Of a stretch of 64,000 nucleotides of DNA, positions 1 through 64,000 are shown one piece after another. A model generated the notes under the pieces. That model worked only from the letters and a program-made list of their open reading frames with translations, ran no database searches and was not told where the DNA came from. How positions within the stretch are numbered: position 1 is the stretch's first letter; each line of letters starts with the position of its first letter. Source of the DNA: Somniosus microcephalus (taxonomy: Eukaryota); contig CM126209.1 in the NCBI GenBank assembly GCA_052327205.1, positions 175,026,001-175,090,000 of the forward strand. The letters are read 5' to 3'. The position numbers were made by a program, and so were the translations under genes.

Positions 1-511
1 ATGGTATTCGGCAAAACTGATACAGCTTTCCACCAGCCTCAAAGGCTGTATATGGTTGATCCCTCTTAACAATAGGAATCTGATGATAAGCACTCTTTAA
101 ATCAATAGTGCTAAAAAACTTATACTGAGATACTTTGTTGATAAGCTCATCAATCTTAGGCAAAGGGTACGCATCTAATTGAGTATACCTATTAATAGTT
201 TGAGAGTAGTCTATCACCATTCGTTTCTTATGCCTCTCGTTAGTGGTGACAACTACCTGAGCCCGCCAAGGCGAACAACTAGGTTCAATGATTCCTTCCA
301 ATAAAAGACGTTGGACTTCAGAATTAATAAATTCTCTATCCTGACTGCTATACCTTCTTGACTTGGTAGCAATTGGCTTACATTCCGGCATCAAATTGGA
401 AATAAGTGATAATGGAGAAATGGATAAAGAAGTTAATCCACAAATGGATAAGGGTGGCTTAGTCCCTCCAAACGAAAGACTAAGACTCTCATGTAATTTA
501 AGCACATCATG
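1..511 (-). pseudogene. Gypsy A pol, reverse transcriptase N-terminal part
   Basis: Manual translation HDVLKLHESLSLSFGG...KPIATKSRRYS...SPWRAQVVV...DAYPLPKID...FSTIDLKSAYHQIP; rejoins the gag-PR frame once 512-1087 and one TSD copy are removed. Confidence 0.85.
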
Positions 512-1087
512 TGTAGAAGTGCCTTACTTCTTAGCTCTGGGTAATGACTCAATACACACTTGGATTCGTCAGACGGACAGGCCTTTTATTTCACTTCTTG
601 CAAGGGGAATCAGCACCTCCACTCAAGGGGTGAGGCTACTATTCCAATGATACAGCGTAAGCGTTCCATATTTATACAGTGTAACAAACAAGTTTGATTG
701 ACATTCCTTTGTTCCTCTATCAGGATACATATTAGATTAATCATCAGGTCTTATGACGTATTAACAGAAGGATCCTGGACACATAAGTCAACCGTTAATC
801 TATAACAGGGCATGAATCGTGTAACCGGAGGTCCTCTTTAATCTTAATGATGTATTGGGAGGGTAGGTTTGCTTACGGTCACGAGTTGTCAGGTCAGTGG
901 TTACTTCAAAGGAACCCATTGTTTCACTTCTACATTCTCATTAAGTGGGCAGACATCTGTTCTTGGCTGTAATCTAAGTACGTGCAATAGCTCTAGTTAC
1001 ACATCGACACTTGCCCAGTGTCAAGTCTGAAAACTTTTACCCAGCAAGCACTTGAAATTAACCCCTTGTATCATGTAGATTTCCTCA
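512..1087 (-). mobile_element. Solo LTR (576 bp) inserted in Gypsy A gag-pol
   Basis: Starts TGTAGAA, ends TTCCTCA; 4-bp TSD CATG at 508-511 and 1088-1091; minus-strand TATAAAT (~670-677) followed by AATAAA (~585-590). Confidence 0.85.
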
Positions 1088-2240
1088 CATGACCAATCAA
1101 AATATCCGCACAAAGATTAGGCAAAACAGATAGGCGTATATCAGTATACGTATTACCTAGAAGAATCAATTTCACAAGGCAACAACCAGCTACTTGTGAA
1201 GTAAGGGTCGTCTGAGCCATACACACCTGATAAGTAACAGGCAAGATTTTCAAACACTTTTCCTTCACAAACTGAAGACTTATAAAACTCTCGGTACTGC
1301 CCGTATCTATGAGAGCCTTCACTTCTAACCCATTAACTTGGGCCACAACTATAGCTTTGTTTAGGCCATGAGCAAATGCAGCAGAAATTGATGCAATAAA
1401 CGCCCTCTCTACAGGTTGAATAGTCGCAGAAGAGGAGGTAATTGAACCTAATGATTTACAAACACGTGCATAATGGCCTCTCTTGCCGCATTTACTACAT
1501 ACAGCCTCCCGGGCAGGACACTTCAAACGAGGATGCCGGACGTTCCCACAAAAATAACACTTCTGAATCCTAGAGGCAACAGCCGCCGAAGTAAAAGGTG
1601 GAGCTGTTGGAGTAGAAACTATTTCAGAATCTAGTAAACCACTCCCATTAAGTCCACCTAATTCCTTTTCATCCGGAACTGCCGAAACCACAGTCACAGG
1701 CCGATTAGAAAGAGCATAAGAATCCGAACTTCTCTGAGCCATATCCAATGTAGAAGCTTGCTCAAAAGCACTCTTGAGATCCAAAGTCTTATTTTCTAAC
1801 AACCGCTGACAAATTGATCTAGACAGTAGTCCATTAATAAAAGCATCCCGTACCGATTCTTCCTTATATTCTTCGGCCGTCACGGCTTTATAATTACAGT
1901 TAGCACCAAGGTGCCGAAGTGCTTGTAAATAAGTATCCAAAGATTCTCCCACCTGCTGCCTATGGGCAGATAGAAGGTAACGTGCAAATACCTCATTCTT
2001 TGGTTTAACAAAAATCTTCTCCAATGTAGAAATAGCCAATTCGTAAGTTTTACAGTCCAAAATATACTTACACACATCCGGAGCAATGTAGTTGATCAGC
2101 ATATTCAGCTTATTCAGAGACTCTTGTTCCAACACACCCAAAAAGTTTGTAAATGTACAATACCAATGTTTCCATTTATCATCCACTCCTGCAGAATTAG
2201 GGTCAGCATTGAATCGTTCCGGTTGAAGATATCGCTCCGT
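1088..2240 (-). pseudogene. Gypsy A gag-aspartic protease, interrupted by a solo LTR
   Basis: ORF 1071-2186 extends in frame to an ACG at 2240 (probable mutated ATG, xERYLQPERFNADP). Two zinc knuckles and a D-T-G protease motif. Confidence 0.88.
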
Positions 2241-2261
2241 TCTGATAAAAAGTTAATAAAT

Positions 2262-2520
2262 TGAAATAAAGAATAGATTTGCCTTTCTAATCTAGGCTTT
2301 ATTAACTTTAAAAACCCAGTAGCACATCTTTCAACACCAGTCTCCAACAATGACTAGAGAGAACTGAATTTAAGATGGCCACCACAAATCACCTGACATC
2401 CACTACCAATGAGTTTACAACATATATCTCAAGGTAGAAACAAACAACCAATTACAATACTTCTTACTAATACAGAGAACAACCACCCCATTCACCAATC
2501 ACAATACTTCTTATTAAACA
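2262..2520 (-). repeat. Probable 5' LTR of Gypsy A
   Basis: Minus strand begins TGTTTAATAAG and ends TTTATTTCA, 21 nt before the gag start; contains AATAAA. The partner LTR is outside the window. Confidence 0.65.
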
Positions 2521-2980
2521 TAGGAAATAATCACCACAATTCCAAACACGATGCGGTCTCTGACCATCTCATCTTTATCTGCATATTCACAGTCTTTTAC
2601 CAGCAGTTTTAACTCGGTCACAAACTGTTCAAACGACTTACTAGCTCCTTGTACTTTCTCCTGAAACTTGTACCTAGCGAATATCGTATCTGTCTTGGGC
2701 ATCACATATGATTCAAAATGGTCAAAATAACTTTTCAGTACCTTTGCTTCATCCGCGGTGAGAGTCCATGTGTTAAAAATGTCTCTCCCTTTTTCTCCGA
2801 TCCACAGGAGTAGGTAGCTGCATCTTTCTTCCTCCCCTTTGCTTTTCAGCGGACCCGCGAACATCAACTCCACGTGTTGCTTGAACTTGCACCATTCTAC
2901 AGGTAAGTTCAAAGATCCCCAATCGATTTGAGGCAAGGGAGCTCCAACAATGTCCATTTTCAATCCCTGTTCTGACACCA
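2521..2980 (-). pseudogene. Gypsy B fragment: primer-binding site and truncated gag N-terminus
   Basis: PBS TGGTGTCAGAA at 2980-2970, then MDIVGAPLPQIDW...LLLWIGEKGRDIFNTW...IFARYKFQEKVQ...EMVRDRIVFGI, a typical Gypsy gag N-terminal domain; truncated near 2540. Confidence 0.85.
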
Positions 2981-2981
2981 T

Positions 2982-4863
2982 GGCCCCGATTTTCAGCTTG
3001 TGTGGGAAATGGTCGGGTTTCTCTGAATGTGGGGTTTCTGACACACAAAAAAGTGTGTCAGGCAGCTCCACGCAATTTTCCCTCAAGTGGCCAATTAATT
3101 CCCAGCATGTGGGCAGCCTTGCTAATTGTCCATTTCTAGTCAGAAAGCCCCACATTATGATGTCATCATTTGTGGTGCTTTCAAGGTCCATAGCAAGCAC
3201 TGCATCCTCTGAAGGCTTCCAAATGAACCATCCAGGATGGCAGAGGAGCCTGCAGCAGCTGTGGCCAGTGCCAGACCTCGAGCTGCCTTCAAATTCGATG
3301 AGGCTTCACTGCAGGCATTATTGGATGGGGTTAGGGCCCACAGGGAGGTCCTCTTCCCTAGGTCAGGGAGGAAGAGGCCTCCCACTGAGACCAATGCTGC
3401 ATGGATGCAGGTGTCAGCAGATGCCAACTCGCTGGGAGTCACCAGAAGAACCTTGGCATTACATCTCTAACTCCTTCCTTTAATCCCCCACAGTACCATC
3501 CAGAGCCCCCGTCCTCACTGTGGAGGAGGAAGAGGCTGTGCAGCCAGACTCCTCAGAGGAAGCTCCAACCTCTGAGGGCGCAGCGTCAGCAGAAGTAAGC
3601 GCACCCAGCACCAGCGCAGACACTCACACCTCGGGGGGACCTTTGGGACATAGAGTAGTGTTGTCACCTGGTGTTTCACAGCTCACAAGTGAGCCTCAGC
3701 AGATTCTGGAGACAGGGACAGCAGTGGAGAGTCCTCGTCGGAGGGCGCAGGACTCTGCCAGCTCAGCTCAGCTGCACTGCATGTCAACCCTCTGCCTCTG
3801 GGTCCATCCGCAAGAGAAGAGGTGATGGATCTCCATGCACAGATGCAGGAGTCTCTGGCAGGTTTTGTCTCCAGGGTCGCTGCGAGTGTGGAGCGAATGG
3901 AGGAGTCCATAGCGACCATGAGCAGAGCCTTTGTGGAGTCATTGGCGCATGAACGCATCACCATGGAAAGGTTGGCAACCTCCACGGAGGAGATAACTTG
4001 CCAGGGTACGGAAAACATGGTGAGTGCTCATAAGAGAATGACATCTCTTGAGGCGCGTTGGCCATCTGTTGAACAGAGAAACCAGATCTTCATGGAAGTC
4101 CTTCTGAGTAGGACTGCCAGTGCAGAAATGGGTCCCCATGGCCCCCTAAAGCGCAGCAAGGTGCTCTCAAGCCACTTCCAAGCGCTGGCCCCTTCCGGCC
4201 TGTGCAGCTTCAGGCGAGTGAGCAGCAGCCTGGTGCTCCTGGTGCTCATCCTGCTGTTCCTGGTTCTGCTGCTGCCACCTCTGCTGCTGGAGATCCTCTA
4301 ATGGCAAGAAGAGAAGGAAAAAAAGGCGTTCCATGCTTCTCGTAGATGCCTCCGCTGAGGAAGCGCTGAGTGAGGGTGGCAAGAGGGGCTTCCCAGGAGA
4401 TCGCATTGGAGAAGTGTGTGAGGCTCCAACCTTCCACAGCTGTGCCTAAGCCTTGAAGAAGTAGCCCCAAACCTGCAACAACAAGGTCCTTCAACATACA
4501 AGTGCTGTCCCTTTAAATCGCAGCTTCTCCGATTGACCTGCAGCTGCAAGCAAGCAAGCCAACTGTTTTCACGCCAGGTCTCATCAGCGGGGTTCCCCGC
4601 AGGCGTGTTTCATGTGGGGAAAGACCCAAAATTGCAATGGCCCCTCAAAATCTACTTAAACAAGGTAATAATTGGTGATTAGGGTCCTGACGGCCAGTCC
4701 CGCCAGCAGCGGGCGGGACTGATTCGGGTCGCAGGGAAACAGCAGTCCGAAAGTCTGACGGGGCGGGGAATCAGATGGGGGGCCGTCGTGACCCACTTTT
4801 TCGGCGATTTTCGGCTGCCAGCCGCCTGAAAAGCCGCCCGACGGCTGGCAGAAAATTGGGGCC
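2982..4863 (+). mobile_element. Non-autonomous PIF/Harbinger element carrying only a Myb/SANT-like gene, copy 1 (internally deleted)
   Basis: TIRs GGCCCCGATTTTC / GAAAATTGGGGCC; 3-bp TSD CAT (2979-2981, 4864-4866); Myb exon MAEEPAAAVASARPRAAFKFDEASLQALLDGVRAHREVLFP from 3237; no DDE motifs seen. Confidence 0.88.
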
Positions 4864-4865
4864 CA

Positions 4866-4975
4866 TGTCTTGTTTTGCACACTTTGTACAAAAATAATAA
4901 CTTGCAGGACAACGGAGTGTTACAGTTTAACTCTTTTAATAAGCATCAGGTCTGATCTTACTCATAACAGCACAG
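4866..4975 (-). repeat. 3' part of the Gypsy B 5' LTR
   Basis: Removing the Harbinger restores ...AAAACAAGACA|TGGTGTCAGA (LTR end joined to PBS). The distal boundary is uncertain. Confidence 0.6.
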
Positions 4976-5533
4976 TGGGGAAAAGATGGCATTAAGACCC
5001 CTAGCCTGGGTCTTCAAAACAATAGAAGCCTTTACAGATGCCTGCAGGCCAATGATAACTCAGCATGTGATCACATGTGAATATAATAGGTATTCCTTTA
5101 CAGATGCCTGTGGGCCAATGATAATTCAATATGCAAAAGTGTCCTTCCATGTTGAGTTGAATATATGTGGATAAAACCTTCTCTAATCAACTTCATTTAA
5201 TTTCAAATGGGAGTAGACTATCTTTACTCATTGAACTGTTTGGAACAGGCTTGTCATTGTTATTGACTTGAGCAAAAGCTGAAGGGGGTGATTTACCTTG
5301 GATACTTTATGTGCTAAAGAGCCTCTGAGGTGGCCAAGATGGGATCTTAAGCTGAAACACCAGTTTAGCTCGTGTTTAGCACAAGACGCCATCTTGGTAA
5401 AGAAGTTGAAGCTGGTGCTAGGAACAGCTGTCCAGAGGATTGTTAAGGGTCTGATTGCCACTTAAATTGCTTGCACTTAAAACTCATTAAGGAGGCTGCA
5501 TGACCTAACGCCTTCTCCTAACAGTGACCAGCT

Positions 5534-5854
5534 CAGATCGGAGGACCTCCTCGTAGGACTACTCCTGGGCCTGGCGAAGGTAACCATTAACAGGTCCAGG
5601 CAGCGGGCGATCGAGGGGGTCGTTTGGCCCGATTGCCTGCCCCTTTTCCGCAGCTATGTTCACCCCCGGGTGGCCCTGGAGATGGAGCACGTGGTGTCCG
5701 CCGGCACACTTGAGGCCTTCCGCGACCGGTGAGCGCCGCGGGGACTGGAGTGCATCATCACCCCGGCCAACACAATTTTAATTTAATTTGTTAAGTTTTT
5801 ATTTAAAGTTTTATTAAGTTACAGTTGATTTGTTTAACCACCCAAACAAAAGAG
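5534..5854 (+). mobile_element. 5'-truncated non-LTR retrotransposon 3' end (Tx1/L1-like)
   Basis: 15-bp TSD TAACAGTGACCAGCT at 5519-5533 and 5855-5869; translates EDLLVGLLLGLAKVTINRSRQR...ANTILI*, followed by a T-rich 3' UTR and short A-rich tail. Confidence 0.75.
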
Positions 5855-6705
5855 TAACAGTGACCAGCTGATTGGGAGTAAACAAATCATTGCAGAGGAT
5901 TTTGAGCACTACTTAAAGGTATATCACCTTTTACTGTTCACTTGCTGCTGGAGGTTTGAAGAGGGCTTTCGAAATAGAGCAACTTTCTGGGACACTTTGT
6001 TAAGACTCCACCAACACTCTATCAACATTTATTTCAGAAATTCTCTGAGTACTTCACCCTAAAAAGAGTAAGTGCTGTGCTACTCTACCTTATTGGATAT
6101 ATATAGGAGTCACCAGGAGAAAGGGAGTGCTTGTTCATTGGTATCTTGCTAGGAGTTCCCCTTGGTCTGCAGGAGGAATGGCAGGCAGACATGAGGCCAG
6201 GCAGAGCAGCACCAGCTGCTGCAGGAGAGAGGGACAAGAAGGCGAGGTGGACTCCTTCCCTCCTGCTGGTACAGAACATCCCTCCTCCTCTGGACCTCCT
6301 CCACCAGGACCTCCTGTGCTATGTATGAGAACTTTTGCACCCTCTCACTCCCAGAGCCATCTTGAAACATGCCACTGTGTGTCAGCCAGCACACTCCATA
6401 CCTTCAGTGGAATTGAGTGAGTGAAGCCCACATAGACTGCTCCATGAAAATTGCATCTAATCAGTGCTGGAGTGGTAAACCTACACGTGCCTATTTTAGC
6501 ACCTCCAGGCAAGTTCAAATTATAGCAATATACAACTACTACTTTAATATGACGGGAAAAGCTTATAATGGGCTGTCTAGTTTGGCTATCTATTCGATGG
6601 CCTCCTGAGATGCCGAGTGGAGAAATAAGGTGCTTCCTGCAACATTTTTAATTGGCAGGTTGATGTGATGGGTTCCATATGGGCCTGGGACTCATGGCCA
6701 CAGCC

Positions 6706-7120
6706 GACATGAGGCTGGTGTCAGGGACGCTTAAGTTCACTCCAACTGAGTGGCTCCTGGTGCTGCCCCACATTGCCCGACCTGCCTTTCACTGCAATGC
6801 CTCCGTGCTCCGCGAGGTGGAAAAAATCACGAGCAACATCAATCTTCCCATTCACAAAGGTTTGAAAAACCCACCACAAAGGCATGTAAAATCGCGCCGG
6901 CCTTTCTGGGAAACAGCAGCCAATATTCATGCAGCTGGTATCAACCCACTATCCAGATGGACGAAATCATGGGATGCATGCAACATAAAGAACCAACACC
7001 TCATCACTGACCCAACAGCAGAGGTCCCTGTCTTCAACCTCCCTCGAAGACAATGGACAGTGCTCATCCCAATCCGGACAGGACATGGGCGATGCAGCCA
7101 CCTGCTTCACAAGTGGAAGA
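6706..7120 (+). mobile_element. LINE ORF C-terminal fragment, Ingi/Vingi-like
   Basis: MRLVSGTLKFTPTEWLLVLPHIARP...NLPRRQWTVLIPIRTGHGRCSHLLHKW resembles the post-RT region of Ingi/Vingi elements (family assignment from memory). Confidence 0.65.
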
Positions 7121-7664
7121 TTATGGTAATCAGCAATCAGGACCAAAATTGCATGCTAAAATCAAATTTTCGAACAGGCATGTCTTATTAGCACAGCACC
7201 TATTTAGCACCTGTTTTCACCCTTTCACCAATATATAACCCCTTAAGTTTTAATATTGAAATATCCTCTCAGGAATAGGTAGTTGATAGGATGACATTTT
7301 GATCCAAACGAGTTTTCTTTTCAATTTTAGGACACAGGGCTTAATATTTGTGCTTGCCTTTTTTGTAGTTTTTTGTGAATTTTTCCTCTGTCAGTAAGAG
7401 TGACTCAATTTTGTAATGGGATCAGTGGTATTTTGCATCTTCTTTTCATTTACAAGTTGCTTTTGAAGAACTTGCGTAATATACCACTAACATAAGTTGC
7501 TCCCACATGGCAGGGGAAATTGCCTTGGTGGAAACATGGCAGTATTTCAGCTGGGTTTATACCAAGGCTAAGTGGAAATTCAGAACTATAAGGTTTTTTG
7601 ACAATACTTTACTTAAAAACTATTTTGAAAAATTGCATTTTTCTGCTGCTGTAGTTGCCAACAT

Positions 7665-8888
7665 AAAAAAGAAAATCTTGAATTTATATAGCACCTTTCA
7701 TGACCTCAGGATGTTCCAAAGCACTTTTCAGCCTTTACAAAGTACTTTTGAAATGTAGTCATTGTTGGATTGTAAGATATGTAGCAGCCAATTTACATAC
7801 AGCAAGGTCCCTTTAAACAGCAATGTGATAATAATGTTTTTAGTGATGTTGGTTGAGAGATAAATATTGGCTTGGACATCAGGGAGAACTCCCCTGCTCT
7901 TCTTTGACCTAGTGCCATGGGATCTTTTACATTCACTTAGAAGGCAGGCAGGGCCTCAGTTTAATGTCTCATTTGAAAGACAGCGGGCAGGATTTTCATT
8001 GGGCCGTGGAGGCGGGATTGGAGGTGTGTAGGGGTTTAAAATCCCGAAATCGGGGGCCACGAACCCATCCCGCCTCCATGCCAGTTTCAAAGGAGACGGG
8101 TACCCGCCCCGCACTGGGTCCCACTTCCCTGAGGCGGGAAGGGGATTAGTGCCAATTAACTGCCTGTTAACAGGTAGTTAACAGGCAGTTTTTAGCCTAA
8201 TCCCTATTTTTAATGTTGAAGTGTGGGATTCCCAATGGCTCCAAACCACACCAAGTTAGAGGAGGCGGACTGTCGGGATGAAGGGCTTAAGATGTCCGGT
8301 GTTCAGGTGAGTGATGGGTGCATGAGTGCAAAGGTAAGTGTGTTTGGTGTGTGTAAAGTGTTTAAAGAAGTTTTACATACCTTTACTTACCTTTACAGCC
8401 TTCCTTCCTTCAGGTCTCGGGAGTCCCTCATCTCACCGGCACAGAAAGCAGAATGGCTGCGAGCTGTCAAAAATTGCAGCATTCAGCTTTCTGTTCCGGG
8501 GAGATCGCTAAATCATCCTGACAGGAAGGAATTAACTTAGAGTACAGATTGTCAGTGTTTGACAGCTTCAAACAGCTGTGAAACGCTGATACTTCATCTG
8601 TCAAAAGGTCTTGACAGATGAAATATCAATCTGTGACGTCACCTGTTGCCGGGTGGCCCTTAATTAGCCTGCTGAGCCCGCTGGGCAGGCTCAACAAGGT
8701 CAATCAAGTCAAAATCGCGTGGGTTGGCTAGAACTCGACTCCTCAATAAAAATCCAGCCCAGCATCTCTAACAGTGCAGCACTCCCTCAGTACTAGATTT
8801 TGTGCTAGAGTCTCTGGAGTGGGACTTGAACGCACAACCTTCCAACTCAGAGACAAGAGTGCTACCAATGAGCTATGGCTGACACCAT
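7665..8888 (-). mobile_element. tRNA-derived Deu-type SINE, split by a MITE at 7985-8760
   Basis: Minus-strand head with A box TAGCTCATTGG and B box GTTCAAGTCC near 8880-8820; body shared with 21470-21620 and 62685-63085. Confidence 0.75.
7985..8760 (+). mobile_element. Harbinger-type non-autonomous element (~800-bp family), copy 1
   Basis: TIRs GGGCAGGATTTT / AAAATCCAGCCC; TSD AGC (7982-7984, 8761-8763); nearly identical to 19196-20019 and 55683-56497 in reverse orientation. Confidence 0.88.
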
Positions 8889-8949
8889 GAATGAAAAAGG
8901 TGATGTGAAATATGTCAAGCTATTCTAGTTGGCAGAACAGCAAGGTGCA

Positions 8950-9600
8950 CACAGAGGTACAAAGGATTAACATTTTACAGTTTTGAATCTGGTAGTTGCT
9001 GGAGCACAAATGTCCACAGACGAGAAAAGTAGGATGTGAAGCTTTGCCACCAGTGGACTGTGGATCAACATAGAATATTGAGGTATAGCTGCAGCATTGT
9101 CTGCATTCCTGGCATAGACATTGAGGTCCGACTTAAGTGCTAGCAACTCTTGTCTGCTTCTATCGTCATGACGTTGCAGAGAAATGACTGCCTGACCAAG
9201 TCTTTCTGGAATGTAGACTGGATGAAGCCAGCCTCTGATGAAGTATATTGGTCTGCGTGGCTTAGGACTGAATGGAAAACAAAATGATGAGATGGATTTG
9301 CACTCAAACAGAGCTGCAATAATCCATCACTGGAAAGTTACAGGCTTTGTAGAAGACTGAAGTTTCTATTGGTGCCAAGCAAGGCTGAGCTTTCACGAGG
9401 ATATTTGCTCTTCAATCAGCTTTTCCAAACACCTTTGTCATATATTCATCTCAGAATTGATCATCTATAATTTTCAAGGCAAGTAGCTGAATTTGCATAA
9501 GAGAGTCTCAAACCCTTATAAAGTAGAAATAGCCCACATCATGGTCAGCCTTTCTCAACAGTTATAGACAATTGTCCATCCATTGTTAAGTTCTGTCTGA
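8950..9600 (-). mobile_element. Highly degenerate LINE remnant, possibly Vingi-like
   Basis: Scattered fragments such as RANILVK and DYCSSV resemble a LINE RT C-terminus; many stops and frameshifts. Confidence 0.25.
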
Positions 9601-9841
9601 ATCTACGTGCAGTGTTTCAGTCAGATATTTAATTTGATCTTAGAAAAGGAATTTTTAATTTCTTTGAATTTATTCAAATTGGTCAACGTTAAATTTATTC
9701 AGAGTTCTGCTCAGTTTCATTTCTCGCCCCACATAGCACAAATGCAACAGTGAAATAATATCATTATCATGACAGGATATATGAAGAGGAGTTGTGTGGA
9801 GTAATATATATGTCACATGACGCATATAAGGGAGTTATGTT

Positions 9842-10035
9842 TGTTATATCCGTGTATCTTAATGTTGTGTCCTCCAATAATCAGACAACAGACTGCAGGG
9901 AACTTACTCTAGAACTAAATATACAGATCACTACTCAGGGTTTATATACAGGTGTGGTCACTGCCGGTACTACAGTATACAGGAGCTGTAAAAAGTAGTT
10001 CTCTCCCTTAAGGTATATACATTACATACATTACA
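9842..10035 (-). mobile_element. Solo LTR related to the LTRs of the central Gypsy
   Basis: Reverse complement TGTAATGTA...GAGAGAACTACTTTTTACAGCTCCTGTATACTGTAGTACCGGCAGTGACCACACCTGTATATAA matches 27957-28040; ends ...ATATAACA; near-TSD ATGTT/ATGGT. Confidence 0.88.
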
Positions 10036-10544
10036 ATGGTCAATACAAAAAGTAGGATACAGATCATATGTCATGGCTTCTCACGTTGTATTTTGTTTAT
10101 ACCACAGATAAGCATGCAAGACTGCTTACATCATACAATAACAGCAGCCCTTGACTCTAAGACTAATCTGCATAGTGTTTGATGTAATGTGCCTGTGCTA
10201 GGTTATTAGGTTAGCAAGTGGAATTGTCTGTCAGTGTTCAGGCAGTATATTCAGATTCATTGTATGCAAATAAATAAACAGCCTGGCCTATAAATTTGTT
10301 TAAGCCAATTTATGGGCGTCAAATGACCAGAGCAAATGATTCCTGTACCCAAAATCAGAGGCCCATGGGTCGCGAGAAGGTGGTCCTCAGGCCTCATCTA
10401 AATAATTGCAGCTGGCTGTCAATGCCGCCACAGGCATCTACCTGGCAAGGGCACCCTTATGCACACAGGGGCAGCTGTTTACTAATTTATACTGACTGAG
10501 GCCTGACAGCAGATTGCCTGGGGTCACTTTTTGAATGTGAAAGG

Positions 10545-10642
10545 CGTGTGTGTGTGTATGTGTATGTGTGTGTGCATGTGCGTATATGTTGTGTGCATGT
10601 GTGTTGTGTGCGTTTGAGCATGTGTGTGTGTGAGCGTGTGTA
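10545..10642. repeat. Degenerate (GT)n microsatellite
   Basis: GT/GTAT/GTGC-rich run of about 100 bp. Confidence 0.9.
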
Positions 10643-12892
10643 TAGTGGAAACAATGGGGGGGGGAAATTGATCTACCTTAAATCACTTAAAAATAGAAGT
10701 CCTATGTTTTGCAAATTTGAAGGATATACTCATTCAACTAATGCAAAGAACATATTAATAAGTTATTAAATCAAACTTCCTCTACATTTATAAATCTGCC
10801 AAATGACAAAATTGATTCTTCTCTGTAACAAAAATCAGATGTTCTGCCTTTAAGGAACTTGACAATTATATTCCTTTTGGAATTAAGGATAACATACTGA
10901 ATTACACTAATGGATTAAATTTAGGTAGATTAGATTAATTAGAAGGTAGACTCTCCCTTACAATGCAACCACTGTCTGTTACAAAAGGAAGTGGCAGAAT
11001 ACAGCTGTATGTTAAATATGTTGCTGAGATACAGTAGCTTCCAAGTCAATGTGCCAATTGCTGCTTTTCAATGTACAGTACTAGTTTAATTACTACTGTC
11101 TGAATAAAGCTGAAATCATAATTAAATGGAACACCTTACTGTCTAGTCTGTATTCTGTATTTGAAACAATAGTATTCTATTCAAACCTAGTTAGGTTCCA
11201 TTCAACATGTAATGAAAACATAAACTTCATTTTGCCAAACATCAAAATTTTCAGCACACACTATAATTAGAGGATTGAACTCAATCACCTACTTTTAGTC
11301 AGCAAGCACAAACAACATATTCATTAAAAAAATCCTCCTTTTTAAATGACAGAAATGTCTGTCAAGTATGGGGCTCCTTTGGGTATTAGTCGGCAAACAT
11401 TTTAACCACCTACTCTTTACAGAAAACAATAGCTGCTTTATCTGGTGGTTTGTGGCAAGGATAGTTCATAGTGGAAACAAGAACTCCTGCATATACAGGA
11501 AGCAAAGTGGAGTCAAGCCTGTTTACATGAGAGCAGAGCTTAAACACGAAACCTGTGTGTTACCGTTTGTACTCGAGTGACTTAAACTCACACCAGATAT
11601 TGACCTGAGCTCCACAGTGTTTACTAGAATTACTGATTTACCAGAGAAAGTGCTAATTTTCGAGTGACTTCCTGAAATGTATAGCATTATCTCATCCTCT
11701 AGCTTACTGACTGAACATCCCACTATATTTCATGTAGATATTAAGGCTTTTTATAATCGGTTAACATGAACAGAATTCTCTACATCTTCTCTCCTCCCTA
11801 TCCCAGACCAATACAAAATCGGAATCATTGGACTTACTGGAATGCCAAAGAACATTGGGCACCTTACTGGCAAAGACTATCAGAGAATGTGGATCCCCTG
11901 CCCCACAGAGACTGTCAATGAATGTGGGTCATCAGTCTAGATCACCAGGAAACTCAGACGTTAAACCTAAAAAACCACAAATAGGACCCACTAGCCTGCC
12001 AGGAAACCAAGATGCTACTGGAAATTAACCACTACACAGCCAAAGAATGAAATGACATAAGCACATATGCTCTCCACCCCAGACTTTAAGAAAAATCATA
12101 AAAATACATTAGACCATCACAGAATTAGATGACAATTTTTGCATCATAGTACAATGTCATCTTTTCAGTCAATTTCAAAAATCTATAGGAGTGAGTTCTG
12201 TAGTGCTTTCTGGACTTAAATGGACTCACGCAGTTGAGATAAATTCAACAGCAGGTTTGGGCCTCGCTGGCTCAGTGAGTAAATACACCATATGTTATGA
12301 CACTGAGATACACAGATCAAGAAATTCTAGTTCAATCCTTATGGAAATTATAATGCTTCTTGAAATCTTTGTGTAGAGTGAGAGTTCAAGAAGTAGCTGG
12401 TATCCCTGCAATGTTAGTTGACATGAATATCAATGTTGATCTTTGAGTGAATGCAGTTCATTTACGGGAGGAAGGACTGTTAATGCCGGGGAGTAGGGAT
12501 TGTTCAGCTGAAGTGCTCTTCAATGAGCTGCTGCTAAAGAGCTTTGGCTGCAGGCAAGAGTGAAGCCTGCCTGTTTCCTTGCCATCCTCTGTGTCATCAG
12601 TGAGCACCTCCCTCCCATTATGTTGAAGGTCCTTGTTCAATGGAGAGCAAAGTTATGTAGCATATAACAAACCGCTATCATACGGGAAACTCTTGTCAGC
12701 TGTATTTCAGTACCCCACCAGACCTGTACAGGCAGCAGGATTGTTGGTCGACAACTCCAATGTAGAGAGGAAAATTGGGCGAGGTGTGTAAAGAATTTCA
12801 CCCTTTTACATTATCGCCAAAAGCTAAAATGACACCTGTGGGCATCTTAAAAATCTATGCAAAGTAATGCAGTCAATAACTTAGTAGACTTA

Positions 12893-15062
12893 GGGGCCGA
12901 TTTTCCTGGAGCCATCAGGCGGGCTTTCAGACGTGTGGGGGGGACGGGGGGGGGGAAAAAAATCACAAAAATCGGGGGCCGCGACCCCCCCCCCGCCTGA
13001 TTCCCTGCCCCGTCCAATTTTCACCTAGGCGTTTCTGTCCGACCCGAATCAGTCCCGCCCACAGGAGGCGGGACTGGTCTTCAGGCACCTTAATCACCAA
13101 TAATTGGCATCTATAATGCCATTTTAAGGGGCCCTTGCTATTTTCAGCCTTTTCCCACGTTAAACACGCCTGGTGGGAACCCCACTGGTGAAACCTGGCA
13201 TGGACAATATCAGATTGCTGACTATCAGCTGCAGGTCAATCAGGAAAGAAGAGATTTAATCAGACATCATTTGTAGGTTGCAGGACCTTGTTGTTTCAGG
13301 CTTGGGGCAACTTGTTCCAGGCTTAGGCAGAGCTGTGGAAGGTTGGAGCCTCACACACATCTCCAGTGTGAGCTCCTGGGAAGCCGTAGCCATCCTTTCC
13401 ATGGAGGTTGCCATCCTTTCTGTGGTGATGCGTTCATGCGCCAATGACTCCACAAAGGCTCTGCTCATGGTCGCTATGGACTCCACCATTCGCTCCACAC
13501 TCGCAGTGACCCTGGAGACAAAACCTGCCAGAGACTCCTGCATCTGTGCATGGAGATCCATCACCTCTTCTCTTGTGGATGGACCCAGAGGCAAAGGGTC
13601 GACATGCAGCTGAGCTGAGCTGGCAGAGTCCTGCGCCCTCTGACGAGGACTCTCCACTGCTGTCTCTGTCTCCACCATCTGCTGATGCTCACTTGTGAGC
13701 TGTGATACACCAGGTGACAAAAGTACTCTATCTCACGAAGGTCCCACCGAGGTGTGAGTGTCTGCGCTGGTGCTGGGTGCACTGAATTCTGCTGACGCTG
13801 TGCCCTCAGAGGTTGGAGCTTCCTCTGAGGAGTCTGGCTGCTCAGCCTTTTCCTCCTCTGCAGTGGGGACAGGGGCTCTGCATGGTCCTGTGGGGGAGTA
13901 AAGGAAAGAGTTAAAGATGTGATGCCAAGGTTACATGCACATTGGATTTTGAAGATGCTCATAAGTCCAAATGATGTAGCTTCAGATTCATAACAGCGAC
14001 TCATGCTATGTCAATGAGAGAGATGGAAAACTATTCTGTCACCAGCTTGCGGGACTGCCCGTCTCTCCTTTCCCAACTTCTGCAGCCACATCAGCCCCGA
14101 CAATTTCCAGCACTCCTTGCTCTCAGGGTATCAGGTGGGTTATTGAGGGTGGGCCTCCTCCAGTCCTGGCTCACTCTCTGTTGTTGTGAGCTCTCTTTTC
14201 CTGCAATGAGGGAGACAAGTGGAGTTTGAGTGAGAATGAAGGAGTGAGTGTAGAGATTGCATAGCATAGATACTTAGGGGGAGACAAAGATGGTGTGAGG
14301 CTGCAAGACCAAGGGCCCTCCCTGTGTGTTGTCAGTTGTGTTCAAAGCATCAGAGTGAGAGGGAGTGTGAGGGCTGCATGGTGGAATAGTTATGTAAATG
14401 TGAGCATAGAGAGAGAGGGAATGGGTAAGGGTGCATGGATGTGACTGTGAAGTGGGATGTGGAGGAAGAGAGTGCTAAAGCTGAGTGCTGGTGGGGAAAG
14501 GCAATGGGGATCAGTTTGAGGGTGATGGAAACTTCGTACTTATTTTTCCTGTACGGTGAAGGTCATGGAATTGTTTCCGACACTGTATCCAGGTTCTTCT
14601 GGTTACTCCCAGCGAGTTGACATCTGCTGTCACCTGCATCCATGCAGCCTTGGTCTCAGTGGGAGGCCTCTTCCTCCCTGACCTAGGGAAGAGGACCTCC
14701 CTGTGGGCCCTGACCCCATCCAATAATGCCTGCAGTGAAGCCTCATCGAATTTGGAGGCAGCTCGGGGTCTGGCACTGGCCACAGCTGCTGCAGGCTCCT
14801 CTGCCATCCTGTATGGTTCGTTTGGAAGCCTGCAGAGGAAGCAGTGCTTGCTGTGGACCTTAAAAGCGCCACGAATGATGACATCATACTGTGCGACTTT
14901 CTGACTGGAAATAGTCAATTAGCAAGGGTTCCCACACGCTGGAAATGAATTGGCCAATTGAGGGAAAATTGCATCAATCTGGCAGACCCATTTACATTCG
15001 TGTGGGAACCCCGACATTTGGGGAACCCGACAATTCCCCACACCTGCAGGAAAATCGGCCCC
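12893..15062 (-). mobile_element. Myb/SANT-only Harbinger element, copy 2
   Basis: Perfect TIRs GGGGCCGATTTTCC / GGAAAATCGGCCCC; TSD TTA (12890-12892, 15063-15065); Myb exon 1 (...WMQVTADVNSLGVTRRTWIQCRKQFHDLHRTGK), exon 2 and partial exon 3; about 750 bp deleted relative to copy 3. Confidence 0.93.
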
Positions 15063-15721
15063 TTAATCTCCCTTGGTGGCTGCACTCCATAGTGTAAATA
15101 AGCTCCTTTTTCTAATAGTGCCACAGACCCACAAAAATTAGGGTTTTTGATTTTACCATTAGGATAAGGGAGGCAATTTTAATAATACAAACACGGAGAT
15201 GATGTATGTTTCCTATTGTGATCATATAAAAGTAGAAGCCAACACACCCAGGGAGACCAGTTCCTTACTCTGAATTTAAAAGCAGGACAGCAGTGTATGA
15301 GCATCACTCTCCCAAAGCTGGATGAAATTAAGTGCAAAGATAAAAAGACCTTTTCACTTCAGCAGTCTAGACTGGATTTGAACTCAAGTCCTAGCACCTA
15401 ACATATTCACAGAGTACTGAGCATGTCCACATAAATTGTATATTCCTAGTGAAGGAATTGAATGAAATCTGATCGCCATTTCACAATCAAATTACTTGTG
15501 ACGAATTGGTGCTGGTTTTAATCGGGCCCACCTCCGGGTAAATCTGCTATACACGCACGAAAATATAGTAATTATCTTCCGGGAGTTTTCTCAGAGAAAG
15601 ACGGCAAAGTTCCACTCAATTCAGTTTCAGAGTCATACACTGAGCTGGTTTACGGCATTAAATCTGACGGTAAATGAGACAGCAGCAAGTATAATGTTTT
15701 CCTTAAGTAGGTAAAGATAAA

Positions 15722-15864
15722 GGGATAGATTTTCAACTTCCTGCCCGTTATAGAAACCGCCCAATCTTAATTTCCATTGATTTCATTGAATCGGGCGGTT
15801 TCTATAACAGGCGGCCGATCCGCATCACTAGTTTTATGCCTGGGGACAAGTTGAAATCTATCCC
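15722..15864. mobile_element. Small palindromic MITE
   Basis: GGGATAGATTTTCAACTT ... AAGTTGAAATCTATCCC, internal arms GTTATAGAAACCGCCC / GGGCGGTTTCTATAAC, TSD AAA. Confidence 0.75.
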
Positions 15865-16470
15865 AAAGTAATGCAACATTTATAATATTATAGTCGTAAG
15901 ATGGGAGCCATGTGAGTTTAGTGGAAAGCTTTTATTTTTGAAGTTTTTGTTATTGCAGTTTTATTTTCTGTTTCTCTCTTCTATTTTTAGGTATGTCAAA
16001 AAGCATTTAATAGACAAAAGAGCTGGCAGCTGCCGTCCTTACCAATATCGGTATTGTGTTTGTAGTTTTTGTTGGGAAATGACCAAGAGTAACCCGAGAT
16101 CATTAACTCTCAGATTTTCCCTGCCTCCTACTGGCAAAGACCCTGGACTCTGTTCAGCACCTCCAGTCAACATGGTTGAGATCAGAAGCTCACTATGGGA
16201 CTGAAATATTTCAGCAAATTGGTTAACATAGTCATGTCAAATTCCTGTGTGCACTGCTTTAACAAAGTTAGATTTAAAATAAATGGGTTAATGACTTTGC
16301 TAATATAGCACACACAGGAATTTGACTCAAATGTATTAAACAGCGGTCTGAAAACAGTACCCAGAGATATTTCAACAAATATGTGGGAAACTGTACACAT
16401 AAATTTACATACGGTGGTCTCAACATGGAAAATTGTGTATCATCCCCATCTTCATCCCACAGCTGACCTT

Positions 16471-17412
16471 AGAATCATAGAATCATAGAAATTTACTGCA
16501 CAGAAGGAGGCCATTCGGCCCATCAGGTCTGCGCTGGTCAAAAAAGAGCTATCCAGACTAATCCCACTTTACAGCTCTTGGTCTGTAGCCTTGCAGGTTA
16601 CGGCACTTCAAGTGCATATCCAAGTACTTTTTAAATGTGATGAGGGTTTCTGCCTCTACCATCCTTTCAGGCAATGCGTTCCAGACCCCCACTGGGTCTG
16701 GGTGAAAAAAATTCTCCTCAGATCCCCTCTAATCCTCATACCAATTACTTTAAATCTATGCCCCCTGGTTATTGACCTCTCTGCTAAGGGAAATAGGTGC
16801 TTCCTATCCACTCTATCTAGGCCCCTCATAATTTTATACACCTCAACTAAGCTTCCCCTCAGCCTCCTCTGTTCCAAAGAAAACAACCCCAGCCTATCCA
16901 ATCTTTCCTCATAGCTAAAATTCTCCAGTCTTGGCAACATACTCGTAAATCACCTATGTAACCTCTCTAGTGCAATCACATTTTTCCTGTAATGTGGTGA
17001 CTAGAACTGTACACAGTACTCTAGTTGTGGTCTAACTAGTGTTTTATACAGTTCTAGCATAACCTCTCTGCTCTTATATTCTATGCCTCAGCTAATAAAG
17101 GAAAGTAGCCCGTATGCCTTCTTAACCACCTTATCTACCTGTCCTGCTACCTTCAGGGATATGTGGACATGCACTTCAAGGTCCCTCTGTTCCTCTACAG
17201 TTCTCAGTATCCTACCATTTATTGTGTATTCCCTTGCCTTGTTCCCCTCCCTAAATGCATTACCTCACACTTCTCCGGATTGAGTTCCATTTGCCACTTT
17301 TCTGCCCACCTGACCAGTGCATTGATATCTTCCTGCAGTCAACAGCTATCTTCCTCACTATCAACCACACAGCTGATTTTTGTATCATCTGCAAACTTCT
17401 TAATCATGCCCC
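16471..17412 (-). mobile_element. CR1-like LINE 3' fragment
   Basis: ORF MLPRLENFSYEERLDRLGLFSLEQRRLRGSLVEVYKIMRG...TRGHRFK; (TTCTATGA)n tail. Confidence 0.92.
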
Positions 17413-19195
17413 CTATGCACAATCATGCCCATCTTGCATAATAATGTCAGGGTGTTGGTTTAGCTCTTTCTGTCATGTTACACATGGGCGTAAAAACAAG
17501 CTTCACTCAGGAAAAAAATAGCCCAGCTTATTTTGACCTAGAATATATATGTTATGCCTGGTCATGTATCCAAGGGAAGAACCAAGTCATTCAACTTTTG
17601 TGGGTTCTGTTCATTCATATATATGTATCAGTGCCAGCTCTACTTCCTTTGTCCTGGTCATTTTTTGAAAAGTATTTCTCACGTAATGTTCAAATTGGGT
17701 AGTCTACCTGAAACCATCAAAACAGATAGATCAGTTAAAGGAACTCCTTGGACACTTAGCAACAAACCACTATGTATAAGTTAAGATTCAAGGACCGGTT
17801 TACATTGTAGCAGTTTCTTATTTTTCTATCTTCTGAGGAAGGATAGTTAAGCCTACAACTACTAAAAATCCATAATGTGTCATTGCTTTATTCATTTATT
17901 CATTGACTGGTAATAAATCTAATGGGCAGTTTGTAGCCTAATCTACAGTCCAGGGAATTATTTATTCTATTGCCTCCCAAAGTTGAGGAAGATCATGTGA
18001 CAGCACATGCTATAACCAGGAAAGCAACATACAGTGAGAAAGATCTTCTGTTCAATCCTGGGCTCACTACAAATCACCATAGATATTGGGCAGGTAAAAG
18101 CACATGCTGGGTCGTAGGGAACAAGGCCCATGGGAATGGTTTGAGATGCTGAACCCAAAAATAAAAACTAGGGTAAATTTCCAGGGTCCTATGTGTGTGT
18201 GTACAGTCATTGTTTCTGTTATCAGCCTGTGCATGGACTTATACAGTCGTGCTGGGTTTTACACTTCTTGCTGCTGTTTTATTTTTCAGACTTGTGCAAG
18301 TATTTATTTCCACATATTTGGTATTTTCCTTTAAATAGCTCTGATGTTATGTGAAGACTGCATTGGTTAATATCCCTACTGGATACATGTTTGGGGACAC
18401 CATCAACAGCAACAACAACTTATATTTGTATAGCGCCTTAACAGAATAAAATGTTCCAAGGCGCTTGTAGGGATGCTGTATGTTGTAGTTTAATTCTGAC
18501 TTTCATTATGAGACAGGACTGCTTTATTTTTACCTGCTACATTTTCTTATTCATATTTTTATAGATACATAGGACAAAGATTTCAAGGCCAATTTTCATA
18601 AAATCGTAGAATGGTTACAGCACAGAAGGTGGCCATTCAGCCCGTCGAGCCCATGCCGACTCTCTGCAAGAGCACATCAGCTAGTCCCACTCACCTGCCC
18701 TTTCTCCGTAGCCCTGCAAATTTTTTTCCTGCAGGTATTTATCCAATTCCCTTTTGAATGCCATGATTGAATCTGCCTCCACCACCCTCTCAAGCAGTGC
18801 ATTCCAGATCATATCCACTCGCTGCTTAAAAAAGTTTTTCCTCATGTCGTCTTTGGTTCTTCTGCCAATCACCTTAAATCTGTGTCCTCTGGTTCTTAAC
18901 CCTTCCGCAAATGGGAACAGTTTCTCTCTATCTACTCTGTCTGGACCCCTCATGACTTTGAACACCTCTATCAAATCTCCTCTCAACCGTCTCTGCTCTA
19001 AGGAGAACAACCCCACCTTCTCCAGTCTATCAACGTAACTGAAGTCCCTCATCCCTGGAACCATTCTTGTAAATCTTTTCTGCACCCTCACATCCTTCCT
19101 AAAGGGCAGTGCCAGATTTAGACACAATACTCCAGTTGAGGCCAAACCAGTGATTTATAAAGGTTCATCATAATTTCCTTGCTTTTGTACTCTAT

Positions 19196-20019
19196 GGGCT
19201 GGATTTTCATTGAGGAGTCGGGTAGGAGGCGGGACTACAACTTTCGGGGTTGTAGTCCTGCTTCCATCGAGTTCCAGCCAACCCACGTGATTTTGACTTG
19301 ATTGACCTTGTTGAGCCCGCCCAGCGGGCTCAGCAGGCCGATTAAGGGCCACCCGGCAACAAGTGATGTCACAGATTGATATTTCATCTGTCAAGACCTT
19401 TTGACAGATGAAGTATTAGCGTTTCACAGCTGTTTGAAGCTGTCAAACACTGACAATCTGTACTCCAGGTTAATTCCTTCCTGTCAGGATGATTTAGAGA
19501 TCTCCCCTGAAGAGAAAGCTGAATGCTGCAATTTTTGACAGCTCACAGCCATTCTGCTTTCTGTGCCGGTGAGATGAGGGACTCCTAAGACCTGAAGGAA
19601 GGAAGGCTGTAAAGGTATGTAAAACTTTTTTAAACACTTTATACACACCAAACACACTTACCTTTGCACTCATGCACCCGTCACTCACCTGAACACCGGA
19701 CATCTCGACTCCTCCAAGCCCTTCACCCCGACGGTTCGCCTCCTCTAACTTGGCGTGGTTTGGAGCCGTCGGGAATCCCACACTTCAACATTAAAAATAG
19801 GGATTAGGCTAAAAACTGCCTGTTAACTACCTGTTAACAGGCAGTTAATTGGCACTAATCCCCTTCCCGCCTCGGGGAGGCGGGTCCCAGTGCGGGGCGG
19901 GTACCCGCCTTCTTTGAAACTGGCATGGAGGCGGGATGGGTTCGTGCCCCCCGATTTCGGGATTTTAACCCCCCACATGCCTCCAATCCCGCCTCCACGG
20001 CCCAATGAAAATCCTGCCC
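19196..20019 (-). mobile_element. Harbinger-type non-autonomous element (~800-bp family), copy 2
   Basis: TIRs GGGCTGGATTTTCATTG / CAATGAAAATCCTGCCC; TSD TAT (19193-19195, 20020-20022). Confidence 0.9.
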
Positions 20020-20066
20020 TATGCCTCTATTTAAGAAGCCCAGGATCCCGTATGCTTTTTCAACCA

Positions 20067-20515
20067 ATTTTTGGGAGATTGGGTTGATTGGGCTTGTAAT
20101 CGCTGGTGTTTAGAAGAATGAGACAGGATCTCATTGAAACTTATAAAATTCTAACAGGACTAGACAGACTAGATGCTGGAAGGATGTTCCCGATGGTTGG
20201 GGAGTCCAGAACCAGGGGTCACAGTCTAAGGATAAGGGGTAAGCCATTTAGGACAGAGATGAGGAGGAATTTCTTCACCCAGAGAGTGGTGAACCTGTGG
20301 AATTCTCTAGCACAGAAGGCAGTAGAGGCCAATTCATTAAATATATTCAAGAAGGAGTTGGATATATTTCTTAAGGCTAAAGGGATCAAGGGATATGGGG
20401 AGAAAGCAGGGACAGGGTACTGAATTTGGATGATCAGCCATGATCGCATTGAATGGCGGAGCAGGCTCGAGGGGCCGAATGGCCTACTCCTGCTCCTATC
20501 TTCTATGTTTCTATG
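20067..20515 (+). mobile_element. CR1-like LINE 3' end inserted antisense in the older CR1
   Basis: FRRMRQDLIETYKILTGLDRLDAGRMFPMVGESRTRGHSL; (CTATGTTT)n tail; 9-bp TSD TTTCAACCA (20058-20066, 20516-20524). Confidence 0.9.
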
Positions 20516-21469
20516 TTTCAACCAGCCTTGCTACCTTCAACGATTTGTACACATATACTCCCAGATCTCTCTGTTCATGCACCCCCTTTAGAATTGTACC
20601 CTTTACTTTATATTGCCTCTCCTCGTTCTTCCTACCAAAATGTATCACTTTGCACTTTTCTGCGTTCAATTTCATCTGCCACGTGTCCGCCCATTCCAGC
20701 AGCTGATCTATGTCCTCTTGAAGTCTATCACTATCCTCCTCACTGTTTTCCTGTCATATGCACCTGGTGAATGCTCAATTCCAAGGTGCAAAAGGTGTGG
20801 CAGAAACCTGTGACATTTGGTCTCCACTCTCTTCATATTGCTCCATGATTTCCAGGATTTCCCCAAGTACACGCAAGTAAAAAGCAAACATGCTAATGAG
20901 GTCAGGCGGGCGGTGGGAGGGGTGTGCTGTAAACAGCCCTCGTGGTTCATTTTCTGTCCCAATATTGGAATGGCACCCGAAAGAAGTGGGTCTTAGGCAC
21001 TGCACCCAGCCCCTTGTATGACTGAAGAGGAGCAGGCTGCAAAGTCTTAAATACCAGGACTTTAGACAGCAGCCAGAAGGCCCCAAAGTTGGTAGCTGTT
21101 TCCAATGCTGTTAACCACTCAGGCTGGCAGCAAAGGTTGCATTTCTGCACCAGTCCCTGGGCACAAGGCCCAGCAAAGGGGTAGGCCTTCATTTGCGTTG
21201 GTTGGGCCTAGGCTGCTAATCTGAGCCTGCAAATATGTACAGGATCAGGACAGGTGAAGTACATTTTGGGATCCTTTGCCTGACAAGTGCTCAAGCACTG
21301 GGGAGTTTTGGAAAATTAACCCCTTCCTTTCTGTTCTTTGTAAACATGTTTATCATTTTGCAGTACCTAATAAACAAAGGAAATCTTCTCCCATAATTTA
21401 AAAACAAATTAAAACTTTTGAAGTGTATCTTACTAATAGCACTACCTGACATTCTCATAAGAAGGTGTT

Positions 21470-21620
21470 AAGAAAGAAAGAAAGACAGACTTGCATTTAT
21501 ATAGAGCCTTTCATGACCACCGGATGTCTCAAAGCACTTTACAGCCAATGATGTACATTTGGAGTGTAGTCAGTGTTGTAATGTGGGAAACGCAGCAGCC
21601 AACTTGCGCACAGCAAGCTT
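21470..21620 (-). mobile_element. 5'-truncated Deu-type SINE 3' end
   Basis: (AGAA)n then CTTGCATTTATATAG...CTTTACAGCCAATG...GTAGTCA, the same body as 7665 and 62685. Confidence 0.75.
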
Positions 21621-22319
21621 CTTATGAGAATGTCAGGTAGATAGATACGCACTGGTAGGACATGCAATAAGATAGCAATGGAGCTGTCAACATCAAAGTA
21701 ATATTAGGAAAGAGGTTTATGATCAAAAAGACTGAGACAGATGCAATTCCCTTTCGAAAAATGAGGGTAGATTTTATAAATTTGCACTCCTAGCACATAG
21801 CATTGTGTACCGGCAGCACATAACAGGAATTTGGGTGCAGTGGTCAGAGGGCAATGCAACATTTTCCATCAAAATAGGTCACATTTTAAAAACTAAGTGA
21901 GTTACACTTGGCAAGTTCCACTTTGCATTAAAGTTAGCTGCAAAGGTCAAAGGAAATGCTGCCAAACAGGTCATAATGATTTTACTGATCTTAAGGGGAT
22001 AGCACTTACCTAAATGTGAAGGAAACTGAAACAGAGTCTGTAACCTTTCAGACATTCTGTTGCTGGCTGTTCTTTCTTCAGAGTCATTGCAAATTCATGC
22101 CAGAAAAAATGTTTTCATTAATTTGTCTGCTGAAAGTGCGCAGCCATGCTAGGGTGATTCGATAGATGATAGCCTCTCTCTGGTACCTCACTTAAGTGAC
22201 CGTTAGACAGTGAGTGTTACCAGGTTATTGAACCATAGAGGCCACCATAGCTGAGCCCGATCCAGTCTTTACTTAACAGCTATGAATGTGGATTTTCCAG
22301 CAGCAATCAATGGACAACA

Positions 22320-22440
22320 ATAAAGGAAAAATTTGCAGAGCTACGGGGAAAGAGGAGGGGATTGGGACTAATTGGATAGCTCTTTAGCATGATGGGCCAA
22401 ATGGACTCCTTCTGTGCTCTATTATTCTATGATTCTATGA
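22320..22440 (+). mobile_element. Short CR1 3' end
   Basis: GGAAAAATTTGCAGAGCTACGGGGAAAG...ATGGGCCAAATGG...ATTCTATGATTCTATGAT tail. Confidence 0.75.
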
Positions 22441-22449
22441 TAATGATGG

Positions 22450-23280
22450 AAACCCTGCCTGATTTTCTGACTCCTTACACCAGAGGAGATTAAGGCAATT
22501 GTAGTGGCCTCCTACACTGGTCCCGAACTTGACGGAGTGGGGATGGGGGCATAGTTTCTGTTGGGAAACCTGGAAGTTCGGGTTTCCCCGCTTGCTGTGG
22601 AGTTTCGACCCCACAGCATGTGTAGTTTTACTTTGATAGGTTCCCCACCCAGAAGTCAGCCTGATTGACAGGCTACAGCCACAGGTAAGTCGCCTGCTGT
22701 TGCTAGTGGAAGTGTTGGGGGCGATCTGCAGGTCCTGTGCAGCCGGCTCCATGGCAATCTAATGTCAAAAACTGCACATGTGCGGTAATTTGAATGGGCC
22801 GCGCAGCCTCTTAAAGGGGCCACGCAACCAAAAAAAAAATTATGGGGAACATTGGTTTGGGGGGTTATGATACCCGACCCCGGGGGGGTGGTCCCAGGGA
22901 GAATCCAATCCCCGACCCAGGGGGCAGGGGGTCTGATGGGTGTGGGGGGGTGGGGGGGGGAGCTTGGGGGATCGGGAGGTATCACTTACCTTCTCCCCGA
23001 AGCTGTCCTCGCCTCCCTTCAGCTGTCAGTTTTACCAAGGCCTAGGAAACTGAACCGGCCAAGGTTAAACCTGCAAAGCCGGTTAAATAAGAGGCTCTCA
23101 GCCTCATTAAAATATTTAATTGGCCAATCCGCTTCCTGGGAGTGGGTTGGTTGCCCGCCCCTTGTCCCGCCTCCATTAAACCCGGAAGTGGGCGGGTTTT
23201 GGTCGGGTTTCAGATTTTTAAAGTTTTAACATTATCACCTGACCCCAACCCACCCATTCTTGGGGGTTGAGATTCAGCCC
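22450..23280. mobile_element. Probable Harbinger-type non-autonomous element (GC-rich)
   Basis: Right end GAGATTCAGCCC resembles the other Harbinger TIRs; left boundary not resolved. Confidence 0.4.
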
Positions 23281-25746
23281 ACTAATTCAGTGCAGAAACA
23301 GAAATCAAAGCTCAATCTTCTTGTCCTGTATGTCTCAGTTCCACATCAGGTAGTGCATGTACTAATTTAGTCACTGGTGAAGCTTTCAGGCAAATTCTGG
23401 CCTTGGATGACCAAAAGTGGATCACACAATTCACAATAGTTTCAGTCACTGCAAACTCACTGTGAATTAAAGTGTATTCCATGAATGTAGGGCTTGTATT
23501 GATTGGTTAAGTTTGCTGTTATGAAATGCCACTGAAAATTTCAGTTGGAATTTGATTTTTTTCCTCAATCAAAGGTTTTTCTTTGAACTTTCCCAGAATT
23601 TTAATCAAGTTTATTACAATAGCTCCCAAAGCAATACAGGACATAATCCAGAATGAGAAAGCAAATAATTTCATTGTAGCTCCCTTACAGCCACAGGCCA
23701 ATCCAATTAGTGGATACCTGCCAGGAATCAGTTTGGATTGCAGGAAGATGCTCAACCAGTTGCTCTGTTCTTTTGCACATTGGATTGCCCCAGAAATAGG
23801 AAGTGCTCCAGTTTGCAAAACACAACATAAATGAGGCCTTACTGTGTAAACAGATCATCAGGTCTTGTAAATGATTTTAAGCTGATGATAACTAATAGGA
23901 GATGGGTAGCATTCCCATACTCTGTGGGGCGCTGTCCTTCTCAGCAGGTGTTGGCCTCAGGCCTCGCACTGGTCACTATGGAGGAGTCTCTCAGCAGTTT
24001 CTTCCTGTGAAACAGTGCAAAGGTCCCATCAAATAGCTTTGTTTGTTTGTGACACACAATCGCTTCCCACAGCAAGTCCACTCATTAGGGGAATTTTCAC
24101 TTCAAAGTTTGTATTATTAACCAACTCCAAACTCAGTGGCAGCATTTAGCCACTTCAGTGACACCCAGTGGCGCATTTTTATTGATTCATTTGTAAGTGA
24201 AAACAATGAATGGGTCTGTCTGCTGTCCACAGTCACACATGACAGGAGTAAAGATAGGGATCATTTCTGTGGATTCTTATAAAAGCAGTCAATTAGCTCA
24301 GCTGGGGACTTCTCGCTCTAAAAAGATCAGAACAGTAAGGAAGCCATCAAATGTTAAAAAGCATTTTGGAACATTTATCTTAACTCAGATAAATAAAGTT
24401 GTTCTTTGTTACTGCTTTAGTGTTCTTTGTGGTGCCATTCAATACACAAAGTTTGTATTTTATGCTTCAGTTAAGAAACCAATTTCTTAAAAATGATTTT
24501 AACAATAATCATTCTGATATTTTGGTAAATGTATTTTCAATCTGTGTATGGTAATATCTGATAAAACAACTGCCAATGCTAGTTGCTCCTAAAATAGGGA
24601 GTCCTACTATCTGAAGCCTTTTTATAAATGATTACAAAGATCTTCCTTTCAGTTTTGTTTTAAATACTATCATTCAATACTGTGCTGATGGGGTATTTCC
24701 TAGCAAGGTTTACTGAAGGAGCTGAATTACCATCCCAAGCAGATGCTGAGACATCCTCAGTTTCATGACTGTATCTCCACAAATGTTCATTCAACTCTCA
24801 GTCAGGCCCAGTGAATCCTTTAAACTACCAACACCACTTGCATTTATATTGTGCCTTTCGTCACTATTCCCAGTGATGGCTCTAATGTTCACCATTTAAA
24901 AGAAAACTAAAATTCAACCAAAATGGACAGGGCAGGATAGGTTAATTCCCTTGTAACTTGATGTTTGGACTTTACACTGCTCCTGTTCCAGTCATGAAGA
25001 TGTGAGTGAGTAAAGCAGTGATCTGCCACTTGTCACATCATGCAGCTTTGAAAGCAACAGTATTAAACTGGCCTAAAGTGTTGGTTTTTCCCTACACAGA
25101 AATAAAGGATCTAAATTTCACACCTATACCAGGAAGTTAACAATCTTGGATTAATCTAGGGATTGCTAAAACATGCATTAGACTGTGAGAAAACACTGTC
25201 AAGTCCATTGGCATCTCAGTATAATTTCTTCAATTCTTTCTATGTTCCCAGCAAACACCCGAGTCAAATTCATGGGATGTCTGTCCCCACTATTTTGCTG
25301 CACCCTGTTATTATGTCACCTAATATACCAACAAAGAAGCCTGTGATGAGTGTTGGCCTGTATCCAAGGAATTAAACCCTGGAACCACAGAAGAGGGTGT
25401 TGACTTCTATACTTGTTTTAGTTTCTTCCCCGTGACGTGAGCAGCCTATTATCTGACTGTAAGGCAAGGCAAATGATGTCTTCCTGGGCCCTTGCCAATG
25501 CAAACTGCTATTAGGAGGTATGTGTGTGTTTCACGTTGTCTAACTCTGATTTTCTCTCCTTCCATGTTGGGGGAAATGTTTTGCCTCAGCCAACTGGCTG
25601 AGTTGGGAAACTCGGCATGTAGGATAATTTGATTCACTAAATTTTTGTCACGGTTGCTGATCACAAGTGATGTCTTCCTCAAGGCCACTTTCAGAAATTC
25701 TCTAATACGCTATGCTGCAGAGCGATTGGATGCAGATCTCCACTCA

Positions 25747-25922
25747 TAATTTTGACTTTTGGTGATAGAGTAAACCACACGATATCAGTTTGACCACCCA
25801 TTAAATACCTCTTCCCATTTCCATTCCCACTGACTTCAATGGAAATGAAAATTGTGAGAGGCGTTTCAGAGGTGGCTGAGCCGATATCACGAATTTTACC
25901 CTATTAACAAAAGTCAAAATTA
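25747..25922. mobile_element. Small palindromic MITE
   Basis: TAATTTTGACTTTTG / CAAAAGTCAAAATTA arms, inner GATATC pairs, centre CATTCCCACTGACTTCAATGGAAATG. Confidence 0.65.
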
Positions 25923-26219
25923 CCTCCCTGATTTCCCCACATGGCAACTTCCTGATTTCAGTTGGGCTGCAACGGGAATTTGTTTACAAGGTAAGAAGAA
26001 AATCTGTGGTTTTAATTAAGCCACTTCACTTGCTCTATTGATGTTGGAACAGCCCTACCTTCCTGTTGCAATACTTGCTTTCTGTCATTGAAGAGAGGAT
26101 AGAGCACAGTACTGAATCCCAGTTCAGTTAACATTCTACAGCTGGAAAAACTCTGAAGCAAGGCCCAAAGACAAGTGGAGCAGCAACATTGCCATGTGCT
26201 ACAGGTGAAGCAGTTGCAG

Positions 26220-26690
26220 GCTACAAGTATCTCCAGAATAATACCAGGGATGAGAAATTATATTCATGAGGAGATATTTGAAACACTGGAATTATTTCCA
26301 ATGGAGCAGAGAAGGCTCAGAGGAGTTTTAATGGAGATTTTTTTTAAATTACAACAGGTTTTGATAGAGTGAATAAAGATTGTTTCCTCGGCCTGAGGAG
26401 TCAGTGACAAGGGGTTATTAATTTAAAATTGGTGCCGAGAGGTTAGGAGAAATTTCTTTCAGCAGAGGAACGTTAGAGCATGGAATGCTTTGCCACAGGG
26501 AAAAGTTGAGGAATTTTTTTAAAGAGAAGTGTTGATAAACATTTGAAGCAGACAAAGATACAGGGCTTTAAAGGGACAGCGGAGGGCAGTGAAATTTGTT
26601 TTGGATTGGTCCAGCAAAGAACCAGCACTGACACAAAGGGCCAAAATGGCATCCTTGCGTGTTGTAAACTTTTATGGTTCTAGGATTCTA
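26220..26690 (+). mobile_element. Degenerate CR1-like LINE 3' fragment
   Basis: RIIPGMRNYIHEEIFETLELFPMEQRRLRGVL; degenerate TTCTA tail. Confidence 0.8.
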
Positions 26691-26944
26691 TACTGTGAGT
26701 GCCATAGGTATCAGGAGTTGTGAAAGGAAATTGGTGTGCTACTGCTCTGCAGTACATTAATGCATTATTGCACAATGCCTCCTCATAAACTGAAATAGGG
26801 GGAAAAATACATGATTCTATAATCATCAAGTTCAATGAATACAAATGACATGAACCGTTTCAAATCATTTTATAGCACATTGTATTAAGTAACAACAGAA
26901 GAAAGTAAAGAGATTATAAACTTGATTTCTCTGTGAAAAATAAC

Positions 26945-27043
26945 TTGGAGATTGATTTTCAATGAAAATTGGGCTGTTTCTATAACAGGCGGCTGATCCA
27001 CAATGCTACTTTTATGTCCAGCTGGCAAGTTAAAAATCTGCCC
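26945..27043. mobile_element. Half copy of the palindromic MITE
   Basis: GTTTCTATAACAGGCGGCTGATCC...CAAGTTAAAAATCTGCCCC matches the right arm of 15722-15864. Confidence 0.6.
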
Positions 27044-27956
27044 CATTATCTCAAAAAAGCATGACTGGGATGAAAACATTCTCAAAAATAATTTAGCAAA
27101 GGTTAGTGCTTAGAAATATTTTATTTTTAACGAAGTACGATCAACAGAAGTACCGGCATTACATATTACTCAAAGGCCCCCCCCAATAAACGGATAATGA
27201 CAACAAGTGAATTGGGCAGAAGCATACAAATGAAGCTCAGCCTTATGTTGGCAAAGCCTGCTACCAGGTAGGTACTTGTTTAATTTTAATTAGAGGAGTC
27301 GGTGTGCTTGAAAGTTTTCCTGATTACAGTGTTCAGCTCACCAAATGAACTCTTCTGTCTGCCTCGCAAACACCCACACGGGCTTTCAGCTGAAAAAATA
27401 TCAAATATGCGCAGTCGCCACAGAATACAAACACAGTGGGTGGCCTGCTGGCAATGAGTTAGTGCAATAATGTGCTGTGTTACATGTGTGGTGGGCTCTC
27501 CTGCCGTCCCACTCCCACACACCCCCGCCACCCCCCCCCCCCCACCCACCCGCACACGCATCATGATTACGGACACAGTAAGTGCCCAATCTCAACCGGG
27601 GCATTGGGTAAAAAGTTCTCAGAGATAGAGGAGAAAAATCAGAGAATAAATCAAATTAATTATCCCAAGTTAAAAGATAATTGTCTGTGACTTCCTACGG
27701 TGGTCATCACAAGCCAAGAGGAGCCCGGAGTACATTAACAACAAGCTTAGATGAACTGATCAGCTAACTAAGAAACATGTTTATTCAGGGTCATGACAAC
27801 CAAGGCATATTCAAGATTCCATTCTCAGGTATCTGCCTTCCACTAGCTTGTCTTTGCAATCCCCATGTTAAACATAACTATTTCACATATATTTATTCTT
27901 TAAAGTGCCTTATAGATTGAATCAGCAAAGGATCATGATGAATAATGTCTTGGCAC

Positions 27957-28168
27957 TGTAGTGTATGTACCTTTAAGAGAGAACTACTTTTACAGCTCCT
28001 GTATACTGTAGTACCGGCAGTGACCACACCTGTATATAAGCCTTGAGCATGCCTCTTTACTGTTAGTCTTTAGACTACCCTCCTCCAGTAAACACCTGTT
28101 GATTGTTAATTTACAGCCTCCGGCCAGTTATTGGAAGACATCATACTTTAAGAATCACAGATTCAACA
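27957..28168 (+). repeat. 5' LTR of Gypsy C (212 bp)
   Basis: TG...CA, TATATAA at ~28033, followed directly by the PBS. Confidence 0.95.
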
Positions 28169-28849
28169 GTGGCGACGAGGTCGATTCGAATCTACCTGCA
28201 ACTCTGCATTTCCTTTCAAGGATTCGTTCCGGGAGGACGGTGGAAGAAAGTCGAGGCCAGAAGCACGGGCGTCGACCACGAGCAACCGCCCAGTCATCCG
28301 GCAGAGAGTGAACATCGCAGGGGAGGCTGTTGAGAGCTGGGCTTGGTTCTCCAGCCACGACGATCCAGCAACAGACTGGCAACAGGTACAGCGCAGACCC
28401 TTCCCGGACAGCGGCGGCTGGAGCCGACCGACGGCACAGAAAAGGCCGAGCAGCGTCGATGGGGTAAGAGAGAGGGTGAAGCGCAGAGGGCGCAGCCGGG
28501 GGTTGAAGACCGAGCGACGTCGAGGAAAACAAAAAGAGAGAGAGGGTAAAGCACAGCCGGGGTTCAGGACTGAGCGGTGGCAACGAGAGAGGCGCACAGG
28601 AGAACGCGCAGAGCGCAGCCAGGGCTAAAAGGGCTGAACAGTGTCCGCGGGGAAGGAAAGGAAGCACGGGAGACGCCATTGAGCCGCGGAGAAAAAGGGA
28701 GAGCGCGGGAGACGCCATTTTAGAAGCCGCAGCAGAGAAGAAGGGCGAGCGTGGGAAGAAAGGAAAGAGCGGGAGATGCCATTTTGTGCCAGCGGAGGAG
28801 AAGGGAGAGCGCGGGAGATGCCATTTTGACAGTTTAATCACACCCAGGG

Positions 28850-31186
28850 ATGCTGAAGAGTAGCAGTATCACTGCGTTCGACAATGAAGTCAAAGATTGG
28901 GCGACATATGTGGAACGCATTGAGGTGTACTGCAAGGCGAATGAAGTGCCAGATGCTAGGAAAGCACTGGTTTTGTTGAACTCCATGGGTGCAAAAACTT
29001 ATGGCTTACTGCGAAACCTAATAACCGTAGAGAAGCCAGTGGATAAGAATTTCGAAAGCACAGTGGAAATCCTACAGGACCACTTAAACCCCACACCGTT
29101 GCTGATAGCAGAAAGATTTAAGTTCCACAAAAGGAACCAGCATAAAGACGAAAGTAATGCTGAGTACTTAACGGAACTGCGCAAGCTATCGAAACACTGC
29201 CAGTTTGGATTGGGACTAGCAGATACGTTAAGGGACAAGTTTGTGTGTGGGCTGCAAAGTGAAGGAACCCAGAAACGGCTTCTATCAGAAAAGGATCTTA
29301 CGCTGGACAAGGCTTTCAGCATGGCAGTATCACACAAAGCAGCCGCACGGGGCACTGCAGAGATACAAATGAGACCGCAAGAATATGGCACCAATGAAAT
29401 GTCATATGGAGCAGGGAAGTGTTATCGCTGCGGCAGAACAACACACGACCAGAAGGATTGTTGGTTCAAGGACCAAGTGTGCAGACAGTGTGGAAAAGCA
29501 GGACACATAGCAAGAGTCTGCAGGTCAGGGAAGAAAACCAGCAGCAAGAAATCTCCACAGGAGAAGTACAAAAAGGTACATAAGGTGATGGACAGTAGTT
29601 CAGATGAACAGAAAAGTGATACAGACTCCAGAAGCAAGGAGCTGGGTTGTCTGAAACTACATAAGGTAATCAAAATGGAGTTTCACCAGACTATCTGGGT
29701 CACGCTCAAGATAGACGGAGCCCAAGTGAAAATGGAATTGGACACAGGATCAGCCCTAACAGTCATAAACCGAAGGGACTACAAGTGGCTATTTTCACAT
29801 ATAACCTTGAAAGCTACAGAGATTGTCTTGAAGACGTACACGGGGCAAAAAGTCTACCCCAAAGGAAAAATAAGGGTGAACATGATATACAAAGGCCAGG
29901 AAATACCTAAAATGGACCTATATGTATTGCCAGATGGAGGACCACCACTACTAGGACGTGAATGGATCCGGAAGATACAATTAGATTGGCATTCCATACA
30001 AGCACTGAAGGTTGAGGCCAAAAAGGATGACGACGTCACACCTGGACGACTGTCAAAAATGCTAACTGATGCACAAGAAGTGTTCCAGGAGGGACTCGGA
30101 ACACTAAAAGGCATAACAGCGACGATTAAAATAGCGGAAAATGCAAGCCCAAAGTTTTTTAAGGCCAGACCAGTGCCTTATGCGATCCGACCAGCCGTCG
30201 AAGCAGAGCTGGAAGGGTTGGAACGTTCAGGAGTACTATCCAAAGTAGACTGGAGCGAGTGGGCTACACCCATCGTTCCTGTAATGAAGAGGTCATTGAG
30301 TAATACGCCTGGGGAACAAAAGAAGGTCCGCATCTGTGCAGATTTTAAGGTGACAGTGAACCCAGCCCTTCGCACGGTACAATATCCACTTCCACGGATT
30401 GAGGGTATTTTCGCCTCGCTATCTGGAGGTAAACGCTTCACCAAAATTGATCTGGCCCAGGTGTACCTACAAATGGAGGTAGAAGAAGCCTCGAAACAAT
30501 ACCTCACGATCAACACTCATGAAGGTCTCTACCAATACAATCGGCTGGTGTTCAGAGTAGCATCGGCTCCGGCTATTTGGCAAAGGGCAATGGATCAAGT
30601 CTTGCAAGGGATTCCAGGGACCCAGTGTTATTTGGATGACATTCTGGTCATGGGCGAAAATGACAGTGATCACCTCGCCAACCTGGAGAAGGCGCTCACT
30701 AGATTAAAGGAATATGATCTACGAGCTAATCGCCACAAGTGCGAGTTTTTCCAGAAGCAGATCTCGTATTGTGGCCACGTTATTGATGAAGAGGGGTTAC
30801 ATAAGTCCCCTGAAAAGATTCAGGCAGTAGTCAAGGCTCCAGCACTGGAAAATGTGTCACAACTGAGGTCGTTCCTCGGGCTGGTGAACTACTACCATAA
30901 GTTCTTACCAAATTTATCTACAGTATTACACCCACTGAACACCCTACTGCAAACGGGGGTACCATGGAAGTGGAATGACGAATGTAAACGAGCTTTCCAG
31001 AAGTGCAAAGAATTGATCACATCAAAAGAGGTGTTGGCCCATTTCAACCCAGCACCACCAATTCGGTTGGCATGTGATGCATCACCCTATGGTACTGGAG
31101 CGGTGCTGTCGCACAAATTCCCAGACGGGTTGGAGAGGCCAGTAGCCAGACGGCACAGAAAAGGCCGAGCAGCGTCGGCGGGGTAA
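28850..31186 (+). CDS. Gypsy C gag-protease-RT polyprotein, copy 1 (truncated in RNase H by the duplication junction)
   Basis: 778-aa ORF with CYRCGRTTHDQKDC and CRQCGKAGHIARVC knuckles, LDTGS, YLDD and LACDASPYG; homology ends at ERPVA (31147). Confidence 0.92.
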   Translation: MLKSSSITAFDNEVKDWATYVERIEVYCKANEVPDARKALVLLNSMGAKTYGLLRNLITVEKPVDKNFESTVEILQDHLNPTPLLIAERFKFHKRNQHKDESNAEYLTELRKLSKHCQFGLGLADTLRDKFVCGLQSEGTQKRLLSEKDLTLDKAFSMAVSHKAAARGTAEIQMRPQEYGTNEMSYGAGKCYRCGRTTHDQKDCWFKDQVCRQCGKAGHIARVCRSGKKTSSKKSPQEKYKKVHKVMDSSSDEQKSDTDSRSKELGCLKLHKVIKMEFHQTIWVTLKIDGAQVKMELDTGSALTVINRRDYKWLFSHITLKATEIVLKTYTGQKVYPKGKIRVNMIYKGQEIPKMDLYVLPDGGPPLLGREWIRKIQLDWHSIQALKVEAKKDDDVTPGRLSKMLTDAQEVFQEGLGTLKGITATIKIAENASPKFFKARPVPYAIRPAVEAELEGLERSGVLSKVDWSEWATPIVPVMKRSLSNTPGEQKKVRICADFKVTVNPALRTVQYPLPRIEGIFASLSGGKRFTKIDLAQVYLQMEVEEASKQYLTINTHEGLYQYNRLVFRVASAPAIWQRAMDQVLQGIPGTQCYLDDILVMGENDSDHLANLEKALTRLKEYDLRANRHKCEFFQKQISYCGHVIDEEGLHKSPEKIQAVVKAPALENVSQLRSFLGLVNYYHKFLPNLSTVLHPLNTLLQTGVPWKWNDECKRAFQKCKELITSKEVLAHFNPAPPIRLACDASPYGTGAVLSHKFPDGLERPVARRHRKGRAASAG

Positions 31187-31568
31187 GAGAGAGAGTGAAG
31201 CGCAGAGGGCGCAGCCGGGGGTTGAAGACCGAGCGACGTCGAGGAAAACAAAAAGAGAGAGAGGGTAAAGCACAGCCGGGGTTCAGGACTGAGCGGTGGC
31301 AACGAGAGAGGCGCACAGGAGAATGCGCAGAGCGCAGCCAGGGCTAAAAGGGCTGAACAGTGTCCGCGGGGAAGGAAAGGAAGCACGGGAGACGCCATTG
31401 AGCCGCGGAGAAAAAGGGAGAGCGCGGGAGATGCCATTTTAGAAGCCGCAGCGGAGAAGAAGGGCGAGCGTGGGAAGAAAGGAAAGAGCGGGAGATGCCA
31501 TTTTGTGCCAGCGGAGGAGAAGGGAGAGCGCGGGAGATGCCATTTTGACAGTTTAATCACACCCAGGG

Positions 31569-34061
31569 ATGCTGAAGAGTGGCAGTATCACTGCGTTCGA
31601 CAATGAAGTCAAAGATTGGGCGACATATGTGGAACGCATTGAGCTGTACTGCAAGGCGAATGAAGTGCCAGATGCTAGGAAAGCACTGGTTTTGTTGAAC
31701 TCCATGTGTGCAAAAACTTATGGCTTACTGCGAAACCTAATAACCGTAGAGAAGCCAGTGGACAAGAATTTCGAAAGCACAGTGGAAATCCTACAGGACC
31801 ACTTAAACCCCACACCGCTGCTGATAGCAGAAAGATTTAAGTTCCACAAAAGGAACCAGCATAAAGACGAAAGTAATGCTGAGTACTTAACGGAACTGCG
31901 CAAGCTATCGAAACACTGCCAGTTTGGATTGGGACTAGCAGATACGTTAAGGGACAAGTTTGTGTGTGGGCTGCAAAGTGAAGGAACCCAGAAACGGCTT
32001 CTATCAGAAAAGGATCTTACGCTGGACAAGGCTTTCAGCATGGCAGTATCACACAACGCAGCCGCACGGGGCGCTGCAGAGATACAAATGAGACCGCAAG
32101 AATATGGCACCAATGAAATGTCATATGGAGCAGGGAAGTGTTATCGCTGCGGCAGAACAACACACGACCAGAAGGATTGTTGGTTCAAGGACCAAGTGTG
32201 CAGACAGTGTGGAAAAGCAGGACACATAGCAAGAGTCTGCAGGTCAGGGAAGAAAACCAACAGCAAGAAATCTCCACAGGAGAAGTACAAAAAGGTACAT
32301 AAGGTGATAGACAGTAGTTCAGATGAACAGAAAAGTGATACAGACTCCAGAAGCAAGGAGCTGGGTTGTCTGAAACTACATAAGGTAATCAAAATGGAGT
32401 TTCACCAGACTATCTGGGTCACGCTCAAGATAGACGGAGTCCAAGTGAAAATGGAATTGGACACAGGATCAGCCCTAACAGTCATAAACCGAAGGGACTA
32501 CAAGTGGCTATTTTCACATATAACCTTGAAAGCTACAGAGATTGTCTTGAAGACGTACACGGGGCAAAAAGTCTACCCCAAAGGAAAAATAAGGGTGAAC
32601 GTGATATACAAAGGCCAGGAAATACCTAAAATGGACCTATATATATTGCCAGATGGAGGACCACCACTACTAGGACGTGAATGGATCCGGAAGATACAAT
32701 TAGATTGGCATTCCATACAAGCACTGAAGGTTGAGGCCAAAAAGGATGACGACGTCACACCTGGACGACTGTCAAAAATGCTAACTGATGCACAAGAAGT
32801 GTTCCAGGAAGGACTCGGAACACTAAAAGGCATAACAGCGACGATTAAAATAGCGGAAAATGCAAACCCAAAGTTTTTTAAGGCCAGACCAGTGCCTTGT
32901 GCGATCCGACCAGCCGTCGAAGCAGAGCTGGAAGGGTTGGAACGTTCAGGAGTACTGTCCAAAGTAGACTGGAGCGAGTGGGCTACACCCATCGTTCCTG
33001 TAATGAAGAGGTCATTGAGTAATACGCCTGGGGAACAAAAGAAGGTCCGCATCTGTGCAGATTTTAAGGTGACAGTGAACCCAATCCTTCACACGGTACA
33101 ATATCCACTTCCACGGATTGAGGGTATTTTCGCCTCGCTATCTGGAGGTAAACGCTTCACCAAAATTGATCTGGCCCAGGTGTACCTGCAAATGGAGGTA
33201 GAAGAAGCCTCGAAACAATACCTCACGATCAACACTCATGAAGGTCTCTACCAATACAATCGGCTGGTGTTCGGGGTAGCATCGGCTCCGGCTATTTGGC
33301 AAAGGGCAATGGATCAAGTCCTGCAAGGGATTCCAGGGACCCAGTGTTATTTGGATGACATTCTGGTCACGGGCGAAAATGACAGTGATCACCTCGCTAA
33401 CCTGGAGAAGGCGCTCACTAGATTAAAGGAATATGATCTACGAGCTAATCGCCACAAGTGCGAGTTTTTCCAGAAGCAGATCTCGTATTGTGGCCACGTT
33501 ATTGATGAAGAGGGGTTACATAAGCCCCCTGAAAAGATTCAGGCAGTAGTCAAGGCTCCAGCACCGGAAAATGTGTCACAACTGAGGTCGTTCCTCGGGC
33601 TGGTGAACTACTACCATAAGTTCTTACCAAATTTATCTACAGTATTACACCCACTGAACACCCTACTGCAAACGGGGGTACCATGGAAGTGGAATGACGA
33701 ATGTAAACCAGCTTTCCAGAAGTGCAAAGAATTGATCACATCAAAAGAGGTGTTGGCCCATTTCAACCCAGCACCACCAATTCGGTTGGCATGTGATGCA
33801 TCACCCTATGGTACTGGAGCGGTGCTGTCACACAAATTCCCAGACGGGTTGGAGAGGCCAGTAGCCTTTGCGTCTCGGTCACTAACCTCAGCCGAGCGCA
33901 ACTACGCTCAGATCGACAGGGAGGCCCTAAGCCTAGTATGGGGAGTAAAAAAATTCAACCACTATCTGCATGGGCAGAAGTTCACCTTGCTGACTGACCA
34001 CCAACCACTTGTCTCCATCTTTAATCCAAAGAATGGCTACAAAGATGGTCCCTTTTTCTAG
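31569..34061 (+). CDS. Gypsy C gag-protease-RT-RNase H polyprotein, copy 2 (frameshifted near 34035)
   Basis: 830-aa ORF nearly identical to copy 1, continuing AFASRSL...NYAQIDREAL...LLTDHQPL. Confidence 0.93.
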   Translation: MLKSGSITAFDNEVKDWATYVERIELYCKANEVPDARKALVLLNSMCAKTYGLLRNLITVEKPVDKNFESTVEILQDHLNPTPLLIAERFKFHKRNQHKDESNAEYLTELRKLSKHCQFGLGLADTLRDKFVCGLQSEGTQKRLLSEKDLTLDKAFSMAVSHNAAARGAAEIQMRPQEYGTNEMSYGAGKCYRCGRTTHDQKDCWFKDQVCRQCGKAGHIARVCRSGKKTNSKKSPQEKYKKVHKVIDSSSDEQKSDTDSRSKELGCLKLHKVIKMEFHQTIWVTLKIDGVQVKMELDTGSALTVINRRDYKWLFSHITLKATEIVLKTYTGQKVYPKGKIRVNVIYKGQEIPKMDLYILPDGGPPLLGREWIRKIQLDWHSIQALKVEAKKDDDVTPGRLSKMLTDAQEVFQEGLGTLKGITATIKIAENANPKFFKARPVPCAIRPAVEAELEGLERSGVLSKVDWSEWATPIVPVMKRSLSNTPGEQKKVRICADFKVTVNPILHTVQYPLPRIEGIFASLSGGKRFTKIDLAQVYLQMEVEEASKQYLTINTHEGLYQYNRLVFGVASAPAIWQRAMDQVLQGIPGTQCYLDDILVTGENDSDHLANLEKALTRLKEYDLRANRHKCEFFQKQISYCGHVIDEEGLHKPPEKIQAVVKAPAPENVSQLRSFLGLVNYYHKFLPNLSTVLHPLNTLLQTGVPWKWNDECKPAFQKCKELITSKEVLAHFNPAPPIRLACDASPYGTGAVLSHKFPDGLERPVAFASRSLTSAERNYAQIDREALSLVWGVKKFNHYLHGQKFTLLTDHQPLVSIFNPKNGYKDGPFF

Positions 34062-35488
34062 GGGCGAACCAATTTGAAAGAGTATAAGGGCACGAAACAG
34101 CATGGAAACGCTGATGGGCTATCACGCCTGCCACTGCCTACTGTCAGGAAGCACCAGCAGTGGACCCTATCGAAATATTTTATTCGTCGATAATTGAACG
34201 ATTGCCAGTAACTAACGCGGATATAGAGAAGGAGACCCGCAATGATCCGACACTGTCTCGGGTATATGATTTGACGGTGAGGGGATGGCCAACACATGGC
34301 GACTCACTGTTGCCAGCATTCTCATCCAGAAGAGAACAGCTGTCAGTATGCCAGGGGACAGTGATGTGTGGATCCCGAGTGGTAATTCCACCCAAGCTAA
34401 GGGAGAGAATGCTCAATGAGCTTCACGAAGGTCATCTGGGAGGGGTGAAAATGAAAAGCCTTGCTAGGGCTTATGTGTGGTGGCCGGGGATCGATCAACA
34501 AATCGAGGACCTAACAAAGAGCTGCTCAGGATGCCAGAAGGTCCAAAATGCACCGCCACATGCCCCTCTACACCCATGGGAGTGGCCCTCCTCTCCTTGG
34601 CAACGGGTGCATATTGATTTTGCTGGTCCAGTCATGGACTCAGTGTTCTTAATAGCAGTGGATGCGCACTCGAAATAGCCTGAGGTGATCAAAATGTCCT
34701 CAACCACTGCAGAGAAAACGATTGCAGTCCTACGGACCATATTTGCCAGGAACGGCTTGCCAGAGCAGATTTGCTCTGATAACGGACCACAGTTTGTGTC
34801 CGAAGAGTTTCGGAAATTTATGAGAAGGAATGGGGTAAGGCATTACACATCCGCCCCGTATAATTCAGCCACAAATGGATTGGCTGAGAGGTTCGTACAA
34901 ACCTTTAAAAAGGCGATAAGGGCCATGTGCGATGATGAAATTCCACTACAGCATAAGGTGGACAATTTCCTGTTAGCCTACAGAAATGCGACACATGCAG
35001 TTACCAACCAGACCCTGGCCATGATGTTCTTTAACCGAAGGTTGAGATCTCATCTGGATTTGCTCAGACCAAATGTGCGAAGAAATGTTGAGGATAAGCA
35101 ATTCCAGCACATCAATGAGAAGCCGACAAGGAGCTCCAATGTAGGACAACCAGTCTTGGCCCGCGACTACCAAACAGGGAAATGGCAACCAGGAACGATA
35201 TGCACACGGCAGGGGCCACTAATGTACACAGTGGATGTCGGGGAGAACATTGTGAGACGCCACGTCGACCAGATCCTAGAGTCACAGGAACGAGTCAACC
35301 CCATGTCTCGCGTACCTGGGGATGAACCCGACATAGCGGGAGCATCTACCCCAGAAACAGTAGTAGTGGAAACTGATGAACTAACCGACGAAAGGGGGCC
35401 AGAATCGCCTCCGCACCAAGAACAAGAACCTCAGGAAAGGCACTATCCAGAAAGGATCAGGAAGCCGCCCCAAAGACTGAATCTATAA
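34062..35488 (+). pseudogene. Gypsy C integrase (HHCC-type zinc-binding region and DDE core), disrupted
   Basis: LHEGHLG...WWPGIDQQIE...CSGCQ, PWQRVHIDFAGP, premature TAG at 34676-34678 (DAHSK*PEV), ICSDNGPQF, NGLAERFVQTFK, C-terminal YPERIRKPPQRLNL. Confidence 0.93.
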
Positions 35489-35574
35489 ATGGACTATTTC
35501 AGTTTAATGTGCATGTTAAAGTGTTAACTGTTATTTGAATGTTATGGGTACTGTTAATCTAAAAGGGGAGGAAT

Positions 35575-35684
35575 TGTAGTGTATGTACCTTTTAAGAGAG
35601 AACTACTTTTACAGCTCCTGTATACTGTAGTACCGGCAGTGACCACACCTGTCTATAAGTCTTGAGCATGCCTCTGTACTGTTA
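35575..35684 (+). repeat. 3' LTR of Gypsy C, left part
   Basis: Matches the first half of the 5' LTR; preceded by the PPT. Confidence 0.95.
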
Positions 35685-36184
35685 GGCCTAGAAATTCAGT
35701 TGCGTTCGCCAGCCGTTAGCGCCATAAGAGGGGTAGATTTCGAGCGCTAGGCACTTAGCGCCCGGGCGCAGGCCGATCTGCGCCTACGCCCAACTTCAGT
35801 TGACATTTAGCGCCGGCGCAAAGTGTTTGCGCCCGCTCAGCTGCGCGCGCAGCTTGTGACGTCATTTTGTCGTGCAACGCTGTTTGTGCGCCCCAAACCG
35901 GAAATTCAGTGGCGCCCGCCCAATGTGGGCGTGGCGCTGTTAAGAACTGTGAAGTGGAACGCAGCAGAGGCCCGGCGGGCCTCGGGGAGCGCTAATTAAA
36001 GGGCACTTAGACTGAACTATAAAGGCCAGCCATTTTGCTGCAATGACTTTAGTGCTTTGGATTTCTGGACAGAGACCAAGGAACAGACCTTACTGATTTG
36101 GGACAACATAGGAGAGGTATTTTTGGCTTCTGGCCAGAGCTTGGAAATTTGACTCATTGTGATTTCACTGTTTGCAAGTTTATT

Positions 36185-37333
36185 ATGGGGGCTGCATGGG
36201 GTTCCAACCCTCAGTTCCAGCATTATGTGCGAAGGGCTCGCAGCCGCCATGTGAGAGGGCCAGCCATGCCTAGACGCAGAAGGGCCATCAGGCGTCGGCA
36301 ACGTAGGCCTTACCCACTCAGGGAATACCGGCAGCAGGTGTCCTATCTCACCATGACTGCCGCGCAGTGTGTTAAGAGGCTGCGCTTCAGAAGGGAGGTG
36401 GTTGCAGAGATCTGCCAGCTGCTTCACAGAGATCTGCGTCCACAGCTGATGTGCAGGACGTCTCTGTCGGTGGAAGTGAAGGTCACGGTGGCTCTGAACT
36501 TTTATGCAAGCGGATCCTTCCAAGCCGCTGCTGGGGACATAGCGAACATCTCCCAGTTCGCCGTGCATCGCTGCATCAGGCAGGTCACCGATGCCCTTTT
36601 CGCAAGGAGACACCAATTCATCTCCTTCCCCATGGCCCTAGAGAGGCAGGAGCAGCGTGCAGTCGGATTTGCCAGGATCGCCGACTTCCCCATGGTGCAG
36701 GGCGCCATTGACTGCACGCATGTGGCTCTGCGGGCACCTATCGACAATGCCGAGGATTACCGCAACCGAAAGGGCTACCATTCCCTCAATGTACAGCTGG
36801 TGTGTGACCACAGGCAGCGCATCCTAGCTGTCAATGCCCGCTTTCCAGGAAGCAGCCACGATGCATTTATCCTGCGCCAGACTACTGTGGCTGACATGTT
36901 CGAGGCACAGCCTCCACCAAGGGGATGGCTTATTGGGGACAAGGGCTACCCTTTGTGTACATGGCTCATGACCCCGCTCCGCGCGCCCAGGACCCCTGCT
37001 GAGGAGGCATACAACGAAAGCCATCAAGCCACAAGGAACATCATAGAGCAAACGATTGGCGTCCTCAAGCAACGGTTCCGCTGCCTGGATTGTTCCGGCG
37101 GATCTCTACAGTATTCGCCGGATAGAGTCTCCCAGTTCGTCGTCGTTTGCTGCATGCTGCACAACCTGGCTATCCGCAGGACTCAGGCACTGCCACCTCA
37201 CGTTGGACCACCACCTCAGGAGGACGAGCAGGAGGACCATGAGGAGGAGGAGGAGGAGGAGGAGTACCAGCCCAGGAGGGAGCCACAAGGTCCAAGGGCC
37301 GTCCGCCGGCGGCTTATTGAACGACACTTCTAG
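36185..37333 (+). CDS. Harbinger DDE transposase (HARBI1-like family), 382 aa from the first ATG
   Basis: ALNFYASGSFQ, GAIDCTHV, NRKGYHSLNVQLVCD, FPGSSHDAFIL, WLIGDKGYP, RNIIEQTIGVLKQRFRCL, CCMLHN; no stops. Confidence 0.96.
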   Translation: MGAAWGSNPQFQHYVRRARSRHVRGPAMPRRRRAIRRRQRRPYPLREYRQQVSYLTMTAAQCVKRLRFRREVVAEICQLLHRDLRPQLMCRTSLSVEVKVTVALNFYASGSFQAAAGDIANISQFAVHRCIRQVTDALFARRHQFISFPMALERQEQRAVGFARIADFPMVQGAIDCTHVALRAPIDNAEDYRNRKGYHSLNVQLVCDHRQRILAVNARFPGSSHDAFILRQTTVADMFEAQPPPRGWLIGDKGYPLCTWLMTPLRAPRTPAEEAYNESHQATRNIIEQTIGVLKQRFRCLDCSGGSLQYSPDRVSQFVVVCCMLHNLAIRRTQALPPHVGPPPQEDEQEDHEEEEEEEEYQPRREPQGPRAVRRRLIERHF

Positions 37334-37446
37334 GCCCCCTGTCAGGGAATGGCTTGTGGCAATGAACGCACCTGAATGCAGCCGCTCCGCAAGCCCTCAG
37401 CCGGTTAACGCAACAACCACTTGAAACATGACACCTGGACAAGCTG

Positions 37447-37468
37447 AATAAATAAAAAGCTTTATTTA
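37447..37468. terminator. Back-to-back poly(A) signals for the convergent Harbinger genes
   Basis: AATAAATAAAAAGCTTTATTT has AATAAA on both strands, between the two stop codons. Confidence 0.55.
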
Positions 37469-37672
37469 ACAAACTCAGGGCCCTTCCCACATGAAACAGA
37501 AAAACAGACAAGACCCCCAAAAAACAGTCAAAAACATATCTCACTCCCACAACCTGGGGAGGAATAACAAAACTTGTCCATCCAATTGGCCTTCATCCTC
37601 GGCCTAACCAAGACAAACCCCCCCATACAGAACACAAACACCCCCATATAAAAAAACAGTTGGCAACACACT

Positions 37673-39649
37673 CTACTTGGTGTGCCGAGAGGGCGAGTCC
37701 TTGTGCAGGCTTCTCCGGCCCCTGCCCGACCTGTTGCTCCGCCTCAACCTGGGCCCTCTGGGTGTTGCAAGGCTGGGGGAAGGCTCCTGAGGGGCACAAT
37801 GCGTGACGGCAGATGCCCTTGGGGGTTGGCCTAGGCGAGGTCCGGCCCTGGAGGGGCCGGCTGCTGACTGCTGCAGCTGTGGCTGGGCAGCATCAGTCTC
37901 ACCAGCAGCTCGTCGCAGCTTGGCTGGGGGAGTGGCAGTGGCGGCTGCAGCAATGGGGGCAAGCTGGCTGATGCCAGGCGCTTGCTGGTCGCCAGAGACA
38001 CTGGCACTCGGCCGGGCTGGCACTGCAGCAAGCGCAGCAATCTGGTGAAGGCCAGACCGCTGTGCTGCAGCAGGGCGGTGGGTGCCCTGGCGATGCGTCC
38101 GTGACACAGCGAGTGTGGCAGAAGTGAGTGCCCGAACTGCCCTGGTCTGTGCCCGCATCAGACCAGCCAGTGTCTGCACGGCACCACTCAGGAACTCTTG
38201 ACTCGCGTCCTGTGCTGCCGCGAGTTGGTCGACACCCCTGGCCTGTGAGTCCCCGAAATCGGCCACACTATGAGCCAGGGACTCAATGGCCTGAGGCAAC
38301 TGTCCCACAACCCCCATGAACTCAGTGTGGCGCCGCTCCGAGTCCGCGGACATTTCATCAAGGAGGCGCACCTCCTGGGCGAGGACCGTCTCCGGACTGG
38401 AGGCCGGACTCTCCCTCTGGGGAGAAGGCCGCCGAGCTGCCCGACCCTTCCCGCGTGCCTGGACGCCACTGGGCCCAGCAACTGCCCTCCCCTGCAACAC
38501 TTCCCCCCTCTGGGGAGAAGGCAGCCGTGCTGCCCGACCCTTCCCGCGTGCCTGGACACCACTGGGCCCAGGAGCTACACCCCCCTGCAACACTTCCCCC
38601 TGGCTCTCCTCCAGGCAAGACGTGTCCCCTCCATTGCCATCCCCTGGCGCGGATGAGGGTTCCCCCGATGTGCCGCCTTCCTCTTGGTCCTCGTCGTCCT
38701 CCTCTTCCGAGGGACTGGCACTCTCAGCTTCAGGGACCTCCTCCTCACCAGCTGAAAGCAGGAAGGCACAAGAGTAGTTTTAGAGTGAGGACAGGGCGTC
38801 AGCGAGGGAGGCATGAGTGTTGGCATTATGCGCATTGGTGGGACAGTGGCAAAGGATGTAGATCTGAAGCGCAAGGGGAATGAGAGAGGTCCAAACGGTC
38901 ATGTCCTTACCATTGGGGCCCAGCACAGGGTCGGCATCTCCAATAGCTACGGGGCCAACCACCCGGGCACGCATGAGTCGAGCCACGCACTCCTCCAGGT
39001 CACTGAGCTCCTGGAACTGGACACGGCCTCCCCCGGTGACAGTCCGGCTCTTCAGATTCTGCGCCAGCTTGGCCTGCAAGAGAAAGGATGGCCTCTAAGT
39101 ACAGTGTGGTGCCCTGTTGTTGTGTGCACTGCCTCCCATGGTCGAATAGCTTGGCCAGTGTGGTGCCCTGTTGTTGTGTGCACTGCCTCCCATGGTCGAA
39201 TAGCTTGGCCAGTGTGGTGCCCTGTTGTTGTGTGCACTGCCTCCCATGGTCGAATAGCTTGGCCAGTGTGTAAAGTGCAGAAAGTGCTATTGATGATCAT
39301 GCCAGTGCCATAGCTGCGGGAGGAGGGCTGGCCATTAGGCCTTTGAGGTCCCTTTGCCCATAATGTGAGGTGCACATGCAAGGATGAGGAGGACACTGGA
39401 AAGGGTACTCACCCTGACCAACCGAGTGAGGTCGTTGTACTTCTTGCGGCATTGGTCACCAGTCCTGGGGACATTGCTGTTGGCTGAGACCCTCTGGGCG
39501 ATTTCCCTCCAGGCTCTCCTGTACTGCCTCCTGGGAGCCTTCTTGCCACTGTCCGGGCACAAGATCTCTCTTTTCTTTTCCAAACCCCTAAGCAGCACCC
39601 TCAAAGCATGCTCTGAGAAGCGCTGCGCTCGTTCACGGGCCTTCTGCAT
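37673..39649 (-). CDS. Harbinger Myb/SANT-like DNA-binding protein, 3 exons (39649-39413, 39073-38911, 38751-37673), about 492 aa
   Basis: RAQRFSEHALRVLL...AWREIAQRVSANSNVPRTGDQCRKKYNDL; donors AGG|GTGAGT and ATG|GTAAGG, acceptors TTGCAG and TTTCAG; intron phases 0 and 1 keep a single frame into ORF 37673-38593. Confidence 0.9.
38415..38600. repeat. 93-bp x2 coding tandem repeat in Myb exon 3
   Basis: GEVLQG....GPSGVQARGKGRAAR.PSPQR occurs twice. Confidence 0.9.
39102..39269. repeat. 54-bp x3 perfect tandem repeat in Myb intron 1
   Basis: CAGTGTGGTGCCCTGTTGTTGTGTGCACTGCCTCCCATGGTCGAATAGCTTGGC at 39102, 39156 and 39210. Confidence 0.95.
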
Positions 39650-40014
39650 GGCTTCAGGCGCTATTTGGGTCCACCAGCAGTGTTCAGGCCTAGCTGCAGG
39701 GCTCCACTATCCAGGGCGTGGCAGCAGACAAAGTCGACCCTTCCCCCTTTAAGAGCTGGCCGGCGTCAGGGTGTCTGCTGTCAATCAAAACATGACCGCA
39801 CCTGCGCTGCGCCCGGCCTCGGCGTTATCAGTCTGCACCGCCGGCTTAGCACCTAAAGATAGGAGTGCAACGCCAGTTTCAGCGCTCGCCCAAACTCCTT
39901 GGCCAAAGCTACTGAATATTGGCGAAGTGGCCTCCACTTTCCGGCGGGCGCTAACTTTAGCGCCCGCCCGACTTTACCGCCCCAAAAGTTGCTGCACTGA
40001 ATTTCTAGGCCTTA

Positions 40015-40117
40015 GTCTTTAGACTACCCTCCTCCAGTAAACACCTGTTGATTGTTAATTTACAGCCTCCGTCTAGTTATTGGAAAACATCATACTTTAA
40101 GAATCACGGATTCAACA
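40015..40117 (+). repeat. 3' LTR of Gypsy C, right part
   Basis: Matches the second half of the 5' LTR; followed by TSD GGCAC. Confidence 0.95.
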
Positions 40118-40286
40118 GGCACAATGTCCATCATTCGGGGAAATTTGGGAACAGGCATGCTGTGGAGATTTGCCCCTACCTGAATTTGGGTCAGAGGGAT
40201 ATGGTAAGAATGACTGAGTAGGGGGAAGGCCTTAGACTTGAAGTTAGGTGTAAAGAGGGAAATTCACTGGTCTTAAAAGGAGATAA

Positions 40287-40465
40287 GGGAGTGAAATTGG
40301 TTCGATGATGGCACAAAATGAATAGCAAATGGGAAGCCTGTTTTACAGCCCACCCCATTTTCTTTTCGATTGTTTCAATGGAAAAGAAATTGGGGCAAAG
40401 TGTAAAATGGGCTGCTGATTCGCTACCTCCCATTTTGCACTACTACCAAAGACCAATTTCATCCC
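40287..40465. mobile_element. Small palindromic MITE
   Basis: GGGAGTGAAATTGGT / ACCAATTTCATCCC ends, inner TTTTACA/TGTAAAA arms, centre ATTGTTTCAAT; a half copy follows to ~40566. Confidence 0.6.
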
Positions 40466-40608
40466 AAATAAGTCAATCCAAAGAAAAATCAGACGGGGTG
40501 TATAACGGGCAGCCAATCCGCAGCATCAAGCTTACCACCCAGTGGTAAAAGCTGAAATTTACTCCCTAGTCTTTCACATTTACATCGTGACCTGGTTTCA
40601 GATACGTA

Positions 40609-42159
40609 GGGCTTGATTTTAATAGCCCTGAGGAGGTGGGTTTGGAGGCGGGTCGGCAGCAAAAATCGGAAAAAATGGCTTCAGACACCCAACCCGCCTC
40701 CACCCAATTTTCATCAGTGTCAGGTCAGCCATTCCCAAACTGACCCAACTGGAACCGGTGGGACAGGTTGTTAGGCAGTTAAGAACCTGTTAACTGCCTT
40801 GCTAATCCTATTTTTATAGTAGTTTCCCATTTTCATCCTTCTGGCTCCTGTTTCCCATTTTGTCAGAAACATGTCAGCTGCAAGGAGACGAGTTTCTTGA
40901 GGACATGAATTGTAGTCATTGGTGCAGCACTTTAAAAATGCTCTTGTAACATGGCTGACATTCAAATGCAACAACTTTGTTGTTGGAGGTTTGGGATAAG
41001 ATTTTGCACATCTACTGACCTTGTGACTGTTCAAGCTGACACCCATCTGCAGTGTTACCTGATTGGAATAATTTCAGGCCACTTTGCGTGTGCGCTTGCA
41101 AGCTTTTTGCCTCAACTGAAATCTATAGCAACGGGATGGGAACTATTTACATCCTCTCATCCTGATCGTCAGGTTCGGAGGAAGCGCAGCCACGGCAGCA
41201 CCACAACCAGCCACAACAGCAGCACCAGCAGCAGGAGCGCCAACCTCCTCCTCATTCACCTGATACTGCACTGGACACAGGGCATCAGCCCCTGACAAAA
41301 TTACTGGTCGGGAGTCCAGCAATGGCATCACCATGGCCAGATGTTCTTTACTTGATGCTGTAAGCCCTGGTTGCCACATGATGTGCCAGGTTGACACCAT
41401 CCCACACCAGCACCGTGAAGCATCCCTTTAATGTCCAAGCCATTCCACGCACACACGTCACTATAGCGGGGGGGGAGGAGTTATGACTGAGCAATCACTA
41501 GAAATCAGTAAGACACTCTTCAATGTGCGCTCAGATCTGTCCAATAAGAGGCACTTTTGGAAAAAGATATTACACTGTATGACAACACATTACCAGAAAC
41601 TTCACATGGACATTGGCTAAAACTCTCAAGTGCCCACCCTTGTGTATTGTTAGTTGGTATGCTTTCAGTAGGGCGAGGATGAATGTGAGAGGTGGCTAGT
41701 GAGATGGGGAAATTATAAAGCAGATAGAGAGTGTTGGTTGGAGGTTCAAGGTAAGTTGATGTCCTGCGGAGGTCTCGTCTGCCCTTGGAAAGGAAGAGAA
41801 CCTCCCTGCATGCTGTGACTCCCGCCATAAGCAAATGGAGGGAGTAATTGGAGAGCCTGGGTGCAAGTGTTTACCTTTGTGCAGTGATTATCAGGGTTTG
41901 CAACACCTCAATGCTGTCAAACACTGACAGATCAATTGTCAAAATAAAATTGTGCGTGGTCCCTTTAAGGAAACTGGCAGATGATGCGTCATGAAATGGC
42001 CTCATCAGACCCGCTTCCTGTTAATTGGCCAGTAAGCCTGCAGAGCGGGCTGAACAAGGCCAATCAAGGGACAATCACATCTGCAGCTGGGGGGCGGGAT
42101 CGGAACCCGGAAACCAGCTGACTCGCCCCCATCTCGCCTCCAGAATTAAATTTGCGGCC
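40609..42159. mobile_element. Harbinger deletion derivative with a Myb remnant
   Basis: TSD GTA (40606-40608, 42160-42162); imperfect TIRs GGGCTTGATTTTAA / TTAAATTTGCGGCC; minus-strand LMAGVTACREVLFLSKGRR at 41834-41770. Confidence 0.65.
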
Positions 42160-42411
42160 GTAATGTAAAATGATCCATGTCACAGATGATACCAAATTAG
42201 TGGTGCATTTGAGTCTGAATAATCAACCAAGGACTAACAAAATTGCCTTGATAACATCTGTAAGTGAGCAGACCAGTAGAAGATGAATTTCAATATGGAT
42301 AAGTGTAAAATGTTGCACATTGGAAGAATAGGGGCAACATACATAGCGCATGAGTGGTGTTGAATAGCTAAGGGTAATGTTGAAAGAGATCTAAGGGAAT
42401 TAGTATACTAT

Positions 42412-43078
42412 GGGGAGAAATTTGGTGGGTTAGTGCCTCCCATTAGTGCCCCTGGGAGGCGATAACTGGACGCTAAGACTTACTGCCCCGGCGCAGTGAG
42501 ATGAACGACTCCCGCGAAGTTCGGTGAGAGGTTTGCGGTGGTGATAAGACTTCGCGTCACGATCTCCTTCACCCAGAGATCGTGATGTCATTGCCGTGCG
42601 CATCGCCTTGTTCGCGCCCGGACCCGAACTTCGGTTCCGTCCCCTGCAGCATCGCCAGGCGATGACACCGACAGCTGCAGGAGGCATTGATTGGGAGGCC
42701 GGACGCTTCGGGGACGAAAGTTAAAGGGGAGGTTGCTGAGATAGGTACCTACATTTCTGAAGTGTTTTTGTTGAATTTTTTTTTACTTCTCCTGGGCCGC
42801 GATCAATCAGCCCGGCACTCTGCTGGAGTGCATGGGGCTGATCGAGCCGGATTGCAATCGCCATCAGGGACCAGCTAATTGGTCCCAATGCACAACCTGC
42901 AGCGATGGCCCTTCCCTTTAAGGGAGGGAAGGAGCCTCGGATCGCGGCAGCACTGCACGGGACATTGTGCACCTCTACCGCCCCGCCTGCATCCTTTCGT
43001 GAAAGCTGGGACTCTGGCGCTAAGTTTCTCAGCTTTTAAAAGTTACTGCCCCCAAATGTGATAATGAATTTCTCCCCC
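42412..43078. mobile_element. Harbinger-type MITE
   Basis: TIRs GGGGAGAAATT / AATTTCTCCCC(C); TSD TAT. Confidence 0.75.
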
Positions 43079-43311
43079 TATACACTTAACATATCAAGTA
43101 ACAGTGGAGCAGCAGTCAACAAAGCAAACAGAATGTTGAACAATGCTACTCAATAAGCAAAGCATAACATGGCGAATGTCGTGTGCGAAGACCCATGTAA
43201 GCATTGGATAACTGGATCTTCAACAGCTCCCAGACAAAGCTCCAAACAGTTATGTATGTAGAACAGAATGTATTTATTAATAACTAGTAACAAATCAGCA
43301 ACCACAATAAA

Positions 43312-45099
43312 GGGGGAAATTTTTACCTAAAAAAGTGCGTTTGGGAGTGGGCAGGTGGTTAAAAGGGATGAAACTGACAGCCGAGAGGCCGGCTCGAACC
43401 CACCGACTTCCGCTTTTAACTACAGTGCTTTCGGCTGCGTGCGAGGCAGGTTGGCAATTGAAAGATGTTAAGAGGCAATTAGAAGCTAGTAAGAGGCTGT
43501 TTTAACTGCAGATTTGAATTTTAACTCAGAGCACAGGTTTGCCAGATTTGCCAGGCTTCCTAGAACTCACCAGTGAAAGCAAGGCACAAACTGAGGGAGC
43601 TGATCTAATGATAGGCAAACAATCCCATAAGTACTCAGACCTCACACCTGCTTCCTTGTCTAAGCGAAAGGCTCTTGGAAAGTGGGCTTTCACTACTTTG
43701 TAGCTGATTTCCACTACTTCCACTACTGATTTCGGCTACCTTGGATTTTTGAGAGTCTGATCTGCACTTTCCATCTGTCAATCATCAGTTCAGCATGGGT
43801 GCCGCTTATGCAGCTTTACCTTGGACCTCCGTTGAGGGCCAATATGAGCTTTAGCAGCTCCAGCAGCAGCAGAAGCACTAGCAGGAGCAGCAACAGCAGC
43901 CTTCTCCTCACTGACCTGTCACTCCACAGGAAAGAGGGGATGAGCACAGGGGTGCAGCTCGCAGGAGGCGATAGCCCCAGCACAGGGTATATAGGTTCAG
44001 CTTCCTGGACATGTCGGAACACCAGTGTCTCAGGAGGTTCAGGGTCTTGCGTCAGGTGGTCGCAGACATTTGCAGCCTCCTGGAAGAAGACCCCTTGCCA
44101 AGTGGACCTGGTAGGCACGCTTTGCCAGTGGCTGCCAAAGTCACCACCACCCTCAATTTCTTCACTTCTGGCTCCTTCCAGAGATCTGCAAGAGCTATCT
44201 GGAGAATCTCACAACCTGCTGTCCACTCATGTGACTGATGCCATGTTTGCCAGGGCTGGCAATTATGTGCACTTTGCAACTGATGAGGTCAGTCAGAATG
44301 AGCGGGTGCTTGGCTTTGCGGCTCTGTCTGGCTTCCCACAGGTCCATCAATTGCATACAGGTGTCCCCATATCACCCTGGAGCAAGGGCTTCCACTTCAT
44401 CAATGTTCGGCTTGTATGCAACCACAAAGAAATCATCATGCAGGTGTTTGCAAGATTCCCAGGCAACTGCCGTGATGCTTTCATCCTGCACCAGTCCACC
44501 CTCCCAGAGCTCTTCGGACCTCGAAGCAGAGTTAGCGGCTGGCTCCTTGGAGACAAGGGTTACCCCCTGAAGATGTGGCTGATGACACCATTAAGAGTCC
44601 AAACAATGAGGCCCAGGAGATATACAATCAAAGCCACATGACTACGAGAACTGTCATTGAGCAAGCAATCAAAATGCTGAAGGTGCGCTTTAGGTGCCTG
44701 GACAGATAGGAATGGGTGCACCTGCAAGCTAAGTACGTATGAGGAGTGATGTGCTGGAATCGGCTTGGGAAGAGAATCTCCCTGCAGGCCCTTACAGAAT
44801 GCCGCATCAGCTCTAGAGAGGCATCATTTAAGCGACGTGCAGCCTTGCCATGTTGGGACTCCACTAATGTAGTTTCTTCCTCTGTTCCCCCACCTGGACA
44901 ATCCTTCAACTTTCACTTTCGCAGGGTCCCTTTAAACATTCCATGCGTGTTGTCATCATGCCCACTTCCGTTAATTGGTCGGGAAACCCAGAAGTGCAGT
45001 TAAAAAGCCTGTGACAAATGTGCTGCTGAAACTTCCAGGTTCCACACACACTACAGGGCTCCCCTGCTGCCAGCACATTGGACAGTTAAAATTCTGGCC
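43312..45099 (+). mobile_element. Degenerate, internally deleted autonomous-type Harbinger
   Basis: Ends GGGGGAAATTTT / AAAATTCTGGCC; transposase pseudogene on +, Myb exon-1 remnant AARRLNDASLELMRHSVRACREILFP on - (44845-44760). Confidence 0.7.
43930..44710 (+). pseudogene. Harbinger transposase pseudogene
   Basis: Across frames: MSEHQCLRRFR...LNFFTSGSFQ, VTDAMFARAGNYVHF...GFPQV, ARFPGNCRDAFIL, WLLGDKGYPLKMWLMTPLR, TRTVIEQAIKMLKVRFRCLDR. Confidence 0.9.
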
Positions 45100-46225
45100 A
45101 ATATATCAATTGCCATCACTGTCTGACTGGAGCATAGGAACAGGAGTAGGCTATTCAGCCCCATAATCTTGTCCCTTCTTTATGTGCAGAACCTTCTTGC
45201 CTTACATACCCGATTTCCCATTTTCAGGGGTGGAGGAGCCACAGCTCTACTTTACACAGCCCAGTCCCTCAGGGTTGTTACACATGCTAAAAATATACAG
45301 TACTCTGGAAATACTGGACCTTGAATATTGTTTTCTGATCTGGTTACTGTGGCACAAAGAGACATTCAAGTCCTGGAAGTGATGCAGAAAAGATCATAAA
45401 GCTGACCCCTTCATGAGTTATGGGTAAGACAAAAGACACTTGGACTCGTCAGTCTTGAAAGAAAATGATTAAGAGAGAACCTCACAGAAATATATAAGAT
45501 AATGAAGGCTATGGAAAAGGTCAGTCCAGAGGCTACTTCAAATTAAACTGTGACAGTAGGACAAGGGGTCACACATTCAAATTGCCAGAAGATAAATTTA
45601 GGATTGATGTCTGGAAATTCTACTTCACACAAAGACTGATCAACACTTCAGGGTGGATTTTCTGGAGGTGGAAACTTTAGAATAATTTAAGAAACATTCA
45701 AATGCTGTGATGAGGCCTGTGTGTTTTTGTTCTGGATGGATGAGCTGGGATAGGGTAAATAACTTTGCTCAACTGTATGTTTATGATCTTGTGAAATATC
45801 ACTGAAATGTATTCCCACCATTTATTTACTTAAATACCAAGTTCTAACATGATCATTTATCACATGATTGATCCCTTCATGCATCGTGCCTAAAAGAGCA
45901 CATTTACAGGGTAAGATTATGATGAGCTTAATTTTTAATTGACTTGGTTCATGTGTTTGATCTCAGAGCAAAGCCACACCTATGGTTCTGCTTGGCTCAA
46001 CTTGATAATCTTTGGCTCACAACTTCTAGAATATCTCTTCTGTATCTGTGGGGAGCAAAATCAAAAAAATAGCAGTAGCAGAAATGTCTTTTAAATATAT
46101 TAGCTGGCAAATCAGGGTGCAGTTGAGGCAGTAGTTCCAAGCCCAAATGTCTCATGAATTTAACCCAGATGATCCTGGGAGCAAATTACAGATTACACAT
46201 TTTCGAACTGGTATAAAAAAAAAAA

Positions 46226-47740
46226 CATCTGGTTCACTAATGTCCTTTAGGGAAGGAAATTTACTGTCCTTACCTGGTCTGGCCTATATTTGACTCCAGA
46301 CCCACAGCAATGTGGTTGACTCCTAATTTCCCTCCAAAATGGCCTAGCAAGACAGTCAGTTGTAACAAATGGCTACGAAAAACAATAATAAGAATAAAAG
46401 CGGACGAACCACCCAGCACCGACCTCGGCACCGGTTATGGACACAACAATGGCACACCCAGCCCAGTCGATCCTGCAAAGTCCTCCTCACGAACATCTGG
46501 GGACTTGTGCCAAAATTGGGAGAGCTGTCCCACAGACTAGTCAAGCAAACACCTCACATAGTCATACTCACAGAATCATACTTTTCAGCCAATGTCCCAA
46601 ATTCCATCACCATCTCTGGGAATGTCCTGTCCCACCGGCAGGACAGACCCACCAAGGGTGGTGGCACAGTGATTATACAATCCGGAAGGAGTGGCCCTGG
46701 GAGTTCTCAACATTGACTCCGGACCCCATGAAGTCTCATGGCTTCAGGTCAAGCATGGGCAAGGAAACCTCCTGCTGATTACCATCTACCACTTCCCTCA
46801 GCTGATGAATCAGTACTCCTCCATGTTGAACACCACTTGGAAGAAGCACTGAGAGCAGCAAGGGCACAGAATGTACTCTGGGTGGGGGACTTCAATGTCC
46901 ATCAGTGTGGCTCAGTAGCACCACTACTGATCGAGCTGACCGAATCCTGAAGGATATAACTGCTAGTCAGGGCCTGTGACAGGTGGTGAGAGAACCAATA
47001 CGAGGGATAAGCCTACTTGACCTCATTCTCACCAGTCTACCTGTCGCAAATGCATCTGTCCATGACAGCATTGGTAGCAGTGACCACTGCACAGTCATTG
47101 TGGAGACGAAGTCCCGTCTTCACACTGAAAACACCTTCCATCATGTTGTGTGGCACTACCACTGTGCTAAATGGGAGAGATTCAGAACAGATCTAGCAGC
47201 TCAAAACTGGGCATCCATAAGGCGCTGTGGGACATCAGCAGCAGCAGAATTGCATTCCACCGCAATCTGTAACCTTATGGGCTGGCATATCCCTCACTAC
47301 CATTACACCAGGGGACTAACCCTGGTTCAATAAGGAGTGTAGAAGAGAATGCCAGGAGCAGCACCAGGCTTACCTAAAAATGAGGTGCCAAACTGGGGAA
47401 GCTGCAACACAGGACTACATGCATGCTAAAAAGCAGAAGCAGCATGCTAGAGACAGGGCTAAGTGATCCCACAATCAACAGATCAGATCAAAACTCTGCA
47501 GTCCTGCCACATCCAGTCGTGAATGGTGGTGGATTAAACAACTAACGGGAGGAGGGGGCTCCATGAATATCCCCATCCTCAATGATGGTGGAGCCCAGCA
47601 TATGAATGCAAAAGACAAGGCTGAAGCGTTTGCAACTATCTTCAGCCAGAAGTGCTGAGTGGATGATCCATATCGGCCTCCTCCTGAGGTCCCGACCATC
47701 ACAGAAGTCAGTCTTCAGCCAATTCGATTCGCACTACGTG
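46226..47740 (+). mobile_element. LINE 5' portion with an APE-type endonuclease pseudogene (3'-truncated)
   Basis: NIWGLVPKLGEL...IVILTES, RQDRPTKGGG, VLWVGDFNVH, LDLILT...IGSSDH are AP-endonuclease motifs; frameshifted; no RT. Confidence 0.85.
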
Positions 47741-48297
47741 AAAATTGAGTAAATATTTGAAGCAAATGATAAAGGTTTCTGGGGCGAGAACGAGGCAGGA
47801 GGATTAGTTTTGGACTGCTCTAACAGACAGTCAGTGCAGACGCAATGGTTTGAATGTTTGTTAACTATGTTGCAAATTTCTATGTTTCAATTATTCCAAG
47901 AAAAAGCTTATAAATTAACCATCCTCAATGTTCCAAGTGCCTTTAAAGACATATAAGTCTGGTATCATAACATTGTGCCTACATATTTACTGGGCATATA
48001 CATGCAAAATTATGATGAACCTCCAACACCCAACATAATTAGCCAAACATTAAAAATTAAGATTGATGCAACATAGATATCTAATTTTGCAGGTGATGTA
48101 CTCTGGCACAGAACCAACCATCCTCATCCAGGCCATTGCTTTGTGTGGCTTCCGACTGCACTGAGTCCAAGAGTGCATCGGACTTCAATGAATGGACACT
48201 GAATTGTAAAGTGGTGCTCTTGGAGGTTGAAAAAATAAATATTTAACAAAGAATAAAAACAATTACAATATTTTAACATACAAACATTCTCAGATAA

Positions 48298-48600
48298 TAA
48301 CCCTGGTGTGGAGATGCCAGTGTTGGACTGGGGTGGACAAATGTAAGAAGCCACACAACACCAGGTTATAGTCCAACAGTTTTATTTGAAATCACAAGCT
48401 TTCGGAGCACTGCTCCTTCGTCAGGTGAAGTGGAGAGATGCATAAAGACACAGCTTATATAGTCAGAGAATAATGCTAGATGATTACAGGTAATCTTTCT
48501 AACTGCCATTTATCACACCTCGGCAGAGAAATAATCACCGCAATCAAAGGTGTGAATGGTGTCCAAACAGGTCAGTCAGGAAAACATTACATCAAAGAAC
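48298..48600 (-). mobile_element. Penelope-like element terminal fragment
   Basis: Reverse strand CACCTGACGAAGGAGCAGTGCTCCGAAAGCTTGTGATTTCAAATAAAACTGTTGGACTATAACCTGGTG: hammerhead core, AATAAA, and a short inverted terminal segment. Confidence 0.7.
48393..48427 (-). ncRNA. Minimal type I hammerhead ribozyme
   Basis: CAC-CUGACGA-A-GGAGC-AGU-GCUCC-GAAA-GCUU-GUG: conserved CUGANGA and GAAA boxes, 5-bp stem II, CAC/GUG stem I, palindromic AAGCUU at stem III. Confidence 0.75.
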
Positions 48601-48837
48601 AATAACCCAACACAGGGATGCCATAGGAGTTTAAAACAATTTCGTACCATTATCTTTGAGTACTAACATCAAGGAAAAGTTATAGGCTGTAAAATCTTTC
48701 ATTGAAACTTAAAACTCTGTCTATAGCAGAGTATAATTCATATCTGCCCTAACTCTTTCTAACTATACTCCCTTTCAGTATTTTCATAGGAAGGATGAGA
48801 TTTAGTGTTAGTTCCATGAAACTGCTTTGCTTCTATG

Positions 48838-48975
48838 AAAGAAAGAAAAAGGAAAGGGAAGGAAGGAAAGAAAGAAGGAAAGAAAGAAAGAGAACTTGCA
48901 TTTATTTATGTAACATCCTTAATGTTCTTAGAGCACTTCACAGCCAATTAAGTATTTTTGTAATGTAATCACTAG
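48838..48975 (-). repeat. (GAAA/GGAA)n tract plus Deu-type SINE 3' fragment
   Basis: Purine microsatellite followed by AACTTGCATTTAT...CACTTCACAGCCAAT. Confidence 0.7.
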
Positions 48976-51027
48976 GAAGGATCATGAAAGAGAAAATCTC
49001 TCTACAACTTCTCAAAGCGTTCAAATTATAAATCAGTATGTTGAGAATTGTATAGCTACTTATAATTCTTTCCAGAGTGTCTTAAAATATTTAACACTGA
49101 TGATTTCTCCCTGTAACTTATTTATTGCACAATGTTTGTGTGAATGAAGTTGCCAGGAAGTATGTAAACCCAGGCTTTGTGTATTTAACATTTGTATCCA
49201 GGAGCCTGATTCATCCAGCATCCAGCTGCTGTGCCAGTGGCAACAGCAAGATCAGTTTCATTACATTTTGTAGCTGCATGAGATGGGATTTGAAATGCAT
49301 TATAAATTCAATTGCTTTCTGAGAACAGGAAGTTTATACTGTGTCAAATTTAATGAGATGCTCTAAAAATCTGGTTTATGACAGAATTTTTTGACTCCAC
49401 ACTTGAACCTCTCAACATCCCTGGCAACCCCAAACACATAAAAAAAAGCTTTTATTGGGGTGGTGGTGGTTTTGGGGAGGTGGGGCGGGGGCTGGGTTAG
49501 GGGTATTACTTTGGGAATTCGTCATTGTGTTCTAATGCTGTTTGTAGGACATTTGTTCCAGGACTAGTTATTTTACCAGTAAAATCTATAATAATATACA
49601 AGTTAACACAGGCTGCAGTCTGTTCCAAGGCAGTAAAACATCAAGGGGTTAAGATGCTGTTATAAATCTTAGCGCCTTGTGCTATGGAGGGAAAACATCA
49701 GCTAAAAACTGCTTATCAACTTCACCTCAGGATGTATCACTGCCTCGAAAAGATGGCAGACTATGGTTTGATCCAACTTTTGCTTTCCCATTTTCCTATT
49801 TTATTACAGTAGTGAAGTTGTAATGGCAGACGGCTTAACAAGATCATATGATTTAATGAGTATTAATACTGTACCATGTGATTTGGCAAGTTGGGATTTG
49901 TTCAATTGAATGATGGAAGATTAATATAGTTCAGAGATGTATAATTCATAAATGCTTGTAATTTATTCTGTTTTAAATTACCTTTGACGTATGAGAGGCC
50001 ACAAGGACTATTGCTAAAATGTATTTTAATGCTTCTTGTTACACCACGTGGTACATTAGCTTTATCAATGTGTTTATTTTGATATGGGAAAAATTGGACC
50101 TTTATTTCCTCAATGATTGATTTTCTGGTCCCCACCCAGTGTCAGTGGGACCAGATCACTGCGCATGCAGCACAATCACTTTGTTTGCAGAGATGACCTT
50201 GCTCCTGAAGTTAGCTCATTGCAATCTTTCCTGGATTCGTCCTGCACAGCTTAGATCCAGGCGCAGGGAGCTCCTGCTGATTGTGGGGTGGCATATCCAG
50301 CTCTTAAAGGGCAGTTGTATTTAATATGTACAAAATTCAAAAGCACTTGGTGCACAGTGGAGGGCTGAAGACTCTGGAGCAGGGTCATCCCATTTGAGAA
50401 TGCTGCCCTCAAGACGCTGCTCCGGGTGGTGCCCTCTTTGGAGTTGAGGGTTGTCCTCCTATCAGGAGCAATGTGAGGAATGGGTGTAGGTGGCAGAGAG
50501 AGTGAAATCAGTCCCCAGTGCCCATAGCTCATGGGAGAAAATGAGAAGAAAGCTTCCAGGTTTCAGGAAGATTGCAACAATAGAACTGGCCAGAATTTAG
50601 CTACTTAAAGTATATACCAATAGGATGTTTACCACAAAGTTTACTTTCAACCTGCTGCAGCTTTACTGAGGCCCCATGCAAAACATGCAGGCAACCTTCA
50701 GCTCTTGCATACATGCATATGCATGCTGGTATTACTCTAGGGCCCACTTTGTTGGAGGCACTGAAATACGTTGCACATTCATTTTACAAGTAGTGGCCAC
50801 AAATGAGCTGTTAGCAGTAGCTACATGATACATGTTATATGTTCATTGATTGACATAATGTGGGATGCAGGATGGTTACTTGGGTGTCAATGGGGATGAA
50901 TTTCCATGGGTATTCTCCCGCTCATCCACCATAACTTCATTTGTGCCATTTTTCTGTGGTTTCTATGACTCCTCCACCAAGGTAACAGCAGATGAACTGG
51001 AGAACCCCAGGAAAATCCACACCCAAT

Positions 51028-53906
51028 GGGGCCGATTTTCCCGCAGGTGTGGGGAATTGTCGGGTTCCCCGAATGTCGGGGTTCCCACATGAATGTAAAT
51101 GGGTCTGGCAGATTGATGCAATTTTCCCTCAATTGGCCAATTCATTTCCAGCGTGGGAACTCTTGCTAATTGACTATTTCCAGTCAGAAAGTCACACAGT
51201 ATGCATTGCAACCTCTGCAGGCTTCCAGACAAACCACACAGGATGGCAGAGGAGCCTGCAGCAGCTGTGGCCAGTGCCAGACCCCGAGCTGCCTCCAAAT
51301 TCGACAAGGCTTCACTGCAGGCATTATTGGATGGGGTGAGGGCCCACAGGGAGGTCCTCTTCCCTAGGTTAGGGAGGAAGAGGCCTCCCACTGAGACCAA
51401 GGCTGCATGGATGCAGGTGACAGCAGATGTCAACTCACTGGGAGTCATCAGAAGAACCTGGACACAGTGTCGGAAGCGATTCCATGACCTTCACCGTAAA
51501 GGAAAAGTAAGTATGAAGTTTCCATCACCCTCAAACTGATCCCCATTGCCTTTCCCCACCAGCACTCCGCTTTAGCAATCTCTTCCTCCACATCCCACTT
51601 CAGTCACATCCATGCACCCTTACCCATTCCCTCTCTCGCATTCACATAACTATTCCACCATGCAACCCTCACACTCCCTATCACTCTGATGCTTTGAACA
51701 CAACTGACAACACACAGGGAGGGCCCTTGGTCTTGCAGCCTCACACCATCTTTGTCTCCCTCTAAGTATCTATGCTATGCAATCTCTCCTTCATTCTCAC
51801 TCAAACTCCACTTGTCTCCCTCATTGCAGGAAAAGAGAGCTCACAACAACAGAGAGCGAGCCAGGACTGGAGGAGGCCCACCCTCAATAACCCACCTGAT
51901 ACCCTGGGAGGAAGGAGTGCTGGAAATTGTCGGGGCTGATGTGGCTGCGGAAGGAGAGACAGAGGCAGTCCCGCAAGCTGGTGACAGAATAGTTTTCCAT
52001 CTCTCTCATTGACATAGCATGAGTCGCTGTTATGATTCTGAAGCTACATCGTTTGGACTTGAGCATCTTCAAAATCCAATGTGCATGTAACCTTGGCATC
52101 ACATCTCTTACTCTTTCCTTTACTCCCCCCACAGGACCATACAAAGCCCCCGTCCCCACTGCAGAGGAGGAAGAGGCCGAGCAGCCAGATGCCTCAGAGG
52201 AAGCTCCAACCTCTGAGGGCGCAGTGTCAGCAGAATTCAGCGCACCCAGCACCAGCGCAGATACTCACACCTCGGTGGGACCTTCGCAAGATAGAGTAGT
52301 GTTGTGACCTTGTGTATCACAGCTCACAAGTGAGCATCAGCAGATGGTGGAGACAGGGACAGCAGTGGAGAGTCCTTGTCGGAGGGCGCAGGACTCTGCC
52401 AGCTCAGCTCAGCTGCATGTCGACCCTCTGCCTCTGGGTCCATCCGCAAGAGAAGAGGTGATGGATCTCCATGCACAGATGCAGGAGTCTCTGGCAGGTT
52501 TTGTCTCCAGGGTCGCTATGAGTGTGGAGCAAATGGAGGAGTCCATAGCGACCATGAGCAGAGCCTTTGTGGAGTCATTGGCGCATGAACGCATCACCAC
52601 GGAAAGGATGGCAACCTCCGTGGAAAGGATGGCTACAGTAGGAGAGGATGGCTACGGCCATGGAGGAGCTAAGTCGCCAGAGTGTTAAAAACATGGTGAG
52701 TGTTCAGAATAGACTGACATCTCTCGAGGAGCGATGGTCAGCTATTGAGCAGAGAAACCAGACCTTCATGGCAGGCCCTCTGTAGAAACCATTGTAGAAA
52801 CAGGTCCCCATGGCCCCCCTGATGTGCAGCAAGCTGCTCTCAAGCCATTTGCAGGCACTGAGGGGGACCTGACCCATGAGAGGGAGGTTGGTGGCAGACC
52901 TCAAGGAAATCGGGGCTCCTCTCCAAGCGCTCACACTTCCATGCCACTGCAGAGCCCTCGGTCAGAGCCCCGCTGGAGTCCACACCCAACGGAGATAGAG
53001 GTCTCAACCCCTGCACAGCCGCAGGAGCAGCAGACTGCTGGCGAGCATTTACAGGCTCGCCATCCCAGAGGACCGCCCGCCAAAGGTGTCGAGACAGGAG
53101 GAGCAGGAAAGTGAGCAAGGGGCCTCCACATCTGCTGTAGCCACAGGGGAACCACTACATAGGAGCACGCGTAAGAGGAAAATAAAGCACAAATAGTCAC
53201 AAGGGTAGTCACTTGGGTGAAATGTGTTTATTTGAAAGATGCCATCAGCTGGTTATTGTAAATAAAATTTCTGATGGCAACTTCTGCAGTTGTGGCGTGT
53301 GTCATTTCGCGAATGGGGCTGGAGGTCCTCAAATGCCAAGAGGGGAAGGAAAATAAAGCCTCCCATGCTTCTGGTAGGTGCCTCAGTTGAGGAAGCGCTG
53401 AGTGAGGGTGGCGAGAGGGACTTCCCAGGACCTCACACTGGAGAAGTGTGTGAGGCTCCAACCTTCCACAGCTGTGCCTAAGCCTGGAACAAGTTGGCCC
53501 AAGCCTGAAACAACAAGGTCCTGCAACCTACAAATGATGTCTGAATAAATCTCTTCTTTCCTGATTGACCTGCAGCTGATAGTCAGCAATCCGATACTGT
53601 TCACGCCAGGTTTCATCAGCGGGGTTCCCACCAGATGTGTTTAACGTGGGAAAAGGCTGAAAATAGCAAGGGCCCCTTAAAATGGCATTATAGATGCCAA
53701 TTATTGGTGATTAAGGTGCCTGAAGACCACTCCCACCTGCTGCGGGCGGGACGGATTCGGGTTGGACAGAAACGCCTGGGTGAAAATCGGACGGGGCGGG
53801 GAATCAGGCGGGGAGGGGGGGTCGCGACCCCCTATTTTTGAGATTTCCCCCCCCCCCCCCCCACACGCCTGAAAGCCTGCCTCACGGCTCCAGGAAAATC
53901 AGCCCC
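51028..53906 (+). mobile_element. Myb/SANT-only Harbinger element, copy 3 (longest, 2879 bp)
   Basis: TIRs GGGGCCGATTTTC / GAAAATCAGCCCC; flanks AAT/CAT; complete 3-exon Myb gene layout; no transposase motifs. Confidence 0.92.
51243..53195 (+). pseudogene. Myb/SANT-like gene of copy 3: exons 51243-51506, 51830-51980, 52135-~53195
   Basis: Donors AAA|GTAAGT and CTG|GTGACA, acceptors TTGCAG and CCACAG, phases 0 and 1; EKRAHNNRERARTGGGPP in exon 2; premature TGA at 52305 (TCA in copies 1 and 2) and later frameshifts; ends HRSTRKRKIKHK*. Confidence 0.85.
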
Positions 53907-55682
53907 CATGTCTCTGCTCTTCCAAATTCCCCAAAACTGTACATTCTGTATCTATATACAGGAAAAGGGTGATTGAAAGTGGACCTGCCCCCCCCACCCC
54001 CAAGATGCTGCTCCGGGTGTTGCTCTCTTTGGAGTTGAGGGTTGTCCTCCTATCAGGAGCAATGTGAGGAATGGGTGTAGGTAGCAGAGAGAGTGAAATC
54101 AATCTCCAGTGCCCATAGCTCATGGGAGAAAATGAGAAGAAAGTTTCCAGGTTTCAGGAAGATTGCACTCAGAGGTTCTATGCCCCAGCTGCAGTTTTTC
54201 TCAAGGGGTCTATAGTCCCAATGTACATGGATCTTCTTGTCTGGATTTAGAGAGCCATTATGCAGGGCTTCAACAAGTTCAGTACTACCCAGTAACTTAT
54301 TTCCCTGCAGATCACTGGACATGCTGAGGGAGTGCCCAGCAAAAGGGGCATGACAAGAATTAGCATGGATGATGAAGCTGTTATGCAGGGCAACACCGTA
54401 TCATTCCTACATCCTGCTTAAATGAGTCTCAATGTGTCAGTTAGTATGTAGGACCATAAAGGCACCAGAACATTAAACACATTGCCATTGGTTGCAGAGC
54501 CATTTCATGACCCAATTCAAGGAGGTACTGAATCAACTCCATCCCAAAAGCTTGCACCAGCAGCCAGATACCACACTTCCTCCAACCACTGCAAAAGCTC
54601 TTAGAAGGACCACAAAGTTAGGTCATAGAGGACATGCACCATATGCTGTCACAAAGGGGAAGCACCAAGCTAAGAAATACAGAACATGTTTGTATGTCAC
54701 ATTATTAGAGGAAATAAAATGGGTTTACTTTATTCGTGATGGTGCAGATTATGGTGGCAGCAAATGAATGAATTGCTAGCCTTTATAGTTAAAGTAAGGC
54801 ATAAGACAATGGTGCAGATAGCGTATTGGGCACTTCATTGTATATATTCGGACTGAACTATTTGTGATGGAGTGGACACTTGTGAAATTTTTTTCGATTT
54901 GAGCTTGCTGAAAGACTCCTTGTCGCAGTTAAGGCTCAGCAGATAAGTCTTCAGACTTGATCTCAGTGTAACCACATATGCCTCATTATATTGCTGTTTA
55001 CCTTGTGTCCATGGTCATCTCAAGGAGGTCTTCAGTCAGGGCTGAAAAGAGTATCCTTAATCACCCACGAGTCATCCATCCACTCTTCTTCTCCCATCAA
55101 ATAGGGATGGCATGGTGGATTGTCCTAAAAATGAAGGCATCATGATTTACCAGAGTAGCGGGCATCAATGTGCATGGCTTTGTGCGTATGATTATAGCCA
55201 GTTGCACAGAAATGGAATGGAAACCTTTCTATTCATGAAATCAATGAGAATAGGGCCACGAGACCCCTCTATAATTCCTGGCACTTTAGGGAAACATGTA
55301 CATGGAAAAAGTGCTGTGTTCTCTTCTGCTGCTGGTTGCTTCCCAAAGGGAAAGTAATGAAAGCATTGACATGACAAAGAGGGCATCTGTGGCCTGTGCT
55401 ATGCATCAGTGCACATTGGATTGAGTAATTAAGTATATATCTCTGAGATAGTTTGAAATGACTGAAATCAGATAAAAGTCCTCTGCTGTGGTCACTTTAA
55501 AGCCACCAGCAGAACTGTCTCTATCATTGATCTTATCTGAAGGTCCAGCTTCAGGAGATGGCATAATTATGTTACTGCCTTCCGAGTGAAATGTAAAAGG
55601 TGAAGATAGATTTTGCGAAACATATCTAGATAGCTGTGTCTTAATCTGTAGACAAGGCTGGTTGTGTAAGGGCAGAGGCAGA

Positions 55683-56497
55683 GGGCTGGATTTTCATTGA
55701 GGAGGCGGGTAGGAGGCGGGACTACAACTTTCTGGGTTGTAGTCCCGCCTCCATCGAGTTCTAGCCAACCCACGTGATTTTGACTTGATTGACCTTGTTG
55801 AGCCCGCCCAGCAGGCTCAGCAGGCCAATTAAGGGACACTCGGCAACAGGTGATGTCACAGATTGATATTTCATCTGTCAAGACCTTTTGACAGATGAAA
55901 TATCAGCATTTCCCAGCTGTTTGAAGCTGTCAAACACTGACAATCTATACGCCAAGGATGATTTAGAGATCTCCCTGGAACAGAAAGCTGAATGCTGCAA
56001 TTTTTGACAACTCACATCCATTCTGCTTTCTGTGCCGGTGAGATGAGGGACTCCCGAGACCTGAAGGAAGGAAGGCTGTAAAGGTAAGTAAAGGTATATA
56101 AAACTTCTTTAAACACTTTACACACACCAAACACACTTACCTTTGTACTCATGCACCCATCACTCACCTGAACACCGGACATCTCGAACCCTCCAAGCCC
56201 TTCATCCCGACGGTCCGCCTCCTCTAACTTGGCATAGTTTGGAGCCGTCGGGAATCCCACACTTCAACAAAAATAAGGATTTTGCTAAAAACTGCCTGTT
56301 AACTACCTGTTAACAGGCAGTTAATTGGCACATAATCCCCTTCCCGCCTCGGGGAGGCGGGTCCCAGTGCAGGTCGGGTACCCGCCTTCTTTGAAACTGA
56401 CATGGAGACGGGTTGGGTGTGGGATCGGTTCCTGCCCCCTGATTTCGGGATTTTAACCCCCCCCCCACATGCCTCCAAGGCCCAATGAAAATCCTAC
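55683..56497 (-). mobile_element. Harbinger-type non-autonomous element (~800-bp family), copy 3
   Basis: Left TIR GGGCTGGATTTTCATTG; colinear with 19196-20019; right TIR damaged (CAATGAAAATCCTAC). Confidence 0.88.
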
Positions 56498-57319
56498 AGT
56501 CTGGTTCTGGGGTAAATTGGCTGCATCTGGTCATTCCTCAGATCCAATTCTTTCTTCTCCAAAACAAGTAGAAAGAGAAAAGCCCAGAGGAATCCCAACT
56601 TCTGAATTTTAGCTGCTGCAACTACAATTGCAGTTCCCAAAAAGCTAGAGATAGAAAACGCTAGGGCCAAAACATTCAAAAAATGCAGCAGCTACGCTAA
56701 AAATCCTGACCAGTACCAAATGCAATTTAACATAAATATGATTAAAAAAAGCTGAAGCAAAAAACTGTACTGCAATATTCTAATCATTCTGTAGCAAATA
56801 ATGATAAAAATTCTTTAAGACTGAAACTTCTAAAATGGTTCCAGATGCCTTGCCAGTATCATCTATGTTAAATGGACACTGAACACCTTATGCACATTCC
56901 TGGCGAAAAACCCTAGAAATGGTATGAAAAGGTATTTTAGATACATCTGAATAAAATTATGGGGCTTAACAAGACTATCGATATTTTGTGCAATACGCCT
57001 CCGATCACAAAATGGCGCACTGTGCAAATCAACAACAATGTACATTTATATAGCACTGTTAATGTCCAAAGGTGTTTCACGGAGACATGAGGAAAAATAA
57101 ATGCTGAGCCTAAGTAAGAGATAGTTTGTAGATTGACCAAAAGGTTACTCGAAGGAGTCCACTCTTTGGTTTCGACTGACACTGAATATCACTTTGTTAT
57201 TGAAATATAAATCAGATATAGCTTTTGAAAAAACGTTATCAATTGAAAGTTGAGAACTTGTAGATCTTGATGGCAGCTGTACATTTGCATAGTTCTCTAA
57301 TCGGTGAAAATCCCACATC

Positions 57320-57560
57320 TGGGATTAAAGGGACAGGGGCAGTGTGAATACGAAATTGGCTAAGGGACAGAAAGCAGAGAGCAGTGGTGAATGGTTGTTT
57401 TTCCAGACTGGAGGGAAGTATACAGTGGTGTATACCAGGGGTCGGTATTGGGACCACTACTCATTTTTGATATATATTAATGCCCTTGATTTGAGTATAC
57501 GGGGCATAATTTCAAAACTTGTAGATGACACAAAACTCGGAAATGTAGTAAACTGTCTCA
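57320..57560 (+). mobile_element. CR1 RT fragment
   Basis: YSGVYQGSVLGPLL and FLIYINALDLSIRGIISKLVDDTKLG. Confidence 0.8.
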
Positions 57561-57611
57561 TAGACAAGATACTGTTCATAGAGGAGATACTGTCTCATAT
57601 AGCTTTGCTAT

Positions 57612-57770
57612 AAAAACAGAAAATGCTGAAAATAACCAGCAGGTCAGTCAGCATTTGTAAAGACAAAGACAGGTTATCAGAACCATTTTCTCTAGACAGG
57701 TACTGACTGCCCTGCTGTATATTCCCAGTATTTTCTTTTTATTTCTGATTTTCAGTATTTACAGTTTTTC
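57612..57770. repeat. Degenerate palindromic repeat, probably Penelope-derived
   Basis: AAAACAGAAAATGCTG...CAGCAGGTCAGTCAG pairs imperfectly with CTGACTGCCCTGCTG...CAGTATTTTCTTTTT. Confidence 0.5.
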
Positions 57771-57851
57771 CTTTTAATGTTAAAATTTCTGTATTGTCTT
57801 CTTTCTTTAAATTGTATCACTTTTTGATTAATCTTTGTTCACACTGCCCTG

Positions 57852-59475
57852 TGTAAGTTGCAGGGTTCTTAAAATTCTGACACTCCCCAAGTTATGGATC
57901 AAGGGACCCTGTTTTGGATAAGTTATTGAAAACAGGGTACCCAAAATGGCTTCTGTAAACCTCGTGACCAAAATTGACAGGATTTTGAAAAGCAAGGCTC
58001 TGCCAACAAGCAGGCCCGGAGACGAAACATTAAAATGCAGGAATCCATGAACAAAGACTCTTTGGAGCCCAGCCAGACAAAGTAAACACAGAATACACAT
58101 TTATTTGACTCGAATCAAATCAAATTAGAATGGGCCCATAATTGTGGCCATTAGCTTTCTGCATGTTTAATGCTTTCTGCATGTTTAATCGATAACAGCT
58201 CACAGTAGCCATCAAGGTAGGATGGGGACAATCAAGTCTTATCCATGACAAAGCAACCAGGACATCGGGGCCATTAGACCCGGAGATAACCACTCCTAAA
58301 GTAGTTAAAATAAATGGTTGTAATCATTTAAAACAGCCCGCCAAACGTTAAACAATGGACTGACCTGATTTGGCGCGCAGATAAGGAGTTGGAGAAACGG
58401 GTATAATTGGAGGCCCATCAGTAGCAATCGCTCTCTTACTCTTGCTCTTGACTTTGACTCTTGCCAGTGGCCTTGGGCTGCTGCTGTTCGTACTCGCGCC
58501 CTGGCCTCATGGCGGGCTCCCTTCTCGCTCCCCGCAATGCCCAACAACCGAGGATGCCCATTACACCGGGGCCAAACGCGGGAGGAGAACGAGACCCGAG
58601 TTCAATACCACACCAGACACACACGCCACAAAGGGGCGAGACGAGATGAAGAAGAAGGTAACCGATAAAAGCAGAGAAGGGCAGCGAAAGACGAATTGGT
58701 AAAAAACCAAATGCCTAGTTATAAGCTGGCGTTTGGGGAAGAAATTAGCAGTGTATGTATGGACAGTGAGAATAAGTTGGCATTTGAACACTGCGAATAA
58801 GCTGGCGTTAGACGCGGGTGTCAATGCCACAATGAATATACTGGCGTTCAAAGCTTGGGTAGTAAAATCAAGTAAGCAGTGAAGACTGCCAACCGACCCC
58901 CAACCGCAATATTACCGCCGATGACCGCCCGAGGGAGAAGAAGAAGAAAACCCATCGCAACGAGATGACGATGGTAGCTGAGGAGAGGGAAGGTGTGTCG
59001 CAGCAACAACTTCAGCGCCGCGCCGAGACCACGTGGCGACGGGGTACCCCAAAGAACAGCAGAAACAGACCTCAAAACTCACAACTGTTAAGCAACCGGT
59101 TTTGGATTGGTGAGCATGAATTCCTGGCCCCTCATAGCTTAATCTAGTTAGGTATAGGGGTGGGATAAGGATAAGGGGATTGTTAATGTAGTTGTTTTTC
59201 CCTCGATGTGCCGTGTGTTCCCCATTCCCATATAAGTATAACTGTTTATGCCTGTATTTTTCATACCAGTAATTTTCCATAAGATTGTTGTATTCTGTTT
59301 TTAATAAAATCTTGGTTTTCTTATACCAAACCACTTGTCTACTCGATTTTCTGCATCGCCGCCTGTACCTAAGTCCGGTGTCTAGAACCCAGGGGTGTGG
59401 GAGCCATTCGAACTGCTCAAGGGACAGTCAGAGGCGAAGCTGACTGGGCGCACGCGCCACATGCCACCCCCTACA
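57852..59475 (+). mobile_element. Long solo LTR (1624 bp; Gypsy- or ERV-type)
   Basis: TGTA...TACA termini; 4-bp TSD CCTG (57848-57851, 59476-59479); TATAAT at ~58403, AATAAA at ~59304; CpG-rich relative to flanks. Confidence 0.78.
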
Positions 59476-60115
59476 CCTGCTATAGCCATTTCTTTCAGAA
59501 GAGAGGACACACTAGAGTGCCTCAAGTATATCCAATCAACATAATTAGATCTCCTTTACCATCTCAGAGACCAATCAGGTCTAAGTTTGATGAGGAATAT
59601 TTTATCCAGCCTTTTCTGAGATTTATGAAAGTTAACAAAAATTTCCCAGCAGAGAACTGAACCACAATTACTCTCCACCCCACCCCCCGCCTCCCCCACA
59701 CAAAAGGTAATCCCACTTGGCCTTCAGCAGACCAATGAAGGAGATCATATTCTAGGAAGTGGCTACTCCAGTGTGTCCTCGTTACCTATTGTCATAATAC
59801 TGGCCTGTAGAGATACTTACCTATTAAAAATATTTCGCAAAACGTTAACCAAGCTTCATAACTGACTTCTACTTGACACATGCTGGGTTCCTTTCACAGA
59901 TGATGCCATTCCTCAGGCTCAAAGGTACATATGTATTTGAATACAGTTTGACATTCCAGCAATCTTCCACATTCCTATTCATTTGAACTCAGCAGAGGCC
60001 ATTGCCAAGTAAGGCTGGTGGGCTCCACTCTTGGGAGGGATAGTCAGTTTTGGCTCAAAGCTAACACTGCAGTCAGGCTTAAAAAACAGAAACACATGCA
60101 CCAAAAAGACATCAG

Positions 60116-60850
60116 GGGCTAGAAATTCCGGGCGCTAACTTTGAAAAGTAGAAAAAGTAGCACCAGGCGCTAATGATTCTCTCCTGCCAGGAAGTTCAGC
60201 TTTAGCACTCCAAGAGGGAAGTGGAGCACTAAATCAAGCACTAACCACTTCTCTTAGGACGCTAAAGTCAGAGAGCGGGGCGTTAGAGGCAGAGCACTGA
60301 ACAAGTTGGAGTGCGTCAGAGGCTGCTGCCCTTGATTAAAGGGAAGGGCCAATGATGGTGCACTACCTACTAGTCAGCAGTTCTGTGTTGCAAGGCGACC
60401 TGCGCGACTGCCATTACAGCCCCAAACACTCTCACAAAGTGGAGGGCTCGGACATCTTGCAGCAATTAAACATCAAAAACTTTGAGCAGGCACCAGACTG
60501 GTGCAAATAATAAAGGTTGGCCTACCTGAAAACCATTCCCTTTAATTAGCACTCCCCAAGCGGCCAGTCGAGTTGACAACGCCCCCTCTTCCTGCTATTG
60601 TTCACACCCGGCGATACAGCAGGGGGCAGGATGCAATTTCACACCTGGGGCGATAATGGGGTGCTGTGCACTTTATGATGTCACAATCTGCGAGGCGCTA
60701 GAGGCCCAGGGGATAAGAGTTAGCGCCATCGCTAAACCAGCACTGAAGTTCGCGGGCAACGCTGCATTCGCTGCGCCCGGTCGTTAACCCCTCAGTGCCC
60801 CATTAGCACCCCCCCCCCCCGCAGGTGCTAACCAACTGAATTTCTCCCCC
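60116..60850. mobile_element. Harbinger-type MITE related to the autonomous element's ends
   Basis: TIRs GGGCTAGAAATT / AATTTCTCCCCC; TSD CAG; repeated TTAGCRCC / GGYGCTAA motifs. Confidence 0.75.
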
Positions 60851-62684
60851 CAGGGCTTTTGGAAACAGGACACTGCACAGCCAGGCTACAAGAGGCAGGG
60901 GGCTGCAGGGAGCATGGTTCTACCCTGGGCTGTAAGACAGGATGAAGAGTGATTATTCAGTTTAAATAAGTAAGATGATCCACTGAAATGGCATAACATT
61001 GTGTGTTCTTTATCTTGCATCATTACATGAATATAAGTTGTACTGATTACCTAATCAACTGATCATATCTGTTGCTCTGTACGTTTCACCTTACTGTGGA
61101 ATAAAGCAGCTTATAATTCAAACCAAACTTCACCTCATTTGGTGTTAACCATTTTCAGAGAGATACAAATGTAAAAGACATGAATATCCGGTCCAGATCA
61201 CAAAGGGATGCTATTGTTACATTCTTCGGATATGCTATCATACAACTGGATATAGGACAGTGTGAGTGAATTCCTAGAAAAGTAAGCTGCTCAGACTGCT
61301 TAAGTGTGCGACTGATGCCATTGAATTCAACAAGTAGTCTAAGGCAGACATTCATTTATAACACTTATAAAGTTTGAAAGTTTAGAAGCAGTCATAAGAG
61401 GTTTTTTCTTATTAGATGCTAAGTTCCTTTTGAAAATCAGCACGGAGGGGATTATCTATTCATGTGTTTGCGATTAGTAGCTTAATTACCATGGAGGATT
61501 GAATGACATTATCAAAGTGTACACTGAAACAGGCAGAAAAAAAAGATATGAATTCTACAACATATGTTTTCATTAACAGAATACGTGGGGATAATTGCTT
61601 TGGTGAGTTATTGTAGACTGGATATATCATATGAGCCAATGATGCCTTTCATGCTCAAGTACAACAGTCTGCTTCTTGTTTCTCAAGTTCAGTGAATGTA
61701 TTGTAAAGACTTTACATTCATTTACTTACTGATAGTGTATATTTTGCTTCCGTGGCATTTCCAGAAGTGCACACTGACACAATGACGCTGTTGACTTGGT
61801 TGAGTATACTTGAGTAGGAGTGTTGCACCCTTCAAGATCAAGGCATTTTGTTTATCTTGAGCATCGAGATGGGGAATAGTTCACAAGGGCATTTAGGACA
61901 TAACCTATCTTGTCCATGTATACAGTCGAGTTTGGACACTGTTTAATTGAATCAAATAATAAATTATGGTTGTAAATTCAACTTAGAAACTTCAATCCAA
62001 GTTCACATTTATCAGAAAGTGTATGGCTATCTATAGTGTCACACTATACTCCAGTCCTTTATGATTATTTGTGGTGACTCAATCAAAAAAGTTATTCTAA
62101 ATAAGCAAATTGAACTCAGAAAAATGAACTTCCAGGTGAGGCTTTTAATATTTTTTTAATTTCCAACGTTTTCTTGCAATGAAAAGCAAAATTGCTGGCA
62201 ATTGGGGTTCTTCCCCACTCAGTTCCAAATAACTGCAAGCAAATGCCCTAACGTGTATAGGATGACCCTGGCTAGACAAACAACAGGAAGCTCAATTGCA
62301 GTATACTGGTAAGTGGCATGACTTTAGATGGTAAGTGGTAAATTTTAGTGGGAGGTGGGATCAGTGCTGGAGGGGGCTGGGCGAATGGCAAGCTTGCATG
62401 CCTGGAAAGATTTTAGCTCCTGGGATTCATTTTAATATGAAAGGTCATACTCCTGCCCGAACCTGGCTGGAATTAGTACCTGGCCAGCAGGTACGAGTGG
62501 GATTTCGAGAAGCAAGAAGCTGCTGCCAAGGAGTCGATAGAACAGTCTCCAGTACTAATGCAAGTTGTAAAGTTCTGAAGGCAATCACAGTTAGAAGAGG
62601 GGGAAGCCTGGTTAGGAGAAGGCACAAGGTGCCCTTATGGTGCCCAAAAGGTGCACTCCTTCTTCTCATGGCTTAAAGAAGATG

Positions 62685-63085
62685 AAAGAAAGAACTTGCA
62701 TTTATATAGCTCCTTTCACAACCTCAAGACATCTCAATGCACTTTACAGCCAATGCAGTACTTTGAAATGTAGTTACTATTGTAATGTAGGGAAATGCAA
62801 CAGCCAATTTATGCACAGAAATGTCTCACAAACAGCAATAAGATAATGACCAGAAAATCTGGGGGGGGGGGTTTAGTGATTTTTGGTTGAGGGATAAATA
62901 TTGGCCAGGAACTCCACTGCTCTTCTTCAAAATAGTGCCTTGGGATCTTTTGCATCCATCTGAGGGGGCAGACAGGGTTTTGCTTTAATATTTCATCTGA
63001 AAGATGGCACTTCAAACAGTGCAGCACTCCCTTAGTACTGCACTGAAGTGTCAGCCTGGATTATATGCTCAAATCTCTGGCGTGG
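62685..63085 (-). mobile_element. Deu-type SINE (head truncated)
   Basis: Colinear with 7665-7984 plus 8761-8820. Confidence 0.8.
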
Positions 63086-63829
63086 GTTTACAAGGAAACC
63101 TTAAAAAAAAATAAACTTTCCTGGGTCTCTTTTGGCCCTCAATCCAGCTCCCAGCAGGTTTAGCCTGGGGAGGATGCAACCACTGCTCCGGCCTCAGGGT
63201 AATGTGGCAGTTAGGCCCCGATGATGCCATTGGAGCCCGACCTGTATATTTAAAGGACCGCACCAGCTTTGGACGAATGACTTGCCGTCTGCAATTTAAA
63301 ATTGCAGTCAGACAGATCGGGGCAGGAAGCCAGTAGGTAAGTGCTCCGCTCCATTTTAACTGCCCTTCGCCCATTTTCCATCCTAAACACCGAGCAGTAG
63401 CTTTGCGCACACTTTGGCTTCCTTGGCTCTTACCAGTCTGCGACTAAACTCTGTGGGCTTGGGTAAGTGTGGTGTATTTCTATCAGGAGACAGAAACTCT
63501 ACCTGTGTGCATTTGTCAGTAACTGGCTTGGAAACTCTTAAGTATGGTGAATGGTCTTTGCACATCAAATATCCAGGTGATAAAAAAAATCACAGCTGTG
63601 TGACTACAGATGGTTCGTATCTGTGTAATATTATCTAATTAAATGCTGTTAAATTTACACACAAACAAATTGCTGTTGTAGCCTGTTACCAGTTCTCATT
63701 TTGCTCCCAGTGCAGCCAATAGGATATAACCAATCTAGTTCTACCTAGTTTCTGTCTTGGTGTTTTACACATAGCATATCATTTTCTCTTTTTTTTATTT
63801 TCTCTTTTTTTTAAAAATATAAATATACA

Positions 63830-64000
63830 TACACCATTCCTACCATCACACTGCTGTCCTACTGTTACCTCCATTCCACTGCTATCCACACCATGACACA
63901 CTATTCAAACTCTGCCTCCACAACCATCCCCACCATTAGACACTCTCAACATTGCCTCTATACCACCACCATCACACACGGCTCAATGCTGCCCCTATAC
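63830..64000. repeat. Low-complexity CA-rich degenerate tandem repeat
   Basis: Recurring ACCATCACAC/TGCT units of about 35 bp; continues past the window edge. Confidence 0.45.

Follow-up and report, generated by a model that had tools for sequence, protein, structure and literature searches.

The 64-kb window, which is the whole stretch of DNA that was analysed, contains three related transposable elements, delimited by self-comparison and alignment (Table 1). Their terminal inverted repeats are 14–16 bp long and match at 13 of 14 positions in copy 1, 16 of 16 in copy 2 and 13 of 14 in copy 3. The 3-bp flanks form exact pairs in copy 1 (CAT/CAT) and copy 2 (TTA/TTA), and those of copy 3 (AAT/CAT) correspond to a duplication agreeing at two of three bases. 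With this reservation for copy 3, the view of the preliminary description that these are three separate insertions with inverted ends and differing 3-bp flanks was confirmed. The TWA consensus given in the available text of PMC13668399 was matched by the duplication of copy 2 only. As regards a possible extended target preference, GTCT follows the duplication at one of its two sides in each of the three copies and in the local autonomous Harbinger element (4/4), but not in three other listed elements, as a plain count. Since the elements are 1.9–2.9 kb long and carry Myb exons, they are not short coding-free Tourist-like MITEs. They belong to the PIF/Harbinger superfamily as non-autonomous elements.

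Table 1. Coordinates of the three elements, their predicted genes and the comparison element in the 64-kb window.
Feature	Position	Strand	Description
Copy 1	2982..4863	+	Likely mosaic Harbinger derivative
Copy 2	12893..15062	-	90-97% identical to copy 3 depending on region
Copy 3	51028..53906	+	2879 bp, non-autonomous, whole Myb gene layout, transposase frame deleted
Left terminal inverted repeat, copy 3	51028..51041	+	Flank AAT
Right terminal inverted repeat, copy 3	53893..53906	-	Flank CAT
Predicted Myb exon 1, copy 3	51243..51506	+	88 codons; residues 18-86 form the Myb/SANT domain (PF13873)
Predicted Myb exon 2, copy 3	51830..51980	+	151 bp, intron phases 0 and 1
Predicted Myb exon 3 remnant, copy 3	52135..53196	+	Basic tail, polyadenylation-like hexamer at 53261
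Likely transposase start, copy 3	53319..53366	-	16 codons, 540 bp from right end; position, orientation, weak profile match
Likely transposase start, copy 1	4182..4334	-	About 51 codons, 529 bp from right end
Autonomous Harbinger, another family	35685..40011		Comparison element, duplication TTA, 16-bp perfect ends
Transposase of autonomous Harbinger	36185-37333	+	Open, 382 codons, convergent with Myb
Three-exon Myb of autonomous Harbinger	39649-37674	-	Open when spliced, about 490-500 codons

Contigs of the public run X1 cross both junctions of copy 3 with zero differences. Run X12, from another organism, gave a 1482-base contig (depth 11.1) that aligns with 50800–51025 and then continues for 277 further bases; the right flank of copy 3 was also present in X12 at depth 11.1. 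This contig is likely the empty site of copy 3, the joint itself not being among the matches listed. Copy 3 is bracketed by a 171-bp direct repeat with 95% identity (50406–50576 and 53997–54167). Copy 1 seems to be located where a gag-like frame of the minus strand (2514–2981) has its start codon, and the CAT duplication of copy 1 is the complement of that codon.

In copy 3, the layout of the Myb gene is whole. The PF13873 match of its exon 1 has an E-value of 3e-11. The predicted introns, 51507–51829 (323 bp) and 51981–52134 (154 bp), have GT-AG borders and phases 0 and 1. In the Myb gene of the local autonomous element, the introns are approximately 318 and 159 bp long and their phases are identical, which confirmed the agreement noted in the preliminary description. 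The spliced frame of copy 3 aligns over both junctions with the autonomous Myb and over the first junction with a database protein. Based on the GT-AG borders, the phases and sizes shared with the autonomous element and the alignment over the junctions, the predicted two-intron gene model of copy 3 is sound.

An open Myb frame was found in none of the three copies. In copy 3, the frame is broken by a stop at 52305 as well as by frameshifts near 52640, 52750–52790 and 53073. Copy 2 has a donor changed from GT to AT at 14543, stops at 14173, 14125 and 13735, an exon 2 that is out of frame, and no 3' part. In copy 1, exon 1 is cut at codon 71 of 88, within the PF13873 domain, exon 2 is lost, and exon 3 contains a 5-bp frameshifting insertion. 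This Myb/SANT-like second gene is present in all three elements as broken remnants only. It had been stated that each copy carries the same Myb gene and that the family keeps this gene in spliced form; neither statement was confirmed, as every frame is broken and copy 1 is without a large segment of the gene. A domesticated Harbinger Myb gene, such as NAIF1 or MSANTD, was considered and rejected because of the multi-copy state, the inverted ends, the broken frames and the likely empty site in X12.

Pairwise dN/dS, a weak test here because it compares dead copies with mostly neutral private changes and not subfamily consensuses, was 0.62 for one pair (p = 0.19, over 299 codons) and, over 235 codons in each case, 1.16 and 0.95 for the other two. 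None of these values differed from 1 (p = 0.19–0.86). Exon 1 alone gave 0.37–0.57, none significant (p = 0.14 for 0.37). As far as this test reaches, it ran against the earlier claim that the family spread by supplying its own adaptor.

No DDE domain was found in any copy below iE 0.1 with a profile of 68 database transposases, the best value being 0.12 and compositional. The same profile detected three control remnants in the window at 7e-49, 3e-22 and 9e-6. The reported lack of DDE motifs was thereby confirmed, and the description of the elements as transposase-less Harbinger derivatives requiring transposase in trans was upheld.

Copies 1 and 3 contain a short minus-strand stub (Table 1) with a common ATG and a hydrophobic frame start, which in copy 1 goes on into a Gln/Glu-rich tract. 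The transposase ATG of the local autonomous element lies 500 bp from the element end, and the gene faces Myb. In copy 3, an opposite-strand polyadenylation-like hexamer is present at 53227–53232, and convergent hexamers of this kind overlap here just as they do in the autonomous element. The score of the copy 1 stub against 41194–41274 was reached by 0 of 2000 codon shuffles and its score against the DDE remnant that begins at 43795, compared at its start, by 19 of 2000. No match was obtained with the start of the local autonomous transposase (1891 of 2000 shuffles), and the best-matching region, 41136–41330, itself has no transposase domain in the profile search.

Start profiles were based on the 20 of 120 database transposases that pass a completeness rule, 13 of which share the commonest start. 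Among 2352 window ATGs compared over 16 positions, the ATG of copy 3 ranked 4th with the 13-start profile and 24th with the 20-protein profile. The ATG of copy 1 ranked 5–8 at 30 positions and 379–434 at 16, and unrelated ATGs of the window outranked both stub ATGs. The copy 1 stub had 0 matches among 1.84 billion database representatives and no usable match in Atlas. Sharks and rays account for nearly all database relatives of the autonomous transposase, which makes a cartilaginous fish the likely host; chondrichthyan proteins annotated as "putative nuclease HARBI1" are 43–67% identical to it, and their starts resemble the stub in layout. Among the 120 listed of 307 database transposase hits, the stub gave compositional scores only, and none was close enough to be this family's transposase. 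Taken together, the minus-strand stub is likely a transposase start.

Alignment of the three copies showed three different deletion sets, with none in common. Copy 1 is without positions 51455–52088 of copy 3, with a 5-bp microhomology at the joint, and also without about 52861–53317. Copy 2 is without about 52640/52658–53420, by which the 3' part of Myb and the stub are gone, and copy 3 has a deletion junction at about 53318. Since copy 1 has approximately 100 bp of the stub missing from copy 3, and copy 3 has approximately 450 bp missing from copy 1, neither derives from the other. If the stub is a transposase start, there were at least two losses of the transposase, as each of these copies retains sequence that the other lost; the ancestor likely carried convergent Myb and transposase genes. 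The idea that the family spread as one unit ran against this breakpoint check, in which each copy has private breakpoints. The preliminary description had overlooked these copy-specific deletions, the likely minus-strand transposase start and the divergence of about 25% between the ends of copy 1 and those of copies 2 and 3. An antisense splice as the source of the joint 51454>52089, which has CT..AC ends, was rejected, as the DNA of copy 1 contains the joint with its microhomology.

The family was found in both organisms examined at a depth thousands of times that of unique flank; the reads were taken at ≥85% likeness and pool many loci, so contig depth is not copy number. At least 20 public runs contain part of the family (20 of 24 listed), none of those listed being an RNA run. 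In X1, a 5-bp frameshifting insertion at 52411, the same as that of copy 1 except for one base, had a depth of 4057 in seven contigs (flank 13.7); it was at 0 in X12. A deletion that removes exon 2 (51770>52351) had a depth of 541 in X12, compared to 11.1 for the flank. In the two RNA runs, which were selected by species label, the deletion joint of copy 1 was covered by 30 and 21 reads and a second, neighbouring deletion by 7 and 50. These Myb-breaking lesions are hard to see as single-copy, and Myb-dead derivatives likely spread too. Their multi-copy depth suggests that an intact Myb in cis is unnecessary for spread.

The frameshift of copy 3 at 53073 was missing from 146 of 219 and 102 of 167 family reads, and that at 52639 from 65 of 112 and 38 of 103. 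Given so many reads without these lesions, the Myb frame of the family was probably open. No canonical Myb splice joint occurred among the 15 of 86 joints listed, for which the threshold was 5 reads in 100, so rarer spliced reads are possible. In each RNA run, intron 1 had a greater depth than exon 1. Both runs show a reversal of RNA strand bias between 52798–53130 (Myb 3' part) and 53353–53574 (stub region), a pattern that convergent transcription would give; in X24, the bias is opposite at 52243–52797. Word-based protein searches, which are weak evidence, yielded no relatives of greater length for exon 1 or for a piece of exon 3.

The ends of the elements were compared with those of the autonomous family. 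The motif GGGAACCC occurs nine times, eight of them within the three copies (2.1 expected by chance; 0 of 100 shuffles), and TAGCGCC has 13 matches, none of them within the copies. The subterminal motif is unlike that of the autonomous element, as first proposed. Copies 2 and 3 are uniformly about 95% identical. Compared to both of them, copy 1 is only 73–78% identical in its ends and 92–97% in the Myb block (dS 0.065). Transversions in copy 1 affect 77 of 506 sites in the ends versus 20 of 743 in the Myb block (p = 6e-16), and a comparison of copy 2 with copy 3 gives no contrast of this kind (p = 0.47). CpG decay was rejected as the reason for the divergent ends, because the contrast persists in transversions and at non-CpG sites (p about 1e-16). 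Copy 1 is likely a mosaic that arose when subfamilies with unlike ends exchanged the Myb block; faster evolution of the ends than of the Myb block is the alternative. Such a mosaic bears on the matching of Myb specificity with end sequence. Loose read ends were seen at 51501 and 51973, where hundreds of RNA reads join intron sequence to other versions of exon 1 or exon 2, pointing to further mosaic subfamilies.

The reading that we favour, and consider probable, is that all three are dead Harbinger copies without a transposase, deletion derivatives of a two-gene parent of about 4 kb that were moved by the proteins of intact relatives. In the parent, the Myb and transposase genes would have stood face to face, an arrangement that the local autonomous element shows. 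Deletions, in some cases at short microhomologies, would then have removed the transposase frame at least twice, leaving about 51 codons in one case and 16 in the other. Derivatives with intact ends would go on jumping irrespective of Myb function, with both proteins coming in trans from intact relatives, and the Myb block would have been swapped between subfamilies having different ends. The same window contains a remnant with mostly transposase (43300–45105) and an element with both genes lost (40610–42160), which were counted for an origin by deletion. Against it, all three copies lost the transposase yet retain much of Myb, and the deletion in copy 3 leaves the Myb gene in its full extent together with its 3' signal. 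A full-length parent with these ends was searched for with two exact 25-base patterns, which gave 0 loci in metagenome contigs, and one pattern gave 0 in genome contigs; these collections could not show most shark genomic copies. Myb exon 1 had no relative in viral contigs.

Copies 2 and 3 might instead descend from a Myb-only master with a working Myb, amplified by the transposase of a few survivors of the same family, with the present lesions being later decay; such a course has been proposed for Harbinger-1M of C. inopinata. This is rather unlikely, although several observations are consistent with it. The deletion in copy 3 takes little besides the transposase frame, and that in copy 2 covers the copy 3 junction and is possibly a further deletion of one master. 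The even identity of these two copies, the many family reads free of the copy 3 frameshifts, the Myb-sense-looking RNA over the 3' part of the gene, and the low dN/dS of exon 1 (0.37, p = 0.14) point in the same direction. However, the 53318 junction is found in one copy only, copy 1 represents a separate transposase loss, and Myb-dead derivatives at multi-copy depth argue that a working Myb in cis is unnecessary. The RNA data also tell against a working gene, as the listed joints include no canonical splice and intron 1 exceeds exon 1 in depth. We give still less credence to an extended form, in which a very abundant shark Myb cassette was traded between Harbinger subfamilies whose ends differ, and a Myb-only master resembling copy 3, its spliced gene functional, amplified beyond the transposase-bearing parent because of selection on the Myb. 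This would be a vertebrate example of split-function Harbinger transposition combined with cassette exchange.

The strong form of the preliminary description held that the whole family has no own transposase and, by means of its own Myb and subterminal motif, borrows one from a Harbinger family unrelated to it. The motif and ends do differ from those of the local autonomous element, the searches made found no transposase of the same family, and the proteins of Ping and Pong cross-complement according to the accessible part of PMC2836001. On the other side, the collections searched are blind to most shark genomic copies, and the likely stubs of two lengths imply that a transposase of the same family persisted until after the lineages split. 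Fish transposase and Myb trees are also largely congruent in the available portion of PMC9179366. Spread of the family as one unit by its own Myb adaptor was not supported by the private breakpoints, the dN/dS values not differing from 1 or the Myb-breaking lesions at multi-copy depth, and we regard this strong form as very improbable; for the lineage of copies 2 and 3 alone, spread by an own adaptor may still apply. Least credible of all is a stub of chance low-complexity sequence, with a single ancient loss of the transposase in a shared founder: the missing database match, the ease with which CAG-rich DNA aligns and the modest profile ranks would fit it, and they are opposed by the position, orientation and start codon retained in both copies, the shuffle-controlled matches to the starts of two other elements and the reversal of RNA strand bias.

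These results were compared with known Harbinger systems. Binding of the ends by a Myb-like protein serves to recruit the transposase, as described in the accessible text of PMC2836001. The same text attributes a two-protein mechanism, a 3-bp duplication and an extended target preference to Harbinger3_DR/Harbinger3N_DR and to Ping/Pong/mPing. Harbinger3N_DR and mPing are deletion derivatives moved in trans that keep no coding sequence, whereas the shark copies keep 1–2 kb of Myb. Solo-ORF Harbingers are already in print for Laticauda and Caenorhabditis inopinata, in the parts of the reports available. In Laticauda sea kraits, multi-copy solo-ORF Harbinger-Snek variants were described in 2021 (PMC8437027, available portion). 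They resemble the shark copies in the solo-ORF state. Intact parents were also tallied in the sea krait genomes, whereas none was retrieved for the shark family and all three of its Myb remnants are broken.

In C. inopinata, according to the accessible portion of a 2026 report (PMC13668399), the MADF-only derivatives Harbinger-1M_cIno and -2M_cIno expand, with DDE supply in trans being hypothetical. Like the shark copies, they keep only the DNA-binding gene as a result of internal deletion. These derivatives outnumber the DDE copies, trans supply is proposed, and -2M is without a detectable DDE source. Of 19 MADF-only copies, 14 are intact; expression is reported for several and a jump under laboratory conditions for one. 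The shark copies differ in that none of three is intact and no spliced reads occur among the listed joints. They keep the region of the DNA-binding gene without DDE but, judged by these three copies, do not qualify as an intact Myb-only subfamily.

As it stands, the outcome is an ordinary one, namely another Harbinger family decaying by internal deletion. If a Myb-only master under selection did exist, the C. inopinata model would extend to vertebrates, and it could be tested whether a cis adaptor gene gives an element an advantage in competing for transposase. This cartilaginous-fish-like genome is densely populated with Harbingers, in contrast to the elephant shark, where the available part of PMC9179366 reports none and calls for checks of further species. 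That text also reports no single-ORF Harbinger in teleosts, so the earlier statement that Myb-only derivatives had been noted in teleosts was not borne out. The accessible portions of PMC5741667, PMC9392472 and bioRxiv 2022.10.19.512763 mention no Myb-only elements. A search of the openly accessible literature, outside Repbase and Dfam, listed no paper on the shark family.

The window contains several other elements. The young-looking autonomous Harbinger has inserted into a Gypsy-type retrotransposon, within its 3' LTR; the matching 5' LTR occupies 27957–28169. This retrotransposon has a 2.7-kb gag-pol tandem duplication (98.7%) at 28430–33866, which is either real or an assembly artefact. 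The Harbinger-like element at 40610–42160 has lost most of both genes and retains a transposase-like start at 41136 (+) and a Myb start remnant at 41888–41730 (-). The remnant at 43300–45105, of which the left end was not located, has most of the transposase (43795–44706) and only the start of Myb (44882–44766), a mirror image of copies 1–3. Older minus-strand transposase remnants lie at 54967–55668 and at 12643–12761, the latter 130 bp from the end of copy 2.

A non-coding repeat of 800 bp, whose inverted ends are Harbinger-like, occurs in three copies (87–93%) at 7985–8761, 19196–20019 and 55683–56495, the last of which adjoins the older transposase remnant, and it is likely a MITE family. 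A 45-bp part of this repeat (19969–20013) matches the right end of copy 3 at 80%. The element from 60115 to about 60860 has a left end like that of the autonomous family and four TAGCGCC matches, and it is likely a non-autonomous relative of that family.
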